The notes under the pieces: generated by a model | What the model saw: the letters and a program-made list of their open reading frames with translations, nothing else | Told to the model about the DNA's origin: nothing | Database searches by the model: none | Position numbers and translations under genes: made by a program | Part shown: piece by piece, positions 1 to 64,000 of the stretch | How positions within the stretch are numbered: position 1 is the stretch's first letter | Layout of the letters: each line of letters begins with the position of its first letter | From: Candidatus Tumulicola sp. | GTDB lineage: Bacteria; Vulcanimicrobiota; Vulcanimicrobiia; Vulcanimicrobiales; Vulcanimicrobiaceae | DNA: 64,000 bases | Assembly (NCBI GenBank): GCA_036490475.1 | Contig: DASXDT010000004.1 | Span: forward strand, 23,797-87,796 | Direction of reading: 5' to 3'

Positions 1-385
1 GAATCTTATTTTGATATTGTAGCGTCTGTTGAAGAACCGCGCCGTATTTCTTGTAGACCAGAATCTGACCGAGGTTCAGAGCAGTATAGAGATACAGGTG
101 GCCGGACGCGCCCGCAGCGATCCCAGGATAGTTGTCTACGCCCGGGCCACTTCCGACGTCTCCAAATTTGCGATCCAACGTCGCGCCGGCGGCGGAATAA
201 GCGCTCACCCAACCTGCCTTCTTACCAACCTGCCGATTGAGAACATAGACTGTAGAAGGTGTTGACCCAGCATGTCGCGCGCGAGACAACGCGGGTTTTG
301 CTTGCTGGGCCGGCGACGCTCCGCCGTTGCAACCTGTTAGGACGAGAGCCGCCAAACTCGCGGCTACAAGGGCGCTCCGATACAT
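1..385 (-). CDS. putative lipoprotein, N-terminal part only (gene runs off the window start)
   Basis: ATG at 385-383 opens MYRSALVAASLAALVLTGC (lipobox LTGC). I translated the frame by hand and it stays open to base 2. It is absent from the ORF track because no stop lies inside the window. GHLYLYTALNLGQILVY resembles the strand motifs of the 8870-12769 paralogs. Confidence 0.5.
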   Translation of the reverse strand, partial: MYRSALVAASLAALVLTGCNGGASPAQQAKPALSRARHAGSTPSTVYVLNRQVGKKAGWVSAYSAAGATLDRKFGDVGSGPGVDNYPGIAAGASGHLYLYTALNLGQILVYKKYGAVLQQTLQYQNKI

Positions 386-679
386 CGATAACCTTTCGAA
401 CAATACATTAGTTTGAGAACGACTCCCGGTAGATCCAAGTACAACGCGGCTAACGATCACTCGCCAATGTTGGAGCCTAGAGCTACCAACATAGATGTTT
501 GGCTCCGGCCAAATATCCGTTCGAACCAGCCGACGGCGCCCCCTGCGGTTAGCGTTTCACCTGAGTTTTAATGGAACCAACATGGTTTGGGGGCAAGCAC
601 GGTTCAACAACATGCGCCTCCAGGGGAGGCCAGCAGTAGGTCCCGAACGGCTAGTTCCGATACTTGTGGGGTATGCCAA

Positions 680-1117
680 ATGACGTTGTCGGCTTTGCAA
701 ATGCTCTTTCTGTCAGGGGTGTTGGCCGTTGGCCCTTCTCCCGCACCGACCACTGCGCCCATGAGTTCGCCCGCGCCAGATGCGCTAACGCAGTTCGTTC
801 CGAGTGACGCGCAGTTCAAAGCCGATATCGATCGCGAGATCAACGTTCTGCCGACGCCTCCACCCGACGTTCTAGCCAAGGCGCAGTACGTGTACGAGGA
901 AAAGCTCACCCAGTTAAAGCGCTGGTGGCTCCTTCCGCTTTTGCCCGAAGAACTCTACGTGCAAATGTACGTAACATCCGTGCGTCACGTGGGGCCGTTA
1001 GTGGTCTGCCGCGGCTGGGCGCTTCGCGTCCCGATGGTGGGAGCGCCGATCGTAGAAACGGATGTGTCGTACATATGTATGGGGCGGTTAAAGCCGATAG
1101 CAAAGTCTACCCAGTGA
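680..1117 (+). CDS. hypothetical secreted protein
   Basis: Internal ATG of ORF 587..1117. MTLSALQMLFLSGVLAVGPSPAP looks like a signal peptide. No family recognised. Confidence 0.35.
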   Translation: MTLSALQMLFLSGVLAVGPSPAPTTAPMSSPAPDALTQFVPSDAQFKADIDREINVLPTPPPDVLAKAQYVYEEKLTQLKRWWLLPLLPEELYVQMYVTSVRHVGPLVVCRGWALRVPMVGAPIVETDVSYICMGRLKPIAKSTQ

Positions 1118-1152
1118 TGAGCGCTTGCGAGCCGCGAAAGGTTACGCCCTAG

Positions 1153-1497
1153 TCATCCATGGTCTAACGGGGCGATTGCGCTATCACACAAGCCTTTCGT
1201 TAGTCGAAGGTGCACGACGGTGGTAAAGCCGTCGGCAGCCTCGATCGCACTGGACATTGCACAAGCCGAACTGGTCTTCGCGAGAACGCCATAATAGCCG
1301 CCGGGGATACCCGAAAAATTGAACGAGCCATCCTTTGCGGTCACAGTCTTGCCGACGTCTGGACCGCCGATAACTGGCTCGACCGAAACGGTTACTCCGG
1401 ATACCGGCTTACCGTTGTCGCCCACGACGGTGCCGGTTATTTCCGGATTCGGCGACAAAGCTGCGACTGCTAGCAATAGGCACGTGAGAATATTCAT
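1153..1497 (-). CDS. secreted carboxypeptidase-regulatory-like (CarboxypepD_reg) domain protein
   Basis: Signal peptide MNILTCLLLAVAAL, then ITGTVVGDNGKPVSGVTVSV...TVTAKDGSFNFSGIPGGYYGV, the typical pattern of this Ig-like domain. Confidence 0.6.
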   Translation of the reverse strand: MNILTCLLLAVAALSPNPEITGTVVGDNGKPVSGVTVSVEPVIGGPDVGKTVTAKDGSFNFSGIPGGYYGVLAKTSSACAMSSAIEAADGFTTVVHLRLTKGLCDSAIAPLDHG

Positions 1498-1565
1498 TCT
1501 GCAATTCCCCTCCGTCGTACAGCGATTGGGGTTTTAGCCGAGTGACATCCGACCCTTCTACAGGC

Positions 1566-2294
1566 TTAAAGCAGCTCGCGCAAGGCTTGCGCTACGACGT
1601 CCGGAGCCTCGATCATCGCAGCACTCCAAACATCGGGAAGGACGGTAGCCTGCATGCGCGCTGCCGTTTTTTGATCTAATGGAGACGTTCCCAAGAGGAC
1701 GGTCCGAAGCTGCACTTTAGCATCGACTGCCGGATCGATCGGTTTGGTTATCTCGAGAGCAACTTCAGCGGTTCTTTCGATCGCATGCGCGGTACGCCGA
1801 TCGGCCACGCGCTCCGCGGCTTCTCCGAGGATCGCATCGCTGATGTGGGCCTCCCCGATCAGCAGCGACATCTGCTTCTTCAAGAATTGCCGATCGTTCA
1901 AAAGGCGAGCTTGTTTGGAGCGAGCGAGAGCGGTCAGGACTTGCCTTCCGATATTCGAGTTTATGACCGATCGCACGACTTGGAGAGCAGGCGTAGTATG
2001 TCGAACGAGCATTGGAGAAAGCAACAGGACGGGGAGCGAGCGCGACATTTGGGCGATAGCTTCGATTGCCGGCTTCGCTGCGGCGTTGTGAGCGACTACG
2101 CAATGGGCGTCGCGCGCAGCTTCAAGAATAGCCTGCCGGCAGGCGATAGAGATGTCTGCGGAGTCCGCAAAGTCTAGCGTATCTACTTCAATAAAGCTGA
2201 GGTCCGGTGCCGCTTGACGCAAGGGAAGCCACGTGGATGGCCCACCCAGGTAAGGAGCAGCACCAGTTATTACTACAACGCGCTTTTCGTGCAT
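1566..2294 (-). CDS. hypothetical protein (possibly alpha/beta-fold)
   Basis: 242-aa ORF starting ATG with GAGGA 8 nt upstream. Composition is protein-like. No motif recognised with certainty. Confidence 0.55.
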   Translation of the reverse strand: MHEKRVVVITGAAPYLGGPSTWLPLRQAAPDLSFIEVDTLDFADSADISIACRQAILEAARDAHCVVAHNAAAKPAIEAIAQMSRSLPVLLLSPMLVRHTTPALQVVRSVINSNIGRQVLTALARSKQARLLNDRQFLKKQMSLLIGEAHISDAILGEAAERVADRRTAHAIERTAEVALEITKPIDPAVDAKVQLRTVLLGTSPLDQKTAARMQATVLPDVWSAAMIEAPDVVAQALRELL

Positions 2295-2500
2295 TCACAT
2301 CCTCAGCAAAATCTCGGCAAGCGTCCAGGCGATTACCAGTATTACATGATTAAACAGTAGGTACGCACCCCAATGCAAGGAGACCGCCCCGAATGGACTA
2401 CCAAAGACCAACAGTCTGTTCGACCCGATAGCTACTAGAGGTTAGCGACGAGTTCCCGCGCTGGGAACACCTTTCTTCTACCCGCACTAGCCGGCCTATA

Positions 2501-2506
2501 AGGAGG
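2501..2506 (+). promoter_or_regulatory. Shine-Dalgarno AGGAGG serving the downstream membrane-protein gene
   Basis: Perfect AGGAGG immediately after the in-frame stop TAA 2499-2501. The next in-frame codons 10-16 nt away are ATT-ATC-ATT. No ATG/GTG/TTG in that frame before 2568. Confidence 0.55.
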
Positions 2507-2516
2507 CTTCTTTCCT

Positions 2517-3854
2517 ATTATCATTCGAACGAGTGGCACAGCGCTAACCTCGGCTCGGACTTTCGTTTTGGTCGCGTCGTGCGTCTTTTTCGCAACGTAC
2601 GTCGCTATCGATTTGAATAAGTTATGCGCCTTGCGGGTTGGTTCGAACACAGGCGAATATCTGCAAACCGCCGTCAATTTCATTCGCTACGGATCTACCT
2701 ATAACTACGTAGATTGGAACTCTACGTTGGCGATGCATGACCAATGGATGACGCTGGCGATCGTTCCTTTCGTCTTGATCTGGCCTCACCCGGAATCCGT
2801 CATCGTGCTCCAGGTCCTAGCCTTGGCCGCGACCGCCCCGTTGCTGTTCGTCCTCGTTCGGAGGTGGGGCGGAAATGCCGAGACTGCAGCCATCGTTGCG
2901 ATAGTCTATCTGCTACAGCCGTCCGTTCAAGGCTTCGCTAATGCAGAATTCGTTCCGCTTGACTTCGTTCCGTTGCTGAGCGTTGGGCTTGCGATTGCCG
3001 TGACCGCTCGATCGCTCGTTTGGAGCTTGCTCCTCGTGCAACTGCTGTGTGGAACCAAAGAAGACGTGGGATTGTTCGTGTGCTGGTTTGGACTCGTTTA
3101 TGCGGCCTTCGGCCATTTGCGATTCGGACTAAGCGTCGCGGCTTTGTCAGGCGCAAATTTGGCTGCGTACTACGCCCTCGCGCATGGCTTTATTGGCGGG
3201 ACGGTGCACCCGACGTATTCGGCTGTAGACGTAAACTGGCCGCAACAGTTAGCGTTTCTAAGCGAGATTTCGGCACCCTTTGCGTTCGCCGCTCTAGCCT
3301 TGGGATGGCGCGTTTTGCTTGCTTTTCCGTTACTAGCGGAACTCTTTTTTGCGCATTGGAATTTTCCGTTGTACCAGGCCGGAAGTTACTACACTGTCAT
3401 GATTGTGACCGCGGTGGTGCTAGCGTCGGCGTATGTCCTAGCGAGGAATGCGGGATGGGCACGACTGTCGATAGCTACCGCCCTTATTATGGCTATGTTT
3501 TTTAACACGACCGTGCTGCACTTCGGCAGGCATTGGTATTCGTGCGATCCGTTGTACAGTCGCGCCCTCGCCTGGAGCTTTACGCAACAGGGAATATATT
3601 TTCCCTGTGAGGATCAAGGCGCTTGGACCGTAGCAGCCGCTGATACGCAGGCACGACTCATAGGGTGCGGACATCATCGTATGCTCCGGCACGCAAGAGC
3701 GGCTTGGGGGAACGAAGCGTTGTTCAGCGATTCACCGTGGACACAAAGCCCCGGCACGCTCCTCGGCCCTCCGCAGCAATGGAGCCTTAACAAAGCCTGC
3801 AAATGGTTCGCTCACGCCGGCTCACGATGCCGCTGTCGGGCACCCCACGTGTAA
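2517..3854 (+). CDS. polytopic membrane protein (DUF2079/GT-C-like by appearance), probable ATT/ATC start
   Basis: ORF track gives 2568..3854 (TTG), with many hydrophobic helices. TTG 2568 falls inside the helix FVLVASCVFFATYVAI. The SD at 2501-2506 argues for initiation at 2517-2523. Family assignment is tentative. Confidence 0.65.
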   Translation: MIIRTSGTALTSARTFVLVASCVFFATYVAIDLNKLCALRVGSNTGEYLQTAVNFIRYGSTYNYVDWNSTLAMHDQWMTLAIVPFVLIWPHPESVIVLQVLALAATAPLLFVLVRRWGGNAETAAIVAIVYLLQPSVQGFANAEFVPLDFVPLLSVGLAIAVTARSLVWSLLLVQLLCGTKEDVGLFVCWFGLVYAAFGHLRFGLSVAALSGANLAAYYALAHGFIGGTVHPTYSAVDVNWPQQLAFLSEISAPFAFAALALGWRVLLAFPLLAELFFAHWNFPLYQAGSYYTVMIVTAVVLASAYVLARNAGWARLSIATALIMAMFFNTTVLHFGRHWYSCDPLYSRALAWSFTQQGIYFPCEDQGAWTVAAADTQARLIGCGHHRMLRHARAAWGNEALFSDSPWTQSPGTLLGPPQQWSLNKACKWFAHAGSRCRCRAPHV

Positions 3855-3897
3855 CAGCAAATGTTGAAGATGGAGCGGAACCGTTTACGGCTGCCTC

Positions 3898-4257
3898 TCA
3901 CGCATTCCATTTTGCCATAGACGTTTGGAAGGCCGGCGCCTTGAATGAGTCGTTACACGCGGAGTCTTCTATGGCAGCCGCGGAGCCCTCACGTATAAAC
4001 GCAATTATTGCGCGGTCGCCACACGAGAACCACAAAGAACCTAGCCGCTGGCGCCAGTAAGGAGTGCGCGTAATCGTCAACAACCAATAGACCTGCTCGT
4101 TTCTGAGTGTGGGAACTCCCGCTTTGCCGACGTCAAGCACGCGGTACACGGGGCGATAACCGCTTTGGGAAGATTGCGCGCGCCCCGAAACCACCGTGCT
4201 TGCAAACGATGCGGCCAACGCCGCCGTAAGAAGTGAGTAGCGCGGTATTTTCGACAC
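3898..4257 (-). CDS. hypothetical secreted protein
   Basis: GTG inside ORF 3898..4365, just downstream of the stop of 4262..4555. VSKIPRYSLLTAALAASFASTVVSGRAQS is signal-peptide-like. Confidence 0.35.
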   Translation of the reverse strand: MSKIPRYSLLTAALAASFASTVVSGRAQSSQSGYRPVYRVLDVGKAGVPTLRNEQVYWLLTITRTPYWRQRLGSLWFSCGDRAIIAFIREGSAAAIEDSACNDSFKAPAFQTSMAKWNA

Positions 4258-4261
4258 AATC

Positions 4262-4555
4262 TTAGACAATCGCTTCGCCGCTTGCTTCGCTTGATCGCTC
4301 TCGCAATGCGACAAGTGCCGTCGCGGCCACGTCGCTTTCTTTGATCGGCGCGGGCAGTTTTCCACCGCCGATGGTTCCGGCGTAAATTTGGTTCAACAAA
4401 GACGCTAGCTCAGCCGCTGAAGCTCCCGTATTAAGCAAATCGCATATCTCCGGAGCGTAGTCGTCGTACTCGTCTGATGCACTCGACAAGCCCCGCACTT
4501 GAAGAGGATCCCAAACTTCCCATAAGACGCCGGCAACGGCTGCTTCTGTAACCAT
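4262..4555 (-). CDS. hypothetical acidic protein
   Basis: 97-aa ORF with protein-like composition. No family recognised. Confidence 0.45.
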   Translation of the reverse strand: MVTEAAVAGVLWEVWDPLQVRGLSSASDEYDDYAPEICDLLNTGASAAELASLLNQIYAGTIGGGKLPAPIKESDVAATALVALRERSSEASGEAIV

Positions 4556-4611
4556 TCTACCCTTTTGAGCTTGGTGCGTGTCGTTAGGCTTCTTGCGAGA
4601 CGGGAATAAGC

Positions 4612-5628
4612 GTGCGAATGAACGCCTTTGAAATCTTCCCTAAGAAAACCTTTGGACTCGGCGGCGTGCCTTTCGGCAATGAGTTCGCATACGTCACCGA
4701 TGAGATCGCGTATTCCACGATCGAAGCCGCGTGGGAGGCCGGGGTGCGGTACTACGATACTTCCCCGTGGTACGGGCTCGGGCTCGCGGAGCGGCGTCTG
4801 GGTACCTTCTTACACAAGCAAAAGCGCCGCGACTACGTGTTATCGTCGAAGGTTGGGAAATTGCTTACGGCGTCGCGTGATAACGACGCGAAGAAATACT
4901 ATCCGTTTACCCCTTCGCCGAACAATCTTCGTTACGACTATACCGGCGACGGCGTTAAGCGCTCGATCGAAGACAGCCTGCAGCGGTTAGGAGTCGATGC
5001 ACTGGACGTCGTTTTCGTCCACGATCTGTCGCCGGACAATCCGTGGTTGCCGGGGCCGTGGGAGGAGCACTTCGAGATCGCTCGCAAGGGCGCATTTCCG
5101 GCTCTGAGCCGGATGCGAGATGAGGGCGTGATCAAGGGCTGGGGTCTGGGCGTCAACTCGCCCGAGCCGATTCTGAAGCTCATGGAGGTGGCCGACGCCA
5201 ACGTCTGCCTCCTGGCGCGACAATATTCGATGATCGATCATGAGAACGCGCTGCATCAGGTCTTTCCAAAAGCCCGTGAGCGAGGGATGGGCTTCGTGGT
5301 CGGTTCGTCGCTCAATGCGGGCTTTATTAGCGGCAGCGCGCGCTTTAACTATGGAGAGGAGAACTACAAGATTCCGGCTGCGGCGATCCAGAAGCGCGAT
5401 CGTCTGCGCACTGTCGCGGACCGTTACGGTGTCGACCTTCGAACGGCGTCGCTGCAGTTTTCGCTTGCACCGGATGTCGCGGCTGCGCTCATCGTCGGAT
5501 GCGCGAATGCGGGGCAGGCTTTGGCGAACTACACGTCAGTCCAGACAAAAGTTCCGGCGGAGTTCTGGTCGGACCTTCGATCGGAGGGATTGATCGAAAG
5601 CGACGCCGCGGTTCCGCCAGAGAAGTGA
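4612..5628 (+). CDS. aldo/keto reductase family oxidoreductase
   Basis: FGLGGVPFGNEF...AGVRYYDTSPWYGLGLAERRLG...LGVDALDVVFVHD...VVGSSLNAG, typical AKR (aldose/fucose dehydrogenase-like) motifs. Confidence 0.9.
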   Translation: MRMNAFEIFPKKTFGLGGVPFGNEFAYVTDEIAYSTIEAAWEAGVRYYDTSPWYGLGLAERRLGTFLHKQKRRDYVLSSKVGKLLTASRDNDAKKYYPFTPSPNNLRYDYTGDGVKRSIEDSLQRLGVDALDVVFVHDLSPDNPWLPGPWEEHFEIARKGAFPALSRMRDEGVIKGWGLGVNSPEPILKLMEVADANVCLLARQYSMIDHENALHQVFPKARERGMGFVVGSSLNAGFISGSARFNYGEENYKIPAAAIQKRDRLRTVADRYGVDLRTASLQFSLAPDVAAALIVGCANAGQALANYTSVQTKVPAEFWSDLRSEGLIESDAAVPPEK

Positions 5629-5892
5629 TCAGTGCGAAAAGACGGTCGTTCACACGTTTACCGTTGCGAATGGCGTGTTTCCGCAAGGTCCGATGCTCCA
5701 TACCGGCGGTACCTTCTACGGAGTAACCGCCGGCAACGTCGAGCAACAGTTCAAGACGAAATACGGGACGATCTTCTCGATGACTCGGTAGATGGAGGTT
5801 AGTTCTAAACTCATGGTATTCGCGCCGTGTTTTGCTCGATGGCATTTCGGAGTTACGTCCAGCTCCTTAGCCTCTTGTTTCGGACTGTCTCT

Positions 5893-6558
5893 TCACGTCG
5901 CCGAGCCCTCTACGATTCGCACTACGGTAGGCAGCGGGTCGGCAGATAGTAGCGCCGCCCACAGATTCGCTTTTTGCCAAGTCAACTGTCCCCCAACGAT
6001 TTGTTCCGACCCAGTTTCTCCCACCAGGTCATGGATTGTCGGTATGAACTTCACATCACCGTCGAGCATGATTGCCACATTTCGACCGATGTATCGTCCG
6101 ATGAAACGATTGTATGCCTTCGGGTCGGCAAACTTGATAACGAGCGCAGGATAGGGCATGTACGGTAGTACGAAGGCATTTGAAAGCGCGCGATCGTTGA
6201 CGGATGGGTACGTCGGACCGTGCGGCATTATCTTAAATGCGATTTTTCCGGTTTGTGTGAAGATCAACGTATTATAGTTGCGCGCCGTTTGGAACGTGAT
6301 GCAGATTCCATCGAACTTCGTTGCATAGGCGGTAGCCTTCATGCCGCCGGCTTTCATCCGTTTTCGTTCGATAAGCAGAGTTTGCTCAAGCTGATTCGCA
6401 GATGGGGCGGCCCCATCTGCCGCTCGAACGCTCAATAGGATCGAGCACGGCACAGCTTGGCCCGTTTCGGCTGCACGAGGCGGAGTCGAAACGGCCAGCG
6501 CCGCGATCAACGTTATGGCAGCGGCGAAGACGAACCTGACAATAGCAATCATGTTCAT
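5893..6558 (-). CDS. hypothetical secreted protein
   Basis: Signal peptide MNMIAIVRFVFAAAITLIAALAV. The segment GRNVAIMLDGDVKFIPTIHDLVGETGSEQIVGGQLTWQKANLWAALL is reminiscent of the SecD/PpiD periplasmic head motif (weak). Confidence 0.6.
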   Translation of the reverse strand: MNMIAIVRFVFAAAITLIAALAVSTPPRAAETGQAVPCSILLSVRAADGAAPSANQLEQTLLIERKRMKAGGMKATAYATKFDGICITFQTARNYNTLIFTQTGKIAFKIMPHGPTYPSVNDRALSNAFVLPYMPYPALVIKFADPKAYNRFIGRYIGRNVAIMLDGDVKFIPTIHDLVGETGSEQIVGGQLTWQKANLWAALLSADPLPTVVRIVEGSAT

Positions 6559-7238
6559 TTAGGTTTCGTCGTCGAGATTGGGGATGGAGACGGAGAAACG
6601 AATAGTGGAACGAATCCACGTTCGCCCGTCGAGGGATAATGGTACGGGAAGCCGATGCAGCGTTGTGCTAGCTGTACGTCGACGTCGAGCCTCATCCCGT
6701 GTTCGGGGATGTCGACCGGGATCCGGCACTCCAAATCGTCTCCGTACGATAACTCCAAAAGCGACTTTCCTGGAAAAGCGAATTCGACGTAATAGGCGGA
6801 CCCGTCGATCTCGACCGGAAGCTCGAAGTCCTTTACAACTAACTTTCCGCGGGTGAAGCCCGCGAAGGGCAGCGTCCCGTAAATCGCAGCGTGTACATCG
6901 TGATGCCCGGACCCCAGGGGCGATACCTGGACACCGACATCGCGGTCGTGACCCGGTAGAACGGTAATCAACGTATCACCCCAGCACTTCCCGTCAACGT
7001 CGAGCCCGACGTCGTACCGGCCCGGATAAACCATTGCGTGGCCGGCGTAGAAGTATGGGCCGAGGCGATTGAAAACGAGATCTGTGGTCGGGTAACCGTC
7101 CTGCGAGACCATATCGGCCTTTCGAAGTACCGTCGCGCTATTGCAACGCGAAACGACCGTGACATAAACTGTCTGCTGCCCGGGATCTGCGCTGGCAACT
7201 GTGGGCTGCATTAGCGCGACGGCGACAACGAGCGCCAT
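6555..7238 (-). CDS. hypothetical secreted protein
   Basis: Internal ATG of ORF 6555..7313 gives MALVVAVALMQPTVASA as signal peptide. 4-nt overlap with the next gene. Confidence 0.6.
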   Translation of the reverse strand: MALVVAVALMQPTVASADPGQQTVYVTVVSRCNSATVLRKADMVSQDGYPTTDLVFNRLGPYFYAGHAMVYPGRYDVGLDVDGKCWGDTLITVLPGHDRDVGVQVSPLGSGHHDVHAAIYGTLPFAGFTRGKLVVKDFELPVEIDGSAYYVEFAFPGKSLLELSYGDDLECRIPVDIPEHGMRLDVDVQLAQRCIGFPYHYPSTGERGFVPLFVSPSPSPISTTKPK

Positions 7239-7523
7239 GGCGGCGGTACTCAACGGCTGGCAACTTGGTTTCGAAGCACAACAACAGCCCCCACCGACGA
7301 GCGACTGCAGCAACAGCTAGATGCCACAACCGCTGATTCGTGGAATCGCGTAGCAATCTTCCTCGAGCCAAGAGAGCCACAAGCGCGAACAACCAAATCG
7401 TTCGTAGATCCGAGGAATTAATCGAGAGCGACGCCCCCGGTTCCGCCGGAAACGTGATCAGTGCGACGAGGCCGGAGCCGAATGCGAGCAGCACTGCGCC
7501 TAAGGAAACCGTTTGAACGTTCA
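7138..7523 (-). CDS. possible small membrane protein (extent uncertain)
   Basis: ATG 7523 is preceded by GAGGT with a 6-nt spacer. The first ~55 aa form two hydrophobic helices. The C-terminal half is Arg-rich and overlaps the next gene, so the true end is doubtful. Confidence 0.3.
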
Positions 7524-7696
7524 TGTTGAGACCTCGTCTGGGCCGTTGGGATCGATGAAATGCGTGATTTGCGGCTCGCCTTCGAGCAGTTTGATGACGC
7601 GTTCTTGCAGCCCGCACCGTACATCCAGCTGCCGATGTTAGAAACCACGGTGGCGGACGCACGCAGGAAGCTCAATTAACATCCATAAGCGATGAG

Positions 7697-8653
7697 GTGA
7701 TGCCCCTAACAATTTGTCGCGCTCTCGCTACGACTGCGCTACTGGTATCGTCGATGACGGCGTCCCTCGGCGCGGCCGCTCCGGATCGAAGTATCCACGT
7801 TACGATTGGAAGCGCCAGCATCGATATCGGCGCGATACAGCGCCTGCTTCGTGGAATTTTCCAGGCCGCTGGAGCCGATACGAGCGGGGGAATGATGGCC
7901 GCACTGGAGGGCAAGCCGCTGCTTCTCCGTGCAAAGATCGTCGATACCGTCGAGACGCCGACCGCGAAGATGCCCGTGGGGTTTCAGTATTTCTATTACG
8001 CGGGTCGCGACCCGAAAACGGAGCGCGAGATCGTTTGGCAGTCGCCGGCGACAAAACATTTCTGTGTTGGAGCGCCCGGATGCCCGCCCAATGATGACTT
8101 TGTTGCCGCTTACGCGCTAGCCGCCATGGACGCTTACTACGTCGACGGCGAGCCCTGGCGGACGCTCTACAAGTCGGCGCCCGATGCCGCGTCGCGCCTC
8201 GCGCTCGGTAAAGCGATCGCAACAGCGATTAACGAGGTCGCCGCTCAAACGCAGGCCCGCGGTGTCGCGGACGTCGCGTGGATCCGCGAACGCATTACGA
8301 TCGGTACGCGTCGCAACGACGCCTACGACGCTTTGCGCTCCTTCGGGCTAGTCGCGTACAACCACGCGTTCAACCCTGGGGTTCCGATAGAATCGCCGCG
8401 GTGGAAGGGGTGCGATTACACCGATAGGACCGCGGCTGCGTGGCCCTACCACGGCGAACCGTTGCCGAAACGATCGGGTCAATGCGCGACCATGGGTTCG
8501 GATGATCCGGGACCGTTTCCATCGGCATACGTGGATGTTTCGGGCGGTTTCACGATCGCATGTGGTAGCGAAGCGTCGGTCGCACTCAACTTCGACACTT
8601 CCGATAGGATCAGTAACGTTAATATCGGCAAATTCGAATGGACGTGCATATAA
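7697..8653 (+). CDS. hypothetical secreted protein
   Basis: 318-aa ORF with signal peptide MMPLTICRALATTALLVSSMTASLGAAAP. No family recognised. Confidence 0.6.
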   Translation: MMPLTICRALATTALLVSSMTASLGAAAPDRSIHVTIGSASIDIGAIQRLLRGIFQAAGADTSGGMMAALEGKPLLLRAKIVDTVETPTAKMPVGFQYFYYAGRDPKTEREIVWQSPATKHFCVGAPGCPPNDDFVAAYALAAMDAYYVDGEPWRTLYKSAPDAASRLALGKAIATAINEVAAQTQARGVADVAWIRERITIGTRRNDAYDALRSFGLVAYNHAFNPGVPIESPRWKGCDYTDRTAAAWPYHGEPLPKRSGQCATMGSDDPGPFPSAYVDVSGGFTIACGSEASVALNFDTSDRISNVNIGKFEWTCI

Positions 8654-8808
8654 TGGACGCTACGCCGTACACCGACTATCGCTGCGATCGCTGCGGCCAA
8701 CCCTGTCGAATCCCCGATACGGTAGAGTTGGCGCGAAAGAGTCGTTGCAGCGTGCCGGAGTGTGGCGGGAGCCTACGTGAAATCGAATTGGAGATGGATG
8801 ACAGGTAA
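8653..8808 (+). CDS. possible 51-aa zinc-ribbon protein
   Basis: ATG overlaps the upstream stop (TAATG). MDATPYTDYRCDRCGQPCRIPDTVELARKSRCSVPECGGSLREIELEMDDR has CxxC...CxxxxC. Too short for the ORF track. Confidence 0.35.
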   Translation: MDATPYTDYRCDRCGQPCRIPDTVELARKSRCSVPECGGSLREIELEMDDR

Positions 8809-8869
8809 GCCGCAGTTGCAACGTTACGACTAGCCACGCAGGACCGTGTCCGCCGGCGTGCCGGGCCGG

Positions 8870-9820
8870 CTAGCGGCCGATCACGGCACCGAAAGCGAAC
8901 TTGAACCCCGTTATCGTTTCGATCGGAAAACCGCCGGCCGGATAGTTGTAGATTGAAACGTACGACGCACCGTCGCAGTAACCGGGAACGATCACTTTAT
9001 CGCTGTCGATGAAGTACTGATTTACAAGGCAGTCACCCTCAAGCAAGGTCGATCCAACTGATTTCCCGCCAACGATCCGATAAATGAAAGGTTTTCGCAT
9101 ATCTCCGACGGTCATGTTCGTTCCGTCGTACTGGATGTTTCCCGGAAATGCGATTTGCGGGCCACGCCAGCGGATGTTTACGAGATGTTTTGCGCCAGAT
9201 GGCAGCTGGTCGAGTCGAAAGTCCGAGTAATCTACGAACGGCGTGCCATCAACGAACAGATTCCCGTTCGGATCGTAGCCCAAGAATTCGTAGAAAAACA
9301 TGCCTTTGTCGGAATACGTTCTTGGCTTCGAGGTAAGCGCATCAAAAATTACCACGTCGCCGGGATCGTCTCCACCGAACGTGCTGTTCGCGACCGCTAC
9401 GTCTCCGTTCGTCGGATTGACGGCACAAGCGTTCGCCTCGTCCTCTGATCCTATTTGCAGCGTACGGATCGATTTGGTTCCACCATGACGGAACTCAGCG
9501 ACCCATGAAGTGTATCCACCTCTTTCCGCGATCCAGACGTTTCCTGTCTTCGGCTCGACGCACATACCCGCCGGGAGACTGATCCCCGACAGCATTCCAA
9601 CGGGCGCGAGGGAGGGATAGGAGTAGACAAATACTTTCGAGGCGTCTAAATCGGAAATATACAGCAAGGCACCCCGTTTTGCGCTGTTATGGGCCGCGAC
9701 GGTTGGAACGACTGTTTGCGGAATCGCACTCGGCAAGCCGGTCGTCGTGCGCGAGCCGGCGCATCCCGCGAATATGGCGGCTACGGCATAAGCGGCGGCC
9801 TGGCAGGCGATGCGGTTCAT
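8870..9820 (-). CDS. lipoprotein, beta-propeller-like repeat protein (paralog 1)
   Basis: Lipobox FAGC. Motifs LLYISD, VFVYSYPSL, GMCVEPKTGNVWI, ACAVNPTNGDVAVAN, GNLFVDG, VSIYNYPAGG are shared with 9817..10755 and 11852..12769. Confidence 0.8.
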   Translation of the reverse strand: MNRIACQAAAYAVAAIFAGCAGSRTTTGLPSAIPQTVVPTVAAHNSAKRGALLYISDLDASKVFVYSYPSLAPVGMLSGISLPAGMCVEPKTGNVWIAERGGYTSWVAEFRHGGTKSIRTLQIGSEDEANACAVNPTNGDVAVANSTFGGDDPGDVVIFDALTSKPRTYSDKGMFFYEFLGYDPNGNLFVDGTPFVDYSDFRLDQLPSGAKHLVNIRWRGPQIAFPGNIQYDGTNMTVGDMRKPFIYRIVGGKSVGSTLLEGDCLVNQYFIDSDKVIVPGYCDGASYVSIYNYPAGGFPIETITGFKFAFGAVIGR

Positions 9821-10755
9821 CGGCTGATTACCGCGCCGAACGCAGTACTGAATCCGGTTAATGTCGCTATCGGCGCGCCGCCGGCCGGATAGTTGTAAAC
9901 CGACACTGTAGCCACGCTGCTGCAGTTACTCGGCGCGATCACCTTGTCGCCGTCGATGTAGTACTGGTCCACACTGCAGGCGCCACCGAGGGCGGTCGTC
10001 CCCAATACCCTTCCGCCGGCGGTCTGGTAAATGAGTGCGTTGTGCCCGTCGCCGACCGCTATGTTTGAACCGTCGTACTGAACGTTCCCCGCATAGGCGA
10101 TTTGCGGACCGCGCCAGCGAATGTTGACAAGTTTGTTTGCGCCATTCGGTAGCTCGTCAAATCGAAACAGCGACTGGTAATAGGTCGGGGTGCCGTCGAC
10201 GAACAGGTTGCCGCGGTCGTCATACCCTAGAAACTCAACATAGTACAGGCCCTTTTCGTAATACGTCTTCGACTTGCCGGTGCGAAGGTTGAAGAGTATG
10301 ACGTCACCGGGGTCGTCTCCGCCGAATGTGATATTCGCGACCGCTAATTCGCCCTTCGTCGGGTTGACGGCGCAAGCATCGGCAATGTTGTCTTCTCCGA
10401 TCTGCAGCGTGCGTATGGGTTTGGTTGCACCATGAGCAAACTCGACGGCTCCAGCAGCATACGGGCTCGATTCGGTAATCCAAACGTTACCCGTTTTTGG
10501 ATCCACGCACATGCCCGTCGGGTTGTTGATCCCCGTCAGCAGGCCGGCGGGCTTCAGTGACGGATACGAGTACATAAACACCGTCCCGGTGTCCTGATCC
10601 GATATGTAGAGCAACGCGCTGCGTTTAGCTTCGTCTAGCGTTTGCGGTATCGCACTCGGAACGTCGTTCGCCGCGCGAGAGCCGGCGCAGCCCGCGAGCG
10701 CTGCGATTCCTACAAAAAGGACGATCTGGCGAGCAAAGCAATTCAAAACGTTCAT
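9817..10755 (-). CDS. lipoprotein, beta-propeller-like repeat protein (paralog 2, tandem)
   Basis: Lipobox LAGC. Collinear similarity to paralog 1 over the full length. 4-nt overlap with it. Confidence 0.8.
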   Translation of the reverse strand: MNVLNCFARQIVLFVGIAALAGCAGSRAANDVPSAIPQTLDEAKRSALLYISDQDTGTVFMYSYPSLKPAGLLTGINNPTGMCVDPKTGNVWITESSPYAAGAVEFAHGATKPIRTLQIGEDNIADACAVNPTKGELAVANITFGGDDPGDVILFNLRTGKSKTYYEKGLYYVEFLGYDDRGNLFVDGTPTYYQSLFRFDELPNGANKLVNIRWRGPQIAYAGNVQYDGSNIAVGDGHNALIYQTAGGRVLGTTALGGACSVDQYYIDGDKVIAPSNCSSVATVSVYNYPAGGAPIATLTGFSTAFGAVISR

Positions 10756-10773
10756 TTTTGTAAGCTCCTCACA

Positions 10774-11742
10774 CTACCAAGATAGTACGACCTTTCCGTT
10801 GCCGGACGAAGCGCCGGCTTGAATGTTTTTTACGTGGGTCGCGCCGGGCTCGACGTATGAAGAGCCGCCGCCGCCGCCACCACCGCCGCCGACGCCGCTC
10901 GTACTCGGCGTGCCCGAACCGCCGCCACCACCGCCGTAGTAACCGCCGCCACCACCACCGCCTCCGCCCGCGTGGAGTTGCTTTCTGCCGCCTCCGAGGC
11001 CGCCGCGGCCGAGCTTGCCGGGATCACCCGGAATGCCTTGGGGGAAGCCCGATCGCTGCCCACCTGGTCCCCCGGCCCCGCCGGCGCTCTGCGTACCGCC
11101 CAAACCGCCGAATCCGCTGGGATTTCCGGGAAAACCGCTTCCGCCAGGTCCCCCGATATTTCCGCCACCCAATCCGCCTGCGCCGCCACCGTAGAAACCG
11201 CCGCCGATGCCGGGTCCACCACCCCCGCCAGCAACGATCACGCGATCCTTTAGGCGATCGCCGCCGACGCGAACATCCGAGGCGCCCGCGCCGCCGCAAC
11301 CTCCGTCAGTAAAAAAAGCGCTGTAATCGATTCCTACGCCACCAATCCCACCACCATTGAAACCGCCAAGGCCGCCGGCACCTGAAAGACCGAGCTGGCC
11401 CTTTCCGCCGACGAAGATCGCGAGACGTTCTCCCGGCTTAACGGGGATAGTGGCTTGCACCAGGCCTCCGTTACTTCCGGTAAAGTACGGGCCGCTCGAA
11501 CCGTAATCGCCGCTCGGCGTGCCTCCACCGCGCGCCAAAACGGTTATCTCCGTAACGCCGCGCGGGACCCTAAAGACTTGTTCGGCGCCCGTGTATTTAA
11601 ACGTTTGGCTGCTGATTTGCGCCGCGATTTGCGCGCGCGCGGCCGGTGTCGCCGTCGGCGGCTGGTAGGCGCTGCAGCTTGAAAGCGCGGTTGCGGCCAA
11701 ACATAGAATTAACGCATCGACCCCACAAATCGAGTTCTTCAT
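10774..11742 (-). CDS. glycine-rich lipoprotein (bacterial Gly_rich / ALK-LTK glycine-rich-domain-like)
   Basis: Lipobox LSSC, then FKYTGAEQVFRVPRGVTEITVLARGGG...VQATIPVKPGERLAIFVGGKG, followed by long poly-Gly blocks (GGGGGGGGGYYGGGGGG, GGGGGGGGGSSY) and the tail GNGKVVLSW. Confidence 0.8.
   Translation of the reverse strand: MKNSICGVDALILCLAATALSSCSAYQPPTATPAARAQIAAQISSQTFKYTGAEQVFRVPRGVTEITVLARGGGTPSGDYGSSGPYFTGSNGGLVQATIPVKPGERLAIFVGGKGQLGLSGAGGLGGFNGGGIGGVGIDYSAFFTDGGCGGAGASDVRVGGDRLKDRVIVAGGGGGPGIGGGFYGGGAGGLGGGNIGGPGGSGFPGNPSGFGGLGGTQSAGGAGGPGGQRSGFPQGIPGDPGKLGRGGLGGGRKQLHAGGGGGGGGGYYGGGGGGSGTPSTSGVGGGGGGGGGSSYVEPGATHVKNIQAGASSGNGKVVLSW
10857..10975. repeat. low-complexity GCC/ACC codon tract (poly-Gly coding)
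   Basis: Runs of gccgccgccgccaccaccgccgcc and similar, the reverse complement of GGN codons inside the glycine-rich gene. Confidence 0.8.
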
Positions 11743-11851
11743 GCGTTCGGCTCCTCGTCCGGATTTATCGCGTCGCTTGCGATGATTTCGTGGCGCGCAG
11801 TTTACCTCTCCTGTGCCGAAGTGGTAGGTTTAATGCGGGAGGTTCTATACA

Positions 11852-12769
11852 ATGCTACTCCGTTTTAGCCGCACCTTCGGGCTTGTCACTTCCCTTGTGC
11901 TCGTTAGTTGCGCGGGCTCCACTTTTACACCGGGACCGGAAGTAAGGGTAGCGACCCAACACGATGCCAAAACAGCCCCGCTGCTATACGTATCCGATCC
12001 ATCCGTTAACGAAGTGCTGGTGTACTCGTATCCGGCACTACGACTCGTACAGACGCTCAGCGGAGAACTGCGGGAGCCAGCCGCTCTGTGTGTGGACGAT
12101 ACGACCGGCAACATTTGGGTGGTCGCCGCCGGCAACAACAAACTTTTCGAGTACGCCCACGGTGGCGCGACCCCGATCAAAATCATAAAAGTGGCGAGCT
12201 ACGGCACAGCCCTCTCCGGCTGTGCAATCGATGCAACGAACGGCGACGTTGCGGTGGCCATTCGAGGAATCGCAGAGGACCCGGGCGGCGTACTTGTTCT
12301 AAAGAGCGGAGTTCGGAAACCGCAGCTTTACTTCGACCGCACCCAACGTCTTTATGCGTATTTTCTTGCATACGATCCAAAAGGCAATCTTTTTGTCGAC
12401 GGGATAGCGCACAGGCCGTTCGTTTATGATGAGTTGCCGGCCAACACTAAAACGTTCACAAATATAAACCTCGAGGGCGCCAAGGTTCGTGCGCCCGGAG
12501 GCGTTCAATATCATGCGGGCAACATCGCTATCGCGGATCATAAGAGAGGGATCATCTATCGAACGTCCGGTGCAACGGTGACGGGAAGCACGACGCTCAA
12601 AGGCTCTTGTAACATCGAACAATTTCTAGTTCGAGGAGACAAGGCAGTGGTGGCCAGCAACTGTGCGGGGAGCAGCCGAATACTCGTTTATAATTATCCA
12701 GCGGGGGGCTCGGCGATCGGCCAGATTTCGGGCCTCAGCGGGACGTTTGGCGTGGCGATCAGCTACTAA
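11852..12769 (+). CDS. lipoprotein, beta-propeller-like repeat protein (paralog 3, inverted)
   Basis: Lipobox LVSC. LLYVSD, VLVYSYPAL, ALCVDDTTGNIWV, GCAIDATNGDVAVA, GNLFVDG, ILVYNYPAGG match paralogs 1 and 2. Confidence 0.8.
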   Translation: MLLRFSRTFGLVTSLVLVSCAGSTFTPGPEVRVATQHDAKTAPLLYVSDPSVNEVLVYSYPALRLVQTLSGELREPAALCVDDTTGNIWVVAAGNNKLFEYAHGGATPIKIIKVASYGTALSGCAIDATNGDVAVAIRGIAEDPGGVLVLKSGVRKPQLYFDRTQRLYAYFLAYDPKGNLFVDGIAHRPFVYDELPANTKTFTNINLEGAKVRAPGGVQYHAGNIAIADHKRGIIYRTSGATVTGSTTLKGSCNIEQFLVRGDKAVVASNCAGSSRILVYNYPAGGSAIGQISGLSGTFGVAISY

Positions 12770-12971
12770 TCCAGTACGACCGTCTGAGCAACAGCAGGAT
12801 GCCTAGTTGAGTAATTGAGTGCGCATAACGCGCGGTGGCGCTGCTCATTAAACAGCTCCATCAATGAGCTCTGTTGCGGCCAATGGGTCTCGATCGTGAC
12901 ATCGACTTATATTTCGGCGGCGAGCTGCGCGTTAAGTTTGGCACGCGTCACACCGTGGTAAGGAAAGACAT

Positions 12972-13463
12972 ATGAATGACTCAAGCGATTTCGAATCGGG
13001 AATCTATTATGATCCGGCGAGTGCTGAAGCGCGCATTCAGAGGCTTTACGAGCTAGGCTATTCCGACAAAGACATAAGCGTCATGATGCGCGACCAGGAG
13101 AAGGCGAAAGCCTTTGCGGCGCACACCGGCGGTCATGCTGCCGAAGGTGCCGTGACCGGCGGTGCAATTGACGGCGGCCTCGGCGCGATTATCGCCGGCC
13201 TCACGGCGACCGGCAGTATAGTCGCTGTTGTAGGAACGGGCGGTCTTGCCGCGCCCGTCGTGGTCGGTCCGCTTGTGGCCGCGCTTGCGGGCTTAGGTGC
13301 CGGAGCTGCTGCAGGTGGCATCGTCGGAGCGTTGGTTGGAGCCGGCATTCCAAAAGAAAAGGCGGAACAGTACAGCGAGGGTCTCGATCGCGGCGGTATT
13401 TTATTAGGCGTGAACGCCCGACCGGATAATCGCGATAAGGTGCGCGGCGTTTTCTCGGACTAA
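12972..13463 (+). CDS. general-stress-type protein (YflT-like domains flanking a glycine-zipper membrane segment)
   Basis: AEARIQRLYELGYSDKDISVMMRD, then the Gly/Ala zipper GGLGAIIAGLTATGS...GAGAAAGGIVGALVGAG, then EKAEQYSEGLDRGGILLGV. AAGGAAAG SD. Confidence 0.7.
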   Translation: MNDSSDFESGIYYDPASAEARIQRLYELGYSDKDISVMMRDQEKAKAFAAHTGGHAAEGAVTGGAIDGGLGAIIAGLTATGSIVAVVGTGGLAAPVVVGPLVAALAGLGAGAAAGGIVGALVGAGIPKEKAEQYSEGLDRGGILLGVNARPDNRDKVRGVFSD

Positions 13464-13661
13464 TCCGAAAGCATTCGATCCAAGCCAAAAAGGAAGACCA
13501 CGCTCCGGCGCCTAGAAGCCTTCAGTCGACCGGAGCAGACCTCCGTCGATGACGCAGGTTGCGCCGTTACGTGCACGCCGCTCTTGTCGTTTCGTGGGGA
13601 ATCAAGTTCGCGCGCGCGTTCTGCGGATCGCGAGATCCTCGTGGACCGAAGAAAATGTTGA

Positions 13662-14729
13662 TTATGCGACCACTTCTGCCCGTACGGCTGCAGCCTCGAA
13701 GTCGATGGTAAATCGTGCGAGTGTGATCTTCGCATCTGCCGCACCGTAGTAGACGTCGTACGTTCCGTCTTCCCGAACGTCGAGGCCGGTTGGAAAAACG
13801 ACATCGTCGACGATTCCGAAACGTTCGTCCGGAGTGACAGGCCCAAGCACCGGGACCGGCGACCGGTATATAATGTGGTGCGGACGCTCGAGGTCGTGTA
13901 CGATGATGCCCGCTCGATAGAGCAGTCCCTGACGTCCATCGCGCTTGACTGGATCGACGCCATGAAAGAACGACAGCCAACCGCCAAGACACCGCACTGG
14001 CGGCGTGCCGGCGCCGTTCTTCAGCCAGCCCCAGCGTTCGTCGACGCCAAGAAGCTCGACGCTTTCGTGCGCTTCACACAGCGCCGAAATGTCGCGTTCT
14101 ACTCGCGAGACGGGGATGTATGCGAGATACGTCGTTTCACGGTGGCTTGGATCAAGGGCCAGGATCACGGAGATTGGCGTCTGCCCGTTCACGCTGCCCG
14201 GCAACATCGGGCGATGGTAGAACGCATAGGACAGCACGCCGGTAGGCGAGAGCACCGGCTCTGGGAAGATAGCCGCGTCTTTGTTGTCGCGAGCGTTGAG
14301 CGGATGGTTTACAAACTCGACGAGCCCAAGCCGGCGCCACGAATATCCATCGCTGGATACAGCTAGCGCGATGCGAGGACCCGCGTCGCCGAAGGCGGTG
14401 TACGCCATGACATAAGCGTCGAGTCGGGGGACGAAGGTGACGCGAGCATCCTCGCAACCGTGTTCGCCATCGCGCAGCTCGTAGGGCGCTTCGGGTTCCA
14501 GCACGTATCCCAAACGCTCGAACGTTACGTTGCCATCAGATTCATCGCCTTTCGTCAGTCCGATTCGTGAAACGTTGCCTTGTGCCACGATGCGTGGATA
14601 CATGAGCAAAGCTCCGCTGCGATCGCGCGTGACACCGGGATTGAGTACACCTTCTATTTCGTTCGCGCTCCCGTCGGACGCGAGCACGATGCCCAAGCGG
14701 GTGTAGGTCGAAGAAACTTCCACGATCAA
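13662..14729 (-). CDS. glycoside hydrolase family 130-like (beta-mannoside phosphorylase/glycosidase fold)
   Basis: GVLNPGVTRDRSG...SRIGLT...GCEDARVTFVPRLDAYVMAYTAFGDAGPRIALAVSSDGYSWRRLG...DNKDAAIFPE, a GH130/DUF377-type pattern. TTGA overlap with the upstream gene. Confidence 0.75.
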   Translation of the reverse strand: MIVEVSSTYTRLGIVLASDGSANEIEGVLNPGVTRDRSGALLMYPRIVAQGNVSRIGLTKGDESDGNVTFERLGYVLEPEAPYELRDGEHGCEDARVTFVPRLDAYVMAYTAFGDAGPRIALAVSSDGYSWRRLGLVEFVNHPLNARDNKDAAIFPEPVLSPTGVLSYAFYHRPMLPGSVNGQTPISVILALDPSHRETTYLAYIPVSRVERDISALCEAHESVELLGVDERWGWLKNGAGTPPVRCLGGWLSFFHGVDPVKRDGRQGLLYRAGIIVHDLERPHHIIYRSPVPVLGPVTPDERFGIVDDVVFPTGLDVREDGTYDVYYGAADAKITLARFTIDFEAAAVRAEVVA

Positions 14730-16942
14730 GCGCGCTTCTTTTTAGTAGGCGTGAAGCGGATTTCGTACCGCGTGTCGCCGTTGCAATCGTAAGTCGCGTG
14801 CCCTTCGACCGACGTGGTTCCTTTGAGGCGGCTCGATTGGCCGCGTTTCGTAACCAGGTGCGGCAACGCGGGTTTCTCGGCGTCGATCGGAATGACGCGC
14901 AGCCGGCATTCTCCACGCGTATCTCCGCCGACGTGAAAGCTCGCCAGCGTTGCATTACCCCGCTTCTTCGTGGCGAAATCGTAGATAGGGTAGCTACAGA
15001 ATATCATGCAATTTGCCGAGTTTACGAGGGTGTAATGGCGCCCCGAATAGACGAACGGCAAACCGGAACCGTAGAGCTCCTGACCGACCTCACCGGATAG
15101 TTTGGCGCCGTCTTGAAGATCTTCGAGCGGTATCGATAGTGCGCGTTCGACCTTGCCGTTGCGGCTTTTCTCGGCGACGCCATCGACGGGCAGCGCGTCG
15201 GGATAGTAAAACCAGCCACGATCGAGGCTATACTTTTGGTATTCGGCAAGCAACAATCGAACGGATGGGCGAATGCCGGCGCCGCCGAGCGCCAAATAGT
15301 CGTGGAACTTCGCCTGCGTTTCCATTTCCTCGTACGCCGCCAAATACGGCGCGTCGTGGAGGGGAAACAGGCCGAAAAACGTGGTGTAGTATTGCGCTTT
15401 GCCGTAATCACATTCCCACAGCCACATGTTGTCGAAGATGTTGGCCAGACAGAATTCGCTCAGCTCGAGATACGAGCGTTCTTTCGTAAGCAACCAGAGC
15501 CGTAGAGCCGCTTCGGCAGCAAATCCGGTCGTGTTCGTTTGATACCCAATCGCGAAGCCGAGGCCCTCCATCGTTGCGATGGCGCGCTTTGCTTCGTCCA
15601 GATATTCGGGTTCTCCGAACATTTCGTGAGCGTCGAGCATCACCAACGCATACAGGCCCGCAACGTCGCGCTCGCCGCCTTTGCCCGGCGCGGACTCCGC
15701 TCTTACGACCGCGAGGGTTTTGAGGTTGAAAAAGATGGGCCAACGATAATCGAATCGCCGGGCGACGCGCACGGCAAACTCGAGCGACTTTCGAAACATC
15801 GCGCGTGCCTTTGCGTTCCCGAGCGTTGCGAGACGCGAGACGTTGAACAGCGAGTGGTACAAAATACCAGCTGTCCATCGCCTCGTGATTCATGTTATCT
15901 TCGGACTGATCGCCGAAATCAGCGCCCGGCAGCCAACGCACGACCGAACCGATCGCCGGATCGAAAAACGCGTCGATCCCTTTCATGAGCGTGGCTGAAA
16001 GCGGGCTGCGATAGCCTCTCCACTCCTCATATTCGAGGGTGTTGACCAGCACGGTGAGAGTTGGACCATGCTTTCGGGCGGCTTGGTGGTGTCGCCCACG
16101 TACGGCATGATGTACCGATGGCCGTCGCGCTCGTACGTGCACGCCGGCGAAAGGCAGAGGTCGCGCATCGTTTTGCCGGCGCGCTCCGGCCAATCGTGGT
16201 ATGCGGCGGGAGGCCGTTGGAGCGACAGATAAATGTCGGCTAACAAATCGAAGTATTCGCCAGCTAGTTCGTTCGGCGCCGGATACCGGCCGGGTACGAC
16301 GGCCAAGAACGCGTCGGACAAAACGAACTCGCGCGAGCCCGGCAGCGGGCATCCCGCATTGACCGGGGCTACAAAGCCACCCTCCTCCAGCGTTCCGCCG
16401 ACTGTTCCGGCGGGCGACGTTTGTGTTGTAGCAAACAGATCCGTTAACGACGAGAAATTTTGCAGATAGAGTATCGAGGCCGTGACCGGCGCGTCGTAGC
16501 TGGCGTACACAATGCCGGTGCGTAGACCGCGCTGCGTGGTATGGACTTCACCGCTGCAACCGTCGGCGCCAAACAGATCGCGCATCGGCTGCAGCAAAGC
16601 GTCGCGTGCGGGTAGCAGCGACGTCGTGCAACGTATTGCCAGTTCTGCCGACTTCGGAAAGGCGATCCTTAACCGAACGGCGCCGAGCGACGTGCACCAA
16701 TCACAGACCCACTCGTCATCGACGCGTGACAGTGAGGGCTCGCCTTCTATCGGTGCGCCGACGCCGCAGCGCAGCGCCACGATGTCGGAGGTGCCGTTTG
16801 TTGCAACCACCCAGAAATTCTCGAGGCCCGCGCGCAGCTCGTAGAAAACCTCGCCGCGCTGACCAAGTTCGATCAACCGCATGGCGCGGAACGCGTCATT
16901 GTTTCTCGCACGGCGTAACGGTGGAAGCATAGTCTCGGGCAT
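14726..16942 (-). pseudogene. large (~738 codon) unknown protein, possibly (alpha/alpha)6 glycoside-hydrolase-like, interrupted by two compensating frameshifts
   Basis: ORFs 15983..16942 and 14726..15862 are in the same frame. Between about 16065 and 15870 the protein-like reading (HGPTLTVLVNTLEYEEWRGYRSPLSATLMKGIDAFFDPAIGSVVRWLPGADFGDQSEDNMNHEAMDSWYF) is in the frame of ORF 15408..16352, while the native frame there is junk ending in a stop at 15983. Confidence 0.55.
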
Positions 16943-17043
16943 GACGGTCGACCTCCGTTGTTCGTGCGTGTGAGGGTTGGAGTCGTCGGCTCACCGATTT
17001 ACGCGCCATCTATACCGCGGACGCGTTTTTCTTAAACCCAGCC

Positions 17044-17778
17044 CTAGTAGGCCAAGAACTGCACCGGATCGTCGCCGTTTACGGCCGCGCGGAGACTGTG
17101 GGTAAACTGATCCGCCGTGATCTGGTAGCACTCGCACGCGGCCGACTCCAGCCCTTTACGATCGCGAATTTCCACATGCCCTCGGATATATTTGATGAAG
17201 CCCGCCTGTTGTAGCGAAGCTGCGGCAATGCTTACCCCCGGCCGATGCACGCCAAGCATAATGGCCAGAAACTCCTGCGTGAGGTCGAACTGATCTCCGC
17301 CGACGCGATCGTGCGACATGAGGAGCCAGCGGGCACAACGTTCGTCGACCGTATGCAAGCGATTGCAAGCGATCGATTGGCCCATAAAATTAAACAGCGC
17401 TTCGGTGTACCTGCGGACGATGCGCTGGAACGTTCTGGCCGTCTTGAGGTGCCGCAAGAACCGGTCGACGGGCATGCGTAACGACTCGCCTGGAATTTGA
17501 CAGATCATTTGGCTCGGTGCGCGATCGCCTCCAAGAATCAACTGCGCGCCGGAGAGCCCTTCCAGCCCGAACGTGCCAATCTCAACGGCCGCCCCGCTTT
17601 GCATGACCGTGAGTACAGAAAGCACCGCCCCTTGCGGAAAGTACACGTGCGACAGAGGCTCGTCGACCGGATATAAAATGTCGCGGACGCGCAATGTTAT
17701 GCGCTCGAGGTCTGGCCGGATTGCGGCCTGCTCTCGCTCCGGTAAAGCCGCGAGAACCCGATTCTTGAAGGGTTGGAT
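17044..17778 (-). CDS. Crp/Fnr family transcriptional regulator, probable ATC start
   Basis: cNMP-like barrel plus HTH LTQEFLAIMLGVHRPGVSIAAASLQQAGFIKYIRGHVEI. The family-typical N-terminus NRVLAALPEREQAAIRPDLERITL is encoded upstream of track start TTG 17694. The only candidate start after stop TGA is ATC 17778-17776, preceded by AGGTG. Confidence 0.8.
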   Translation of the reverse strand: MQPFKNRVLAALPEREQAAIRPDLERITLRVRDILYPVDEPLSHVYFPQGAVLSVLTVMQSGAAVEIGTFGLEGLSGAQLILGGDRAPSQMICQIPGESLRMPVDRFLRHLKTARTFQRIVRRYTEALFNFMGQSIACNRLHTVDERCARWLLMSHDRVGGDQFDLTQEFLAIMLGVHRPGVSIAAASLQQAGFIKYIRGHVEIRDRKGLESAACECYQITADQFTHSLRAAVNGDDPVQFLAY

Positions 17779-17905
17779 TGCGAAACACCTACATGCTGAC
17801 TGTCGTCAAGCAAGTAAGCGCTGTGTGCTTGCCGGAGAACCAATTAAGCATAGCACGGCTCAGTCCGCTTATGTACGAATTACTACAAAGAAAAATGTTT
17901 GCCGC

Positions 17906-17921
17906 TGTGTTTGATTTCATA
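17906..17921. promoter_or_regulatory. candidate CRP/FNR-type half-palindromic site
   Basis: TGTGT-TTGATT-TCATA resembles TGTGA-N6-TCACA (4/5 + 4/5). It lies in the AT-richer divergent region between the Crp/Fnr gene and the STAS gene, ~60 nt upstream of ATG 17980. Confidence 0.2.
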
Positions 17922-17979
17922 CAGAACCGAAAGGCGTTTTCATTTACTATCGGCGTGCGCGATCTCAAGGGAGGTTTCG

Positions 17980-18336
17980 ATGCACGACAATCGACCGCTA
18001 GTAATCCGGCTTACCGATGACGAGTGGGACCTGTCGAAGCGGGGAAAGCTGCAGTTTCTTCTCTCCCCAGCGACCGAACGACCGCGCGTATGCATCGACA
18101 TGAGCGCGGTCACATTCATGGACGCTAGTTGTCTTGGAAAGCTCGCTAATATGCAAAGAGAACGCCGCCGTAAGGCCGGTCTAGGCCCTGCCACGTTCGT
18201 CGTAATGTACCCGGCGGTCCGGAGACTTTTTAAACTGGTTGGCTTTGACAAAGTTTGGCCGATTTTCGGCACCTTGGACGAGGCGCTCGCCGGTGATTCG
18301 CCGCAGGACGATCTGGACTACAAAGCTGCGATATAG
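17980..18336 (+). CDS. STAS domain protein (anti-sigma-factor antagonist-like)
   Basis: GGGAGG SD then ATG. CIDMSAVTFMDASCLGKLANM...VVMYPAVRRLFKLVGFDKVWPIF is the STAS/SpoIIAA pattern. Confidence 0.75.
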   Translation: MHDNRPLVIRLTDDEWDLSKRGKLQFLLSPATERPRVCIDMSAVTFMDASCLGKLANMQRERRRKAGLGPATFVVMYPAVRRLFKLVGFDKVWPIFGTLDEALAGDSPQDDLDYKAAI

Positions 18337-18339
18337 ATT

Positions 18340-18540
18340 TTAGGAGACCTTTTCGTCGCCCCGCGTCGCATCGCGAGCTGCCTGCTTGACCTCGTCGGCG
18401 CCCGAAGCGCAAACGGAGTGTTCGCACTGGCAGCTCGCGTTATCGTTTGACGCCTTGCATTTGGGATCGCAGTACTCGCCCTCAGCGCCGGTTTGGCACT
18501 TGCAACCGTCGCCACGGCAGTTGTATTTGGAACCTTCCAT
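18340..18540 (-). CDS. small Cys-rich protein, bacterial metallothionein-like
   Basis: 66 aa with 8 Cys and 1 His in 32 residues: NCRGDGCKCQTGAEGEYCDPKCKASNDNASCQCEHSVC. The C-x-C...G-x-YC-xxx-C arrangement recalls the SmtA/BmtA family. Confidence 0.5.
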   Translation of the reverse strand: MEGSKYNCRGDGCKCQTGAEGEYCDPKCKASNDNASCQCEHSVCASGADEVKQAARDATRGDEKVS

Positions 18541-18575
18541 CGCTCCCTCTTACCCATCTACGGGCGTTATCGGCG

Positions 18576-19175
18576 TCAGTTGCGTTGTGCCAGTACTTCG
18601 TAGGCGATCGGCTTGCACTGTCCGGCGTTGGTCAACTCCGACGAACATGCAGTGATTCCAACGATAAGATCCCGCTGGGCGCGTAGCTCGAAGCGGTCGC
18701 CAACGCGCGACGGCGGAGGATGGATCGTTATGCGCCCGTCTGGATCGACACGAACGTCCATAAACACGTTGAGCGTCGCGACGATAGCATGCGGGCCGAT
18801 TCCGAAGGGCGCAAGCGATGCCGTTAGGTTTGCGTGGCAGCTCGGGTGGCCGAACTCGCCGCGCTTGGCAAACATTGCCTGGCTGCACGGGGCGAGCAAC
18901 ATATCGTGAACGCCGACGTCGTCGCGCGTTATCACTGCGAGTTCGTTGCTGCGTTGCGAGTAGAGCGCATCGTCGACGCGCACTTTGATACGTTCGAGAT
19001 AGTCGATGGTTCGGCCGGGCGAAAACGACTCTAACACGTCGGCGGCGCTGAACAAGGCGAGGTCGGCGACTTGACCGCCGACCGTATCGATGATTGCAAG
19101 CGTGTCACCGCGACGCAGCTGCACCGCAGTGCCGGTTTTGGGCGCTAGGAGTGTTGTTGGGGACGAAACGGGCAT
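18576..19175 (-). CDS. DUF1989 (urea-carboxylase-associated) family protein
   Basis: LRRGDTLAIIDTVGGQVADL...SPGRTIDY...VHDMLLAPCS...GHPSCHANL...LNVFMDV...GDRFELRAQRDLIVGITACS, the typical DUF1989 pattern. Confidence 0.8.
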   Translation of the reverse strand: MPVSSPTTLLAPKTGTAVQLRRGDTLAIIDTVGGQVADLALFSAADVLESFSPGRTIDYLERIKVRVDDALYSQRSNELAVITRDDVGVHDMLLAPCSQAMFAKRGEFGHPSCHANLTASLAPFGIGPHAIVATLNVFMDVRVDPDGRITIHPPPSRVGDRFELRAQRDLIVGITACSSELTNAGQCKPIAYEVLAQRN

Positions 19176-19942
19176 TTCCAGTCATCCTCCGTCGCGCGGC
19201 CTGCGTACTGGCGCGCCTCACTGCGGGTTCCGAATTCGCGAAGTTCGGGATTTAGCGATCCTTGCAGCGTGAGTTCGCGTTTGCGAACGGCCGTTACGAT
19301 GCGATCGAAGTCTCCCGTTTGTCGGGCGGTGTCGAACTGGTCGTGCGAGTTGAACGCGAGGGCCGGCATGAAGAACCGTCGCGACGTGCGAGACGCGTTA
19401 GGATGCATGCCGACGATAAAAAATGCGGTTCCTGCGAAGCTGAATGAGAATTGTGGGTTTGCGGGATCGCTGGCTACGGACGCGTTGTACGGATTGTGGC
19501 GCGCGTCGAGTTCGTGGAGACGTTGTAGAATGCGCCAGAGATTGCGTTCGAACCAGCGTTCGTCGCCGCAGCTGAGTTCCTCGAACGTGGCGACAAATGT
19601 GGCGTAGCGTGAGTGTATGGACGGGCGCTCGGCCACGAAGGCCGCGAGGTCTCTTGCGACGCCTTCTATCGCTTCGGAGGGTGCGAAGCCGGGATAATAG
19701 CCGAAGCGGTAACCGCCGGCAGTTACGGCGGCCTTTGCAGCCACGCACGAGCAGTTGTCGCTTTGTACGAACGCGCGCAGCGATGCATCGGTAATGCGAG
19801 CGCGAGGCGATGGCTCGCGTCGATCGATCAGCCGCGTGAGCGTGTCGTTTTCGAAGGCGCTGTAGTTGCTGAACCTGCGCGCTGCCGCCGATACGAACGG
19901 TGAGGATATAGTGTATTCGTCGAGCGGAGTATCGGCGTTCAC
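19145..19942 (-). CDS. YqcI/YcgG family protein (heme-dependent oxygenase-like family)
   Basis: GTG 19942 overlaps the upstream stop (GTGA). NCSCVAAKAAV...YATFVATF...FERNLWRILQRLH...FSFSFAGTAFFIVGMHPNASRTSRRFFMPALAFNSHDQF matches the YqcI/YcgG pattern. Confidence 0.8.
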   Translation of the reverse strand: MNADTPLDEYTISSPFVSAAARRFSNYSAFENDTLTRLIDRREPSPRARITDASLRAFVQSDNCSCVAAKAAVTAGGYRFGYYPGFAPSEAIEGVARDLAAFVAERPSIHSRYATFVATFEELSCGDERWFERNLWRILQRLHELDARHNPYNASVASDPANPQFSFSFAGTAFFIVGMHPNASRTSRRFFMPALAFNSHDQFDTARQTGDFDRIVTAVRKRELTLQGSLNPELREFGTRSEARQYAGRATEDDWKCPFRPQQHS

Positions 19943-20907
19943 GGTGTGTTTCTTGTCAGGCGTGCGGGTGGTGTTGCGGCATCGCGAATCACGTTCCCAG
20001 CGTAGCGAATGCCGCCGCGGGAAACGCGTTGGTAGATGGCGATCCACGCGCATAGTCCGCGTTCTACCAGCCAGAGCGGGGCGGCGGCGACGCTCCAGAG
20101 TGAGAAGTGCGCCCAGGCACCGTCGCGGAGCCAACCGGCGAATGCGAGAGCGATTCCGGCGATCGCTAGCGCTTCAGCGACGGCGGGCGCTTTTAGCAGC
20201 ACTGAGGCGCAGAGTAGTGGGATAATGGTTAGCGCTACGGCGAGTCGCGCGGGCCGCGCGAATTCGTCGTAAGCTTGGCGCACGCGCTGGCTCCAGTATT
20301 GCTGGGACGTTGGGGCTAGACGGCGCACGAAGATGTCGCGAGCGACACGCTCTCTCCCGCCGTTGGCGCGGATGGTTCGGACGAGTTCTAGGTTTTCAAA
20401 CAGCACGTCGGCGTTGTAGCCATCGGGCAAGGCGCTCTTGCGAATTGCGAGCGTACCGGGCCAGTCGCCGTCGAGGCTTCGATTGATCAGCGAGCGCGCA
20501 CCGTCCAAGATCGCATGCCAGGGCGTGGGTTTGAAATAGTTCTGCGGGCGTACGACTTCGGCGCTGCCCAGTGCTTCGATAACCGCGCGCAAAGCGTTTT
20601 GGTCGTAACGAACGTCGTCGTCGGCAATGACGACGCGCTCGCGCGTAGCGTGCTGTAGACCGGTGAGGACGCCGCGCACTTTGCCGTTAAGGCCTCGCAG
20701 GGACGGATCTGGCGACAGATGCTTTACTGCGGTGGGCAGAGCGTCGCGCAGCGCGTCGAACGCGGCGGCGGGCGAGCCATCGACGACGATGATTTCGGAA
20801 ATCGGGAGCGACGCGAGATAGGCGGCCAGCTCTCTTTCGTGAGCGGGTTTTTCGCGCCGGATTGGGAGCAAGTAGGTAGCGTCGATTCTTGGCGAGGGTT
20901 CGGTCAC
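19939..20907 (-). CDS. glycosyltransferase family 2 with C-terminal membrane segments
   Basis: YLLPIR...IIVVDGS...GKVRGVLTGLQHATRERVVIADDDVRY (GT-A fold, DxD-like DDD), then hydrophobic C-terminal helices. Confidence 0.8.
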   Translation of the reverse strand: MTEPSPRIDATYLLPIRREKPAHERELAAYLASLPISEIIVVDGSPAAAFDALRDALPTAVKHLSPDPSLRGLNGKVRGVLTGLQHATRERVVIADDDVRYDQNALRAVIEALGSAEVVRPQNYFKPTPWHAILDGARSLINRSLDGDWPGTLAIRKSALPDGYNADVLFENLELVRTIRANGGRERVARDIFVRRLAPTSQQYWSQRVRQAYDEFARPARLAVALTIIPLLCASVLLKAPAVAEALAIAGIALAFAGWLRDGAWAHFSLWSVAAAPLWLVERGLCAWIAIYQRVSRGGIRYAGNVIRDAATPPARLTRNTP

Positions 20908-21152
20908 GGTTCATCGCTTCTGCCCGGCGCGTCTTCGCATCAAACGTATTTTGGCGTAGAATAAGAGACATGAATCGTTATAGACGGGCGGCTTTTGCCT
21001 TATTGGCGGTGCTTTTACCTGCCAGCACGGGCTGCCCCATGACGATTCGCCGGCGCAGCCAATGGAATCTCTGCACGTCGTCGACGTTTCCGTGCAAACG
21101 TTGAGCCGTTGGCTCGACGTTTCACATCAACGCGGACTTATCTGCCGGGTAA

Positions 21153-21722
21153 TTAGCTGTTGAGAAGCGCGAGTGCTTGCTTCGAGCGACGGTCGTTAAA
21201 ATCGTGGGCGAGTTCGCCGAGAATGGCCGGTACCGACCACATTTCCACGCCGGCTTGTTGCATTCGCATGACCGCGGCCCACTCGCCTCGCTCGGATTTT
21301 CCGTTGCAGGCGTCGAGCGCAACCATCACACGGTAGCCTTTGGCGAGGCCGCTTAACGCGGCACGCTGCACCGCAATTTCGGTGACGACGCCGCAGACGA
21401 TAAGCGTCTTGCGGCCGGTTTGTTCGATCACGCGCGCGATGTCGTGATCCTCGAGTGAATCGGTGCCGTTGCGGATACGGACCGGCACCGAGCCCGCGAG
21501 CGTCTCGCGAAGTTGGTGCGTTAGTTGCGGCTCGCCGTTTACGACGACCGTGCTGACCACGATCGGCATGTCGAATAATTGCGCGGCACGAGCGAGCTTT
21601 CCGGCGGCGTCGTCGACCGACTTCTTATCGGCGGTCTTCGCGCCTTCGACGATTCCGTGCTGGTGATCGACGAATAGCACGACTGCGGCACCCTCGAGGG
21701 GCGGAGTAGCGGATTCTGGCAT
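21153..21722 (-). CDS. isochorismatase-family cysteine hydrolase
   Basis: VVLFVDHQHGIV...PIVVSTV...TLIVCGVVTEIAVQRAALSGLAKGYRVMVALDACNG. Confidence 0.85.
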   Translation of the reverse strand: MPESATPPLEGAAVVLFVDHQHGIVEGAKTADKKSVDDAAGKLARAAQLFDMPIVVSTVVVNGEPQLTHQLRETLAGSVPVRIRNGTDSLEDHDIARVIEQTGRKTLIVCGVVTEIAVQRAALSGLAKGYRVMVALDACNGKSERGEWAAVMRMQQAGVEMWSVPAILGELAHDFNDRRSKQALALLNS

Positions 21723-21837
21723 ACGCCGCCTATACCCAAATCCCAGTCGTATTCGTCAGCTCGACCGCGTGCCGTCTTCGGTGCGTTTCGCCAATACCGT
21801 TGCGCTTCTAGCCTTCATACGGCCGCCTTTATTTGCA

Positions 21838-22146
21838 TCACTTCCGAATCAAGAAGACGCGGCGGTACGACCAACAGTGGCGGATGGCTGCACCCAATAA
21901 AACGGCCGCGCCGAGTGCGAGGCTAAAGCGCGCCATCAACGTCGGTGCGAACGCGGTGCAGCCCGCCACCAACGAAGTGGCGCATATAAGCGCAGCTGCG
22001 AGCAGCAGCACTTCGCGGGCGGTCAAAATCGGCAACCCCCGATTCTTACGGTGCAAATAGATCAGCAGGATCGCGTACAGATTGTAGCCGCCGAGCAATC
22101 CGATCAAGGCGATTGTGACATACGCGGCGGTGAAGTCTGCATTCAT
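21838..22146 (-). CDS. small membrane protein
   Basis: 102 aa with three hydrophobic helices. No family recognised. Confidence 0.5.
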   Translation of the reverse strand: MNADFTAAYVTIALIGLLGGYNLYAILLIYLHRKNRGLPILTAREVLLLAAALICATSLVAGCTAFAPTLMARFSLALGAAVLLGAAIRHCWSYRRVFLIRK

Positions 22147-22242
22147 TTGTAAGGAAAGCCGGACAGCGCGAAGGGACGCCGGTTTAAAACCGTCGTCCCC
22201 ATCGTACCTTTTTTGACACTACGCGCGTACGCGTCTTGCCGT

Positions 22243-22704
22243 TTAGCGGCGCGTCTTGCGACCGCTGCTGGTCTTTTTCGCTGCGGCCTTACGCGCAGGC
22301 GCTTTTTTCGCGACGGGACGAGCCGAGCCGCGCGCCGGAGCCTTCTTGGCCGTGGATTTTGCTGCCTTGGATTTCTTACGAGCGCCGGCCGCCGACTTTG
22401 CGCCGCCTGCCGATCTCGCGCCGCGCTTCGACATCACGGCTTCTTTCAGCGCCTTCGCTGGCAAGAATTTGAAGACGCGTTTCGCGGGAACTTTAACCTG
22501 TTCGCCGGTGGCCGGATTGCGAGCCATGCGAGCCGCACGATCGCGCACCTTGAACTGGCCGAACCCCGGGATTTTCACCGGCTCGCTGCCGACGACTGCC
22601 GCCTGGATATCTTCGAAGACTCCGTCGATCAGCGCGGCGGCGTCCTTACGCGAGAGGCCTTCCACTCGCTCCATGGCCGACCGGGTCAAGTCTACCTTGT
22701 TCAT
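22243..22704 (-). CDS. hup: HU/IHF-family DNA-binding protein with Lys/Ala-rich C-terminal tail
   Basis: MNKVDLTRSAMERVEGLSRKDAAALIDGVFEDI...IPGFGQFKVRDRAARMARNPATGEQVKVPAKRVFKFLPAKALKEAV, followed by ~60 aa of AKK/ARK repeats. GAAAGG SD. Confidence 0.85.
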   Translation of the reverse strand: MNKVDLTRSAMERVEGLSRKDAAALIDGVFEDIQAAVVGSEPVKIPGFGQFKVRDRAARMARNPATGEQVKVPAKRVFKFLPAKALKEAVMSKRGARSAGGAKSAAGARKKSKAAKSTAKKAPARGSARPVAKKAPARKAAAKKTSSGRKTRR

Positions 22705-22770
22705 CCGTACCTTTCCGTTTGAAAGCAAAGCACTTGGGGCGTCATCTACCCCTTCAACGTTCGATTTCCT

Positions 22771-24090
22771 ATGGATTTTTCAAGAAAAATGCGGTTTTTT
22801 CGCGCGCAGGGAACGCACCGTGCGACGGTAATTAGCTGCCCAATGCGCGGCGAGGTTACGATTCCGGGAGACAAATCCATCTCGCATCGAGCGCTTATTG
22901 CCGCCACTCGTGCTAGCGGCCCGGTTTCCATCGACAATTTGAACGGCGGCGCCGACGTTTCGGCGACGCGTAACGCATTGAGGGCGCTGGGTGCACGCAT
23001 CGAAAAACGCGACGGAGGCCGCATTTTGGTGCATCCGGCTACGTTGCGCGACGCGCTCGAAACGCTGGAATGCGCCAACTCCGGATCCACCGCGCGGATG
23101 CTGCTGGGCGCGTGCGCGGGCGCGGGCGTGCGAAGCCGCTTCGACGGCGATGCGTCGTTGCGCGTCCGACCGATGGAACCGGTGGCCGCGCAGCTGCGCG
23201 CGTTCGGTGCGCGGATCGAAACGACCGCCGGAACGCTGCCGCTGGAATTGGGCGGAACGCCCCAAATTCAAACGCGAAACTTCATATTGCTCGGCCCGTC
23301 GGCGCAGGTGAAATCGGCGCTGTTGTTCGCCGGATTGTTCGCGGGAGTGCCGGTTACGATTCGCGGAGATCGCGGCTCTCGCGACCACACCGAGCGGCTA
23401 TTGCGCTATATGGGCGCCGAGATTTCATGGGACGCGCGCGGCGTAGAACTGCAGGCCGGCGCGTTGCATTCCGACCCGATTCGGGTTGCGGGCGATTTTT
23501 CGGCCGCGGCGTTTTTCCTCACGGCGGCGGCGATTTCGCCCGGCGCGAGCGTCACCGTGCGCGATACCGGCGTCAATCCGACGCGCACCGGGTTGCTGGA
23601 TGCGTTGGCATCGATGGGATCGGTCGTTCGCCGTTCGAACGAGCGCGAGGTGTGCGGCGAACCGGTCGCCGACGTGACCGTTACGCACGCGCCGCTGCGC
23701 GCGGCCTCGATCGACGCGGATCTGGCGCTGCGCGCGATCGATGAAATTCCGTTGCTGGCGCTGGCCGCGGCATTCGCCGAGGGAGAGACGATGATCGCGG
23801 GCATCGCCGATTTGCGCACCAAAGAGTCGGATCGCGTCGCGGGAATCGCGCGATTGCTGGGCGGTTGCGGGATCGACGTTGTCGCGCAGGCGCGAACGCT
23901 AGCGATTCGCGGGGGCGTTCCCCGTTGGCAGGGCGGCGTTTTTGCAACGCACGGCGATCACCGTTTGGCGATGGCGGCGGCAATTTTGGCCTGCGCCGTG
24001 GGGCCGGTCGAGATCGACGATCCGTCGTCGGCCGACGTGAGTTTTCCGGGCTTCTTCGAGAAGCTCGAGCGTTTACGCGTTAGCGCGTAA
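22771..24090 (+). CDS. aroA: 3-phosphoshikimate 1-carboxyvinyltransferase (EPSP synthase)
   Basis: GEVTIPGDKSISHRALIAA...LNGGADVSATRNALRALG...KESDRVAG...THGDHRLAMAAAI. The start is uncertain among ATGs at 22771, 22789 and 22843. Confidence 0.9.
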   Translation: MDFSRKMRFFRAQGTHRATVISCPMRGEVTIPGDKSISHRALIAATRASGPVSIDNLNGGADVSATRNALRALGARIEKRDGGRILVHPATLRDALETLECANSGSTARMLLGACAGAGVRSRFDGDASLRVRPMEPVAAQLRAFGARIETTAGTLPLELGGTPQIQTRNFILLGPSAQVKSALLFAGLFAGVPVTIRGDRGSRDHTERLLRYMGAEISWDARGVELQAGALHSDPIRVAGDFSAAAFFLTAAAISPGASVTVRDTGVNPTRTGLLDALASMGSVVRRSNEREVCGEPVADVTVTHAPLRAASIDADLALRAIDEIPLLALAAAFAEGETMIAGIADLRTKESDRVAGIARLLGGCGIDVVAQARTLAIRGGVPRWQGGVFATHGDHRLAMAAAILACAVGPVEIDDPSSADVSFPGFFEKLERLRVSA

Positions 24091-24414
24091 CGTCGCAGCG
24101 AGCGCGCGAATCGAGAGGGCGACGAGCGCGATTGCCGTGCGTGCGCGACGCATGCTCAGCACTTTAACGCCGGTCCGTATCGCGAGTAGCGCGGCTTGCG
24201 AGCGTGCGATCATCGCGGGCATCGCGTCGACGTCGGCGCGGATGCGCTCGACGGCACGCTCGGCGCGCGCGGTATCGAAGAACGAACCGAGCGCCGAGAG
24301 GCGCCGGCTGCGCGTGTCGAGAGTCGCTTTTTGTTTGAGCACCGCGCCAATACTAACGGCGATCGCGACGATCGCGAACAACCCGCAGGCGGCCGGGATT
24401 ATCCAGAAATACAC
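24073..24414 (-). CDS. hypothetical membrane-anchored protein
   Basis: N-terminal helix MYFWIIPAACGLFAIVAIAVSIGAVL. The rest is Ala/Arg-rich helical. Modest support. Confidence 0.4.
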   Translation of the reverse strand: MYFWIIPAACGLFAIVAIAVSIGAVLKQKATLDTRSRRLSALGSFFDTARAERAVERIRADVDAMPAMIARSQAALLAIRTGVKVLSMRRARTAIALVALSIRALAATLRANA

Positions 24415-24416
24415 GG

Positions 24417-24737
24417 CTATGCCGCGGGCTCTGAGGCCTTCGGTTTGGGCGCTTCCGTTTTGGGAGCGGCGGGCGCGGATTCGGTCTTGGCCGGCTCGGC
24501 CAACTTACTTTCCGCCGCGGGCTTCGATTCGGAGGGCGCCGGGGAGTTCGACGACGACGATTTTCTCGAATCGGTTACGTAGAATCCCGAGCCTTTGAAC
24601 ACGATCGGCGCAGGGTTGAACACCCGCGCCAACTTGCCGCCGCACGAGGGACACACGTCGGTGTGGGTTTCGTCGAAGCCGCGACGAATTTCGGTGGTCT
24701 GGCCACATTGCGTGCATTTGTAGTCGTACAGGGGCAT
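24417..24737 (-). CDS. FmdB-family zinc-ribbon regulatory protein
   Basis: MPLYDYKCTQCGQTTEI...CPSCGGKLARVFN...FKGSGFY, the CxxC_CxxC_SSSS signature. Confidence 0.8.
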   Translation of the reverse strand: MPLYDYKCTQCGQTTEIRRGFDETHTDVCPSCGGKLARVFNPAPIVFKGSGFYVTDSRKSSSSNSPAPSESKPAAESKLAEPAKTESAPAAPKTEAPKPKASEPAA

Positions 24738-24794
24738 ATCAGGTTCGATTATACCCGATTGCGGTTTGCGGTCAACGACGCCCGGGGCTTGGAC

Positions 24795-25361
24795 CTAAAG
24801 ATCGGCCAGAATGAGGTCGTCGCGACGGAATTCGACCAGGCCTTTGAAATGGACCAGGCCATCGTCGAGCGCCGAATTCAGCTTACGCTGGTTGCGCCAA
24901 CCCTCCATCAGGTGACCGATCCGGCCGTGGTACGACGGATACGAAACGCGCAGATGCACGCGCGAACGCGACGTACGGTTTTCGATGCGGAACTCGATCT
25001 TCCGGCGGCACGAATACGCACCGACCAAAGAAAGATGGTGATTCGTTATGAACGACTCGACTTCGTAGAGTTGTTCTTCTTCGCCCGGAATCGAGGAGCG
25101 TACGACGATTTCGCTGCCAAGCGCGATTACGTCGCCAGCGTTTTGCAGGCGTGCGCTTCGTAAAAATGGCAACCACACCGGCCATTTTTCGACCGCGCAG
25201 ATCAATCCGAACGTAACTTCAGCGCTGCTCTCGACGTCCAGACTTCCGCTGAGCCAACGGCGTCCGGCGTCGCTTTGAAGATCCTTAGCGACCGCCATAC
25301 GCCAAAATTCGCTGTAGGCATAAGGCTCCCTGCACCGCGATCCTTCCACAGAGTTGTGCAC
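24795..25361 (-). CDS. SRPBCC (polyketide cyclase/START-like) family protein
   Basis: SAEVTFGLICAVEKWPVWLPFLRSA... and overall length and pattern are typical for SRPBCC ligand-binding proteins. Confidence 0.55.
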   Translation of the reverse strand: MHNSVEGSRCREPYAYSEFWRMAVAKDLQSDAGRRWLSGSLDVESSAEVTFGLICAVEKWPVWLPFLRSARLQNAGDVIALGSEIVVRSSIPGEEEQLYEVESFITNHHLSLVGAYSCRRKIEFRIENRTSRSRVHLRVSYPSYHGRIGHLMEGWRNQRKLNSALDDGLVHFKGLVEFRRDDLILADL

Positions 25362-25363
25362 CG

Positions 25364-26548
25364 CTATCCACCAATTCCACCAATTCCACCGCTTCCGACC
25401 GCTGTGGCGAAGGCCACCAGCGTTTGCACGCCGACCGGCAAGGCGGCCTCGTCCATCACGAACTGCGGACTGTGACCGGAGTGAATCGCGCCGATGCTCT
25501 CGTTGCGCACGCCCAGCCGAATTTGCAAGCCGCGGACGCGTTGCGCGAAGTATGCAAAATCTTCGCCGCCCATCGTCGGCATCGGCCGTTCGACGTTTAT
25601 CTGCGTTTTTTCGCGCACGTAGTTGGTGAATTCTTCGGCAAGACCCGAATCGTTGACGACCGGCGGATAACCGCGCACGACCGTTACTTCTGCGGTTGCA
25701 TTATATGCGCCGGCAACGCCATTGGCGATGCGCTCGACACGCGATTGCAGCGCGTCGCGCACGTCTGGATCGAAAGCGCGCAGCGTTCCGGTCATTTCCA
25801 CCGCATCGGCGATCACATTGTTGCGATAGCCGCCGCGAATCGTTCCGATCGTAACGACGACCGCGCCGAGCGGATCGGTCTCGCGCGCCGCGATGTTTTG
25901 CAGCGCGGTTACGACCGCTGCGGCGGCGGGAATTGCGTCGACGGCGTTGTGCGGATACGCGCCGTGGCCACCGCGCCCGCGAATCGTCAGATGCAGCTCG
26001 TCGGCCGACGCGTTGACCGGCCCGGGCGTTATGCCGATCGTTCCGGCATTCAATCGAACGTCGACGTGCAACATCGCGATCGCGTCGACTTTGGGATCGT
26101 CGAGCGCGCCTTGCGCGATCATCGGCTCCGCGCCCCCCGGCCCTTCTTCAGCCGGTTGGAAAATCAAAACGACGGTGCCCTGGAATGCGTCGCGGCGTTC
26201 GCTCAAGACGCGTGCCGCACCCAGCAGCATTGCGGTGTGCGCGTCGTGCCCGCAGGCATGCATCGCGCCGGCGATCTGCGACGCGAACGGCAGACCGGTA
26301 CGCTCGTCGATGGGCAGTGCGTCCATATCGGCGCGGAGCGCGGCCACTCTCCCGTGGCGCCCGCCACGGAGAATTCCGACGACGCCGGTGCCGGCGAGGC
26401 GGCGCCGCTCGATGCCGAGCGCGTCGAGTTCTCGCTCGATCAGCGCGGCCGTTTCTGTTTCTTCAAATCCGAGTTCGGGACGGCTGTGAATCGCGCGGCG
26501 CAGCTCTACAACGCGCGCCACGGTCGCTTCGCCCGGCATGACGATCAT
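25364..26548 (-). CDS. M20-family amidohydrolase (N-acyl-L-amino-acid amidohydrolase / hippurate hydrolase type)
   Basis: LRRAIHSRPELGFEETETA...ALRADMDALP...MHACGHDAHTAMLLGAA...FQPAEEGPGGA. Confidence 0.9.
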   Translation of the reverse strand: MIVMPGEATVARVVELRRAIHSRPELGFEETETAALIERELDALGIERRRLAGTGVVGILRGGRHGRVAALRADMDALPIDERTGLPFASQIAGAMHACGHDAHTAMLLGAARVLSERRDAFQGTVVLIFQPAEEGPGGAEPMIAQGALDDPKVDAIAMLHVDVRLNAGTIGITPGPVNASADELHLTIRGRGGHGAYPHNAVDAIPAAAAVVTALQNIAARETDPLGAVVVTIGTIRGGYRNNVIADAVEMTGTLRAFDPDVRDALQSRVERIANGVAGAYNATAEVTVVRGYPPVVNDSGLAEEFTNYVREKTQINVERPMPTMGGEDFAYFAQRVRGLQIRLGVRNESIGAIHSGHSPQFVMDEAALPVGVQTLVAFATAVGSGGIGGIGG

Positions 26549-26604
26549 TTGCGCAGGGTTAGGCGGCGGTACCGGCGTTCCCGCCGGAGAATACGGCAGA
26601 ACCG

Positions 26605-27381
26605 ATGATTCCGCCCGATTTAGCTTTCGCGCTGCTGATCAACCGCACGACCGCGTATTACCAATCGCACGTGCCGCAATACATGACGTACAGCGAACGC
26701 ACGCACGTCAGCGCTCCCTCTCTCGGGCGAGCGCAGGATATCAATCGCTCGGTCGCGGTGCGCGTGGCGGATAATTTTGCGGTGATGCGAGACCTTCCGA
26801 ACGGCGGCGAGCGCACCGGACAAGCCTTCCCGATCCTTTCATATTTCGACCCGTTGTCGGAGTTTCAATTTTCGTATTTCGCGAACCTCAAACGAGTCGA
26901 CATCACGATCGTCCGCGGACGTCCGTACACGCTGACGATTCCGGCGCCCGACCCGTCGGTCGACATGGTCGTACCATACAATAGCTATTGGGACGCTCGT
27001 TACGCGCCCGATTCGACCGAGTCGGCGATTCACCTGATCATCGATCCGACGGCGCGGCTTACGGGTTTTTATCCGAGCGATATCGTCGAAGATTCGGCGT
27101 CGCAGCTTCCGTCGCACATCGAGATGCGTCTGACTGGCGGCGACGACGAGCATATTTCGCTGGATTACAAGATTATCGATGGATACTGGGTCATAACGCA
27201 CGGCGTGTTTTCTGCGACCGAACACGCGGTATTCATGACGTTTAAAGTCGTTGCCGATATCACGTTCGACAACATCACGTTTATGCAGACCGCGCCGGAT
27301 CCGCGACTTGCGGGAACGCCGAGCCCTGCGACTCCGACGCCGGCGGCTTCGCCGTTGCCGTCATCGGGCGGTGGCGGCTAG
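26605..27381 (+). CDS. hypothetical protein with Pro/Ser-rich tail
   Basis: 258-aa ORF with ATG start and protein-like composition. No family recognised. Confidence 0.55.
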   Translation: MIPPDLAFALLINRTTAYYQSHVPQYMTYSERTHVSAPSLGRAQDINRSVAVRVADNFAVMRDLPNGGERTGQAFPILSYFDPLSEFQFSYFANLKRVDITIVRGRPYTLTIPAPDPSVDMVVPYNSYWDARYAPDSTESAIHLIIDPTARLTGFYPSDIVEDSASQLPSHIEMRLTGGDDEHISLDYKIIDGYWVITHGVFSATEHAVFMTFKVVADITFDNITFMQTAPDPRLAGTPSPATPTPAASPLPSSGGGG

Positions 27382-27393
27382 GTTTCGTTCGCA

Positions 27394-27855
27394 CTACGTT
27401 TCGACGTACCGCGCTTCGTAGTTCACGGGAAAATTGATCGATCGCGCGATAAAGCAGTAGCGATGGACTTTCTCATGCAGCGCATCGGCTTTCTTTAGAT
27501 CGGTCCCGCGTTCGACGGTAATCACCGGGCGTAGAATCGCACGTTCGAATTGCCCCTCCCCGGCTTTTCCGCTAATACCGATGCCCAGCGGATCGTCTTC
27601 GTATCCGCGCACGATAATCTTCGCGCTGCTGGCGAGATGCAAGTACCAAAGCATGTGACAGCCGGCGAGACTCGCGAGCAGCAGTTCTTCGGGGTTGTAT
27701 CTCGTCGGATCTCCGCCGATTGCCGGATCGTTCGAACATTCGACGGACGTTTTCTCCGACGGTTCGATCTTCCAAGTGCGATCGTAGCTGCGATACGCTT
27801 GCGTTCCGTCGCCGCGATCGCCGGTCCATCGAATCCGCGTTGTAAAATCCGACAT
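27394..27855 (-). CDS. OsmC-family peroxiredoxin-like protein
   Basis: NPEELLLASLAGCHMLWYLHLA...HEKVHRYCFIARS, two conserved Cys in the OsmC/Ohr arrangement. Confidence 0.85.
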   Translation of the reverse strand: MSDFTTRIRWTGDRGDGTQAYRSYDRTWKIEPSEKTSVECSNDPAIGGDPTRYNPEELLLASLAGCHMLWYLHLASSAKIIVRGYEDDPLGIGISGKAGEGQFERAILRPVITVERGTDLKKADALHEKVHRYCFIARSINFPVNYEARYVET

Positions 27856-27859
27856 TCGC

Positions 27860-28363
27860 TTAACGGATAAGCGTGCCGGTGGCTATTGGATGGAAGGTCG
27901 TGCTTCCGGGAGGCGCCAGTTCGAATTTCACTGCAAGGGTCGTCGGATTGGAGAGCTCGTACGATAACCGGAACATTGGTGCATCGGCGCGAGTAGCGCT
28001 AACGAATGTTACGGATCGACCCGCCACAACGTCGGCCTTGATGTAATGGATTACGTGCGTTCCATCCGAATAATCCGCGCGGACAGCACCGCCTTCCGGA
28101 TAGATCATCATGATCTGATCGAAGCTACCCGCGGGCTGGCCCGACGCGGCGAAAAGATCGGTGTGATCCTTACGCACTATGACGTTGCCGCCGGCTTCCA
28201 GCGTAAATGTCGAACGACCCTTCGACGTTTCTCTGGTCTCTGCGACATTGCCACTACCCGTCCGCCAGTCTCCAATGAGAAACGACAGACCGGCTAGCTG
28301 CGGGCTAACGCTCTGCGCAAGCGCCGCACCCGATAACAGAACGCCGAGGGCGATTAGAATCAC
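27860..28363 (-). CDS. hypothetical secreted protein
   Basis: ORF track start 28426 would overlap tRNA-Ser. GTG 28363 gives the signal peptide MILIALGVLLSGAALAQS. Confidence 0.55.
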   Translation of the reverse strand: MILIALGVLLSGAALAQSVSPQLAGLSFLIGDWRTGSGNVAETRETSKGRSTFTLEAGGNVIVRKDHTDLFAASGQPAGSFDQIMMIYPEGGAVRADYSDGTHVIHYIKADVVAGRSVTFVSATRADAPMFRLSYELSNPTTLAVKFELAPPGSTTFHPIATGTLIR

Positions 28364-28384
28364 CAGGCCGCTTGCATATAAAGC

Positions 28385-28475
28385 TGGCGGAGAGGGAGAG
28401 ATTCGAACTCTCGGAACGCTCATCACGTTCGCCCGCTTTCGAGGCGGGTGCCTTCAACCACTCGACCACCTCTCC
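28385..28475 (-). tRNA. tRNA-Ser (anticodon CGA)
   Basis: Reverse complement reads GGAGAGGTGGTCGAGTGGTTGAAGGCACCCGCCTCGAAAGCGGGCG...GAGAGTTCGAATCTCTCCCTCTCCGCCA. Loop CTCGAAA, long variable arm, CCA encoded. Confidence 0.9.
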
Positions 28476-28495
28476 GCGATGAGCGACCGCCTAAG

Positions 28496-28972
28496 CTACG
28501 GCGCCGCCCGCTCAATGCCTTCCGCGGCCCGACGGCCCTCAAAAAAGCTCCGCAATTGCTCGGCAGTTTCCGCTTGCAACACGCCTGCGTCGATAGCGAT
28601 ACGGTGGTTGGTTTTCGGCGAGCGCAACACGTCGAACGCGCCGCCGTCGGCTCCGCCTTTTGGATCGTTTGCTCCGTATACCAGGCGGCCTACGCGTGCC
28701 GCGAGGATCGCGCCGGCACACATCAGGCATGGCTCTTTTGTGACGTACAGTGTCGCATCGGATAATCGCCACCGCCCCAGGCGCCGCGCAGCTTCACGGA
28801 GCGCAAGCATTTCCGCGTGCGCAGTTGCGTCGGCGGTCTTTTCTTTTTCATTGTGCGTTTCGATCGTCACGTCGCCGCAAAGCAAAACTGCGCCGACGGG
28901 AACGTCGCCGTCGAGCGCGGCGATGTCGGCGAGGTCGATTGCGCGACGCATATAGCGTTCATCGTCGTTCAC
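28496..28972 (-). CDS. tadA: tRNA adenosine(34) deaminase
   Basis: VPVGAVLL...HAEMLALREAA...LYVTKEPCLMCAGAI, the CMP/dCMP deaminase zinc motifs (HAE...PCxxC). Confidence 0.9.
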   Translation of the reverse strand: MNDDERYMRRAIDLADIAALDGDVPVGAVLLCGDVTIETHNEKEKTADATAHAEMLALREAARRLGRWRLSDATLYVTKEPCLMCAGAILAARVGRLVYGANDPKGGADGGAFDVLRSPKTNHRIAIDAGVLQAETAEQLRSFFEGRRAAEGIERAAP

Positions 28973-29114
28973 TCGATTCCGAGTCAGCCACGCCTTTTTA
29001 GAAACGACTGAATTAATGAATGCCCGATCCCTTCCAGCGCCATCAGTTCGTAATTGTGTTTGGTATGAGCAACTCGATCCTGACGGTATTCATCAGCGTA
29101 TTGCCTCGGGGAAA

Positions 29115-29191
29115 TGGTGCGCCCGGAGGGATTCGAACCCCCGGTCCCAGCCTTCGGAGGGCTGTGCGTTATCCAGCTACGCTACGGGCGC
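29115..29191 (-). tRNA. tRNA-Arg (anticodon CCG)
   Basis: GCGCCCGTAGCGTAGCTGGATAACGCACAGCCCTCCGAAGGCTGGGACCGGGGGTTCGAATCCCTCCGGGCGCACCA. Clean cloverleaf, CCA encoded. Confidence 0.9.
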
Positions 29192-29199
29192 AGGCGTCG

Positions 29200-29436
29200 C
29201 TACCGCGGAGTTTCTCCGGCTGGGCCAGCACTCGGCATGTGCTTGAACAGGTCGAGTTTGTGGTCGACCAGCGTTCGGTAGAACTTCCGAACGCAGTCCG
29301 GATGTCCGAAAAAGTAGGTGCGCGCGTAGGCGAGATCGTCGCCCGAACTGTCGGGAACGTAGTGCGAAATCTCCACTTCTTCCATTTGCACCCGGTCGAC
29401 CGGGTGCGGGCAGAAATCGCACGGGATAGTTGACAT
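29200..29436 (-). CDS. small hypothetical protein (Cys/His metal-site-like) embedded in the tRNA cluster
   Basis: GAGGAAAA SD then ATG. MSTIPCDFCPHPVDRV...FFGHPDCVRKF has CxxC...HxxC. It ends 9 nt before tRNA-Arg(CCG). Confidence 0.45.
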   Translation of the reverse strand: MSTIPCDFCPHPVDRVQMEEVEISHYVPDSSGDDLAYARTYFFGHPDCVRKFYRTLVDHKLDLFKHMPSAGPAGETPR

Positions 29437-29491
29437 TATAGGTTTTCCTCGGTTCGGACCGGCCCGGTGTCGGAGCCGGTCCTTTCAAACT

Positions 29492-29563
29492 TGACTCGGG
29501 GGTGATTTGAACACCCGACCAAGGGCTTATGAGTCCCCTGCTCTACCGCTGAGCTACCGAGCC
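29492..29563 (-). tRNA. tRNA with CAT anticodon (elongator Met or lysidine-modified Ile2)
   Basis: GGCTCGGTAGCTCAGCGGTAGAGCAGGGGACTCATAAGCCCTTGGTCGGGTGTTCAAATCACCCCCGAGTCA. Loop CTCATAA, no encoded CCA. It lacks the C1:A72 mismatch, so it is not an initiator. Confidence 0.8.
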
Positions 29564-29643
29564 GCGGCTGCGCGAACGTAGTCGCTTCGACACCGTACTG
29601 TAACAGAACCCGCTCTACTCCCGCAAGGTTCGGATAACGAACT

Positions 29644-29667
29644 GCCGCCCGTTTAAGGGCGGCTTTT
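29644..29667. terminator. GC hairpin plus T4 (intrinsic-terminator-like in plus orientation) between two minus-strand tRNAs
   Basis: GCCGCCC-GTTTAA-GGGCGGC-TTTT. On the minus strand the stem is followed only by AGTTCGTTAT. Confidence 0.35.
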
Positions 29668-29676
29668 CGCAAGATC

Positions 29677-29750
29677 TGCGGTCGGAGGGACTCGAACCCC
29701 CAACCTACAAGTTCGTAGCCTGTTGCTCTATCCAATTGAGCTACGACCGC
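29677..29750 (-). tRNA. tRNA-Arg (anticodon ACG)
   Basis: GCGGTCGTAGCTCAATTGGATAGAGCAACAGGCTACGAACTTGTAGGTTGGGGGTTCGAGTCCCTCCGACCGCA. Loop CTACGAA, no encoded CCA. Confidence 0.9.
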
Positions 29751-29776
29751 ACGATATTTTTTGTCTTACGCCGATT

Positions 29777-29866
29777 CGGAGAGAGAGGGATTCGAACCCT
29801 CGGTACGACTTTACATCGTACAACGGTTTAGCAAACCGCCGCCTTCAGCCGCTCGGCCATCTCTCC
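29777..29866 (-). tRNA. tRNA-Ser (anticodon GCT)
   Basis: GGAGAGATGGCCGAGCGGCTGAAGGCGGCGGTTTGCTAAACCGTTG...CCGAGGGTTCGAATCCCTCTCTCTCCG. Long variable arm, no encoded CCA. Confidence 0.9.
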
Positions 29867-29914
29867 CTTGCGACGACCGACTATACCACAGGCTTGCCGC
29901 TCGTCCCTCGCGAC

Positions 29915-30469
29915 TCACGGGTTCGGCGGCGCTGTCGGCCGGACCAGCGGCGGTTCGGGAACGAACTCGGCGCGGACCGTCGCGGGCGGCGGGGGACGCC
30001 GGCTCCTTATGAATACCGCATCGACGCCAAGAGCTCGTCCGGTTGGCAACACCAAGCTGATTGCGGAGAGTACGAGCATCGCCAGGTCCAATCCCTGAAG
30101 CGTCGTCAGCGACAAGATCCCGCCCTTTGATGCTATGAAGTTCAGCGCCAAGAAAACGCCTACGAGCCCCCCCAAGCGGGTCGCGGCGCCAAGAATGAGC
30201 GACGCCCCTACTAGGACCTCTGCCAAGCGTTCGAGTTGAGCGAAGAGGCCGATATTCGGAACGACCATCGTCGTGAGAAACGTGTGATATCCGCCCGTCG
30301 AGGCAGCGACGGCTTTGTCGAGGAAGCCGGACATCATTCCGGTTGGCGGCATGAACGCAGCGGCGTCGGTAAATTTTGGAACTCCGTGAGCGATCCACAT
30401 GCAGCCGGTGGCGACACGCGCGATAGCCAGCCAAAACGCGTACGTCCGGGACGAAGGAAGAATGGTCAT
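29915..30469 (-). CDS. DoxX-family membrane protein
   Basis: FWLAIARVATGCMWIAHGVPKF...ERLAEVLVGASLILGAATRLGGLVGVFLALNF, typical DoxX helices. Pro-rich tail. Confidence 0.8.
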   Translation of the reverse strand: MTILPSSRTYAFWLAIARVATGCMWIAHGVPKFTDAAAFMPPTGMMSGFLDKAVAASTGGYHTFLTTMVVPNIGLFAQLERLAEVLVGASLILGAATRLGGLVGVFLALNFIASKGGILSLTTLQGLDLAMLVLSAISLVLPTGRALGVDAVFIRSRRPPPPATVRAEFVPEPPLVRPTAPPNP

Positions 30470-31602
30470 GCGACGACCGCCTTTCGTAAGGAGACCAAGC
30501 GTGCAATCATCGACGCAGCTTCACCTGCAGCGTTCGGCCGCGCCAGTTTGCGAGCTGCCAGAGCAATGTCATCCCGCAAACGGCTATCGGTCAGCACGCG
30601 TTCCAACGTTTCCGCGAGATCGTTTAAACGCCGAACGCGCAGACCGGCGCCTGCTTCAGTGATGACGCGAGCGTTCCGCTCTTCTTGCCCAGGTAACGGC
30701 TTATAGAGCACGAGCGGCACCTGCGCGACCAACGCTTCGGCGACGCTTAACCCTCCGGGTTTCGAAACGAACGCATCGGCCGCATGCATATAATCGTACA
30801 CGTTATCAACGAACGTTAGCACCCGAACTGGGAAACGCACTTTCTGTGCCGTGGCCATCACCTGGCGTTCGCTACGCGCGTTTCTACCGGCGATTACAAC
30901 GAGCGTGAGCGGAAGATCGAGAGACTGCAACGACCGCATCATTCGCTCTAACGGACCGATTCCGAGACCGCCGCCCATCATCAGCACGACGAAACCGTCG
31001 CGCGGCAAGTTCAAACGTTCGCGCAATCCGTTGCGCCGATCGGGAGAGGGCGCGAACTCGGGCTTGACCGGAATTCCGCTGGCGGTGACGCGGTTCGGGT
31101 CGATGCCGCGGGCGATCATGGTCGAGCGAACCTCGTCGCTCGCGACCGCATATGCATCGATATCGGCATGCAGCCAGAAACCATGAACCGCATAGTCGGT
31201 AACGATTCCGACGACCGGTGGCGCGGCGGAATACATGCGTTTGTATTCTGCCATGGCGCCGCACGGAAATGCGTGCGTGCAGACGACCGCATCGGGTTGC
31301 CAGCGCTGTATCAGGCGATGCAGGTTTTCTGCCGTAAATTGATGCGCCCACGTTCGGAACGGACCGACTTCGGTCGCTCGTTCCGCGCGATTGTAGATGT
31401 ACCGATACATCTGCGGGATGGTTTTGACCATTTGGATGTAGCCGTCGGATACGACACGCGATACGACGAGCGCCGCATATTCATATGAGTCGACAATTTC
31501 GGTCTGGACGGACGGATCGACGGCACGTAATCCTTCGCACACGGCTCCGGCCGCGGAAAGATGACCGACTCCGACACTCGCGGACAGAAAAAGAATGCGG
31601 AT
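30466..31602 (-). CDS. MGDG-synthase-like (GT28) diacylglycerol glycosyltransferase, probable ATC (or CTG) start
   Basis: Body matches UgtP/MGDG synthase (HAFPCGAMAEYK, VLMMGGGLGIGP, SKPGGLSVAEAL). The N-terminal G-loop RILFLSASVGVGH is encoded upstream of track start GTG 31542. ATC 31602-31600 overlaps the upstream stop (TGATC). Confidence 0.8.
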   Translation of the reverse strand: MRILFLSASVGVGHLSAAGAVCEGLRAVDPSVQTEIVDSYEYAALVVSRVVSDGYIQMVKTIPQMYRYIYNRAERATEVGPFRTWAHQFTAENLHRLIQRWQPDAVVCTHAFPCGAMAEYKRMYSAAPPVVGIVTDYAVHGFWLHADIDAYAVASDEVRSTMIARGIDPNRVTASGIPVKPEFAPSPDRRNGLRERLNLPRDGFVVLMMGGGLGIGPLERMMRSLQSLDLPLTLVVIAGRNARSERQVMATAQKVRFPVRVLTFVDNVYDYMHAADAFVSKPGGLSVAEALVAQVPLVLYKPLPGQEERNARVITEAGAGLRVRRLNDLAETLERVLTDSRLRDDIALAARKLARPNAAGEAASMIARLVSLRKAVVA

Positions 31603-31910
31603 CAGCTGCCGCCGTTCTCGTCGTTCGACTCATCGACAATCTCGAGGAAATCTTCGAGGATTTCTTGGGCGAGGTCATCGTCTTCGATCAGATTGCCGTA
31701 CAGATCGGTAACGATCGCCTGACCCTCTTCTTCGGGATTTGATTCGTCGGTCGCTTCGGGCATCAGCACTGCGTACGAAGTTCCGTCGTCGGGGTCTTCC
31801 AGAATTCCGACGACCGTAAACTGGTGTTCCGCACCGTCGGTCGTTTTTATATGCAGTATATCGCTGAGTTCGAGCGCTTCTTTGGGCGTTTCGCCGTTAT
31901 CCGTCGTCAC
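31602..31910 (-). CDS. DUF1292-family acidic protein
   Basis: LHIKTTDGAEHQFTVVGILEDPDDGTSYAVLMP...EILEDFLEIV is typical DUF1292, and it sits next to ruvX/mltG as in Firmicutes. Confidence 0.8.
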   Translation of the reverse strand: MTTDNGETPKEALELSDILHIKTTDGAEHQFTVVGILEDPDDGTSYAVLMPEATDESNPEEEGQAIVTDLYGNLIEDDDLAQEILEDFLEIVDESNDENGGS

Positions 31911-31929
31911 CGTTCGTTCAATCTTTCTT

Positions 31930-32925
31930 TTAGTGGAGGCAGCGCGCTACGTTGGATTGATGCTCGGACAGCGTCCGGGCGAAAACGTGATGGCCGCTAC
32001 CACAATAGACGTAGTAGAGAAAGGGCGTCTTCGACGGATGCAGGGCCGCTTCCAGCGATGGCAGGCCCGGGTTTGCGATCGGCGTCGGCGGAAGGCCCGG
32101 ATGCAGATACGTGTTATACGGCGAGTTCAGCTTGAGGTCGGAGAACGACAAGGCTGTCTTATGGTGCGGGAGCGCGTATTCGATCGTCGCATCCACCTGT
32201 AGCGGCATTTTCAGACGGAGACGGTTGTAGATCACGCTTGCGATTAAGGGGCGGTCGGCGTCTATTTTGGCTTCGCGTTCGACCAGCGAAGCGACCGCTA
32301 CGGCTTGCACGACGTCCACGCCCTGGCGGCGAGCGGCCGCGGCCGCATCGTGTGGAAGTTCGCTCGCAAACTGGCCGGTGAGCTGCGCGGTCACTTGTGC
32401 GGGCGTAGCGTCGAGCGCGACCAAATAGGTGCTCGGGAACAGGAACCCCTCGAGATTGCGCGTTCGCGTGCCGGCCACGATGGTCGTTTGAGTCATGAAC
32501 GCGCGCTCCAAATCGCCACGCTTCCCTATACCCGCCTTCGCCAGCCGATCCGCGATTTGGGCCGCGGTGAAGCCTTCGGGTATGGCGACCCAGGCCGCGA
32601 CCTGCGCACCGCCGCTTTGAAGCGCATGGAGCACTTCGTCCTGTGTTTCATGCGACGGAAACCGATATTCGCCGGCATGCACGTCGCCCTCGCGTTTGCT
32701 CAAGCGGGCCAACACTCGAAACGTGAGCAGGTTTGAAATCGCGCCATCTTGCCGCAGTTGCCGGGCGATTTCTGCAAAGGTCGCGCCGCGCGGGATAACG
32801 ACCTGCACGTCGTGTTGCGGTGCCGTGCGATCCCGAAATGCCACGTACCAAAACCAGCCGCCGATTGCAGCGAGTAGCAGAACGCAGACGCCGGCAAGCG
32901 TCGCGAATCCGACACGCCAGTTCAT
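31930..32925 (-). CDS. mltG: endolytic murein transglycosylase
   Basis: N-terminal TM helix. LEGFLFPSTY...ASLVEREA...VIYNRL...MPLQVDATIEYAL...YNTYLHPGLPPTPIANPG (YceG signature). Confidence 0.9.
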   Translation of the reverse strand: MNWRVGFATLAGVCVLLLAAIGGWFWYVAFRDRTAPQHDVQVVIPRGATFAEIARQLRQDGAISNLLTFRVLARLSKREGDVHAGEYRFPSHETQDEVLHALQSGGAQVAAWVAIPEGFTAAQIADRLAKAGIGKRGDLERAFMTQTTIVAGTRTRNLEGFLFPSTYLVALDATPAQVTAQLTGQFASELPHDAAAAARRQGVDVVQAVAVASLVEREAKIDADRPLIASVIYNRLRLKMPLQVDATIEYALPHHKTALSFSDLKLNSPYNTYLHPGLPPTPIANPGLPSLEAALHPSKTPFLYYVYCGSGHHVFARTLSEHQSNVARCLH

Positions 32926-33344
32926 TCGGCCGCGCGCCGCTTGCGCTGCAGGTAGGTGTCGAGGATTAGCGCTGCGGCCATTTTATCGACGACAGTCTTG
33001 CGCTTCTTACGGGAAACGTCGGCGGCGATTAGCGTCTTGGTTACCTGCGCGGTGGTGAGCCGCTCGTCGACGCGATGGATGGCACCTGGAAACGCCCTCG
33101 CGAGCACGGCGACGAACGCGTCCATCTTGGTCGCTGCGGGGCCGCGCTGGCCCGACAGGGTTACCGGATCTCCGACCACGATCTCGCTCGCGCCATATGA
33201 CTCGGCAAGTTCGACGATGCGTGCGATGTCGAGCGCCGACGACGAACGTTCGATCGTCGTCAATGGCATCGCGAACGTTTCACTCGGGTCGGCCACGGCG
33301 ACACCGATACGCTTTTCGCCGACGTCGAGCGCGATGACCGGCAC
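32922..33344 (-). CDS. ruvX: Holliday-junction resolvase-like RNase (YqgF)
   Basis: VIALDVGEKRIGVAVADP...IVVGDPVTLSG...DERLTT. Confidence 0.9.
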   Translation of the reverse strand: MPVIALDVGEKRIGVAVADPSETFAMPLTTIERSSSALDIARIVELAESYGASEIVVGDPVTLSGQRGPAATKMDAFVAVLARAFPGAIHRVDERLTTAQVTKTLIAADVSRKKRKTVVDKMAAALILDTYLQRKRRAAE

Positions 33345-33345
33345 G

Positions 33346-34056
33346 CTACTGCTGTGCCAACTCGGCGAGCTGCGTCCCCGCTTTCGGACGGCGGCCGAGA
33401 TGGTGCGTTATCAACTCGTCGATGGCTCGCGCAACGGGAATACGAGCGTTCATCGTAGCGCCGGCGCCGCGATCGGCACCGACCGCGCGGAAGTTATCGC
33501 GGTCTTCAAGCGTAATGGAAGGCAGGTCGCGCCAGCGCTCCCGGCATCGATCGTCGATGAATCCGCCGGCCTGCGCGTCGACATAGACGACGTCGGCGCC
33601 GAGCGGTGCGCCACAGCGCACGCAATCATCGCACGGAGGCCCGAGCCCGAGCATTTCCAGCAGCCGTAAGGAAAATCGCGGAATGACCGATTGCGGAGTG
33701 TCGGAATGGGCTATCGCCTGCAGCGTACCGACGAGCAGCGAATAGATGTCGGGCACGGCCAGGTCGGGTTCGCAGAACGCATCGATGAGCTCTACGGCTA
33801 ACGACGCAACGGCAAATCGCTCGGGTCGAACCAAATCGATCCACGGAGCACTGACGATTTCGGCGGCGACGATCACGTCGAGCGATCGTCCGCGGTGCAT
33901 CGACAAATCGCACTCGTTGCCGAACTCGAGACGGCCGGCCAGATGGCTTCCCGAACGGCGGACGCCTTTTGCGACGGCGTCCAATTTGCCGCGCTCGGTC
34001 GTCAACAGCGTTAGAATGCGATCGGCTTCGCCGAGTTGCCGGCCGCGTAAGACGAT
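33346..34056 (-). CDS. recO: DNA repair protein RecO, probable ATC start
   Basis: GEADRILTLLTTERGKLDAVAKGVRR, C-terminal Zn motif CDDCVRCG...DDRC. The OB-fold start (G)IVLRGRQLGEADR lies upstream of track start TTG 34005. The only candidate is ATC 34056-34054, 10 nt after the upstream stop. Confidence 0.8.
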   Translation of the reverse strand: MVLRGRQLGEADRILTLLTTERGKLDAVAKGVRRSGSHLAGRLEFGNECDLSMHRGRSLDVIVAAEIVSAPWIDLVRPERFAVASLAVELIDAFCEPDLAVPDIYSLLVGTLQAIAHSDTPQSVIPRFSLRLLEMLGLGPPCDDCVRCGAPLGADVVYVDAQAGGFIDDRCRERWRDLPSITLEDRDNFRAVGADRGAGATMNARIPVARAIDELITHHLGRRPKAGTQLAELAQQ

Positions 34057-34066
34057 CCCGCGCGTC

Positions 34067-35401
34067 TTATAGGCGCGAGGTTGCGTCGTCGTCTTCCTCT
34101 TCTTCGCTGGGATCGGGAGTGCCGTTGGAAAAAATGCGCACGGCTAAGATCCGGCGGCCGCGCATGCGTTCGACGCGCAGGCGTGTAGCGGCGTCTCCAA
34201 CGATTTCTTCGCCTTCTGAAGGCAGCCGGCCGAAGCGTCCGACCGTGTACCCGCCGATCGTCTCGAAGTCTTCGGTTGGAATGTTTGTATGCAAACGCGC
34301 GTTCACGTCTTCGATATTAGTGCCGGCATCTACGATCGCTTCGCCTTCGGATACCACGTGAATGGCCTCTTGTTCGTCCTCGTCGTGTTCGTCGCGAATC
34401 TCGCCGACGATCTCTTCGAGCAAGTCTTCCATCGTCACGAGTCCGGCCGTTCCGCCATATTCGTCGACGACGATCGCCATCGAGAACTTGTCGCGCTGCA
34501 TCTCGCGCAACAACTCGGCGATCTTCTTGCTCTCGGGCACGTGGACCGCAACCCGCATCAGCGTGCGTAACGGCGTGTTCGCCAACGAGCCGTTCGCCAA
34601 GGCGACCAACAGTTCGCGGTCGTGTACGACGCCGACGATGTCGTCTTTGGATTCCTGATAAACCGGCAGCTTGGAGTAGCCTTCGGCGATGACGACGTCG
34701 AGCACGCGACGAGCGGGATCGGTCACCGACACGGCGACCATCTCCGGACGCGGCTTCATCACTTCCCGAACGATCGTATCGCCGAACGCCATGACCGAAT
34801 GAATCAGTTCGCGCTCTTCTTCTTCGATCACGCGTTGTTCGGCGCCGACGTTGACCAACGTGCGGATATCTTCTTCGGTTACGTACATCTTGTTGCCGTG
34901 CTTGATGCCGAACGGCCGCAACAGCAACTCGGTCGCGAACTGAAATGTTTGCGCGATCGGGTTCAGCACGAGAGCGGTTCCGCGAATCGCCCCGCCGAGA
35001 ATCAGCACCCATCGCTCGTTGTCGGCGGTCGCAACCATCTTGGGTATAATTTCGCCGAACAACAGCATGACGGCCGTCATGAAGACGGTCGAGACTACCG
35101 CCGCGGCCGGCAGCGAGAGTTCGATGGCCATGTAGGTTGCCAGCGAATCGGCAGCCAGCAGAACGATCGTGTTGCCGACCAGAATCGATGTCAGGAATCG
35201 ATTCTTGTCGTCGACCAGTTGGAGCACGCGAGCGGACCCACGGAGCCGGCGCTCGGCCATGGTGCGCGCGCGCAGGCGAGAGACCGAGATCAGGGCCGCT
35301 TCCGAGGCTGCGAAAAAGGCCGCAAGCGCGACCAGCAGCAGCAAGATGGCGAGGTGGGCCCAGAAGACCTCGGGACTACTTCGATACGAGTCGGTGTTCA
35401 A
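34067..35401 (-). CDS. CNNM/HlyC-CorC family transporter-like protein (DUF21 + CBS pair + CorC_HlyC)
   Basis: TTG 35401 just after the upstream stop. AAFFAASEAALISVSR...NRFLTSILVGNT (DUF21), CBS region, C-terminal TIGGYTVGRFGRLPSEGEEI. Confidence 0.85.
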   Translation of the reverse strand: MNTDSYRSSPEVFWAHLAILLLLVALAAFFAASEAALISVSRLRARTMAERRLRGSARVLQLVDDKNRFLTSILVGNTIVLLAADSLATYMAIELSLPAAAVVSTVFMTAVMLLFGEIIPKMVATADNERWVLILGGAIRGTALVLNPIAQTFQFATELLLRPFGIKHGNKMYVTEEDIRTLVNVGAEQRVIEEEERELIHSVMAFGDTIVREVMKPRPEMVAVSVTDPARRVLDVVIAEGYSKLPVYQESKDDIVGVVHDRELLVALANGSLANTPLRTLMRVAVHVPESKKIAELLREMQRDKFSMAIVVDEYGGTAGLVTMEDLLEEIVGEIRDEHDEDEQEAIHVVSEGEAIVDAGTNIEDVNARLHTNIPTEDFETIGGYTVGRFGRLPSEGEEIVGDAATRLRVERMRGRRILAVRIFSNGTPDPSEEEEDDDATSRL

Positions 35402-35411
35402 ATCGGCGCCA

Positions 35412-36203
35412 TTATAACACAACGTGCGGGCGGACGAGGACGTAGATCGCCACCGCGACGATCGTTCCGAGCACGGCGCCCCAGAGAACCTCGAAGGCGC
35501 TGTGGATACGGGCCTCGACGCGAGTCTGTGCGACGAGGAATGCCACGAAGTAGCCGAGAGCCGCAGCCAGCGGCTTACGATAGAAGAGCGCCAACATCGT
35601 CGCGACGGCGAACGCCAGCGCGGCATGACCGGAAACGGCGCCGCCCTGTAACGCCGATCCGCGCCCAAAGCGCGCCTTGAAGAAAATCGTTGCGATTCCG
35701 ACCACTGCGATAACGATAAGCGCGATATTGGCCGGAACCTGCTGCACGGCTTCGAAAACGGTCTGGCCGCCGCTGAGCAGTCCCTGATAAAAGATCAGAT
35801 AGCCGGCGATGACGGAGCCGGTGGCCGCTACCAGCACCGCGCCGGCCGCTGCGTCTTTGGCCGTCTTGGCCAATGGATGGTGCGCCGTGGTAAGCAGATC
35901 GACGATCGCCTCGATCGCGGTATTCACCAGCTCCATACTCAGTACGAGCGCCACGAACGCGACCGTCGCGATGACGTAGGGACGTTCGAGTCGCAAGACC
36001 AACGTCGCGAGCAACACCAACGCCGCGATGATGAAGTGGATTCGCATGTTGGGTTGCGTGCGCGTCGCATGGATAATGCCATCGAACGCATGTGAAAACG
36101 AGCGCCAGAATTTACTTTCGTCGATACGAACGTACTCGGGCCGGCGCCGCTTAGGGTCGACTTCGAGATCGGTCGCCGAGGGATCGTCTTGCGGATAACG
36201 CAT
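35412..36203 (-). CDS. dgkA: DgkA-family lipid kinase fused to a PAP2-like phosphatase module
   Basis: WRSFSHAFDGIIHA...MELVNTAIEAIVDL...AKDAAAGAVL (prokaryotic DAGK/undecaprenol kinase), then KARFGRG...VSGH...TRVEARIHSAFE resembling PAP2 motifs C1-C3. Confidence 0.8.
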   Translation of the reverse strand: MRYPQDDPSATDLEVDPKRRRPEYVRIDESKFWRSFSHAFDGIIHATRTQPNMRIHFIIAALVLLATLVLRLERPYVIATVAFVALVLSMELVNTAIEAIVDLLTTAHHPLAKTAKDAAAGAVLVAATGSVIAGYLIFYQGLLSGGQTVFEAVQQVPANIALIVIAVVGIATIFFKARFGRGSALQGGAVSGHAALAFAVATMLALFYRKPLAAALGYFVAFLVAQTRVEARIHSAFEVLWGAVLGTIVAVAIYVLVRPHVVL

Positions 36204-36213
36204 CGGCTAACAG

Positions 36214-36669
36214 CTATGCGTCGTACGGCCACGGCAGCGCGATGGCGGCCGCTAGCCGGCGTTCCTCACGTGTCATGACTTCTCGCTCGCGTTGTTCTTC
36301 GTGATCGTGCCCCAAAACGTGCAGCAATCCGTGGATGAGCAAGCGGTACAACTCGGCTTGCAGTTTCGCGTCGTAATCGGCGGCTTGGCGGCGCGCGGTG
36401 TCGATCGAGATGACGACGTCGCCGAGCAATCGCTCGGGATCGCCATCATCGCGCGGGGCATCCGGTTCGAGCGGAAAACTCAACACGTCGGTCGGCGAAT
36501 CTTTACCACGGTGCTGCTGGTTCATGACTCGAATGGTCGCGTCGTCGACCAACGTCAAGGAGATCGACGAGCCGTCCTCGCCGCAAGCACCGAGTAGCGT
36601 TTTAGCGGTGGCGACCAATGCGCGGCCATCGACGCCGCTGCGCCGGACGCGATTTCGGTAGTGGATCAC
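36214..36669 (-). CDS. ybeY: rRNA maturation endoribonuclease YbeY
   Basis: TDVLSFPL...LLIHGLLHVLGHDHE. Confidence 0.9.
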   Translation of the reverse strand: MIHYRNRVRRSGVDGRALVATAKTLLGACGEDGSSISLTLVDDATIRVMNQQHRGKDSPTDVLSFPLEPDAPRDDGDPERLLGDVVISIDTARRQAADYDAKLQAELYRLLIHGLLHVLGHDHEEQREREVMTREERRLAAAIALPWPYDA

Positions 36670-36676
36670 CAGTGGA

Positions 36677-37624
36677 TCACCGCTCGAGTTTTACCTGGTA
36701 GGCGCGGATGATCCGCGATACGAGCGGATGCCGCACGACGTCGCTTTCGTTGAGTTCGACGACGCCGACGCCTTCGACCCCGGCCAGTCGGTTAGCCGCG
36801 TCGCGCAAACCGCTACGATCTCCCGAGGGTAGATCGACTTGCGTTGCGTCGCCGGTGACGACCATCGTGGAACCCGACCCCAGCCGAGTAAGAAACATCT
36901 TGATTTGATCCGATGTGGCGTTCTGCGCTTCATCCAAGATAACGAATGCGTCGGACAGCGTGCGGCCACGCATGTACGCGAGCGGCGCGATCTCGAGCGT
37001 CCCGCGCTCCATATACCGGTTGACGATGCCTTCCTCGAGCAACTCCGCAAGCGCGTCGAACAACGGACGCATATACGGATCGAGTTTTTCTCGGAAATCG
37101 CCGGGAAGAAAACCTAGTTTCTCGCCAGCTTCGACCGCAGGCCGCGATAAAATTATTCGCGACACGTCGCGACTCTTGAGCGCTCGAACGGCCATCGCTA
37201 CGGCTAAGAACGTTTTACCCGTACCGGCCGGCCCGACGCCGACCGTCAGCGTGTTGTGCTCGATGGATTCGACGAAGGCGCGCTGTCCGTTGGTGCGCGG
37301 GCGAATTTCGGTACCACGCTGCGTTCGAAGCAACGTGCGCGGCACTTCGCTAGTCTGCGGACGCTCGTGAACGTCGGCGATTGCGAGCCGCACGTCGTCG
37401 GGCGTAATGTGCGCACCGTCGACCGCGGCTGAAAGCACCCGGCGGACGACGCGTTCGGCACGCTCGACATCGGGAGCCTCGCCGGCGACCAGCAGACGGT
37501 CCCCATCGGCGTGGAGCGACACTTTCAGGGCGGATTCGATGGCGGAGAGGTTGCGATCGTACTGTCCGAACAGACGGACGCGATCCGGCAAGCCCTCGAG
37601 TTCGATCGTTCGTTGAGCGGTCAA
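36677..37624 (-). CDS. phoH: PhoH-family ATPase
   Basis: Walker A GPAGTGKTFLAVAMAV, LSRPAVEAGEKLGFLPGD, ILDEAQN. Confidence 0.9.
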   Translation of the reverse strand: MTAQRTIELEGLPDRVRLFGQYDRNLSAIESALKVSLHADGDRLLVAGEAPDVERAERVVRRVLSAAVDGAHITPDDVRLAIADVHERPQTSEVPRTLLRTQRGTEIRPRTNGQRAFVESIEHNTLTVGVGPAGTGKTFLAVAMAVRALKSRDVSRIILSRPAVEAGEKLGFLPGDFREKLDPYMRPLFDALAELLEEGIVNRYMERGTLEIAPLAYMRGRTLSDAFVILDEAQNATSDQIKMFLTRLGSGSTMVVTGDATQVDLPSGDRSGLRDAANRLAGVEGVGVVELNESDVVRHPLVSRIIRAYQVKLER

Positions 37625-37632
37625 CGAGCGAG

Positions 37633-38130
37633 TTATTCGTTGCGCAGGGCGAGAGGCTTTCCGATGACTTCAGAAAGGATGACTGCGTCGGCCAGCCTGC
37701 GGCGATTGCTCAGCAAAGCGTCGATTGCAGATGTCCGGCGTGGAGGCCGTTCGTCGATCAGGTGCATCATCGGCTCGGCGGCGCCTATGACAAGGGACGC
37801 AGGCATTGGAGCCGCGGGTGCGACCGGAGCCGTCGGTGCGGAGGGCGAGGCGGACGGTGGCGCCTGCCGGGCCGGCGCCGCTTGAGCCCTCGAGCCACCC
37901 GGCGGCGTCGGAGCGAGTGAAGCCGGTCGGGGCGACAACACGGTCGCTCCGCCGGGTCCTACTCTCACCGTGACTGACTCGGCGATTCTGCGAGCTTCGG
38001 CGAGAGTACCAGCCACGCCGGCGGACTGCGTTGTCTTCGCGGGAGCGTTGCGGCGGGCGCTCTTCACGATGCTCGAAACGACACCGGCGAAGATGACGAT
38101 CGCCCAGACGACCAGGCCGAAGTCGTGCAT
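37633..38130 (-). CDS. membrane-anchored Pro/Ala-rich hypothetical protein
   Basis: N-terminal helix FGLVVWAIVIFAGVVSSIV, then a low-complexity P/A segment. It sits directly downstream of floA. Confidence 0.5.
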   Translation of the reverse strand: MHDFGLVVWAIVIFAGVVSSIVKSARRNAPAKTTQSAGVAGTLAEARRIAESVTVRVGPGGATVLSPRPASLAPTPPGGSRAQAAPARQAPPSASPSAPTAPVAPAAPMPASLVIGAAEPMMHLIDERPPRRTSAIDALLSNRRRLADAVILSEVIGKPLALRNE

Positions 38131-38133
38131 CCG

Positions 38134-39135
38134 CTATTTCGGCAGCTGGGAGCCCGGTGAAGAATCGGTATTGCCGTCGACCGTGCTTCCAATCGAGGAG
38201 CGCATTTCGGTGTCGGCTTGCATGTTCTTCAGACGGTAGTAATCCATCACGCCCAGATGGCCGCTGCGAAACGCCTCGGCAATCGCCTGCGGAATGGACG
38301 CTTCGGCTTCGACGACCTTCGCGCGCATCGCTTGCGTCTCGGCCTTTTGCTCTTGTTCGGCGGCCATCGCTGCGTACTGCCGCTCGGACGCCTTTGCTTG
38401 CGCGATTCGGCGGTCGGCTTCGGCTTGGCTCGTTTGAAGATCGGCACCAATGTTTTTGCCGACGTCGACGTCGGCGATGTCGATCGATACGATCTCGAAT
38501 GCCGTTCCGGCATCGAGGCCCTTGGCGAGAACCGCCTTACTGATACGGTCCGGATACTCGAGGACTTCTTTGTGGTCGACCGCCGCGCCAACGGCTGAAA
38601 CGACGCCTTCACCAACCCGCGCGACGATGGTCGGCTCGCCCGCACCGCCGACGTACCGATCCAAATCGCTGCGGACGGTGATTCGCGCTTTCACATTGAG
38701 CTGAATACCGTTTTGCGCGACGCCCTGAAAGATCGGTGTCTCGATGACCTTCGGATTAACCGACGTCTGCAGCGCTTCGAGTACGTTGCGGCCTGCCAAG
38801 TCGATTGCGGCGGCGCGCTGCCACTCCAACGGAATCTGCGCGCGTTGAGCGGCGATCATTGCGAGCGTGACATTCTCGATGTTACCGCCGGCCAAGAAGT
38901 GCGACTGCAACTGATCGACCGTCAAATTCAAGCCGGCCTTGCGAGCACGAACGTAGTTCGTGACGACGATGCTCGGCGGAATTCCGATCAACCGCATACG
39001 AACGAGCGCGATGATCCCCAACGGGACGCCCGCGGCGATCGTACGGATCCACAGACCGACTGGAAAGTAATACAGAAACACGAAAAACAAAATGACCGCA
39101 ACGACGATAATAACGCCGGCGCTGACTGCAATCAT
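38134..39135 (-). CDS. floA: flotillin-like protein FloA (SPFH domain)
   Basis: [33 protein letters not shown]...[19 protein letters not shown]...[12 protein letters not shown], the UPF0365/YqfA pattern. Confidence 0.85.
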
Positions 39136-39144
39136 GAACGGCTC

Positions 39145-40467
39145 CTATTGGTAGCTCGGAAGAGTAACGGCTTCGACGAATACGCGGGCACCTTCGACGC
39201 GAACGACGCGAATCGGCGTGCCCTGTGCGATGAATTCACCGGCGGTCAGCACGTCGACGCGCTTCGCGTCGATCGTGGCGATTCCGGCCGGACGCAAGAA
39301 CGATACGGCGGTACCGGTTCTTCCGGCCAACGCACTGAGGTCGGCCGCGGTAACATACTCCGGACCTTGCGTCGCGCCAAGTGCCAGCCGATGCGCCCAC
39401 GCATTTTCGGGCAAGCGCTTCAACAACATCGAATACACGATGACGGCGATCACGATCGCCGTCGCAAGCGTTTCGACCGCGACGAAAAAGAACGGCAGCC
39501 CGAAGGCCAGCAGCGAACCGAGTAACAAGCACAAGACGCCGACGACGCCGGGCACTGCGTGACCCGGTACGACGTGCAATTCCCATAGAATCGCCGCCAC
39601 TCCGGCCACCGCCAAACCGATCACCAGCGGGCCGGCACCTCCGGATATGGCGTGGCCGCCAAAAAACAGCACCAGCGCGACGACGCCGACGGCGCCCGCC
39701 ACACCATGGAGCGTTTGCATCTCGATCAGTAAGCCGACGAGTCCCAACGCGAGCAGGATCGCACCGGCGACTGGACTGCTCAAGAATCGGACGGCAGCCT
39801 CGCTCCAACTGTATCCCTGCACGAGTTGCGGGTTGGCGTTGAGCTCGGACAACGCCAACGCGGATTGGAGCGTCGGAGCCATCGCCTGCGCGATATTCGC
39901 GCGCACGGCGTCATCGCCGTCGAGTGCCAGCACCGTACCCGAATTTTTATACTGTGGCACGTCGACCGACGGATCGACCATCGCAGCAGCCAGTTGCGCG
40001 GGTTTGTGCGTTCGTTGGGCGGCCGATTCGAACGCCGCGCGTATCTCGGCGACTTGGGATCCGATCGCGGGTACCGGTTCGGCCGAACCGATCGAGGCTT
40101 GCGGCGTCACGACGATGCGGTCGGCATTTAGCGCAATCAGCGCGGCTATGGTGTCGGCCCGGCCATGCACGAATGCAATAACCGGGACGCGCGCCTTGGC
40201 GATCGCCGCGCGAATCGCTGCCGCCGAAGCAAAAGAACCGCTGGCGTTACCGACGTCGAGAACGATGGCAGCGGCGGAGCGTGAATCGGCGAGATCGACC
40301 GAGCGACGAAGCAAGTTCGTCGTGCCGGAGTCGACCGGGCCGGAAATCGGGACGACGATAACGTCACGACCCGACGAGGACGTTGCGGCGGCCGACGCGA
40401 CCGCGCCAACGCCCCAAAGCAATAGAGCCGCGACTCCAAAGCGGCGAACGAACGGGACGACCTTCAT
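39145..40467 (-). CDS. NfeD-family membrane-bound ClpP-class serine protease
   Basis: Signal peptide, ClpP-like head (VIVVPISGPVDSG...AAIVLDVGNASGS), multiple TM helices, C-terminal OB domain (GRTGTAVSFLRPAGIATIDAKRVDVLTAGEFI). Confidence 0.85.
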   Translation of the reverse strand: MKVVPFVRRFGVAALLLWGVGAVASAAATSSSGRDVIVVPISGPVDSGTTNLLRRSVDLADSRSAAAIVLDVGNASGSFASAAAIRAAIAKARVPVIAFVHGRADTIAALIALNADRIVVTPQASIGSAEPVPAIGSQVAEIRAAFESAAQRTHKPAQLAAAMVDPSVDVPQYKNSGTVLALDGDDAVRANIAQAMAPTLQSALALSELNANPQLVQGYSWSEAAVRFLSSPVAGAILLALGLVGLLIEMQTLHGVAGAVGVVALVLFFGGHAISGGAGPLVIGLAVAGVAAILWELHVVPGHAVPGVVGVLCLLLGSLLAFGLPFFFVAVETLATAIVIAVIVYSMLLKRLPENAWAHRLALGATQGPEYVTAADLSALAGRTGTAVSFLRPAGIATIDAKRVDVLTAGEFIAQGTPIRVVRVEGARVFVEAVTLPSYQ

Positions 40468-40541
40468 GCTGGTGGATACCGAGGGGCGGCGACAAAGGTT
40501 ACGTCGCGGCCCTCCTTCTTTGACGCAGGAGGCGAGCTGGG

Positions 40542-40991
40542 CTATTTCGGGTCGAGTTCTTCGCCGACGATCTGTCGTACGGCGTTGCCGTCGGCCAATC
40601 CGCGCATCTGCGGTAAGACCACTTTCATAACGGCGCCGACGTTGCGCGAGCCCTCGGAAATTCCCGCGATCGCGGCTCGTACGGCGTCGCGAATCTCTTC
40701 CGACGATTTCTGCGCCGGGAGATATTCCACGAGAATCGCTCGCTCGGCACGTTCTTTATCGGACAGATCGGTACGGCCGGCCTTATCGAATTCGGCGGCC
40801 GAATCGGCACGCTGCTTCACGAGGCGGCCGACGACGTCGAGCTCCTCTTGGTCGCTTAGGTCCTGACCGGCTTCGGAGCGCTTGTACGTGAATCCCGACA
40901 ACGCCGAGCGGAGGGTGTCCAAACGAAGCTGGTCGCGGGCTTTCATCGCCGCCTTAAGGTCGGCGGCGATGCGGTCTTTGAGGGTTGCCAT
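40542..40991 (-). CDS. GatB/YqeY domain protein
   Basis: LKDRIAADLKAAMKARD...LSDQEELDVVGRLVKQR...EYLP...MKVV. Confidence 0.85.
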   Translation of the reverse strand: MATLKDRIAADLKAAMKARDQLRLDTLRSALSGFTYKRSEAGQDLSDQEELDVVGRLVKQRADSAAEFDKAGRTDLSDKERAERAILVEYLPAQKSSEEIRDAVRAAIAGISEGSRNVGAVMKVVLPQMRGLADGNAVRQIVGEELDPK

Positions 40992-40996
40992 CGCGT

Positions 40997-41167
40997 CTAG
41001 GTCCGACGCTTGCGCGCGGCGGCCGACTTCTTCTTTCGGCGAACGCTCGGCTTTTCGTAATGTTCGTGCTTGCGCGCTTCGGCCAGGATACCGGCCTTCT
41101 GGGTGGCTTTTTTGAAACGGCGCAGCGCGCTCTCGATCGATTCACCTGGAGCTACGCGTACTTCCAT
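40997..41167 (-). CDS. rpsU: 30S ribosomal protein S21
   Basis: [56 protein letters not shown]. Internal ATG of track ORF 40997..41209. Confidence 0.9.
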
Positions 41168-41210
41168 ATTATTCGACACCCCCTCGCGACGCGGCCGTGC
41201 ACGGCACACG

Positions 41211-41234
41211 CAAAATTAGAGCCCGTGTGGGCTC
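41211..41234 (-). terminator. possible intrinsic terminator after the HIT gene
   Basis: The minus strand reads GAGCCC-ACAC-GGGCTC followed by TAATTTTG. The stem is short (6 bp). Confidence 0.35.
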
Positions 41235-41286
41235 GAACACCAACGGTAGCACAGGCCCGCTCCGGGCGTCAAATCGCCGCAGGCTC

Positions 41287-41634
41287 CTACCCGGGCGGCC
41301 ATGCCAGCGGACGCCCGGCCAACACATGCACGTGGACGTGCCCTACACTCTGCCCGGCCATCGGGCCACTGTTCACGACCAAACGAAACCCGTCTTCGCC
41401 CCCGCGCTCGCGTCCGATCCGAGCGGCGGTCGCGAACAACTCCGACAATAGGGCCGCGTCGCCGCTAGTAGCCAGATCCGCGACGGTGTCATGGTGGGCC
41501 TCAGGAATGACCAACACGTGCGTCGGGGCTTGCGGGGTCAGGTCTTCAATTGCCAGCACGCCGTTGCCGCGATAAACGATCGTGGAGGGAATCGCCCCGG
41601 AGGCGATGCGGCAAAAAATACAGTCGTCGCTCAT
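41287..41634 (-). CDS. HIT-family nucleotide hydrolase/transferase
   Basis: CIFCRIASG...PQAPTHVLVIPEAH...GQSVGHVHVHVLAG (HxHxHxx triad). Confidence 0.85.
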   Translation of the reverse strand: MSDDCIFCRIASGAIPSTIVYRGNGVLAIEDLTPQAPTHVLVIPEAHHDTVADLATSGDAALLSELFATAARIGRERGGEDGFRLVVNSGPMAGQSVGHVHVHVLAGRPLAWPPG

Positions 41635-41646
41635 CGTTGCCTTCGG

Positions 41647-43137
41647 TCAGCGGGTTCGAATGAAGAACGTCCACGACTTCGTGTACGCGTTGCCGGCTCC
41701 ATCGGCGACGCGCACCGTCACGCGGACCGGGCCGTCGGGATACCCATAGGCCGGCAGATAGTGCACGAACTGCGACGTGCGAACGGCGTCCGACGTCACG
41801 TCGTGTCCGTTCACCACAATTTGCACGCTCGACGGGCTCACGGGTACCGCATCCGTGCTAAACGTCGCGTAGATCGACGGGCGGTTGTCGTTGACCGTTA
41901 CATTGTTGTCCGGCCCGAAATCCGAAACGCCCGGCGGCACGCTCGAGGCCGAAAACAGCGAGGGGGCTTGGGCTTGCAACGACCCGGAGGCAACGCGTAA
42001 CCGGCCGATCACCGGAACGGAATCGAAGTTCGCGCCGCGTGGTATTGCGTAGCTGCCGTCGTAGACGCCGGACGAGCTTTCGCGCATTGCAAGATTCGAG
42101 ACGTACGACCCGATGTCGAACGTCGCCGAACCACCCGCCGGACCGCGCATCACAACGTGTAACGTTTCGTCCGCGCGCAGCGGACGCGTCGCGTCGGTCG
42201 ACACCGACAGGCCGTTTTGCACCGGCGTTCCTTGAATCTGGCGGCTGGCCAAAATTTCGCGGACTTCGTTCGTCTCGACGTTGTATCGCACGGCAACCAT
42301 GTCGCCCGCCCGCAGATCTGCAAAGCCGGCCGCGGCGCCGTTGAGCGACACTTCGACAGTACGCCCGGGCGAGATGACCTGTCCGCTGTCCAAAACAAAC
42401 TCGTTCCCGCCGACGGCCACGATCCTTCCGTCGTGCGAGCCAAACGCATCCACGATGCGCTCGACACGACCGTCTTTGCGCATCTCCACGCGAGCGAAGT
42501 CTCCGGGACGCACGTCGCCGAGTTCGCCCGGCGTCGTAACGTTGGCGTCGACATCTTCGATCTCGATGATCGCGTTAGGAGCGATCGAAACCGTTTTCGG
42601 CCCGCTGAAATACCCGAACGTCAAGGTCGGCGGATTTGACAAGAGATCGACGGCAGCCACCGTTCCGACACGCGTGTAACCCGAGCCGGTCGAGGATAGA
42701 CCGGTGTCCGATCGTCCGACGAGTTGCGCCACGATCGTCACGACATTCGAACGGCGGTCGAACGTGGCTTGCGCGCCGAGCACATCGGTAAAAAAGCGCA
42801 GCGGCGCATAAATGACGCCGTTGTCTTCTTGAACCGGTTGATCCAGTTGCACCTGAACCGAATCGATTGTTGCAGTACGGCTACCGACAACCAGCGTGGC
42901 GGTCTTCGAGCCGACCTGGGTTACGAGCCGGCTGCCGTAGCGGTTAAACGGCAGGCCGAGTGCGATCAGCGTTCGGCGTACCGGACAGAAGAGAACGTTC
43001 TTATCGAAGCGCGGCGCGGGATCGATCGGCAACGCGTTGCCGTTGATGACGATCGAGATCGGGTGCCGGCTCGGCGCGGGCGCGCGAACTGCCGGCGCGG
43101 TCGATGTGGCGGCGGCCAGAACGATAACGGCTAGCAC
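41647..43137 (-). CDS. secreted protein with copper-amine-oxidase N-terminal-like domain and Ig-like repeats
   Basis: GGAGGA then GTG 43137 gives MLAVIVLAAATSTAPAVRA. INGNALPIDPAPRFDKNVLFCPVRRTLIALGL and VIYAPLRFFTDVLGA are typical of the Cu_amine_oxidN1 stalk domain. Confidence 0.7.
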   Translation of the reverse strand: MLAVIVLAAATSTAPAVRAPAPSRHPISIVINGNALPIDPAPRFDKNVLFCPVRRTLIALGLPFNRYGSRLVTQVGSKTATLVVGSRTATIDSVQVQLDQPVQEDNGVIYAPLRFFTDVLGAQATFDRRSNVVTIVAQLVGRSDTGLSSTGSGYTRVGTVAAVDLLSNPPTLTFGYFSGPKTVSIAPNAIIEIEDVDANVTTPGELGDVRPGDFARVEMRKDGRVERIVDAFGSHDGRIVAVGGNEFVLDSGQVISPGRTVEVSLNGAAAGFADLRAGDMVAVRYNVETNEVREILASRQIQGTPVQNGLSVSTDATRPLRADETLHVVMRGPAGGSATFDIGSYVSNLAMRESSSGVYDGSYAIPRGANFDSVPVIGRLRVASGSLQAQAPSLFSASSVPPGVSDFGPDNNVTVNDNRPSIYATFSTDAVPVSPSSVQIVVNGHDVTSDAVRTSQFVHYLPAYGYPDGPVRVTVRVADGAGNAYTKSWTFFIRTR

Positions 43138-44171
43138 GCTTCCTCCATCACTTCTGCATACACGGATGCGGTCGCCAGCGCGCACCGGTCCCACGTCAGC
43201 GTCGCGGCCGCAATACGTCCGGCTCGCGCATGTTGTGCGCGCAAGCCGGGTTCGGCGACGATGCGTTCTAGCATCGCGCGCAATTCCTCGGCGCTCTCAA
43301 AAACGAGAGCCGCAGGCGCGAGCACACGAGGAAGAGCGCCTTCGGTAGCAACGACGGCACATCCACTCGCCATCGCTTCGAGAGCAGGCAACCCGAAGCC
43401 CTCACGAAACGAGGGTTGGACCAGCGCGGTGGCCCCCGCATAATAGGATGCCAATTCGTCTTGGGAGACGTCGCCTAATGCGACGATTTTGCGCTCGGGC
43501 GTGCTGCGGCGCTGGAGCTCGCCGCCGAAGTCGTCGTCTCCAGTTACGTAGAGATCCACTGCCACGCCGTCCGGCAGCGACGACCACGCCTCGAACAACG
43601 TGTGTAAATTCTTGTGAGGGCGGTGATTGCCGGCGTACAGCAGATACGGCGTCGCGGCGACGTGCGGCGAAGGAGCGGCCAGAAAGCGTTCGTCGACGCC
43701 CAGCGGAATCACGCGCACCTTCGCGCGGTCGACGTGCAAGAAGCGCTCCAAGTCGTCGACCGTTTTTTCGTCGTCGGTGATCACGCGTTTGGCGCGCGCA
43801 CACGCCCACCGGACGACGGTTTGGTAATACGGGCGCACTTTGGACTTGAAGTATTCCGGAAAATGCAAATGGATCAGGTCATGGATCGTCACGATCGACG
43901 GCGCAGGCGACAGCACGGGAACGTAGAGTGATAGATAGTGTACGAGCGAAACGTGCGACCGCGCGATCGCCAGCGGTAAACCGATTTGCTCGTCCCAACC
44001 GAAATTGCCGCCGCGCTCGAACGAGACGTAGTCGTATTGCGATGCTACCGCCGGTAGGCGCCGCGTCAGCTCGCGTACGTAGGATTTCATCCCGACCGAA
44101 AGTTGGCGCGTCAGACGGGCGTCGAGGCCGATCGCAGGCCGTGCGCCGCTCAGCGCGCCAGCGCCTTCCAT
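43131..44171 (-). CDS. glycosyltransferase family 4 (GT-B)
   Basis: Internal ATG (MEGAGAL...) of ORF 43131..44783. C-terminal EGFGLPALEAMASGCAVVAT is the GT4 E-x7-E region. Confidence 0.8.
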   Translation of the reverse strand: MEGAGALSGARPAIGLDARLTRQLSVGMKSYVRELTRRLPAVASQYDYVSFERGGNFGWDEQIGLPLAIARSHVSLVHYLSLYVPVLSPAPSIVTIHDLIHLHFPEYFKSKVRPYYQTVVRWACARAKRVITDDEKTVDDLERFLHVDRAKVRVIPLGVDERFLAAPSPHVAATPYLLYAGNHRPHKNLHTLFEAWSSLPDGVAVDLYVTGDDDFGGELQRRSTPERKIVALGDVSQDELASYYAGATALVQPSFREGFGLPALEAMASGCAVVATEGALPRVLAPAALVFESAEELRAMLERIVAEPGLRAQHARAGRIAAATLTWDRCALATASVYAEVMEEAC

Positions 44172-44892
44172 GTAACTGCGGCGCGATACACCGCCGATCG
44201 GTACGCGATGTACAAGCCGCGCGGTCCGTCTAACGCACCGCCGCGCAGAACGGCCAAACGAAAAAATCGCAACGGAACTTGGGCGAGCGCCAGCGCCCAA
44301 GCCGAAAACGAGCGCGGTACGCCTTCGGACTCGACAGAGGTGTACGAGTCGAACTTGCGACGATACGTCGCGTAATCCGGATAGGAAAAATGGAGTAGGG
44401 TGCCGCCGAGCTCGCCGACGCGCGCGTCCGACGACCATCGTTCGTGTAAATTTGCGGTTCCACCGGCGGCCGGATGCGTCGCTAAACGCGCCGAGCCGAC
44501 TCGAAAAAGGCGAACTAACGGCTCGTCGCGCCAGACCCGCATCGCCTTTCCGCAAAAGTAGGTCGTACGCAACACCCGGTACGCGTCGTGCTCGTCGCCG
44601 GCAGCCAGCAACGATGCACGCAAGCGATCGTCCAATGCTTCGTCGGCATCGAGCATCAAAGCCCAAGGCGTGCGAACGTTGGAGAGCGCGAACTCGCGCG
44701 CGTCGACGAAATTGGTCCACTCGCGCTGCACGACGTCCGCTCCGGCGCCCTTGGCGAACTGCACCGTATGATCGCGCGAGCACGCGTCGAGCACGAAGAC
44801 GTGCATGCCGCGCGGCAGGCTCGTTAAGGCTCGCGGCAGATTGCGTTCCTCGTCCCGCGTGAGGATGACCGCGGTAACGTCCGCAGGGTTCA

Positions 44893-44893
<1 letters not shown>
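44150..44893 (-). CDS. glycosyltransferase family 2
   Basis: GGAGG then TAATG overlap with the pyrG stop. MNPADVTAVILTRDEERNLPRALTSL...VFVLDACSRDHT...MLDADE. Confidence 0.8.
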
Positions 44894-46617
<1,724 letters not shown>

Positions 46618-47487
46618 TTACGCTTCGGGCAGCACAATTATGACGAACCGTTCGAGGCGGCCCAGATCGCACCCGACCGCGACGCTCGCCTTCGAAAAAG
46701 CCGCCTCGCAGAGCGCGCGTAACGCCCCAATCTGGTGCGGAGCCGCTTCGCACAGCGCCAGGCCGCCCGCCACGAGCAGACGCGGTAGTTGTGGCAGCAG
46801 CCGGGCATACGCGCGCAACCCGTCCGGGCCGCCATCCAAGGCTATCCGCGGTTCGAACGCGAGCGGGTCGGGCGCGGCCGGGATATCGGCGGTTGCGACG
46901 TACGGCAGGTTCGCGATGATGGCGTCGTATTGCAGATCGGCAACCGGACCAGCCAAATCGCCGAGATAAAAATGGCAACGGGAGTCTACGCCGATGGTGC
47001 GCGCGTTGGCTCGCGCAACGGCGAGCGCTCCGGCCGAGCAATCGGTCGCGTCGATCGTGGCGGACGGCAGTTCGGCCGCGAGCGTACACGCCAGGGCTCC
47101 CGACCCGGTGCCGACATCCAGAATGCGCAACGGCTGCGAGCCCTGGCACTTTGCGAACTGGAGAGCATAATCGACCAGCGTCTCGGTTTCGGGTCGGGGA
47201 ACGAGCACGGTTTCGTTGACCGCAAACTCCCGGCCGTAGAAATACGCGCTTCCAAGCAGATACGCAATCGGAACGCCCGCCGCACGCCGAGCGCACAGGT
47301 CGCCAAACCGCTGCGCCTGGGGCGCCAAGACGAGTGCCTCGCCGTGTGCGATCAGCCACGCTCGACTCCGACCGAGCACGTAGGCCAATAGGATTTGGGC
47401 ATCCGCATGGCCGGAATCGCCGAGCGCTCCGAGGCGCCCGGCGCTCTCGACGAGCAGCCGGCCGACGGAGCTTACCGGTTCTTGGAT
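46618..47487 (-). CDS. prmC: release-factor glutamine N5-methyltransferase, start probably upstream of the first canonical codon
   Basis: ILDVGTGSGALA, IIANLPYV. The N-terminal helical region ...GRLLVESAGRLGALGDSGHADAQILL is encoded upstream of track start TTG 47388. Candidates are ATC 47487, ATT 47499 or CTG. Confidence 0.8.
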   Translation of the reverse strand: MQEPVSSVGRLLVESAGRLGALGDSGHADAQILLAYVLGRSRAWLIAHGEALVLAPQAQRFGDLCARRAAGVPIAYLLGSAYFYGREFAVNETVLVPRPETETLVDYALQFAKCQGSQPLRILDVGTGSGALACTLAAELPSATIDATDCSAGALAVARANARTIGVDSRCHFYLGDLAGPVADLQYDAIIANLPYVATADIPAAPDPLAFEPRIALDGGPDGLRAYARLLPQLPRLLVAGGLALCEAAPHQIGALRALCEAAFSKASVAVGCDLGRLERFVIIVLPEA

Positions 47488-47777
47488 GCTTTTTCTAATC
47501 CGGTTCGCAACTCTTCCAGGTTCATCACGGGCACGAGCTCGACGCTAGCGTTCAATTCGAGAAATAACGGTTCGACGATCGACGGTATATCCGACGGGTC
47601 GTTCAAATCGAAGATAAACGTTGCAGATCGCTTCCCATCGTGTGCGGAGAAGTACGTCGCCTCCGGTTTCAAGCGGGCGATCGTAGCCTCAAACGTTTTG
47701 CCGAGCGAACCATCCTTGACCGCCGCATTTGACTGTTCCACGGGAAAAACGGCCCGTAACATCGCGCGCATACTCAA
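47472..47777 (-). CDS. small conserved hypothetical protein
   Basis: 101-aa ORF between prfA and prmC, protein-like (AAVKDGSLGKTFEATIARLKPEATYF...EPLFLELNASVELVPVM). Family not assigned. Confidence 0.6.
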   Translation of the reverse strand: MSMRAMLRAVFPVEQSNAAVKDGSLGKTFEATIARLKPEATYFSAHDGKRSATFIFDLNDPSDIPSIVEPLFLELNASVELVPVMNLEELRTGLEKASKNR

Positions 47778-47825
47778 GTCTCCTTTTACCGCAAGCTTAT
47801 CCCGCGACCAAGCAGCCGCCTGCAG

Positions 47826-48908
47826 TCAAGCATTTTCGCCGGCCAGCGCGCGAGCGCGCTCGTCGGCCAGCAACTCCTCGACGATCTGCTCGAGTTGCCC
47901 GTCGACGATCCCACGAATGTTGCCGAAGCTGCGATTGATGCGGTGATCGGTCACCCGATCTTGCGGAAAATTGTAGGTGCGAATCTTCTCCGAACGGTCG
48001 CCCGTACCGACTTGCGAGCGGCGCATCGAGCCCATCGCTTCTTCTTGTTCGCGGCGCTTGCGATCGAACAACATCGACCGCAGCATGCGCATGGCCTTTT
48101 CACGGTTTTGTATTTGCGATCGCTCTTGCTGCGACGCGACGATGATTCCGGACGGTACGTGCGTAATGCGAATGGCCGACTCGGTCTTATTGACGTATTG
48201 GCCGCCGGCACCGGACGATTTGTAGGTGTCGATTTCAAGGTCGGTCGATCGAATCTCAACTTCAACGCTATCTTCGACCTGGGGCAATACTGCGACCGTC
48301 GCCGTGCTGGTGTGAATGCGGCCCTGCGCTTCGGTTTCCGGGACGCGTTGCACGCGATGGACGCCCGACTCGTGCTTGAACGAACGATACGCGCCCTGGC
48401 CTTTGACTCCGAAGACGATCTCCCTGAAACCGCCGGCGTCGCTCGCGTTCTCGGACGTCAGTTCCGGCCGCATGCCCAGTTGTTCGGCGTAGCGCATGTA
48501 CATGCGCGCCAGGTCTCCGGCGAAAATTGCGGCTTCGTCACCACCGGCGCCGGCGCGAATTTCAACGAAAATATCGTTGTCGTCGTTCGGATCGCTCGGG
48601 ACGAGCAGCTGAGCGAGTTCGGCGGAAAGTTCGCGCTCGCGTTCCCGCAGCGTACGAACGTCGTCCTCGGCCAGGTCGCGCATCTCCCCATCGGTTTCGG
48701 CGACGAGGCCCTCGCTGGTCACCGCGTCGGCCTGCACCTTGCGCAGGCGGCGGTACACGGCGACCGGCGGTTCGAGTTGCGAACGCTCTTTGAGGAGCGC
48801 GGTGTAGCGTTGTTGATCGAATGCTCCGCTCGGATGTGCCAGCTCGGCTTCGATTTCATCGAAGCGACGCGACATCGTTTCGAGCCGGAGCTCGGATGGC
48901 GAACTCAC
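47826..48908 (-). CDS. prfA: peptide chain release factor 1
   Basis: [28 protein letters not shown]...[20 protein letters not shown] (GGQ). Confidence 0.95.
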
Positions 48909-48935
48909 GCGGTCGACCGTAAGGCCCGTGCGGCC

Positions 48936-49205
48936 CTACGTACGAGCGGCCTGTTGCGCCTCGCGAGTCGCGCGGCGCGAAGCCGCCTCTTCTTGCTTGC
49001 GCTTGGCCGCTGCGGCGCGCTGATTGAACTTATCGACGCGACCGGCGGTGTCGATGAGTTTCTGCTGACCGGTGAACAGGGGATGGCAGGCAGCGCAAAT
49101 TTCCACGCCGATCTCGGCCATCGTCGAGCCGGTCGTGAACGTGCTGCCGCATGCGCAGTGAACGCGGGCCTCGGGGTACCACTTGGGATGAATCTTGTCT
49201 TTCAC
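48936..49205 (-). CDS. rpmE: 50S ribosomal protein L31 (Zn-binding type A) with basic C-terminal extension
   Basis: GTG start. [22 protein letters not shown]...[16 protein letters not shown]...GRVDKFN. Internal start of track ORF 48936..49553. Confidence 0.9.
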
Positions 49206-49269
49206 AGCCTCTGCATTATAGCAGCCACCACAAGAGGGTCCCCTCGCGCCCGGTTCTAAACGGAGGAGG

Positions 49270-49917
49270 GTGAAACCGAACTCGTTTTTGACCGCGATTG
49301 CCGGCGCCGCGCTGGCCGTCGTCTTCGCCGCCTCGGCCGGCGCCCCGCATCCCGCGATCGGCGCTACCCCGCCTCCGACGCCGCCGCCGCTTGCGGCGCC
49401 GTCCTCAACTCCGGAGCAGGCGCCCGCACCCGGCGTAAACCCGGGATCGGTCGCGACTCCCGTCCCGGTTCCCTCGGGATTTGCCGTGCCGGGACAGCCG
49501 GCGCCTGGAGCATCGACCGCGCCTACTCCGCCCCCGAACGCGCGCAAGGGCATTGAGGGCGTATGGGAAGTCCAAATTCAACGCGGTAGTAACACCGAGT
49601 ACACGCACCTCGTCCTCAAGCAAGACGGTTCGACGATTAGCGGCACCTACGTCAACAGCAATGGAAAGAAATACCCCATCGCCGGGTCGCTCGACGCACA
49701 AGCCGTCCATCTCGTGGTAACGCTCCCGGACGGAACCTCGATCAGCCTCGAGGGACGCCTCGATGGAACGACCGATATGATCGGAGAGTTCACGACGCCC
49801 AAAGAACAGGTGACGTTCACGGCCGCCTATCGTCCCAAATCGAAGTTCATCGACAACCTGAACGCGGCTCCCGGCGGAATGGGCGGGAACAACAGCGGAG
49901 GCGGCGGGCCGCCGTAA
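49270..49917 (+). CDS. hypothetical secreted protein with Pro-rich linker
   Basis: GGAGGAGG then GTG. Signal peptide [20 protein letters not shown], a PPTPPP linker, then a beta-rich domain. Confidence 0.6.
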
Positions 49918-49940
49918 CCTCAGGGGTTTGGTGGGGGCGC

Positions 49941-50450
49941 CTACTTGGCGGCTTCAGCCAGCCGGCGCTCCACGTATGGAACCAATCCACCGGCGTCGAT
50001 CAGCGATCGCATAAACGGCGGGAACTCGGCGGCTTGGTATTCCGTGTTCTTGGTAATGTTGCGGACGATGCCGGTCGCCGGCTCGACCTCGATCACGTCG
50101 CCGCTCTCGATGCCGTCGACGGCTTCGTCTGATTCGAAGATCGGCAGACCGATGTTGAGCGCATTGCGATAGAAAATACGCGCGAAGCTCTTTGCGATCA
50201 CCGCCGACGTACCCGAACCCTTGATCGCGATGGGCGCGACCTCGCGGCTCGATCCACAACCGAAATTACGATCGGCGACGATGATGTCCCCTGATTGCAT
50301 GCGCGCGGTGTACTCCGGGTCGAGGCCCTCGAGTGCGTGCTTGCCCAACTCTGCCGGGTCGACGATGTTGCAATACTTGCCGGGGATGATCACGTCGGTG
50401 TCGACGTTCTTTCCGTATTTGTGTGCGTGTCCGCGCAGCTTGCTGTCCAT
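49941..50450 (-). CDS. leuD: 3-isopropylmalate (or homoaconitate) dehydratase small subunit, short type
   Basis: GKNVDTDVIIPGKY...IIVADRNFGCGSSREVAP...SFARIFYRNALNIGLP. Confidence 0.85.
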   Translation of the reverse strand: MDSKLRGHAHKYGKNVDTDVIIPGKYCNIVDPAELGKHALEGLDPEYTARMQSGDIIVADRNFGCGSSREVAPIAIKGSGTSAVIAKSFARIFYRNALNIGLPIFESDEAVDGIESGDVIEVEPATGIVRNITKNTEYQAAEFPPFMRSLIDAGGLVPYVERRLAEAAK

Positions 50451-50474
50451 GACCGAAACCTTTCTTCGCTGTAG

Positions 50475-51758
50475 TTAAACGGCGGCGAGTTCGAGCGCGC
50501 GCGGGTCGGCGATTTTTCCGGCTAAGGCCGACGCGGCACAGGTCGCGGGAGACGCGAGGTAGACCTCGGCTTTCGGCGAGCCCATCCGGCCGACATAGTT
50601 GCGATTGGTGGTGGAGACCGCACGCTCGCCATCTCCGAGCGTCCCCATGTGGCCGCCGAAACAGGCGCCGCATCCGGGCGTGTTCACCGCACATCCGGCC
50701 GCCGCTAAGATGGTGAGAATGCCTTCCTGAGCGGCTTGCATCCAAACTTTTTGACTGCCAGGGTTGACGATCACGCGCAGGTTCGACGCGATTTTCTTTC
50801 CGTCGAGAATCTTCGCCACGACACGTAAGTCTTCGATATAACCGTTCGTACACGATCCGATAAACACTTGATCGACGTCGATGTTATCGGCCGCGACTTC
50901 GGAAATGGGATGCACGTTATCGGGCGTATGCGGACAGGCGACTTGCGGTTCCAGTTGGCCCACATCGATGTTGACGATCCGCTCGTACACGGCGTCGTCG
51001 TCAGAACGTTCGACGACGAACGGGCGATCCGTTCGCTCGGTAACGTATGCGAGCGTCTTGGCATCCGCGTGGAAAATGCCGTTCTTGGCGCCGGCCTCGA
51101 TCGCCATGTTGGCCATCGTAATGCGACCCGTGATCGACAAGCGATCTACCGTGGTGCCGTGATACTCGATCGCGCGATAGGTTGCGCCGTCGATGCCGAG
51201 TTCGCCGACCGTACGGAGCATGACGTCTTTTGCATAGACCATGGGACCGAGCTCGCCGTCGTACACGATCTTGATCGTCGAAGGAACTTTCAACCATACC
51301 TCGCCGAGTACGAAGGCTGCGGCGATATCGGTCGAGCCCATTCCTGTGGCAAACGCGCCGAAGGCACCATACGTGCACGTATGCGAATCGCCGCCGACGA
51401 TCAGCTCGCCGGGTGCGACGAGGCCTTCCTCAGGCAGCACGACGTGTTCGATTCCGCCGCGGCCCACGTCGAAGAAGTGCTCGATCTCTTGCTCCTTCGC
51501 GAATTCTTTCATGAGACGAGCAAGTTTTGCGGACTGCGCGTCCTTGGCCGGAACGAAGTGGTCCTCGACCAGCGCGATTTTTTTCCGGTCGAACACGCGG
51601 CTCGCGCCTTTGATTCCGCGCATGACCGCGATCGCGACCGCGGCCGACAGTTCGTTGGCCAACACCAAGTCGACGTTTGCGTTAATGATGCTGCCGGCGC
51701 TAACGCGTTCCAAGCCGGCATGTCGAGCCAGAATTTTTTCGGTGAGCGTCATTCCCAT
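50475..51758 (-). CDS. leuC: 3-isopropylmalate (or homoaconitate) dehydratase large subunit
   Basis: MTLTEKILARHAG...VEDHFVP...GGDSHTCTYGAFGAFATGMG...FIGSCTNG...PGCGACFG (aconitase Fe-S ligands). Start is ATG 51758 or 51752. Confidence 0.9.
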   Translation of the reverse strand: MGMTLTEKILARHAGLERVSAGSIINANVDLVLANELSAAVAIAVMRGIKGASRVFDRKKIALVEDHFVPAKDAQSAKLARLMKEFAKEQEIEHFFDVGRGGIEHVVLPEEGLVAPGELIVGGDSHTCTYGAFGAFATGMGSTDIAAAFVLGEVWLKVPSTIKIVYDGELGPMVYAKDVMLRTVGELGIDGATYRAIEYHGTTVDRLSITGRITMANMAIEAGAKNGIFHADAKTLAYVTERTDRPFVVERSDDDAVYERIVNIDVGQLEPQVACPHTPDNVHPISEVAADNIDVDQVFIGSCTNGYIEDLRVVAKILDGKKIASNLRVIVNPGSQKVWMQAAQEGILTILAAAGCAVNTPGCGACFGGHMGTLGDGERAVSTTNRNYVGRMGSPKAEVYLASPATCAASALAGKIADPRALELAAV

Positions 51759-51792
51759 GATTGAATCGGTTATCCAGCGAAGCCGCGGAGTC

Positions 51793-53031
51793 ATGCAGGA
51801 CCGGGACTTCGGATTCGCCACGCGCGCGATCCACGCCGGGACGCCGCCGGACCCGGCGACCGGGTCGCGGGCAGCCCCGATTTATCAAACGGCCGCGTAT
51901 GTGTTCGACTCGGCCGAGCAAGCTGCCGAACTCTTCGCACTACGCAGCTATGGGCACATCTACAGCCGGATCAGCAACCCGACCGTTGCCGCCTTCGAGG
52001 AACGAATGGCAAGCCTCGAATCGGGGCTCGGCGCGGTCGCGTTCTCCAGCGGCCTGGCGGCGCAACTGTGTACGGTGTTGGCATTGGCTCAATCCGGCGA
52101 TCACATCGTCTGTTCGCGAAATGTCTACGGCGGAACCATTACGCAACTCTCGGTCACGATCAAGCGCATGGGCATCGAAACGACGTTCGTCGATACCGAT
52201 GACGACGCGGCCGTCGCCGGCGCGATCGGGCCGCAGACACGCCTCCTGTTTGTGGAGACCGTCGCCAACCCGTCTGGTTCGCTCGCCGATATCGAAGCGT
52301 TGACGCGCATCGCGCACGACGCCGGCGTGCCGCTTGCCGTCGACAACACGTTTGCAACGCCGTATTTTTGCCGCCCGATCGAACGCGGCGCCGACATCGT
52401 CCTGCATTCGGCCACGAAGTTCATCGGCGGGCACGGCACGAGCATCGGCGGCGTTGCGATCGAATCGGGGACGTTCCCATGGGGCAACGGGCGCTTTCCG
52501 CTGTTGTCGGAACCGAGCCCGGGCTACCATCGCAAAGTGTTCTCCGAGACGTTCGGTGAGTATGCGTTCTTGATGCGTTTGCGGGCCGAAGTTTTGCGCG
52601 ATATCGGTGCGCAACTCTCGCCAATGGACGCGTGGCTCTTGTTACAAGGACTCGAAACGCTACCGCTGCGGATGGACCGTCACACCGCTAATGCGCGCAC
52701 GGTCGCGGACTTTTTGCAGGGCCGCCCAGAGGTTGCGTGGGTACGTCCGCCACTCTTAGGTGCAGTGTTTACGTTTGGTTTGAAGGGCGGACGCGAAGCC
52801 GGAAGCCGTCTCATCGACGCGCTGAGTTTGTGGAGCCACTTGGCGAACGTCGGTGATGCCAAGAGCTTAGTCATTCATCCGGCGTCGACGACCCACTCGC
52901 AACTCAGCGATGGCGAGCTCGAAGCGGCAGGGGTGCCACCCGAATCGGTGCGGCTGTCGGTTGGGTTGGAAGACGCGAACGATCTGATATGGGATCTCGA
53001 ACGCGGGCTACGCGCGGCAGCAGCAGTCTAG
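51793..53031 (+). CDS. metY: O-acetylhomoserine/O-acetylserine sulfhydrylase (PLP-dependent)
   Basis: GGAG then ATG 51793. FATRAIHAG...[10 protein letters not shown]...YSRISNPT...[16 protein letters not shown]. The upstream part of track ORF 51241..53031 is antisense to leuC. Confidence 0.9.
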
Positions 53032-53046
53032 GGAGCACGACATCGC

Positions 53047-53439
53047 ATGATACACCACGTCGACGTTCACGTCCGCGAACTCCGATCCGCGGAAACGCTG
53101 TTCGGCGCATTATCCGCCCCGCTCGGATTCCGGCGAGTCCCGGATGAGGCCGGCTTCGTCGGATACGAACCATCGGACGGCAGCCGTCCGCGCATCGGTT
53201 TTACCCAAAACGACGAAGCCTCCGGCGGAACGATGCAACTGGCTTTTGGCGTCGACGACCGTGCTCGTGTCGACGCGGCCGCCGAAGCGGCGCAAAAGGC
53301 GGGCGCGCAAAAGATCGACGGTCCGTCGCTCAATCCCGAATACGGCGACAATTATTACGCCGTTTTCTTTGAGGACGTGGACGGAAACCGGTATGAGGTC
53401 CTTACCCGTTCGCAAGCCAGCCCGCAGGTGGACGCGTGA
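53047..53439 (+). CDS. VOC (glyoxalase/bleomycin-resistance) family protein
   Basis: MIHHVDVHVREL...MQLAFGVDD...YYAVFFEDVDGNRYEV. Confidence 0.8.
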   Translation: MIHHVDVHVRELRSAETLFGALSAPLGFRRVPDEAGFVGYEPSDGSRPRIGFTQNDEASGGTMQLAFGVDDRARVDAAAEAAQKAGAQKIDGPSLNPEYGDNYYAVFFEDVDGNRYEVLTRSQASPQVDA

Positions 53440-53918
53440 TCGCGAGTACGCCGGCCGATATTCGTTCGCTGCTCGAGCGCGTGACATCGATCGCGATGGT
53501 CGGCGCTTCGGATAATCCGCTGCGCCCGAGCTATACGGTTTTCTCCTATCTTCGAACGCAAACGCCGTATCGCGTGGTTCCGATCAATCCCAACGTCGCA
53601 GAGATCGATGGTATTGCAGCGCTGCCGTCGCTGGCTGCGTACGCCGACGCGTACGGTCCACCAGACGTAGTCGACGTTTTCCGTCGGCCGGCCGATGCTC
53701 TCACGGTCACCGAAGAGGCCATCGCCGCCGGCGCGCGAGCGATGTGGTATCAGTACGGGGTTATAAACCAAGACGCTATCGCACGCGCCGACGCTGCCGG
53801 GTTGACCGTAGTGGTGGATCGTTGCATCAAAGTCGAGTACGCGCGCTTTTGCGGCGGACTCGCTTCGGCCGGACTCAATAGCGGCGTCATCACGTCGCGC
53901 CGTCGCGCGCCGCATTGA
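53436..53918 (+). CDS. CoA-binding domain protein (YccU-like)
   Basis: GTGA overlap with the upstream stop. IAMVGASDNPLRPSY...VVPINPN...DVVDVFRRP...MWYQYG. Confidence 0.85.
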   Translation: MIASTPADIRSLLERVTSIAMVGASDNPLRPSYTVFSYLRTQTPYRVVPINPNVAEIDGIAALPSLAAYADAYGPPDVVDVFRRPADALTVTEEAIAAGARAMWYQYGVINQDAIARADAAGLTVVVDRCIKVEYARFCGGLASAGLNSGVITSRRRAPH

Positions 53919-55051
53919 CGTACGCGAGCGAATCGGCGGCGCTCGACGCAGACATTCTCGCCGTCATCGACGCCTGGCGAACGCGCGGAGTGACGTTAGC
54001 GGACCAAGCGTTCGACGATCTCGCGTTGCGGCTGTTCGACTATCAGCGCCGTTACAATCTGCCGTATGCGCGCTACTGCACGATGCTCGGATGGAATGCT
54101 ACGACGACGCCACAGTCTTGGGATCGCATTCCGGCCGTCCCGGCTGCGGCATTTAAGGAAGCTGCGCTCGCCTCGTTCCCGGTCGAGGGCGCCGTCCTGA
54201 CGTTCGAAACCAGTGGCACGACCGACGGGCATCCCGGCAATCACTATTTTGAAACGAGCGCCCTCTACGATGCCGCGCTGCTGGCCGGTTTCGAGCGATT
54301 CATGCTCGGCGACGGGGCGCGGCTGCGGTATTGCAACGTCGTTCCGAATCCGGCGATCCGTCCGCAGTCGTCACTTGGGTACATGATGCGCGCCGTTGCG
54401 GCCGCCTTCGGCGACGGCGAGACGAGCTGGTACGTGCAACCGGATCGCATCGACATCGACCGTTTGATCGTCGACTTGCACGACGCCGCTCGACACGACC
54501 GGCCCTTGTGTATCGCGACCACCGCGTTTGCACTCGTAGCGCTTCTCGACCGGCTCGAGGAGCTTGCAATGCAGTTGCCCTTGCCGCACGGATCGCGCGT
54601 GATGGAAACCGGCGGCTTTAAGGGCCGCACGAGAACGCTGGATCGCGGCGAACTCTACCGGCAAACGGCGGCTGCGTTCGAGCTTTCCGATTCGGCGATC
54701 GTCGCAGAGTACGGCATGACCGAGCTAACCTCGCAATATTACGATGGACCACCCAACAGCGCAGCTCGCAGCGATACGGACGTTCGGTATAAGTATGCCG
54801 GACCGTGGCTGCGCTCGCGCGTCGTCGGTGCCGATGGACGAACGCTTCCCGACGGAATCGTCGGCGCGCTCGTGCACGTCGATCTTGCGAACCGCGCGTC
54901 GTGCATCGCCATCGCAACCGAAGATCTCGGAGCGCGCCTCGTCGATCCGCAGACGGGCGAGACAGCCATCGTCCTCATCGGCCGGGAACGGGGCGCCGAA
55001 TTACGCGGCTGCTCGCTCGACGCGGAAACGCTGCGCGATCTGCGGGCCTAA
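53915..55051 (+). CDS. LuxE-like acyl-protein synthetase / acyl-adenylate-forming enzyme
   Basis: TTGA overlap. FDDLALRLFDYQRRYNLPYARYC...IPAVPAAAFKEA...FETSGTTDGHPGNHYF...METGGFKGR...EYGMTELTSQYY, the pattern of the LuxE/PaaK-like family. Confidence 0.7.
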   Translation: MTYASESAALDADILAVIDAWRTRGVTLADQAFDDLALRLFDYQRRYNLPYARYCTMLGWNATTTPQSWDRIPAVPAAAFKEAALASFPVEGAVLTFETSGTTDGHPGNHYFETSALYDAALLAGFERFMLGDGARLRYCNVVPNPAIRPQSSLGYMMRAVAAAFGDGETSWYVQPDRIDIDRLIVDLHDAARHDRPLCIATTAFALVALLDRLEELAMQLPLPHGSRVMETGGFKGRTRTLDRGELYRQTAAAFELSDSAIVAEYGMTELTSQYYDGPPNSAARSDTDVRYKYAGPWLRSRVVGADGRTLPDGIVGALVHVDLANRASCIAIATEDLGARLVDPQTGETAIVLIGRERGAELRGCSLDAETLRDLRA

Positions 55052-55066
55052 GGAACGCTGCAGTCG

Positions 55067-56302
55067 TTACGTCGGAGACGGGTACGGACTGGGGCTGCCG
55101 GGGCTAAACGACGGATTCGGAGTCGGCGACGGCGGGGGAGGCGGGCCGACGAAGACCCTCGACGCGCTTGCATACGAGGCAATCGTAATGTTGCGTCCGT
55201 GCGCGCCCTGCCGGAAGACACGCATGCGCGGATATTGTCCGTGCGCGTTGGAGCCTTGCGTCAGCGGATTCCAAGTGTTTGCGAGCGCGGCAATTTGGGC
55301 GTTAGGGGTGACCACTGAGATTTCAGAGATTATGCCGTGTGCCGCGATGAAGACGTTACCGCCGGGAGAAAAGGCCGCCCCGTGCCCGAAATCGATCATG
55401 GGCAACATCGGCGACGGCTGCGGCGAGGTCACCGGCGCCGGGAACGAATCGCGGTATCCGTATTGCTTCGATTGGTACGTTTGATACGACGAAGTAATGT
55501 TCGCAGTGCCGTCAGTGTAGATTCCGATGTTCGCGCCAAGAACGCTCTCTGCCGGCTGACCGTTGAGTGTTACCGACGGATGCAGACCTTGCGCCGAGAA
55601 GGCCAACACCGCGTATCCGCTTCCGAGCAACGCGCAAGCCGTGCACGTCACCGCACCGCCCGGCAACATCAACCCGCCGGCCTTCGCCGACGTCGACTTG
55701 GTTGCCGCTGCAAAGGTTACGTGCGAAGCCACGAGCTGGCCTAACCCGTCTAACGATGCGTAACTGGCACTTCCGGGAATCGACAGCGACGGCGCGCCGA
55801 CGTACAAGCGATTGATCTGTACCTCGGTTACATCCGTTCCGACTTCCAGCGTCGCGAATGCCGTGCGCGAACTCGGATGTCCGACGATCGCTTCGTAATT
55901 CAAATCTTCGCCGAAGCCACTGATGAACGCGGCATCGGCTTGACGAGGTCCCATGCCGTAGCCCGAGCCGTTGATCGTGACACCCGTGGGGATAACGATC
56001 GGAAACAGTTCGCCGCTGGCAGTTGTGTATGCGCCGGGCTGCAGTTCGATCGTCAGGCCGGTGACCGTCTCCGACTTCACCACGGCCAGCGCCTTCGTCA
56101 GCGTCTTGAACGGGCTCGTCTGCGAACCGTTCCCGGTGGTGTCGTTTCCGGTTTTCGGATTGACCATGAGCGTCGTCAGCGGCGTGGCCGTCGGCGGAAT
56201 GATGGTCGAGTGACCGCGTCGCGTGCACGCGGCGGTATCGATGAGGCCGGCGATCGACGCTGCAGCCAATAACACAAAGAACGCGCGCACGCACCACGTC
56301 AT
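55067..56302 (-). CDS. secreted right-handed beta-helix protein (DUF1565-like) with Pro-rich tail
   Basis: Signal peptide. LMVNPKTGNDTTGNGSQTSPFKTLTKALAVVKS...TINGSGYG is typical of DUF1565/pectate-lyase-fold proteins. C-terminal PPPPPSPTPNPSFSPGSPSPYPSPT. Confidence 0.7.
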   Translation of the reverse strand: MTWCVRAFFVLLAAASIAGLIDTAACTRRGHSTIIPPTATPLTTLMVNPKTGNDTTGNGSQTSPFKTLTKALAVVKSETVTGLTIELQPGAYTTASGELFPIVIPTGVTINGSGYGMGPRQADAAFISGFGEDLNYEAIVGHPSSRTAFATLEVGTDVTEVQINRLYVGAPSLSIPGSASYASLDGLGQLVASHVTFAAATKSTSAKAGGLMLPGGAVTCTACALLGSGYAVLAFSAQGLHPSVTLNGQPAESVLGANIGIYTDGTANITSSYQTYQSKQYGYRDSFPAPVTSPQPSPMLPMIDFGHGAAFSPGGNVFIAAHGIISEISVVTPNAQIAALANTWNPLTQGSNAHGQYPRMRVFRQGAHGRNITIASYASASRVFVGPPPPPSPTPNPSFSPGSPSPYPSPT

Positions 56303-56385
56303 GCCGCTCTCGTTTGCCGCATCTCCGCCGGTAACCTCGAACGCGTCCTGCGGGCGCCTCTTGGCTTTCCGCGAACCTGGGAGGC

Positions 56386-57597
56386 ATGACGACCGGTCGA
56401 CGTCCGGTCCGCTCGGTGATTCGGGCGGTTTCGGATGCCGCGCGACGCTGGAGCGACGGCGATTTCCCCCCTCGCGTTCGTACGTTGGCGGCCGTCAGCC
56501 GGAGAACCGGCTATTCGTCGCCCGTTGCTGAGTATGCGTTGGACCGATTGTTTTCATCCATTTCTAACGATGCGCTGGTCGCGACGATCGCGGGCGAACT
56601 GGGGTCGCTCGACGCGCTGGATGGATTCGTCGACCGGAACGGCATGCGGGTGCGCGCGCTGCCGGCCGGACGAACGTGCATCATTTCAAGCCGGACGACG
56701 ATCGGCGTCGCGATCGTTCCGGCGGTCTTCGCAATCTGCGCGGGATGCGACGTGATGGTCAAGGATCGCGAAGATCACATGGTCGATGCTTTTTTTCGTA
56801 CCCTGCTCGAAGAGCTGCCGGATCTTTCGCAACGGATCGCCGCGCAAACCTGGGACGGTTTCGCAAGCGAACGAGATTTGCGCGATTTCGATACGGTCGT
56901 AGCGTTCGGCGACCGAACCTCGCTCGAAACCATTCGCGCGCTGTGCGCCGCCGAGAGCCGCTTCATCGCGTACGGCCCGCGAACCAGCGCCGGTTACGTC
57001 GCACGAGAGTCGCTCGAGGGCGACGTCGAAGCGCTGGTTCGAGAGGCGGCGCGCGACGCCGTCCTCTACGACACGGAAGGCTGCCTATCGTTACGTACGA
57101 TTTTCGTAGAACGCGGTGGCGCCATTTCGCCCGAAGACTTTTTCTCGGCGTTGGCGCGCGAAATGGAGCGCGCCGCAGTTGAGTTTCCGCCTTCGCGGAA
57201 CGACCCGGCGGCGATTGCCGCGGTGGCCGCGGCGCACGATCTCGGAGCGTTTCGCGCGGCGAACGGGCAGGGCACGGTGCGCACCGATGCAGCGCGAAGT
57301 TATGTGGCAGTCTTCGACGGCGGATTCGAACGTGCGCCCGACTTTCTGCCTCGAACGGTCGCCGTTTTCCCGGTCGACGCACCGTCGCAAGCGGCCGACT
57401 ACCTTCGGCAGCACGCGCTCCCGATCGAAGCCTGGAGCGCAAGTTCGCAACGTGCCGACATCGTCGACGCCGCGATCGCATCGGGCGCGGCGCGCGTGGC
57501 TGCATTCGGCGCGTTGCAGAACCCGCCGCTATCCACTCCGCACGGCGGCAGGCCTCGAATCGCGGAATTCGTGCGATGGGTGAGCGATGAGCGGTGA
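56386..57597 (+). CDS. LuxC-like acyl-CoA/acyl-protein reductase (aldehyde-forming)
   Basis: AARRWSDGDFPPRV...YALDRLFSSI...ISSRTTIGVAIVPAVFAICAGCDVMVKDRE...YDTEGCLS, the pattern of the LuxC family (ALDH-like with catalytic Cys). Confidence 0.7.
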   Translation: MTTGRRPVRSVIRAVSDAARRWSDGDFPPRVRTLAAVSRRTGYSSPVAEYALDRLFSSISNDALVATIAGELGSLDALDGFVDRNGMRVRALPAGRTCIISSRTTIGVAIVPAVFAICAGCDVMVKDREDHMVDAFFRTLLEELPDLSQRIAAQTWDGFASERDLRDFDTVVAFGDRTSLETIRALCAAESRFIAYGPRTSAGYVARESLEGDVEALVREAARDAVLYDTEGCLSLRTIFVERGGAISPEDFFSALAREMERAAVEFPPSRNDPAAIAAVAAAHDLGAFRAANGQGTVRTDAARSYVAVFDGGFERAPDFLPRTVAVFPVDAPSQAADYLRQHALPIEAWSASSQRADIVDAAIASGAARVAAFGALQNPPLSTPHGGRPRIAEFVRWVSDER

Positions 57598-58879
57598 GCG
57601 TTCGGCGAACGGGACGCCGATTCCAGGTCCGCGCAGTCGCGCGTTGTTAGATCGCTTGCGCGTCCGCGAATCTCGCAACGTTACGGCTATTAGCCACGAT
57701 TTTCCAGTGGTGTGGCAGAGCGCTTCGGGTGCGTTTATCGATGATTGCGATGGCAACCGCTACCTCGATCTCACGTCCGCATTCGGGGTGGCAAACGTCG
57801 GCCACGCAAATCCGCGCGTCGCACGTGCGATTTCAGAGCAAGCAGCGCTACTTCCGCACGCGATGGGCGACGTCCATCCGCCCGAAGTGCGTATCCGGCT
57901 GCTGGAACGGCTGCACGACATTTTGCCGGGAGACATGTCGAGAACGTTTTTGGCGACGACCGGTTCGGAAGCCGTCGAAGCCGCTTGTAAAAGCGCCGTC
58001 CTCGCGACCGGCCGCACGCGCTTTGCCGCCTATCGCGGTGCCTATCACGGCTTGTCGCTTGGAGCGCTCGCGGTGTGTGGGCTCGAGAAATTTCGCGCGC
58101 CGTTCGCGGGGGCATTTGCGGCCGGAACGGTCTGGCTCGATTATCCCGGCCACGACATCGACGCAGCGGCGGCGATCGCTGCAACCGAAGAACAACTCAG
58201 GGAGTGGCACGACGTCGCTGCGGTCGTGATCGAACCCGTTCAAGGCCGAGGCGGCTGTATCGTGCCGCCTGACGGCTACTTGTCCGCGCTACGATCCTTG
58301 TGCGATCGCCGGGGAATCCTATTGATCGTCGACGAGATCTACACCGGCTTCGGAAGAACGGGAACCTGGTTTGCGATCGAGCGCGATGCAATCGCTCCCG
58401 ACGTACTCTGCATCGGCAAAGCGATGGGCGGCGGATTTCCGATTAGTGCCGCCGTAGGATCGAAAACGGTCATGGACGCGTGGCCGGTTTCCAGCGGAGA
58501 AGCGCTCCACACGTCGACCTATCTCGGCAACCCGATGGGTTGCGCGGCCGCACTCGCTGTCATCGATGAAGTGCAAGACCGCTCGCTGCCGGAACGAGCC
58601 ATGCGATTGGGTGAGACGATCGCAGAACGGTCGCGGCGATGGACCGGCCTCTCGGGTGTGGTCGACGTGCGCGGGCGCGGAGCGTTCTGGGGAATCGAAT
58701 TCGATCGGCCGGAGCGCGCAGAACGACTCGTGAAAGATGCACTGCAAGACGGGCTCATCTTGCTCCAATCGGGAGCGACCGGAAATGTTGTCACGATCGG
58801 TCCTCCGCTCGTCATCGCCTTCGACGATCTCTCGCATGCGCTCGAGACGATCGAACGCCGCCTAATGGAGAACGACTAA
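57587..58879 (+). CDS. class-III (omega) aminotransferase
   Basis: NRYLDLTSAFGVANVGHANP...TGSEAVEAACK...YHGLSLGA...IVDEIYTGFGRTG...CIGKAMGGGFP (PLP Lys). 11-nt overlap with the LuxC-like gene. Confidence 0.9.
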   Translation: MSGERSANGTPIPGPRSRALLDRLRVRESRNVTAISHDFPVVWQSASGAFIDDCDGNRYLDLTSAFGVANVGHANPRVARAISEQAALLPHAMGDVHPPEVRIRLLERLHDILPGDMSRTFLATTGSEAVEAACKSAVLATGRTRFAAYRGAYHGLSLGALAVCGLEKFRAPFAGAFAAGTVWLDYPGHDIDAAAAIAATEEQLREWHDVAAVVIEPVQGRGGCIVPPDGYLSALRSLCDRRGILLIVDEIYTGFGRTGTWFAIERDAIAPDVLCIGKAMGGGFPISAAVGSKTVMDAWPVSSGEALHTSTYLGNPMGCAAALAVIDEVQDRSLPERAMRLGETIAERSRRWTGLSGVVDVRGRGAFWGIEFDRPERAERLVKDALQDGLILLQSGATGNVVTIGPPLVIAFDDLSHALETIERRLMEND

Positions 58880-59913
58880 TGGAACGGTACAAGATCGGAA
58901 TCGTCGGATCGGGATTCGGCGTCACGTCGCATCTGCCGGCGTTGCTGGCGCACCCGCGGTTCGATGTGGTGGCGTTGGCATCGCCGTCGAGCGCGAAGCG
59001 CATCGCAGCCGAACGCAACATTCCCAACGCCTTCGCTTCCTGCCGCGAGATGATCGCCGGGTGCGAGCTCGACGCGGTGACCGTCGCCTCGCCACCCTTC
59101 GCGCATCTCGACGACGTCGATGCGTGCCTGGATGCCGGCAAGCACGTGCTCTGCGAAAAGCCGTTTGCCCTCAACGTCGCGCAAGCTGAAACGATGGTCG
59201 AGCGTTCGAAGCGCGCCGGCACCGCGTGCGGAATCGCGCACGAATTCCGCTTCGTCCCGCAAGCCCAAGCGTTGCACGAGCTGGTCGCCAACCGGCATCT
59301 CGACCCCCTGCGCGACATCGAAGTCACGGCGCTGCGGCGCTCGCTGCGACGCGACGTGCAGCGCGAGCGTAGTTGGTGGTTCGATCGCGAGCGTGGAGGC
59401 GGCATGGCGGGAGCGCTGCTCTCTCACATGATCGATCAGGCGACCTGGACGTCGGGGCGCGAACCGCGCAACACGGTCGGAATGCTTCGTACCGCAAACC
59501 CGCGACGAACCGACGAGCGCGGAACGTTCGAATCGAACGTCGACGATGGCGCGTTCGCGATCGTCGACTATGGCGGCGGCCTCGTCGCACGATTATGCAT
59601 CGATGCCGCGACCGGGTTGGACAGCTATACGTGTGCGATTCACGGTGAAGACCGGTCGGCGGTTGCCAGCGGGGACACCGTCACCGACCTGACACTATTC
59701 TCGATCGACGAAGAAGAAACGAGCGAGTTGGAGTGCAAACCTTCACCCTACGCGCGTTTCGCCTCGATCAACGCCAACGTTCCGTTGCTCATGGAACTGT
59801 ACGATCAGTTCGTTCTCGCGATCGAAGGCAAATCCAGCGGGTTGCCCACCTTCTCGCAGGCGCTCGCGACGCAGCGCGTTCTCGCTGCGCTCGGATTCGG
59901 TTCGGCCGTCTAA
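58879..59913 (+). CDS. Gfo/Idh/MocA-family NAD(P)-dependent oxidoreductase
   Basis: TAATG overlap. MERYKIGIVGSGFGVTSHLPAL...VLCEKPFALN. Internal start of track ORF 58639..59913. Confidence 0.85.
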   Translation: MERYKIGIVGSGFGVTSHLPALLAHPRFDVVALASPSSAKRIAAERNIPNAFASCREMIAGCELDAVTVASPPFAHLDDVDACLDAGKHVLCEKPFALNVAQAETMVERSKRAGTACGIAHEFRFVPQAQALHELVANRHLDPLRDIEVTALRRSLRRDVQRERSWWFDRERGGGMAGALLSHMIDQATWTSGREPRNTVGMLRTANPRRTDERGTFESNVDDGAFAIVDYGGGLVARLCIDAATGLDSYTCAIHGEDRSAVASGDTVTDLTLFSIDEEETSELECKPSPYARFASINANVPLLMELYDQFVLAIEGKSSGLPTFSQALATQRVLAALGFGSAV

Positions 59914-59920
59914 CCTGCGA

Positions 59921-61177
59921 TCATTCGCGTTCGCCGCGGAGAAAACGCCACAGTAGCCCCAGGGCGTAGGTCGTCGCTCGCGTCTGAATTCCGACGCGGT
60001 CGCCACGGAAGACGAAACGCCGTGAAACCATCGTCCCATCCGAGGCGGCGATCGCGAACCATACTACGCCGACCGGCTTCTCCGGAGTGCCACCGTCCGG
60101 ACCGGCGATGCCCGTCGTCGCGATCGCGACGTCGGCGGAAAATGCGGCGCACGCGCCGCGCGCCATCGCTTCCACCACGCTTTGGCTGACGGCGCCGTCC
60201 CGCTCGATCGTGTGGGCGGGCACGTTCAGCGCCGATACCTTGACAGCGTTGTCGTACGCGACGATGCCGCCGACATACGCGAGCGACGCACCCGCACGTT
60301 CCGTCATCGCAGCGGCGAGCCGTCCACCGGTACACGACTCGGCAGTTGCGACCCGCATCGTTCCGTCGACCAGCAACCGTGCGATCGCCGACGCGAGCGT
60401 CGCATCATCGCGACCGTACACGAAACCGTCGAGCCGACGTTCGATTTCGGTCTGCAACGGCGCGATCGCCGCCTCGGCCGCATCGGCATCGTGCGCTTTC
60501 GCCATGATCTTCACGTCGGTACGCCCGTCGTGCGCGAGCACGGCGATCTTGGGATTTTCTCCAGCGCGAAACACATCTTCGATGCGCCGGTCGACGTCGG
60601 ACTCGCCGATTCCAATCGTGTGGATCGTCCGGGTAAAAATGGCCGCATCGGGCGAGAAACGCTCGCGCAGCCAGGGGACGAGCCGCTGCAGCAGCATGGG
60701 CTGCATCTCGCGCGGGACGCCCGGCATACAGGCTACGAATTTTCCGTCGTTTGCGAAGGCGATGAATCCCGGTGCGGTTCCGTTGGGATTCTCCAGCGCG
60801 CGGCTACCCCGCGGAAGTTGCGCTTGTTTACGATTGTTTTCGGGCATGGGGCGGCCGAACGACTCGAATACCGCGATCATGTGCGTCAAAGCCGGCTGGT
60901 ACAGTTCGGTGTCGAGTCCGAGCGCATCGCAGACGGCTTCCTTCGTTAGGTCGTCCACGGTCGGGCCGAGTCCGCCGGTAACGATCGCTCCATCCCGGCG
61001 TGACAACACGTCGCGGACGACCGCCGCGATCCGTTCGCGATTGTCACCGATCGCGTGCGTCCCGAGTACGTCTATTCCAATCGACGACAACTGACCCGCA
61101 ATCCAGGGCGTGTTGGTATCGACGAGTTGCCCGAGGAGCAACTCCGTGCCGACCGCGATGCATTCGACGCTCGCCAC
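59921..61177 (-). CDS. cinA: CinA-family protein (MoCF-like domain + nicotinamide-nucleotide amidohydrolase PncC domain)
   Basis: VECIAVGTELLLGQLVDTNT...VTGGLGPTVDDLT...TAESCTGGRLA. Confidence 0.9.
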   Translation of the reverse strand: MASVECIAVGTELLLGQLVDTNTPWIAGQLSSIGIDVLGTHAIGDNRERIAAVVRDVLSRRDGAIVTGGLGPTVDDLTKEAVCDALGLDTELYQPALTHMIAVFESFGRPMPENNRKQAQLPRGSRALENPNGTAPGFIAFANDGKFVACMPGVPREMQPMLLQRLVPWLRERFSPDAAIFTRTIHTIGIGESDVDRRIEDVFRAGENPKIAVLAHDGRTDVKIMAKAHDADAAEAAIAPLQTEIERRLDGFVYGRDDATLASAIARLLVDGTMRVATAESCTGGRLAAAMTERAGASLAYVGGIVAYDNAVKVSALNVPAHTIERDGAVSQSVVEAMARGACAAFSADVAIATTGIAGPDGGTPEKPVGVVWFAIAASDGTMVSRRFVFRGDRVGIQTRATTYALGLLWRFLRGERE

Positions 61178-61184
61178 GACGGGT

Positions 61185-62066
61185 CTAAAAATCGACCGGA
61201 CGCAAGTAGAACTCGTTGATCGCCGTGCCGGTCAGCATCGCCGTCGTCGGTAAATGCCGTTTCCAGTGCGTTGCGTCGACCAGCCGTCGAACCAATCGTA
61301 CGTCGTGCACGTCGAATCCGCGAGCTGTGAGTTGGACGTCGTCGTATCCCAGCAACAGAAAATTCAGGATTGCGTCGGCGCGAGCGTACGATATTCCGAG
61401 ATCGACCTCGTCGGTTTGTCCGGCCTCGAGATCGGCGCTAGGCGCCTTATCGATCAGTTGTTCGGGCACGCCGAGATAGCGCGCCAAGGCCCACACTTGG
61501 GTTTTTAGCAAGTCACCGATCGGATTGACCGGGGGCGCGTCGTCGGCGTGCCACGTGAAATACCCCAACAATCGTTCCGTCTTGTTTCCGGTTCCGACCG
61601 GAAGCGCGTCGAGTTTGGCCGATTGATCGAACAGCACCACCATGCGCGTACGCGCCATCACGTTTCCCCGGCGACGCGCGCTTGCGTCGGGTTCGAACTG
61701 GAGATAGCCGTCGACAGCGGCCGTTATTTCGATGGTGCGACAGTGAATGCCGGTGGCATCGACGACCAACTGCGCATCGTCCAGGCTCGATTTGCTGGAT
61801 GTGGCGTACGGCAATCGAAACGCGTGCACGTTGTTCGAGCCGAGCGCGCGAGCACACAAGAACGCGGTAACCGCCGAATCAATACCTCCCGACAGTCCCA
61901 GAACGGCTCGATCGATTCCACGACGGCGTTGCAGTTCGTCACGCAAAAAATCGACGAGCCATTCGGCTGCGAGTGCGGTGTCGATCCCGGGCGGCTCGTG
62001 CGCGAGCCGCGCTTCAATCCGCTGAAACGTCACCGTCATTGCGATTGCGCGAAACCGGCCACGCAT
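61185..62066 (-). CDS. nadE: NAD+ synthetase (synthetase domain only)
   Basis: VLGLSGGIDSAV (PP-loop), TGNKTE..GYFTWHADD. Start is ATG 62066 or 62039. It overlaps the 3' end of the C-N hydrolase gene. Confidence 0.85.
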   Translation of the reverse strand: MRGRFRAIAMTVTFQRIEARLAHEPPGIDTALAAEWLVDFLRDELQRRRGIDRAVLGLSGGIDSAVTAFLCARALGSNNVHAFRLPYATSSKSSLDDAQLVVDATGIHCRTIEITAAVDGYLQFEPDASARRRGNVMARTRMVVLFDQSAKLDALPVGTGNKTERLLGYFTWHADDAPPVNPIGDLLKTQVWALARYLGVPEQLIDKAPSADLEAGQTDEVDLGISYARADAILNFLLLGYDDVQLTARGFDVHDVRLVRRLVDATHWKRHLPTTAMLTGTAINEFYLRPVDF

Positions 62067-62934
62067 CGTCCAACAGTAGATCTGGTAATACCGCTCGCAG
62101 ATCGCCGAGCAGCGGCAGGTTGGCGCGGGCCAGTACGACCTCGCGCAGATCCAAGTCGGCTCGAACGATGCAAGCCCCGAGCGCCGGCGCTTGCACGAGC
62201 ACCGTACCCCACGGGTCGATGACGCACGAGTTGCCGGTCATGCCCTTCCCGCCTTCGAAGCCGGCGAGCCCGGCATACAAGACGAAGATCCCGTGTTCTG
62301 CGGCTGTATCCGCCAAGGTGTTTCGCCAACGCGTGACGCTCGTAAGCTCGCCGCTTCCGCCGTTATCGATGCCGCGCCCCGGCGAGGCGCTCGGGACGAT
62401 CAAGATGCGGGCCCCTTTGATCGCGGCGAGCGTCGGAACCACGGCATGCCACGCATCCTCGCAAACGACGATCGCCGCCGGTCCGGCAACGCTGTCGAAC
62501 ACGCCGACGTCGCGACCGCGCGAAAGAAATCGCTCTTCGTCGAACACACCGTACGTTGGTAAAAACAATTTACGATGCACGTGCACGATGTGCGGCCGGC
62601 CGCTTTCGATGCGAACGTAGATCGCGCTATTGTAAAACGTTCCGCCGGCGTTTTCAAAAAAGCCGGCCACGAGGTCGACTCCAGCGTCGCCGCACGCCGC
62701 GCCCCACGCCGCCGCCAAATCGTTGGCGAACGCGTCCGACGTCCGCGCGAGATCGTACACCGCTCCTTCGAGGAAGTAGCCGGTGAATGCGGCTTCGGGG
62801 AACACGATCAGCTCGGGTCGATCGGGAGCGAGTTCGGAAAAAGCCTCGCCTGCGGTAGCGAGATTTTCGGCGTACCGGCCCTTGGCCGGTTTCATCTGTA
62901 CGAGGGCGGCGCGCACGCGCTCGCTAGCCGGCAC
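62014..62934 (-). CDS. carbon-nitrogen hydrolase (nitrilase superfamily), likely glutaminase partner of NadE
   Basis: VRAALVQMKP...LIVFPEAAFTGY...HRKLFLP...IVVCEDAWH (Glu-Lys-Cys triad context). Confidence 0.85.
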   Translation of the reverse strand: MPASERVRAALVQMKPAKGRYAENLATAGEAFSELAPDRPELIVFPEAAFTGYFLEGAVYDLARTSDAFANDLAAAWGAACGDAGVDLVAGFFENAGGTFYNSAIYVRIESGRPHIVHVHRKLFLPTYGVFDEERFLSRGRDVGVFDSVAGPAAIVVCEDAWHAVVPTLAAIKGARILIVPSASPGRGIDNGGSGELTSVTRWRNTLADTAAEHGIFVLYAGLAGFEGGKGMTGNSCVIDPWGTVLVQAPALGACIVRADLDLREVVLARANLPLLGDLRAVLPDLLLDDAWPVSRNRNDGDVSAD

Positions 62935-64000
62935 CGGTAACGCTCGTTGCTATCTCGATCTGCTCGTCGCCGGGGCGCCGCAAACCCACTTGCGACGCGC
63001 AAATTTCCGCCGGATACGTCCAAATCTCGGCCAACGTCGGATGCAGGTGCGGAATGCGCATAAATTGCGTGACGGTCGCCCCGAACTCCATCGCGACGAT
63101 CGTTTCGTGAATCAACTCGGACCCTTGCGGCCCGATGACCGCCGCGCCGAGCATCCGGCAATCCGTCGGGTCGGCCATCATCTTTACGAAGCCCTTGGTC
63201 TTTCCCAAACACTGCGCTTTGCCGTGCTCCGCGAAGTCGTAGCGGCCGACGACGTACGTTATCTTCTTAGCGCGTAGTTCTTTCTCGGTAGCGCCTGCGA
63301 CGGCAACCTGTGGATCGGTAAACACGGTGTGCGCGGAAACCAATCGATAATCGGCGCGTTCGTCGTTTCCGGTGCACGCGTGCCTGGATGCCACTTCACC
63401 CTGATAAATCGCTACGTGCACCAGCATGTAGCGCCCGGTGACATCTCCCACCGCGTAGATGTTCGGATTGCTGGTGCGAAGGTGCTCGTCGACCTCGATG
63501 CCGCTCTTGGGATCGAATCGCACGCCCGCTCGATCGAGTTGCAGACCCTCGACCATCGGCCTTCGTCCCAGCGCGTAAAAGATTTGCTCGGCAGCCACTT
63601 CTCGCTCTTCGCCGTCGACCGAAAACGCAATCACTTTCTTGCCGTCGCGCACGAACGCACGCGACAACGACGCGTGCTCGAACACGCGAATGCCTTCTTC
63701 GCGAAAATATCCAGTCAGCGCTTCGCCGATATCGTCGTCCGTCTCGGTCAGCAAGTGGCCGCTGCGGATGATCATCGTCGTTTCGGCGCCCATCCGGCTC
63801 AAGAACTGTCCGAGCTCGCAGGCGGTATAACCGCCGCCGAGCACGATCGCCGAGCGTGGAATCTCTTCTAAATCGAGTACGCCATCGCTGTCGACATAAC
63901 CGGTTTCCGCAAGGCCCGGCAACTCCGAAGGCGTGATCGCGCTGCCGGTTGCGATGACGAACTTGCGCGCTCGAAGCACGTCCTCGCCAACGGCCAACTC
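62924..64000 (-). CDS. FAD-dependent pyridine nucleotide-disulfide oxidoreductase (dihydrolipoyl dehydrogenase/mercuric-reductase-like), C-terminal part; gene continues past the window end
   Basis: FVIATGS...VLGGGYTACELGQFL...IYAVGDVTG...HPTLAEIW dimerisation motif. The frame is open to base 64000. Confidence 0.85.
   Translation of the reverse strand, partial: ELAVGEDVLRARKFVIATGSAITPSELPGLAETGYVDSDGVLDLEEIPRSAIVLGGGYTACELGQFLSRMGAETTMIIRSGHLLTETDDDIGEALTGYFREEGIRVFEHASLSRAFVRDGKKVIAFSVDGEEREVAAEQIFYALGRRPMVEGLQLDRAGVRFDPKSGIEVDEHLRTSNPNIYAVGDVTGRYMLVHVAIYQGEVASRHACTGNDERADYRLVSAHTVFTDPQVAVAGATEKELRAKKITYVVGRYDFAEHGKAQCLGKTKGFVKMMADPTDCRMLGAAVIGPQGSELIHETIVAMEFGATVTQFMRIPHLHPTLAEIWTYPAEICASQVGLRRPGDEQIEIATSVTGAG

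Follow-up and report, generated by a model that had tools for sequence, protein, structure and literature searches.

The gene of a DUF2079 membrane protein in Candidatus Tumulicola (Eremiobacterota), an uncultured soil bacterium, almost certainly begins at an ATT codon, as judged from the comparison of orthologous sequences. A GT28 glycosyltransferase gene on the same 64-kb stretch of a metagenome-assembled genome (MAG), referred to here as the window, appears to be a strong second case of a start at an Ile codon. A first-pass annotation of this DNA had proposed Ile starts for the DUF2079 gene and for four further genes; among these four, the proposal stood as made at 31602 but not at 17778, 34056 and 47487. 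Its underlying observation, that homology extends upstream of the first canonical start (ATG, GTG or TTG), was reproduced with profiles for the GT28, RecO, and PrmC proteins and with orthologue alignments for the DUF2079 and Crp proteins. We consider it probable that the DUF2079 gene starts at AUU and the GT28 gene at AUC 31602, that recO and prmC use near-cognate starts, and that the Crp/Fnr-family gene carries a +1 frameshift. By our recount the window holds approximately 70 to 75 genes, fewer than the roughly 80 initially given. The features discussed are listed in Table 1.

Table 1. Coordinates of the start regions analyzed in the window
Feature	Position	Strand	Remark
Extended Shine-Dalgarno (SD) sequence TAAGGAGG	2499-2506	+	Begins with the in-frame stop TAA 2499-2501
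Pyrimidine-rich spacer CTTCTTTCCT, then ATT 2517 and ATC 2520	2507-2522	+	ATT 2517 is the alternative start
ATT, best-supported DUF2079 start codon	2523-2525	+	Aligned with ATT/ATG in orthologues
DUF2079 membrane protein CDS, re-called	2523-3854	+	443 aa plus stop; 445 aa from 2517
TTG, first canonical start; choice of Prodigal-type callers (428 aa)	2568-2570	+	Within TM1
TTG, GenBank start (HEY1680585.1, 413 aa)	2613-2615	+	Exact-sequence look-up
Crp/Fnr-family start region	17776-17788	-	Ancestral GTG 17788-17786 (now out of frame); in-frame ATC 17778-17776
MGDG-synthase-like (GT28) glycosyltransferase CDS	30466-31602	-	Putative start ATC 31602-31600
CTG, GenBank start (HEY1680615.1, 379 aa)	31603-31605	-	In frame
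recO open frame	33346-34143	-	No canonical start before TTG 34005
recO candidate starts	ACG 34125; ATC 34113; ACG 34092; ATC 34056	-	34113, GenBank; 34056, first-pass annotation
prmC open frame	46618-47544	-	No canonical start before TTG 47388
prmC candidate starts	ATT 47499; ATC 47487; GTA 47475; CTG 47457	-	47499, GenBank; 47487, first-pass annotation

The start of the DUF2079 gene

The family assignment of this gene was based on a match to Pfam PF09852 (79.7 bits, with a cut-off of 28.2) and on the NCBI naming of its homologues as DUF2079. The AGGAGG reported at 2501-2506 was confirmed and forms part of the full 8-mer, which is the longest and strongest SD match among all window genes. This 8-mer occurs once in the window; as 0.47 occurrences are expected in 64 kb, a single one is not improbable by chance. 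SD use in the window is otherwise weak: in half of the genes, no SD match reaches 4 nt, and AGGAGG is depleted (7 observed versus 13.7 expected). The in-frame codons ATT 2517, ATC 2520, and ATT 2523, which had been described as starting 10 nt past the SD, are all present. We also found, in agreement with the initial description, that ATG, GTG, and TTG are absent in all frames from 2507 to 2532; the nearest such codon after the SD is an out-of-frame GTG at 2533. The frame is closed upstream by TAA 2499, and its first canonical codon, TTG 2568, lies inside TM1. The spacer behind the SD is predicted to be unstructured (single-sequence z = +1), and a scan for sigma-70 promoters upstream of the gene gave no match.

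At the nucleotide level, the gene was compared across five orthologues from independent assemblies (the window and L002 to L005; 75 to 100% identity). In the column of 2523, the window, L003, L004, and L005 have ATT and L002 has ATG, in frame in all five sequences. At the position of the SD, the four relatives have GGAGG, GAGG, or GGGGA. The N-terminal tail that precedes TM1 has a constant length of 17 codons, and the spacer upstream contains indels of 3 to 4 nt. As the first-pass annotation had expected, alignments of the orthologues begin upstream of TTG 2568 and not at or after it. Furthermore, Arg12 is encoded by CGG, AGA, or CGC and Arg2 by CGA or AGA, and these synonymous changes mark the sequence before TTG 2568 as coding, as had also been anticipated. 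A total of 57 homologues was obtained, of which the full-length members bear an N-terminal tail of 10 to 30 residues before TM1.

Were the public annotations correct, TTG 2568 or TTG 2613 would be the point at which translation begins, and the conserved SD and ATT would be part of another feature, for example a leader or regulatory element. These codons are the choices of Prodigal-type callers and NCBI, and the start of the Pfam model falls inside TM1. In addition, the stretch between 2523 and 2568 evolves fast; substitutions in codons 2 to 15 are distributed over the three codon positions as 73/54/66, without a clear three-base periodicity, which suggests a weakly constrained tail; as a test of the 14 codons in dispute, this comparison was uninformative. 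Against these points, TTG 2568 is missing from three of the five orthologues, where it is replaced by CTA (L002), TTC (L003), and TAC (L005), and has no SD, the preceding 20 nt being CCTCGGCTCGGACTTTCGTT. A start there would leave 13 to 14 hydrophobic residues before an Asp, too few for the TM1 of all full-length homologues. The tail retains Arg2 and Arg12 synonymously and contains neither stop codons nor frameshifts in any of the five sequences. We therefore regard it as very improbable that the annotated starts are the true ones.

Even less probable, in our view, is that the genes without a start reflect sequencing or assembly errors, or are decaying genes that yield no full-length product. 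The source is indeed a MAG, the Crp lesion described below is exactly such a case, with one extra T behind a GTG, and a possible ATG of recO, present in L142 and L008, reads ACG in the window. However, an independent assembly of SRR11833918 is 100% identical to the window across 13 kb, and the DUF2079 locus in it is the same. Moreover, many independent assemblies, from Illumina as well as nanopore data, contain these ATT and ATC starts of the DUF2079 and GT28 genes, and the two open reading frames are intact and conserved, which is unexpected for dead genes.

The lack of a canonical start, the conserved ATT/ATG column, and the coding tail together point to an ATT start, at either 2523 or 2517, and so bear out the proposal that this gene initiates at an Ile codon. 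Most likely, according to the alignment, the start is ATT 2523, with ATT 2517 as the alternative. The former is favored because it is aligned with the AUG of one orthologue, the latter by its distance of 10 nt from the SD. ATT 2517 is kept in all five sequences, 9 to 10 nt past the SD, though not in frame in L003, and the length between the two ATTs varies among orthologues by 0, 3, and 4 nt. ATT 2523 is found 16 nt from the SD, and the corresponding distance in the orthologues is 16 to 20 nt; a spacing of 16 to 20 nt exceeds what works well in E. coli and counts against 2523. No RNA structure was found that would connect the SD with ATT 2523, and the fold of the alignment was without notable covariation.

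With an ATT start, UAAGGAGG, the strongest SD in the window, would recruit 30S subunits de novo, and the near-cognate AUU would be read by initiator fMet-tRNA. The product would then begin with Met and have a complete TM1, preceded by a short cytoplasmic tail of positive charge. The combination of a weak start and a strong SD would be expected to result in a low output that is sensitive to IF3, as for infC. In E. coli, AUU and AUC are inefficient initiators that yield an N-terminal Met and are discriminated against by IF3 (PMC2268962, PMC10666635). As in E. coli infC and pcnB, the DUF2079 gene has a conserved AUU start with no canonical alternative, the AUU is exchangeable with AUG at the orthologous position, and, by analogy, reading by the initiator tRNA and low, IF3-sensitive expression may be expected. 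It differs from infC and pcnB in belonging to an unrelated membrane family without known autoregulatory logic, in pairing the AUU with a perfect 8-nt extended SD, and in the restriction of the conserved AUU to a shallow clade (75 to 100% identity), with canonical starts in more distant orthologues. A further parallel is the tuning of expression by start-codon switching in rsbW of Listeria monocytogenes, where ATG has changed to ATA or ATT, with a measured order of ATG > ATA > ATT (PMC13068326). There, as here, ATG and ATT alternate at one start position among close relatives. Unlike the Listeria variants, which are recent, strain-level alleles, ATT is the majority state here across species-level divergence.

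The glycosyltransferase gene and its stop/start overlap

The ATC proposed at 31602 is in frame with the GT28 open reading frame, as is the CTG of the GenBank entry. It shares one base, an A, with the stop codon TGA 31604-31602 of a DUF1292 gene on the same strand, giving TGATC. Positions 6 to 367 of profile NF010135 cover residues 11 to 377 of the protein, and the first canonical start, a GTG, is residue 30. The start column contains ATC in the window, L006, and L020, ATT in L008 to L011, L013, L014, L017, and L050, and ATG in L012, L015, and L016. There are thus 11 Eremiobacterota genomes with ATY (ATT or ATC) and 3 with ATG. Here, as for the DUF2079 gene, the counts of ATT overstate the number of independent events because the orthologues are related to one another. 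Several of the genomes compared are nanopore MAGs with indels elsewhere (recO of L006, L050, L014). The ratio of ATT to ATC in this column is 8:3, as compared to a share of just 28% for ATT among the ATY codons of the window genes.

A one-base overlap in the form of TGATC, TGATT, or TAATT was observed in all 10 intact ATY genomes in which the junction was read (the window, L006, L008 to L011, L013, L014, L017, and L020). The junction of L016 reads TAATG, and the orthologues that do not overlap (L012, L015, and L018) start with ATG or GTG. No SD match of at least 4 nt precedes either 31602 or 31605. In orthologues with TAA as the overlapping stop, the codon at the position of 31605 is CTA, GTA, or ATA; the codon in front of ATC 31602 is dictated by the overlapping stop, so the CTG at 31605 is probably incidental. 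The 11 genomes with ATY and 3 with ATG thus support the first-pass choice of ATC 31602 better than the GenBank start, and this gene emerges from the comparison as a strong, if putative, second case of an Ile start.

Because the overlap of one base is conserved and an SD is absent, we infer termination-reinitiation, in which ribosomes finishing the DUF1292 gene would restart at the AUC of the overlapping UGAUC. The arrangement resembles that of known termination-reinitiation pairs (TAATG, TGATG, ATGA) in the overlap of one base with the preceding stop and, as in coupled pairs, in the lack of an SD of its own and its retention across the phylum; the geometry has been described (PMC10666635). The difference lies in the restart codon, which is ATT or ATC (TAATT, TGATT, TGATC) rather than ATG or GTG. 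In the same study, ATT was considered just as a rare explanation for overlaps of -5, and its de novo initiation was quoted at ~0.3% of the efficiency of ATG (PMC10666635).

The Crp/Fnr-family, recO, and prmC genes

In the Crp/Fnr-family gene, the ATC at 17778 is in frame and homology to orthologues extends upstream of the first canonical start, as had been reported. The proposed Ile start was not sustained, since one extra T explains the loss of the GTG. This T belongs to the T-run at 17785-17783, directly behind the GTG: the orthologue in L136/L137 (91% amino acid identity) reads GTG TTC GTC ATT, the window GTGTTTCGCAATC, and the comparison of the starts gives GTGTTTCGC versus GTGTTCGTC. The extra T is also present in an independent Logan assembly (L141). 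By this comparison, the gene is a case of a +1 frameshift behind an ancestral GTG start. GenBank places the start at TTG 17694, which truncates the protein.

For recO, profile TIGR00613 matches from residue 26, and the first canonical start, a TTG, is residue 47. The ATC at 34056 is in frame and a canonical start is lacking, as claimed, but the codon is not conserved; most orthologues have GTC or CTC instead, and a start there would cut the conserved YKTRG. The situation in prmC is similar: the PrmC_N profile matches from residue 37, the first canonical TTG is residue 53, and the ATC at 47487 is in frame in a gene that lacks a canonical start, but its column reads ATC, ATC, GTC, and AGC in four close orthologues. 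Among the other prmC candidates, GTA 47475 shares bases with the TAA stop upstream (47474-47472), and CTG 47457 is in frame and corresponds to the start chosen by GenBank in a relative. A metagenome scan for prmC retrieved only one close relative (L086), where the gene neighborhood differs: prfA overlaps prmC, and the start is TTG. These data suggest that recO and prmC use near-cognate starts, and the candidates in Table 1 are given without singling out one of them.

Start-codon use in the lineage and its annotation

The window gives a hint that non-canonical starts may be more frequent than usual in this lineage. One possible cause is a lineage-wide relaxed start selection in the Tumulicola group of Eremiobacterota through altered proofreading by IF3 or the initiator tRNA, which we consider rather unlikely; in that case, AUU, AUC, or CUG would serve as starts far more often than in model bacteria, and the five genes would represent a habit of the whole genome. 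After exclusion of the frameshift, 4 of ~70 window genes are without a canonical start, a proportion with P < 0.0005 at the rate of 0.05 to 0.5% in annotations of model genomes. NCBI assigned three non-canonical starts within the 64 kb, and the ATY of the GT28 gene and a CTG in the recO column persist in orthologues down to ~50 to 60% identity. However, in the syntenic block of ~25 families and up to 18 genomes, the start column is ATG, GTG, or TTG in all but GT28 and recO. Each non-canonical start is specific to its gene and context, namely, a strong SD or an overlap of stop and start, and ordinary machinery suffices to explain this. A frameshift accounts for one of the five cases, and the sample consists of one window, chosen for its odd appearance. 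The window contains no gene for IF3 or the initiator tRNA, the canonical form of which has three G-C pairs and C1xA72. The tRNA-CAU at 29492-29563 was rejected as an initiator, being of elongator type (G1-C72, C11-G24). Rfam searches of the window at the gathering threshold returned tRNAs and one antisense-tRNA artefact, and a literature search on start-codon usage in Eremiobacterota yielded nothing relevant.

A codon-usage gene finder flagged ~10 further genes in which coding signal preceded the first canonical start, none of which was kept; in the six with a Pfam match, the domain starts at or after the canonical start, and the other four had no match. Apparent ybeY starts in L009 (ATT) and L014 (CTG), which resembled further coupled non-canonical starts, were also discarded; they are accounted for by a contig edge and a likely 1-nt insertion in a nanopore MAG, respectively.

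A more far-reaching and rather doubtful possibility is that AUU, AUC, and CUG starts are 1 to 2 orders of magnitude more common in the Tumulicola/Baltobacterales group of Eremiobacterota than in model bacteria, especially at UAAUU, UGAUU, and UGAUC overlaps. Reinitiating ribosomes would escape the proofreading by IF3, and the preference of ATT over ATC would mark a selected, lineage-typical setting of the ratio of the coupled proteins.

The expectation that standard gene callers would miss such genes was correct for Prodigal-type callers (JGI, Logan) but not for NCBI, which gives three of the five genes non-canonical starts, namely, CTG for the glycosyltransferase (HEY1680615.1), ATC 34113 for recO (HEY1680619.1), and ATT 47499 for prmC (HEY1680634.1). 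NCBI truncates the DUF2079 (413 aa) and Crp proteins, and its choice for GT28 differs from the codon supported by the orthologues. Its starts are also inconsistent among close relatives, with 34113 versus the equivalent of 34056 in recO and ATT versus CTG in prmC. The DUF2079 protein is truncated by 15 to 30 residues, including part of TM1, in every public record examined, and the Prodigal-type calls of L003 to L005 are likewise truncated. Catalogues based on Prodigal truncate the glycosyltransferase, with loss of its Gly-rich nucleotide-binding loop, as well as RecO and PrmC.

The AUU start of the DUF2079 gene would thus be a further example of known AUU/AUC initiation. The GT28 junction appears to represent a natural, phylum-wide use of ATT/ATC at a one-base stop/start overlap, and bears on the unsettled issue of whether ribosomes undergo start-codon proofreading on reinitiation (as 30S subunits with IF3) or escape it (as 70S ribosomes). 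If the frequency in the window holds genome-wide, callers limited to ATG, GTG, and TTG would mis-start a few per cent of the genes of the phylum.

Start codon of the DUF2079 gene

The first open reading frame considered encodes a membrane protein of the DUF2079 family (PF09852 score 79.7 bits, cut-off 28.2), and each sequence element that the first-pass annotation had described at this site (Shine-Dalgarno [SD] sequence, ATT/ATC/ATT and TTG 2568) was present. From the SD up to position 2533, the window sequence contains no ATG, GTG or TTG in any frame. Exact protein look-ups linked the window to NCBI proteins HEY1680585.1 to HEY1680634.1 of a third-party-annotated Eremiobacterota MAG, and positions 1-13083 matched an independent Logan assembly of run SRR11833918 at 100% and gap-free. 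The window has a G+C content of 56-64% and, on a crude gene map, ~70-75 genes. A 4-nt SD match was absent in 29 of 58 genes, even when the best candidate start was chosen; only five had a match of at least 6 nt, and AGGAGG was under-represented in the window (7 observed versus 13.7 expected). Since SDs are weak elsewhere and TAAGGAGG occurs only once, the strongest SD of the window precedes a gene that lacks a canonical start.

The gene was compared with orthologue DNA at 75-88% protein identity (L002-L005) and with an identical locus (L001). At the aligned codon position (column) of 2523, the window, L003, L004 and L005 have ATT, and L002 has ATG, which its gene caller took as the start. Over the 17 codons from this column on, all five sequences are collinear with zero indels or stops. 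Position 12 is Arg throughout, with the codons CGG, AGA, CGC, CGG and CGG; position 2 is Arg, as CGA or AGA, in all but L005, which has His. Such synonymous exchanges show that the stretch from 2523 is coding. The counterpart of TTG 2568 is CTA, TTC and TAC in three orthologues, and this codon is thus no conserved start; the sequence upstream of it contains no SD. In full-length family members the first transmembrane helix is preceded by a 10-30-residue basic tail, and a protein initiated at TTG 2568 would be short of the hydrophobic residues that this helix requires. Together, the conserved 2523 column, the synonymous Arg changes and the non-conserved TTG uphold the earlier proposal of initiation upstream of 2568.

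With respect to the codon used, ATT 2517 is kept in all five orthologues, at a workable distance of 9-10 nt past the SD. The L003 copy lies out of frame and opens a four-codon ORF, the TAG of which overlaps the second ATT, and the length between the two ATTs differs by 0, 3 and 4 nt among orthologues, as would be expected of non-coding sequence. ATT 2523 is in frame in all orthologues and corresponds to the ATG of L002. Its distance from the SD (16-20 nt) is long by E. coli standards, and neither single-sequence nor alignment folding revealed an RNA structure that shortens it. From these alignments we favour 2523, with 2517 as the alternative; whichever ATT is used, the start appears to be an Ile codon read by the initiator tRNA. 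The public annotations (428 aa from TTG 2568 in Logan and JGI, 413 aa from TTG 2613 in NCBI) would accordingly shorten the protein, which appears mis-annotated everywhere.

A terminator-like hairpin lies 30 nt before the SD. L004 has an apparent hairpin of other sequence (CCCTA-ACGC-TAGGG) at this place, and the hairpin may be a leader element.

Sequence features of the window and their coordinates
Feature	Position	Strand	Description
Terminator-like hairpin	2452-2468	plus	GTTCCCGCGCTGGGAAC, then T/C-rich tract
TAA stop	2499-2501	plus	In-frame, upstream of the DUF2079 ORF
AGGAGG	2501-2506	plus	With TAA makes TAAGGAGG, fully complementary to the 16S 3' tail
Pyrimidine spacer	10 nt after SD	plus	Followed by in-frame ATT 2517, ATC 2520, ATT 2523
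TTG	2568	plus	First in-frame canonical start of the DUF2079 ORF
Crp upstream stretch	17783-17830	minus	Extra T after the GTG, and the ~45 nt that precede the GTG
tRNA-CAU	29492-29563	minus	Elongator type: G1-C72, C11-G24
Rfam Plastid-psbl-rps4 match	29777-29831	plus	Opposite strand of tRNA-Ser gene
Element at CNNM-type stop	34057-34078	minus	20 nt CGCGCCTATAAGACGCGCGG; recO start region falls here
Small ORF	47472-47825	minus	~100 aa, between prfA and prmC

Stop-start junction of the GT28 gene

For the MGDG-synthase-like glycosyltransferase gene (GT28), scanning a collection of genomes with the neighbouring MltG yielded 18 Eremiobacterota loci with identical gene order. The 31602 column is ATC in the window, L006 and L020, ATT in L008, L009, L010, L011, L013, L014, L017 and L050, and ATG in L012, L015 and L016. 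In all ten intact genomes read at the junction (window, L006, L008-L011, L013, L014, L017 and L020; the frameshifted L050 was left out), the A of this ATY (ATT or ATC) is also part of the upstream DUF1292 stop (TGATC, TGATT or TAATT). The L016 junction is a canonical TAATG, and where there is no overlap with the stop, the start is ATG (L012, L015) or GTG (L018). The preceding codon, CTG in the window, consists of N plus the first two stop bases and becomes CTA, GTA or ATA with a TAA stop. Because it is set by the overlapping stop, the NCBI start CTG 31605 is probably incidental, and ATC 31602, as first proposed, is the better call.

ATT outnumbers ATC at this column by 8 to 3, whereas it makes up only 28% of ATY in window genes (naive binomial P = 0.002, ignoring relatedness), a bias that would fit a start codon rather than an ordinary Ile. 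Profile alignments place NF010135 position 6 at residue 11 and MGDG_synth position 1 at residue 23, so that a start at GTG 31542 would remove the N-terminal strand and the Gly-rich loop. The SD scan of window genes found no match upstream of the GT28 start, and termination-reinitiation after DUF1292 would be the simplest mechanism. At ~11000-11250 of L014 (orthologue of window 31600-31910), a single frame without an intervening stop runs through DUF1292 and the glycosyltransferase (...LDFAEEEQKVIRILFLS...), which reflects either natural fusion of the coupled pair or an indel from nanopore sequencing; a comparable fusion arises in L006 via a 1-nt difference.

The crp, recO and prmC genes

Crp/Fnr homologues are 230-250 aa long, and 7-8 residues separate their N-terminus from the conserved NR(I/V)L motif. 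A 91%-identical orthologue (L136, L137) begins GTG TTC GTC ATT, and the window reads GTG TTT CGC AAT C on the minus strand, with one extra T in the run 17785-17783 that places GTG 17788-17786 out of frame. The same T is found in the independent Logan contig L141 and is therefore no assembler glitch. This gene thus carries a frameshift lesion after its ancestral GTG; ATC 17778 would be at best a rescue start, and the Ile-codon initiation claimed there finds no support. The stretch upstream of the GTG is 100% identical to that of an orthologue with a ~81%-identical coding region. Within it, TTGAC-N4-GTCAG forms an imperfect inverted repeat similar to boxes of the FNR/CRP type, a possible site of autoregulation.

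In recO, the family profile and the conserved PRAYKTRG motif reach upstream of ATC 34056, the column of which is GTC or CTC in most orthologues; both observations speak against the start assigned to it. The column approximately seven codons before the Tyr is CTG (L009-L017, L021), TTG (L008) or ATG (L019), and ACG in the window (34092), L006 and L007. An in-frame ATG lies further upstream in L142 and L008; the window has ACG 34125, a difference that is silent in the overlapping CNNM gene (AAT/AAC). Window recO therefore lacks a canonical start, and ACG 34125, ATC 34113, ACG 34092 and ATC 34056 are candidate starts. The element at the CNNM-type stop is near-invariant, third codon positions included, in Eremiobacterota orthologues of 57-98% protein identity, and can form a 5-bp G-C hairpin with TAA in the loop.

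Similarity of the prmC product to PrmC_N, and to distant homologues from their Met1 (MSSVGETL...), extends as far as codon 47475 or beyond. In the four close orthologues (window, L138, L139 and L140), codon 47487 is ATC, ATC, GTC and AGC, respectively, a variation that disfavours the ATC chosen previously. ATT 47499 and CTG 47457 are kept in all four, and codon 47475 is GTA or ATA and shares bases with the stop codon of a small inserted ORF (GTAA or ATAG). L086, a relative without this ORF, has a normal TTG start overlapping prfA. The prmC start is thus again non-canonical, and an Ile codon is plausible. NCBI starts prmC at ATT 47499 here and at CTG (47457 equivalent) in the genome of L138, and recO at ATC 34113 here and at the 34056 equivalent in the L007 genome, where the 34113 ATC is absent; as these choices differ between close relatives, they were placed by rule, not evidence. 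The small ORF is found in the Tumulicola clade, L138-L140 included, and has no Pfam match; its insertion coincides with the loss of the canonical prmC start.

Generality and relation to known systems

The window thus contains two firm Ile-codon starts, two genes with candidate non-canonical starts and one frameshift. The first-pass observation was confirmed and its interpretation holds in part, for DUF2079 and GT28, but five Ile-codon starts and a lineage-specific rule outrun the evidence. In ~25 syntenic-block families from up to 18 genomes, all except GT28 and recO have canonical start columns (ATG, GTG or TTG). In 79 model-genome annotations, 99.95% of starts are ATG, GTG or TTG; four of ~70 genes is a large excess over this background, in a window that was chosen as odd-looking. 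The non-canonical cases sit in special contexts, namely the strongest SD or stop-start overlaps.

Ten further genes flagged by coding potential as upstream-start candidates had no Pfam support and were rejected. The tRNA-CAU was rejected as initiator by its elongator features; it has an A31-G39 mismatch at the anticodon-stem bottom beside three G-C pairs and a TTCAAAT T-loop, and could be tRNA-Met or lysidine tRNA-Ile2. The Plastid-psbl-rps4 match (68.7 bits, gathering score 68) is almost certainly an antisense-tRNA artefact.

The textbook AUU-initiated genes are infC and pcnB. The DUF2079 gene resembles them in its conserved AUU and the absence of a canonical alternative, and differs in gene family, 8-nt SD and shallow phylogenetic depth. 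Initiation with Met at AUU and AUC is known but inefficient, and both are discriminated against by IF3 (PMC2268962). In geometry, the GT28 junction matches coupled pairs with a -1 overlap (TAATG, TGATG; PMC10666635), but with ATT or ATC as restart codon. Non-recycled ribosomes have been reported to reinitiate at non-canonical codons, and ATY may be tolerated at GT28 because such reinitiating ribosomes accept it. Listeria rsbW provides a recent precedent for tuning expression by a switch between ATG and ATT among relatives (PMC13068326). Start selection could be relaxed throughout the lineage. Taken together, the sequence comparisons argue that the DUF2079 gene is a new, well-supported addition to the few bacterial genes with AUU initiation, and firmly point to GT28 as a second Ile-codon start, with an interesting coupling context.

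Follow-up and report, generated by a model that had tools for sequence, protein, structure and literature searches.

The window analyzed here is a stretch of 64,000 nucleotides from the genome of an uncultured soil bacterium of the Eremiobacterota/Vulcanimicrobiota (Candidatus Cybelea / Baltobacteraceae type), a lineage with high abundance in peat, permafrost, and polar soils but almost no cultured members. Near one end of the window lie three paralogous genes (pA, pB, and pC) and a gene for a glycine-rich domain (GRD) lipoprotein (Table 1). The four open reading frames fall exactly where the earlier note had placed them, including the 4-nucleotide overlap of pB with pA, which reads ATGA. A GAGGAG Shine-Dalgarno motif stands ahead of both GRD and pB, and the arrangement of the reading frames suggests that GRD, pB, and pA are co-transcribed as one operon. 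The intergenic region between GRD and pC is the presumed site of the promoters of both genes. A scan for sigma-70 promoters and terminators returned hits at or below the shuffle expectation, with none to the sigma-70 consensus within this region. When sequencing runs were searched for the locus, no RNA run was found to contain it, and it was present only in soil-metagenome DNA runs. A possible fourth lipoprotein, noted earlier on the minus strand from position 385, proves to be real and a distant member of the same family (family-HMM E = 6.4e-17) whose gene continues beyond the window edge.

Table 1. Features of the locus, in window coordinates
Feature	Coordinates	Strand	Description	Basis or note
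Distant family member, N-terminal part	1..460	-	C4:23078-24256; ATG at 385; lipobox LTGC	
pA	8870..9820	-	316-aa predicted lipoprotein, lipobox FAGC, six-bladed NHL-like beta-propeller	ORF; last in GRD-pB-pA
pB	9817..10755	-	312-aa predicted lipoprotein, lipobox LAGC, six-bladed NHL-like beta-propeller	ORF and AF2 model
GRD-pB spacer	10756..10773	-	18 nt with GAGGAG ribosome-binding site	Sequence read
GRD	10774..11742	-	322-aa predicted lipoprotein, lipobox LSSC, ALK/LTK-type glycine-rich domain	First in predicted operon
GRD/pC divergent intergenic region	11743..11851	.	109 nt; GAGGAG before GRD, GGGAGG before pC	
pC	11852..12769	+	305-aa predicted lipoprotein, lipobox LVSC, more distant paralog, divergently transcribed	ORF

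The lipoboxes reported for all four genes are present as lipobox-like sequences at residues 16-23 of pA, pB, pC, and GRD (reference pattern [LVI][ASTVI][GAS]C). The genome encodes both LspA (PF01252, 116 bits) and an Omp85/BamA homolog, and the cell is therefore a diderm with a lipoprotein pathway. LolA (PF03548) was not found in the genome with a weak model that also missed many control diderms. With lipoboxes and LspA both in place, the lipoprotein status proposed for the four products is upheld at the level of sequence, and all four are predicted to be lipidated.

The three propeller genes had been described as sharing collinear motifs, and each of the six motifs that we tested by regular expression occurs once, and in identical order, in pA, pB, and pC. 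At the protein level pA and pB are 61% identical, while pC is 39% identical to pA. An estimate of roughly 70 percent DNA identity among the three holds for the tandem pair (67%) and fails for pC, which reaches only 49-51%. A search of the genome with pB recovers pA (E = 7.5e-123) and pC (E = 1.9e-61) far past chance, the family HMM matches pA at E = 9e-104, and in the tree pC clusters with pA, pB, and a further member (C6:618935) with a support of 99/100. The duplication had been thought old and maintained, in agreement with the pB-pA tandem pair being intact in the nearest species (L057), where the pA ortholog is 83% identical. A recent duplication of pA and pB was rejected because of their amino-acid and DNA identities and because L057 carries the orthologous pair. 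At the distances that separate the paralogs, synonymous sites have reached saturation.

The propeller-like fold proposed in the earlier note is supported by an AF2 model of pB (pLDDT 89.6), which is all-beta, with 24 strands that make up six four-stranded blades. The best Foldseek matches of this model are six-bladed propellers (nidogen/LRP YWTD, Pizza6; TM 0.65-0.81 normalized by target), with no specific enzyme among them. The absence of a recognizable characterized family also stands, as no model of Pfam or NCBIfam attains its cut-off with pA, pB, or pC: the NHL repeat (PF01436) scores 17.1 bits with pB and 17.6 with pC, below its gathering score of 20, and does not match pA, and DUF5128 (PF17170) was not matched by the paralogs in the Pfam search. 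Searched against the PDB, the family profile finds the PknD sensor (1RWI, E = 2.5e-25), Pizza6/7 (1e-33 to 1e-38), and TRIM-NHL (1e-6), with all of the matches running through one blade, residues 77-116. The family thus resembles the NHL-type, six-bladed PknD sensor and the Pizza designer propellers, which were derived from the sensor domain of Mycobacterium tuberculosis PknD. The likeness extends to biology, as the PknD sensor is extracytoplasmic, has no catalytic site, and is presumed to bind a ligand. In contrast to PknD, only the blade at 77-116 still resembles a canonical NHL repeat in the family described here, with the Pfam NHL model below its cut-off; the proteins are free-standing on a predicted lipid anchor with no kinase fusion; and the family is amplified to ~100 copies per genome.

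Across the family, the loops of one face have diverged more than those of the other, with an entropy of 2.87 bits for the B-C/D-A loops and 2.01 bits for the A-B/C-D loops (p = 5e-9), and insertions and deletions fall in the B-C loops. That loops vary more than strands is expected of any fold. By canonical propeller topology, the variable loops would form the binding face. The highly conserved positions are nearly all Gly, Pro, Tyr, Leu, or Cys, residues of the scaffold, and a cysteine pair (C83/C128) is conserved. Among the polar residues, only E105, D179, and D236 stand out (80-91% conserved), and the family alignment holds no conserved catalytic set. Because the propeller core is conserved while the B-C/D-A loops of one face diverge, we infer that the paralogs are lipid-anchored, non-enzymatic binding scaffolds, each with a different extracytoplasmic ligand.

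The three fairly conserved polar residues might belong to a metal-binding or catalytic site, and together with weak precomputed SGL (PF08450) matches on a few distant homologs, PDB profile matches to DFPase, regucalcin, and PON1 at E 0.04-0.2, and the frequent position of family genes beside secreted hydrolases, they lend something to a reading in which the paralogs are extracytoplasmic propeller enzymes (SGL/lactonase, PON/DFPase, strictosidine-synthase-like, or Vgb-like) expanded across many substrates. We consider such enzymes improbable, however, since no Pfam or NCBIfam enzyme family is significant for pA, pB, or pC (neither SGL nor arylesterase is matched), the top structural matches are non-enzymatic binding propellers, the conserved positions are mostly those of the scaffold, and the variability sits on the very face that in such enzymes holds the conserved active site.

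For binding scaffolds, the neighborhoods of family members elsewhere in the genome, away from the GRD-pB-pA/pC locus, offer a hint of the ligands. Of the 25 TPR/LuxR-type regulator paralogs, 13 lie at most 500 bp from a family member, as do 4/16 beta-lactamase-like genes and 4/13 Asp-protease-PDZ genes, where the random expectation for such proximity is ~7.5% at up to 300 bp and ~12.5% at up to 1.5 kb. Because these regulators and secreted hydrolases adjoin family genes so often, either soil-derived polymers or signals of the envelope are the probable ligands. Each propeller would be exported and then acylated at its lipobox cysteine, a flexible linker of ~25 residues would tether it to a membrane, in a periplasmic or a surface-exposed position, and the conserved core would present the diverging B-C/D-A loops to separate ligands. 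The GRD lipoprotein may serve as a second rigid binding scaffold, its gene being predicted to be co-transcribed with pB and pA, with pC divergent. Both folds are familiar, and nothing in the findings points to a new mechanism.

In the earlier note, pA, pB, and pC were seen as a special trio centered on the glycine-rich gene. The genome as a whole does not bear this out, as the three genes are drawn from a family with ~106 members. With an in-genome HMM, 106 ORFs score E < 1e-10 in the 3.3-Mb genome, amounting to 3.4% of its bases (tblastn gives 47 matches); 63 of them stand alone, and the others form 17 pairs and 3 triples. A lipobox with a hydrophobic h-region occurs in at least 73 of the 106, and the family probably accounts for over a quarter of the predicted lipoproteins in the genome. 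Recent tandem triplets, with branch lengths of 0.06-0.28 in the tree, occur alongside split or fragmented copies. In the genus survey, expansion is seen only within one Eremiobacterota (Vulcanimicrobiota) family, in its genera g1 and g4, with 0-2 matches in its other genera and 0 in the rest of the phylum; the sister genus shows a comparable expansion in five sampled genomes, for which the counts are lower bounds. A pattern scan built from the alignment of the three paralogs returned 25 loci, all 25 from Eremiobacterota, and metagenomes yielded 3,647 clusters at 50% identity (E <= 1e-30). Taken together, our preferred explanation, to which we assign a probability of about 0.6, is that lipid-anchored, six-bladed NHL-like propeller binding scaffolds have undergone a lineage-specific birth-and-death expansion loosely linked with GRD genes, the locus being one cassette cluster within it. 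In a family that occupies this share of the genome, the propeller ligands are likely central to how the organism interacts with its surroundings.

The middle gene had been called ALK-GRD-like, an identity that the follow-up supports. Its product matches PF12810 with 46 bits (E = 8.4e-12) over residues 80-301, passing the gathering score of 24.5, and Foldseek with its AF2 model (pLDDT 84.6) returns ALK/LTK GRD or TG domains as all of the top 21 PDB matches (E 2e-6 to 5e-4, probability 1.0), with TM-scores of only 0.32-0.43 and an rmsd of ~10 Å. ALK/LTK GRD (7LRZ, 7LS0, 7NX1, 7MZY) or TG structures are the sole significant structural matches, the solved GRD fold being a TNF-like sandwich combined with a poly-Gly II lattice; these matches came from the fold search only, as a sequence profile made from the GRD alignment matched no PDB chain. 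Among 45 homologs, an N-terminal FxYTGxxQxFxVPxGV beta-sandwich and long Gly runs are conserved, and the genome holds two further copies, for a total of three. Unlike ALK and LTK, this 322-aa bacterial lipoprotein lacks kinase, EGF, and MAM-LDLa modules, and its gene has no ALKAL-like ligand gene in the vicinity. We know of no role for the bacterial proteins related to the glycine-rich domain of ALK/LTK, and a literature search on Eremiobacterota lipoproteins or beta-propellers, PF12810, bacterial poly-Gly II-ALK, and Candidatus Cybelea/Tumulicola found nothing relevant.

The association of the GRD gene with its propeller neighbors had been described as fixed, a claim that has to be given up, as only 10 of 24 GRD genes directly adjoin a propeller (PROP) or GloVer lipoprotein gene, and in L057 the pB-pA pair persists beside a GRD gene decayed to a 110-nt 3′ remnant, at a locus with no pC. 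Because L057 retains the pair beside this stub, the propellers are not dependent on GRD, which is a frequent but not a required neighbor; a GRD neighbor is absent for over 95% of the family. Gene neighborhoods thus speak against an obligate linkage and in favor of a looser enrichment, since other lipobox ORFs are adjacent to propeller genes in 8.3% of cases (non-lipoproteins in 5.5%), and 13 of the 24 GRD genes have a propeller-type lipoprotein gene within 1 kb. When orthologs are collapsed, five of 13 GRD lineages are directly adjacent (p ~ 0.003 in a hand binomial at the 8.3% background), and a scripted test on the collapsed lineages gives p = 0.026 at a 14% background. The GloVer-repeat lipoproteins (TIGR03803, choice-of-anchor tandem repeat) are, like the NHL-like family, repeat-built products of the same genome that flank GRD genes, but their repeat sequence is unrelated, they number 15, and none is at the locus studied here; they stand beside two of the three GRD genes of the genome. 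As GRD genes preferentially adjoin propeller-type lipoprotein genes, the data suggest that the two are regulated together or form a loose functional partnership. The idea of a specialized propeller subfamily associated with GRD was rejected, since the GRD-adjacent propellers span at least three or four clades.

The adjacency might instead be incidental, with GRD and propellers as unrelated cassettes that accumulate in shared variable lipoprotein islands. The locus is rearranged among close species, ten family members crowd into 31 kb of this contig, an IS110 transposase adjoins one GRD-propeller cluster, and pseudogene fragments are common, all of which fit such islands. We nevertheless regard mere coincidence as rather doubtful, because other lipoprotein ORFs show no enrichment beside propeller genes, GloVer genes flank two of the three GRD genes of this genome despite their low number, and adjacency survives the collapsing of lineages at both backgrounds.

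At the other extreme, it is hypothesized that GRD and propeller form a dedicated module, either bound in a complex or as the two parts of a recognition device, of which the linkage would be the genomic trace. The same adjacency counts are consistent with this, as are partners drawn from the NHL-like and the GloVer repeat families, which are unrelated, one GRD case that adjoins a BNR/Sortilin propeller, operon-like spacing that is tight or overlapping, and, in the phylum sample, the presence of GRD in 5/6 propeller-expanded genomes and 0/55 others, a co-occurrence at the genus level that represents only one or two evolutionary events. Against it stand the decay of GRD in L057 with pB and pA intact, the roughly half of GRD genes that lack any propeller gene closer than 1 kb, variable gene order, adjacent propellers from several subfamilies with no co-diversification, and the disproportion of ~3 GRD genes to ~106 propellers. 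We therefore hold a dedicated module to be unlikely, and equally so its broader form, in which ALK-type GRD lipoproteins would be dedicated partners of propeller lipoproteins, a rigid poly-Gly scaffold and an interchangeable propeller (NHL-like, GloVer, or BNR) making up a modular, lipid-anchored recognition device at the envelope of these soil bacteria. If true, the dedicated-partner reading would for the first time place the bacterial proteins related to the ALK/LTK ligand-binding domain in a functional context, and the reproducible preference of GRD genes for propeller lipoprotein neighbors is a concrete, testable lead on these proteins. In PHROGs, the propellers have no match, and GRD matches five phage families of unknown function.

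The three paralogous propeller lipoproteins (pA, pB and pC) and the glycine-rich lipoprotein gene lying between pB and pC (GRD) have exactly the coordinates claimed in an earlier note, and the 4-nt overlap of pB with pA described there is the sequence ATGA. The end of GRD is separated from the start of pB by 18 nt, with GAGGAG ribosome-binding sites 5′ of both GRD and pB, and GGGAGG 5′ of pC. This tight spacing suggests a single GRD-pB-pA operon, from which pC diverges. As had been claimed, all four proteins carry a lipobox, in each case after a hydrophobic N-terminus, and the collinear motifs of the paralogs were recovered by regular expression, where each of the six tested occurs once per paralog in an identical order. 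In protein sequence, pA and pB are 61% identical and pC reaches 39%, while DNA identity is 67% for the tandem pair and 49-51% for pC; the DNA identity of about 70% first attributed to all three is therefore valid for the tandem pair only. Directly downstream of pC is a gene for a 163-aa protein that combines a YflT-like stress domain with a Gly/Ala-rich membrane segment resembling DUF1269, followed by a GH130 phosphorylase-like gene.

Features of the propeller-GRD locus and of related loci (unprefixed locations are in the window; C2, C3 and C6 are contigs of the same genome, G000; L057 is the nearest species available; L044 is the contig of a GRD orthologue and L085 a metagenome contig)
Feature	Location	Strand	Details
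pA	8870-9820	-	316 aa, lipobox FAGC
pB	9817-10755	-	312 aa, lipobox LAGC
GRD	10774-11742	-	322 aa, lipobox LSSC
pC	11852-12769	+	305 aa, lipobox LVSC
Fourth lipoprotein	from 385	-	
Stress-domain protein gene	12972-13463	+	
GH130 phosphorylase-like gene	13662-14729	-	
Fused propeller lipoprotein	C3:165650-168403		917 aa
Regulators, with further paralogues	C2:1440956-1442620, C2:108887-110800, C2:279962-281314		TPR-containing, LuxR/GerE-type or sigma-region-4-like
Other GRD genes with GloVer neighbours	C6:835358-837895 and C6:842753-845133		gaps 7 bp and ~250 bp
GRD remnant	L057:1496-1590		
IS110-family transposase	L085:7494-8450		
Broken propeller copy	L044:6714-7665		

No Pfam or NCBIfam model reached its cut-off against the paralogs, the best being NHL with 17 bits (cut-off 20). 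The AlphaFold2 model of pB, made with 67 homologues (pLDDT 89.6), is all-beta, with 24 strands forming six four-stranded blades and closure provided by the N- and C-termini. When this model was compared with the PDB using Foldseek, the top matches were six-bladed propellers (nidogen/LRP YWTD and Pizza6), followed at lower TM by seven-bladed WD40 propellers (WDR5). The family profile matches the NHL sensor domain of PknD from M. tuberculosis (E=2.5e-25) and the Pizza designer proteins derived from it, all via one well-preserved blade at residues 77-116. Thus, from the predicted fold, the structural matches and the profile matches, the paralogs are six-bladed propellers of a divergent NHL type, each joined by a disordered linker of ~25 residues to a predicted lipid anchor, and the PknD sensor domain is their closest known relative.

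Rather than being a special trio around a glycine-rich gene, as first proposed, pA, pB and pC represent only a small part of a very large family. A tblastn search with pB detects 47 copies in the 3.32-Mb genome, and an HMM trained on 45 strong members recovers 106 ORFs at E<1e-10, 41 of them at E<1e-80, which together occupy 3.4% of all genome bases. These are arranged as 63 singletons, 17 pairs and 3 triples, with ten members in the 31 kb at the contig end that holds the locus; the fourth lipoprotein suspected near the start of the window is indeed a distant member. At least 73 of the 106 have a lipobox and a hydrophobic h-region, within a crude genome-wide count of ~279 lipobox ORFs. The genome encodes LspA and an Omp85/BamA homologue, and the cell is accordingly a diderm with a lipoprotein pathway. 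The family tree contains old lineages together with recent tandem triplets (branch lengths 0.06-0.28), split copies are also present, and the family evolves by birth-and-death. In one lipoprotein on contig C3, a family propeller is fused to ~600 further C-terminal residues, which give a weak propeller signal of the PQQ_2/BamB type; two sister-genus genomes have frames similar in length (925 and 929 aa).

Among 61 genomes sampled from the phylum and searched at E<=1e-10, the expansion is limited to the genus of the window and one sister genus, with at least 36 matches in five of the six expanded genomes and 34 in the sixth. Other genera of the same taxonomic family have 0-2 matches each, and the rest of the sampled phylum has none at this threshold. 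A pattern scan of GTDB genomes placed all 25 loci found in Eremiobacterota (Candidatus Cybelea, Baltobacteraceae, Vulcanimicrobiota), and named homologues are likewise from Candidatus Cybelea. Against 1.84 billion cluster representatives, the profile matches 3,647 clusters at E<=1e-30, where most of the best 150 are full-length (~310-360 aa) and a few are fusions of two or three propellers. The sequencing runs containing the locus are soil metagenomes.

The best reading of the paralogs is a diversified repertoire of tethered proteins that bind extracytoplasmic ligands. With blades assigned from the strands of the predicted model, the B-C and D-A loops have a column entropy of 2.87 bits, versus 2.01 bits for the A-B and C-D loops (p=5e-9), and indels are concentrated in the B-C loops. 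The ligand-binding face of canonical propellers consists of the B-C and D-A loops, and by analogy the variable loops of the paralogs would form such a face. A near-invariant pair of cysteines, C83 and C128, may be disulfide-bonded, as would suit an extracytoplasmic protein. A role as enzymes is less likely than binding: the Foldseek comparison of pB with the PDB returned no specific enzyme, and positions conserved among 45 paralogs are nearly all Gly, Pro, Tyr, Leu or Cys, with E105, D179 and D236 as the conserved polar residues. Elsewhere in the genome, a family member is found no more than 500 bp from 13 of the 25 TPR/LuxR-type regulator paralogues, which suggests that many members are served by a dedicated regulator. 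Beta-lactamase-like genes (4/16), Asp-protease-PDZ genes (4/13) and some phosphoesterase and sedolisin genes lie within the same distance, the random expectation being ~7.5% within 300 bp and ~12.5% within 1.5 kb.

The middle gene was correctly recognised as ALK-GRD-like, as it scores 46 bits with the Pfam model ALK_LTK_GRD (PF12810; cut-off 24.5). Significant Foldseek matches to its AlphaFold2 model (pLDDT 84.6) are solely 21 ALK and LTK GRD or TG structures (E 2e-6 to 5e-4), with a modest TM of 0.32-0.43, while phage fibre or tail-tip proteins are weak matches far behind. GRD also matches the N-terminal part of 455-636 aa proteins in five functionally uncharacterised PHROG phage families (best E=8e-13); its closest known relative is the GRD of ALK/LTK.

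Contrary to what had been supposed, the association of GRD with propellers is not fixed. In L057 (MFD04212.bin.2.39, contig CAWAZM010000020.1), pB-pA is intact, with pA 83% identical, while upstream of pB only a ~110-nt remnant of the GRD 3′ end is left, carrying a TAG and a 1-nt deletion. The arrangement at the pB-pA locus is therefore ancestral, and the propellers persist without GRD. This locus has no pC, its flanking genes are rearranged, and counterparts of the genes at 6555-8653 of the window are missing.

Across 24 GRD genes (three from this genome, 11 from four sister-genus genomes and 10 from metagenome contigs), eight lie within 300 bp of a propeller-family member. Two more, the other copies of this genome, directly adjoin lipoproteins with GloVer repeats (TIGR03803), a family of only 15 copies in the genome; one of these GloVer genes is apparently split into 193-aa and 253-aa ORFs. 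Direct adjacency to either family thus holds for 10/24 and proximity within 1 kb for 13/24, against background adjacency of 8.3% for other lipobox ORFs and 5.5% for non-lipoprotein ORFs, and one further GRD is 18 nt from a BNR/Sortilin propeller gene. With orthologues collapsed, five of 13 GRD lineages are directly adjacent (p ~0.003, binomial by hand on the 8.3% background). Gene orders vary (GRD-P-P, P-P-GRD, P-GRD-P-P and GRD-GRD-P, where P is a propeller), and the adjacent propellers are scattered across several subfamilies of the tree. PF12810 is found in 5/6 propeller-expanded genomes versus 0/55 others of the phylum sample, a co-occurrence that represents no more than one or two evolutionary events. 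The link is real and facultative, and could represent co-regulation, a loose partnership or co-mobilisation of cassettes. A literature search found no description of the propeller family or of its linkage to GRD. Both folds and the anchoring mode are already familiar, and the analysis reveals no new mechanism; the preference of GRD for propellers is the one element that could gain in value if a physical partnership were demonstrated.

The IS110-family transposase of L085 is 1.5 kb from a GRD-GRD-propeller cluster, which fits a location of such clusters in mobile or variable regions. On the L044 contig, which has a 78%-identical GRD orthologue, the position of pB is taken by two overlapping propeller fragments, followed by two more distant family members.

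Follow-up and report, generated by a model that had tools for sequence, protein, structure and literature searches.

The window, a stretch of 64,000 nucleotides of a Candidatus Tumulicola contig, carries four consecutive minus-strand open reading frames (Table 1), and their coordinates and overlaps were exactly those first noted. The stop codon of the membrane glycosyltransferase gene (GT2L) overlaps the GTG start of the YqcI/YcgG-family gene (YcgG) in the tetranucleotide GTGA at 19939-19942. The YcgG and DUF1989 genes overlap by 31 nt (19145-19175), and a gap of 35 nt (18541-18575) separates DUF1989 from the gene for a Cys-rich protein. A GGAGGA motif was found 9 nt upstream of the DUF1989 ATG, and the Shine-Dalgarno sequence GAGGGAG lies just upstream of the Cys-rich ATG. 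On the basis of the overlaps and Shine-Dalgarno sites, GT2L, YcgG and DUF1989 are translationally coupled, and the initial annotation of four tightly coupled genes was borne out in the sequence for every reading frame, overlap and gap. In the 5' region of the operon, about 95 nt before the GTG were nearly identical in relative L085 by sequence comparison; no consensus sigma-70 promoter stood out there.

Table 1. Features of the operon and its immediate surroundings (window coordinates).
Feature	Coordinates	Strand	Remarks
GT2L, membrane GT2 glycosyltransferase	19939-20907	-	322 aa
YcgG, YqcI/YcgG-family putative thiolate-haem N-hydroxylase	19145-19942	-	265 aa from GTG start
DUF1989 zinc enzyme (predicted)	18576-19175	-	199 aa
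Cys-rich protein	18340-18540	-	66 aa, 8 Cys + 1 His; last operon gene, lineage-specific
STAS-domain protein (anti-sigma-factor-antagonist type)	17980-18336	+	STAS_2 1.6e-9, STAS 3e-8; convergent with operon
Crp/Fnr-family regulator	17044-17694/17778	-	HTH_Crp_2 3.6e-14; divergent from STAS gene
Operon 5' region	20908-20969	-	Short; common to operon and divergent gene remnant

Around YcgG the window contains GT2L, DUF1989, the Cys-rich gene, the STAS and Crp genes and an isochorismatase gene. No ferredoxin or reductase gene was found within the cluster, and a decarboxylase seen in most relatives from the phylum is absent from the genome of the window. The Crp and STAS genes had both been placed immediately downstream and convergent; of the two, only STAS is convergent, Crp being on the same strand as the operon. 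The STAS reading frame is open from a TTG at 17899, the ATG at 17980 giving a length close to the 117-118 aa of its relatives, and its stop is 3 nt from that of the Cys-rich gene. Crp may start at TTG 17694 or at a codon farther upstream (relatives have 245 aa).

The YcgG protein matched PF08892 (4.2e-53) with residues 56-260, corresponding to profile positions 2-211 of 211 and so to the whole domain. AglA, GntA, DcsA, ChmN, AmbT and Mhr24 belong to the same Pfam family. The earlier view of a family with one assigned member, GntA, is outdated: six enzymes have been characterised as thiolate-haem guanidine N-hydroxylases, and the crystal structure of AglA has been solved (PMC12866846). Guanidine nitrogens are the hydroxylation site for all six (PMC12866846, PMC10849742). 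C66 of our protein aligned with Cys44, the axial ligand of AglA (Cys47 in ChmN), and was invariant in 117 sequences. In the same low-identity alignment (about 20-25% identity to AglA), R188 aligned with the haem-propionate residue R166, F175 and F203 aligned with F152 and F182, the Phe pair which sandwiches the arginine side chain, and N198 aligned with Q177. R188 and F203 were at least 97% conserved in the 117 sequences and F175 at least 90% conserved in an alignment of 10. The axial Cys, the haem-propionate Arg and the Phe pair are thus common to both proteins by alignment; C66, R185, R188, F175 and F203 are the conserved candidate catalytic residues, and the protein is a putative thiolate-haem N-hydroxylase of the YqcI/YcgG family. 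It scored 245 bits against the NCBIfam GntA model NF041366 (cut-off 145), and public records name it GntA. Identity with GntA, the pre-guanitoxin N-hydroxylase of guanitoxin synthesis, was rejected, as no gnt cluster surrounds YcgG and its gene context is met again across 13 phyla; the NCBI name is an over-annotation. While the characterised enzymes sit in natural-product clusters, the clade of the window is found across many phyla beside DUF1989, or beside DUF1989 and a membrane GT2, as a compact set of two or three genes.

The DUF1989 protein matched PF09347 (1.6e-48), with PDB relatives 3oru (4e-23) and Tdm (9q59, 1.6e-12). The family had been described as known only for its association with urea carboxylase, which is also out of date, since it includes the zinc domain of the TMAO demethylase Tdm (PMC12560246). 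In 110 YcgG-linked sequences, C97, C113, C177, D38 and D91 were invariant and H110 was 93% conserved. The spacing of C97/H110/C113/C177 is identical to that of C263/H276/C279/C343 in Tdm, and the protein is predicted to carry the Cys3 zinc site of the superfamily with its neighbouring His. The PF09347 fold, the Cys3 site and the His spacing are shared with the Tdm domain and with CgdAB, the carboxyguanidine deiminase, which we take to be the enzyme whose subunits are named UAAP1 and UAAP2 by NCBIfam. The substrates of these two relatives are an N-oxide and a guanidine, respectively. The window protein could be identified with neither, its scores being far below the equivalog cut-offs: 89.9 against 284.7 and 78.5 against 205.95 bits for CgdA and CgdB, and 79 against 1100 bits for Tdm. 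It is encoded by a single gene with no tandem partner and no adjacent carboxylase or allophanate hydrolase, and consists of the DUF1989 domain only, with no GCV_T domain. True tandem CgdAB-like pairs were found elsewhere (genomes G039 and G120).

GT2L gave weak matches to the Pfam GT2/GT21 models (23.9 bits, cut-off 21.7). Its profile matched PcManGT (6yv7, 3e-6) and ArnC (0.01) in the PDB. A very confident AlphaFold model (AF2; pLDDT 96.9, pTM 0.93) was used for a Foldseek search, in which PcManGT (9e-10), Chlorella hyaluronan synthase, BcsA, ArnC and DPMS were the best matches, confirming the predicted membrane GT2 fold. These enzymes, the best sequence-profile and structural matches, have a GT-A domain with DXD followed by interface and membrane helices, as does GT2L, in which the hydrophobic stretches of the helices at about 219-297 are read as membrane helices. 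Among 61 sequences, D43, D96, D98 and E174 of the GT-A domain were invariant and D97 was at least 90% conserved. The segment Q207-R208-V-R210-Q211 aligned at the site of the Q(Q/R)xRW acceptor motif (QxxRW), with its Q, R, R and Q invariant and the Trp replaced. Compared with minimal cellulose-synthase-like membrane GT2 enzymes, GT2L shows 10-21% identity, has QRxRQ instead of QxxRW and, unlike them, is defined by linkage to N-oxygenases. We conclude that GT2L is a distinct orthologous family of membrane GT2 glycosyltransferases.

We found YcgG in 10 of 121 Eremiobacterota genomes. DUF1989 was present in the same 10 and adjoined YcgG in 9 of them, the two genes being on short separate contigs in the tenth; one further genome had a tandem CgdAB-like pair as its sole DUF1989 content. 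GT2L was detected in 8 genomes, all of them YcgG-positive, and was adjacent every time (naive Fisher p ~5e-11 for the pattern over 121 genomes). In a wide scan, DUF1989 was directly downstream of YcgG at 69 of 80 loci from 12 phyla, and 4 of the 11 exceptions were interrupted by a contig end. Fusions in Myxococcota bring the count to 13 phyla; at least 27 protein clusters contain both domains, for example a 498-aa protein of Nannocystis punicea. GT2L was adjacent at 41 of the 80 loci (E<=1e-10), where its orientation varied between codirectional, divergent and convergent. Many pairs, among them those of Nitrospirota, Bacteroidota, Deinococcota and Micromonospora, were without GT2L, so the function of YcgG-DUF1989 does not require the transferase. 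Both families were also present in the control genomes of Bacillus subtilis and Deinococcus radiodurans. In B. subtilis the distance from ycgG to ycgI is presumably two genes, a permease gene being in between and a methyltransferase gene next in line; both families occur there as in the window, though we know of no GT2L in that setting. The conserved unit is therefore made up of three genes (GT2L, YcgG and DUF1989) and not four: the expectation that the operon is kept together in relatives held for the trio in the synteny and co-occurrence scans, and the Cys-rich gene follows DUF1989 solely in genus-level relatives. No published pathway or description of a YcgG, DUF1989 and GT2 module was found in the literature, in line with the initial annotation.

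The reverse scan, starting from GT2L, retrieved YcgG and/or DUF1989 at 49 of 80 loci. At a further 15, without YcgG-DUF1989, a diiron protein (HDO) preceded GT2L instead. Its closest solved relatives are RohS, HrmI and SznF, all of which are N-oxygenases. GT2L thus keeps company either with YcgG-DUF1989 or with an unrelated diiron N-oxygenase. There is precedent for haem YcgG and diiron HDO enzymes interchanging as guanidine N-oxygenases, in SznF and ChmM-ChmN (PMC10849742). The swap of non-homologous N-oxygenases beside GT2L is of the same kind, but the GT2L loci lack an NRPS and a cupin domain for N-N bond formation, and the partner they share is a membrane glycosyltransferase. Two non-homologous PLP decarboxylases and a methyltransferase were recurring neighbours. 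An MprF-flippase-like protein (1e-47) and a cardiolipin-synthase-like (Cls-like) PLD were found within the same clusters, suggesting an envelope or lipid link.

The most likely function, on which our confidence and our doubt are about evenly balanced, would be for YcgG and DUF1989 to N-oxygenate and subsequently cleave a guanidino or amino metabolite, in a process coupled through GT2L to a membrane glycoconjugate. The substrate of YcgG would be a small basic metabolite, with arginine, or a decarboxylated or otherwise related form of it, as the most probable candidate; YcgG would N-hydroxylate it at a guanidino (or amino) nitrogen, with electrons supplied by a ferredoxin system encoded elsewhere. 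DUF1989 would hydrolyse or deiminate the N-hydroxyguanidine at its Cys3 zinc site; reactions of a comparable type are known for its relatives, with carboxyguanidine as the substrate of CgdAB and an N-oxide as that of Tdm. GT2L, as a minimal cellulose-synthase-like enzyme, would act at the membrane and link the N-oxygenated product, or its carrier, to an acceptor that is a sugar or a lipid. Its product would be either a glycoconjugate of the envelope or a glycoside for export. The order of steps is tentative, and GT2L may instead act before N-oxygenation; the PLP decarboxylases, Cls-like PLD, MprF-like flippase and methyltransferase may extend the pathway in other lineages. All of these chemical steps are modelled on distant relatives (AglA at about 20-25% identity, and CgdAB and Tdm models whose cut-offs are missed by a wide margin). 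The absence of the decarboxylase from this genome, the lack of ferredoxin and reductase genes in the cluster and the many pairs without GT2L speak against this reading. In D-cycloserine synthesis, DcsA makes N-hydroxyarginine and DcsB hydrolyses it to hydroxyurea and ornithine. Both systems would follow one logic, in that a guanidine-cleaving enzyme acts after an N-hydroxylase of the YcgG family; however, DcsB is an arginase homologue, its counterpart in the window is a DUF1989 zinc protein that is sometimes fused to YcgG, and the other dcs genes are absent. N-oxygenation plus glycosylation had been suggested initially. This fits the comparative data, the more so as GT2L has an unrelated diiron N-oxygenase for a partner at loci that lack YcgG and DUF1989.

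Alternatively, the pair could serve catabolism or nitrogen scavenging, degrading an external guanidino compound (guanidine, arginine, agmatine or methylguanidine) to urea- or ammonia-type products that are then assimilated, with GT2L having an independent envelope role. CgdAB presumably acts in guanidine assimilation, MFS transporters recur near the pair and an amino-acid permease is encoded near it at one locus, and the patchy distribution of the pair is often seen with accessory catabolic genes; that it frequently occurs without GT2L also agrees with this explanation. We consider it unlikely, however, since GT2L was never found without the pair in the 121 genomes of the phylum, their adjacency survives three rearrangements, and GT2L otherwise pairs with another N-oxygenase. 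A search for a guanidine riboswitch found none, and the nearby genes include no urea or guanidine carboxylase and no allophanate hydrolase. In Micromonospora, exporter-type ABC genes adjoin the pair, and haem hydroxylation at the expense of O2 and NADPH would be a costly way to release nitrogen.

It is also conceivable, though very unlikely, that the pair generates reactive nitrogen: YcgG would make N-hydroxyarginine, from which DUF1989 would release hydroxylamine, HNO or NO and a citrulline-like product, for NO synthase (NOS)-independent signalling or antagonism sensed via the adjacent Crp/Fnr-type regulator. Such chemistry would parallel the two half-reactions of NO synthase, and some members of the Crp/Fnr family sense NO. 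Crp orthologues (42-46% identity) were found near the trio at three other loci, and one more member of this Crp subfamily is encoded immediately upstream of HDO and GT2L at another, so that they recur at GT2L loci of both types. Nitrospirota, in which hydroxylamine is metabolised, are among the carriers of the pair, and an N-O compound is the substrate of the Tdm DUF1989 domain (PMC12560246). Against this, the Crp association was seen at just 5 of about 160 loci and the cluster is without NO-detoxifying genes. The decarboxylases, methyltransferase and GT2L would be left unexplained.

A toxin or antibiotic cluster like those for guanitoxin, argolaphos or D-cycloserine is highly improbable. The GntA score and public naming point this way, as do three Actinomycetota loci in which YcgG is found amid large multi-gene clusters without DUF1989, and a DcsG_N-domain gene a few genes upstream in an 81%-identical relative. 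In the window, however, the other guanitoxin, argolaphos and cycloserine genes are not beside the operon, nor are further biosynthetic genes. Unlike lineage-specific natural-product clusters, the compact pair or trio is spread over 13 phyla, and some of the genomes that carry it measure about 2-3 Mb; its neighbours are envelope-type genes.

The Cys-rich protein has 8 Cys and 1 His in 37 residues (C-x4-C-x-C-x8-C-x3-C-x8-C-x-C-x-H-x2-C) followed by a charged tail. Two relatives (L085 and L086) have versions with 80-85% identity, in which the 8 Cys and the His are all retained. A paralogue was found at C3:123074-123277 and remnants on contigs C2 and C3. Conservation and the paralogue establish the reading frame as a real gene. 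The paralogue is the first gene of another operon, which has a CFA-synthase-like methyltransferase and lies beside a second Crp/STAS pair, and the Cys-rich gene was absent at every other trio or pair locus examined outside the genus. It belongs with the Crp/STAS genes and not with the conserved trio, and we infer that the Cys-rich, STAS and Crp-type genes are a local accessory or regulatory add-on in the genus of the window. The label metallothionein-like had to be dropped: no Pfam family matched at E up to 10, BLASTP against SmtA gave a non-significant E=0.24 over 22 residues, and a loose similarity to the Cys spacing of SmtA/BmtA is all that is left. We give very little credence to the metal-linked system suggested initially, with a metallothionein or metallochaperone serving the haem and zinc enzymes in an operon that answers metal stress: YcgG would need iron and DUF1989 is predicted to need zinc, but the window region has no metal transporters or metal-sensing regulators, and the paralogue and the failed family matches leave the idea without support.

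A bolder reading is speculative and, we think, quite unlikely. YcgG-DUF1989 would be a widespread, NOS-independent two-enzyme machine that oxidises and then cleaves a guanidino nitrogen, with the release of hydroxylamine, HNO, NO or a hydroxyurea-type product; the GT2L version would add an N-oxygenated head group to a membrane glycolipid or envelope polymer, and YcgG with DUF1989 and HDO would be two convergent solutions to one envelope chemistry. If true, this would be an as yet undescribed class of envelope modification.

Of the several thousand members of YqcI/YcgG, six have been characterised, and these all come from antibiotic or toxin pathways. A large share of the family is found in a different setting, a compact pair with DUF1989 that spans 13 phyla, is fused in myxobacteria and is often tied to GT2L; thousands of public annotations as GntA of guanitoxin biosynthesis are probably wrong. 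DUF1989 gains a third functional context, beyond guanidine assimilation and TMAO demethylation, and a GT2 family has been defined through its N-oxygenase partners. The trio is the marker of an uncharacterised pathway, kept together in many bacterial phyla. Its cultured carriers include Nannocystis, Deinococcus, Micromonospora and B. subtilis (the pair being present, we assume, in strain 168), which makes the pathway directly testable.

The window belongs to an Eremiobacterota genome, and its nearest public proteins carry the name Candidatus Tumulicola. We located the four minus-strand ORFs of the initial annotation in the window sequence, and their coordinates proved exact. The genes for the membrane GT2-like protein (GT2L) and YcgG (YqcI/YcgG family) share a GTGA stop/start overlap, YcgG and DUF1989 overlap by 31 nt, and a 35-nt gap separates DUF1989 from the gene for a Cys-rich protein, all as originally described. 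GGAGGA lies 9 nt upstream of the DUF1989 ATG and GAGGGAG precedes the Cys-rich gene within the 35-nt gap. The trio (GT2L, YcgG and DUF1989) is single-copy in this genome. A Crp-type regulator and a STAS gene had both been placed convergent with the operon; this holds for STAS, on the plus strand, but Crp is on the minus strand with the operon. Promoter and terminator scans gave no signal above shuffled sequence, window sequence was found in DNA sequencing runs only, with none among RNA runs, and PADLOC matched none of six proteins to anti-phage defence.

Coordinates of the features discussed (window positions unless a locus or a contig outside the window is named)
Feature	Location	Strand	Observation
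GT2-like gene (GT2L)	19939-20907	-	weak GT2/GT21 matches (Pfam/NCBIfam)
YcgG	19145-19942	-	YqcI_YcgG, 4e-53 (Pfam/NCBIfam)
DUF1989 gene	18576-19175	-	DUF1989, 1.6e-48 (Pfam/NCBIfam)
Cys-rich ORF, 66 aa	18340-18540	-	no Pfam/NCBIfam match
44-codon ORF	20970-21104	+	start MNRYRRAAFALLAVLLPASTGC
486-aa gene in relative L085	L085 448-1908		divergent from GT2L
Isochorismatase-family gene	21153-21722	-	
Interrupted 738-aa gene	14726-16942	-	ORFs 15983-16942 and 14726-15862
Cys-rich paralogue	C3:123074-123277		overlaps start of, and lies upstream of, methyltransferase gene
CFA-synthase-like methyltransferase gene	C3:122064-123074		
RsbW-like kinase gene	C3:121196-121639		
STAS gene, second	C3:120741-121142		
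Crp-type regulator, second	C3:119575-120381		with the second STAS and RsbW-like kinase genes, ~2-3 kb from Cys-rich paralogue
Degraded fragments of Cys-rich gene	C2:1515715-1515808, C3:101116-101178		
GT2L orthologue of a phylum relative	G051:C2:1806607-1807554		one in-frame TGA
Nitrospirota upstream protein	L054 6123-7871		directly upstream of pair
HDO gene with coupled GT2L orthologue	L115 5374-7385		PF14518; high-GC metagenome contig

Two further observations concern the surroundings of the operon. The 44-codon ORF resembles a lipoprotein signal peptide and is the N-terminal remnant of the 486-aa gene seen in L085, a genus-level relative; the remainder of that gene is absent from the window, where the isochorismatase-family gene comes next. 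In L085 and L086 (a second genus-level relative), one 738-aa gene preceding a GH130 gene takes the place of two minus-strand ORFs of the window, so the window copy is interrupted, by frameshifts or sequence errors.

The order GT2L, YcgG, DUF1989, with overlaps, was found in each of three relatives with 48-60% YcgG identity. Among 121 evenly sampled Eremiobacterota genomes, YcgG was present in 10 and DUF1989 in the same 10, immediately downstream of YcgG in nine; the tenth (G092) has them on separate short contigs. GT2L was detected in eight genomes, every one a YcgG genome, and was directly upstream of YcgG in all eight. One additional genome has a tandem CgdAB-like pair only, and about 110 of the 121 lack GT2L, YcgG and DUF1989 altogether. 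The trio is therefore co-conserved in relatives, which does not extend to the Cys-rich gene beyond the genus level. The GT2L orthologue with an in-frame TGA may be a pseudogene, or the TGA may be a sequencing error.

A scan with a YcgG alignment, using one genome per species, returned at least 586 loci. Of the best 80, 69 had DUF1989 directly downstream of YcgG and codirectional with it, and four of the remaining 11 were interrupted by a contig end. These pairs occurred in 12 phyla (Eremiobacterota, Acidobacteriota, Actinomycetota, Armatimonadota, Bacteroidota, Chloroflexota, Nitrospirota, Gemmatimonadota, Planctomycetota, Verrucomicrobiota, Pseudomonadota and Deinococcota), and YcgG-DUF1989 fusions in Myxococcota bring the total to 13. 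Searching with concatenated YcgG and DUF1989, we found both domains in one protein in at least 27 protein clusters (378-534 aa), including proteins of Nannocystis isolates; in the 498-aa N. punicea fusion, YcgG spans residues 69-272 and DUF1989 residues 307-472. Gene fusion and adjacency in 13 phyla are strong evidence that YcgG and DUF1989 act together. Both families were present in the B. subtilis control genome, where ycgG and ycgI are presumably adjacent. In the paper library searched, none linked YcgG with DUF1989 or with GT2L. The gene adjoining the Nannocystis fusion was not a GT2L, and an apparent fusion on an Eremiobacterota-like contig (L168) was left uncounted as a possible assembly artefact, its YcgG domain lacking both ends.

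In Nitrospirota (L054 and relatives), a conserved soluble protein of ~580 aa is encoded directly upstream of the pair and may be its lineage-specific partner; we think that its motif STQSKGYDSTAVN resembles a PP-loop. Family searches gave no match for this protein (582 aa) or for one of ~690 aa upstream of the pair in Cytophagales, and the two do not form one family, being mutually unrelated.

GT2L adjoined the pair in 41 of the best 80 YcgG loci (E<=1e-10). It was upstream and codirectional in Eremiobacterota, Rubrobacter, Chloroflexota and one gammaproteobacterium, divergent in Pyrinomonadaceae, and downstream and convergent in Gemmatimonadota and Thermoanaerobaculia. Persistence of the adjacency through these three arrangements argues for a linkage by function rather than by inherited gene order. 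In the reverse scan, a GT2L alignment against metagenome contigs, 49 of 80 GT2L loci contained YcgG and/or DUF1989. Fifteen had neither and instead carried, directly upstream, a gene of the haem-oxygenase-like diiron family PF14518 (HDO), frequently with a CDGSH iron-sulfur protein; most of the other 16 were contigs whose shortness precluded a judgement. Among solved structures, this HDO had its best relatives in RohS, HrmI and SznF, each an N-oxygenase of amines or guanidines. In a quick GT2L tree, HDO-linked sequences fell mainly into one supported clade within the YcgG-linked radiation. Taken with the tree, these partners define the GT2L family by its N-oxygenase, which is of either of two unrelated folds. 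The exchange is of the same kind as the replacement described between ChmN and the SznF HDO domain (PMC10849742).

The HDO-GT2L pair constitutes a separate, uncharacterised unit of two genes. The two genes are translationally coupled in L115 and at further loci on high-GC metagenome contigs (L120-L123, L127, L137, L140, L142, L146, L152, L156, L160, L163); at L121 and L123 one gene was tentatively read as Nramp-like.

Alignment with AglA placed YcgG C66 at the axial ligand Cys44, R188 at the haem-propionate R166, F175 and F203 at the Phe pair clamping the arginine side chain, and N198 at Q177; C66, R185 and R188 were invariant in 117 sequences. In DUF1989, C97, C113 and C177 were invariant and H110 was 93% conserved (110 sequences), with spacing identical to that of the Tdm zinc site (C263/H276/C279/C343). 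Against the CgdA, CgdB and Tdm models the protein fell well short of the cut-offs, and so belongs to a separate subfamily. The AlphaFold model of GT2L was very confident (pLDDT 96.9, pTM 0.93), its best matches being PcManGT, Chlorella hyaluronan synthase, BcsA, ArnC and DPMS. The protein comprises a GT-A domain, whose DXD is invariant, QRxRQ at the place of the expected QxxRW, and helices at ~219-297 including hydrophobic stretches read as membrane helices.

Clustering of neighbouring genes revealed an Orn/DAP/Arg-type PLP decarboxylase upstream of GT2L at 17 Eremiobacterota loci, which tblastn did not detect in the window's genome. A second PLP decarboxylase, of group II and unrelated to the first, has diaminobutyrate decarboxylase as its nearest relative; in Gemmatimonadota and Acidobacteriota it recurred at 12 loci of the genome scan and at more of the metagenome scan. 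That two non-homologous decarboxylases occupy the same position suggests a precursor that is a basic amino acid. In Gemmatimonadota a PLD/cardiolipin-synthase-like protein recurred, as did a membrane protein matching the flippase half of MprF (1e-47); together with the GT2L fold, these implicate the membrane. Other recurrent neighbours were MFS or ABC transporters and a SAM methyltransferase (Rubrobacter, Dehalococcoidia, one gammaproteobacterium). On the contig of P0010, a YcgG with 81% identity, the GT2L-YcgG-DUF1989-small-gene set is preceded by an AsnC-type regulator, a DcsG_N-domain protein and two unknown ~349-aa proteins; the strain may thus have additional genes of the pathway. We take the DcsG_N domain to be that of the ATP-grasp enzyme of D-cycloserine synthesis.

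Catabolism of guanidino compounds would be a conceivable though unlikely role for these genes; Rfam searches for a riboswitch or leader RNA gave nothing credible in window 16500-23000 and no match at ten diverse loci, which counts against it. Generation of reactive nitrogen species we regard as improbable.

Public YcgG records, P0001, P0014, P0036 and P0052 among them, are named 'guanitoxin biosynthesis ... GntA' by the NCBI pipeline. This follows from the low, permissive cut-off of NF041366 (GntA), 145 bits, against which the window YcgG scores 245. Gene context contradicts the label, which amounts to systematic over-annotation in many phyla; on the ground of context we also rejected a natural-product cluster reading of the window genes as highly improbable, even though three Actinomycetota loci carry YcgG without DUF1989 in large clusters of natural-product type.

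The Cys-rich ORF is a real gene: its counterparts in L085 and L086 show 80-85% identity and preserve every Cys and the His. Genus-level relatives, where STAS and Crp are likewise retained, are the only ones in which the gene comes after DUF1989, and it was not found at any other locus, permissive thresholds included. Its paralogue on contig C3 is part of a duplicate Cys-rich/Crp/STAS set (C3:119575-123277). From the restriction to the genus and the proximity of this paralogue to Crp and STAS genes, the protein travels with Crp/STAS and not with the trio. It had been called metallothionein-like, an identification we rejected since no metallothionein model matched; with the gene also missing outside genus-level relatives, there is very little likelihood that the operon is a metal system. 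In L115 the HDO-GT2L pair has next to it a Crp from the subfamily of the window Crp, and orthologues occur near the trio at L005, L024 and L089. This association is a lead to a role in regulation, not a demonstration; comparing the upstream regions in the window, in L085, in L086 and at the C3 paralogue gave no shared Crp-type palindrome.

With a membrane GT2, an N-oxygenase and a zinc enzyme, GT2L, YcgG and DUF1989 make up a module that is both conserved and coupled. In this module YcgG would act on an arginine-like metabolite, hydroxylating a guanidino or amino nitrogen; DUF1989 would cleave the hydroxylated product, and GT2L would link the resulting compound to a glycoconjugate that is either membrane-bound or exported.
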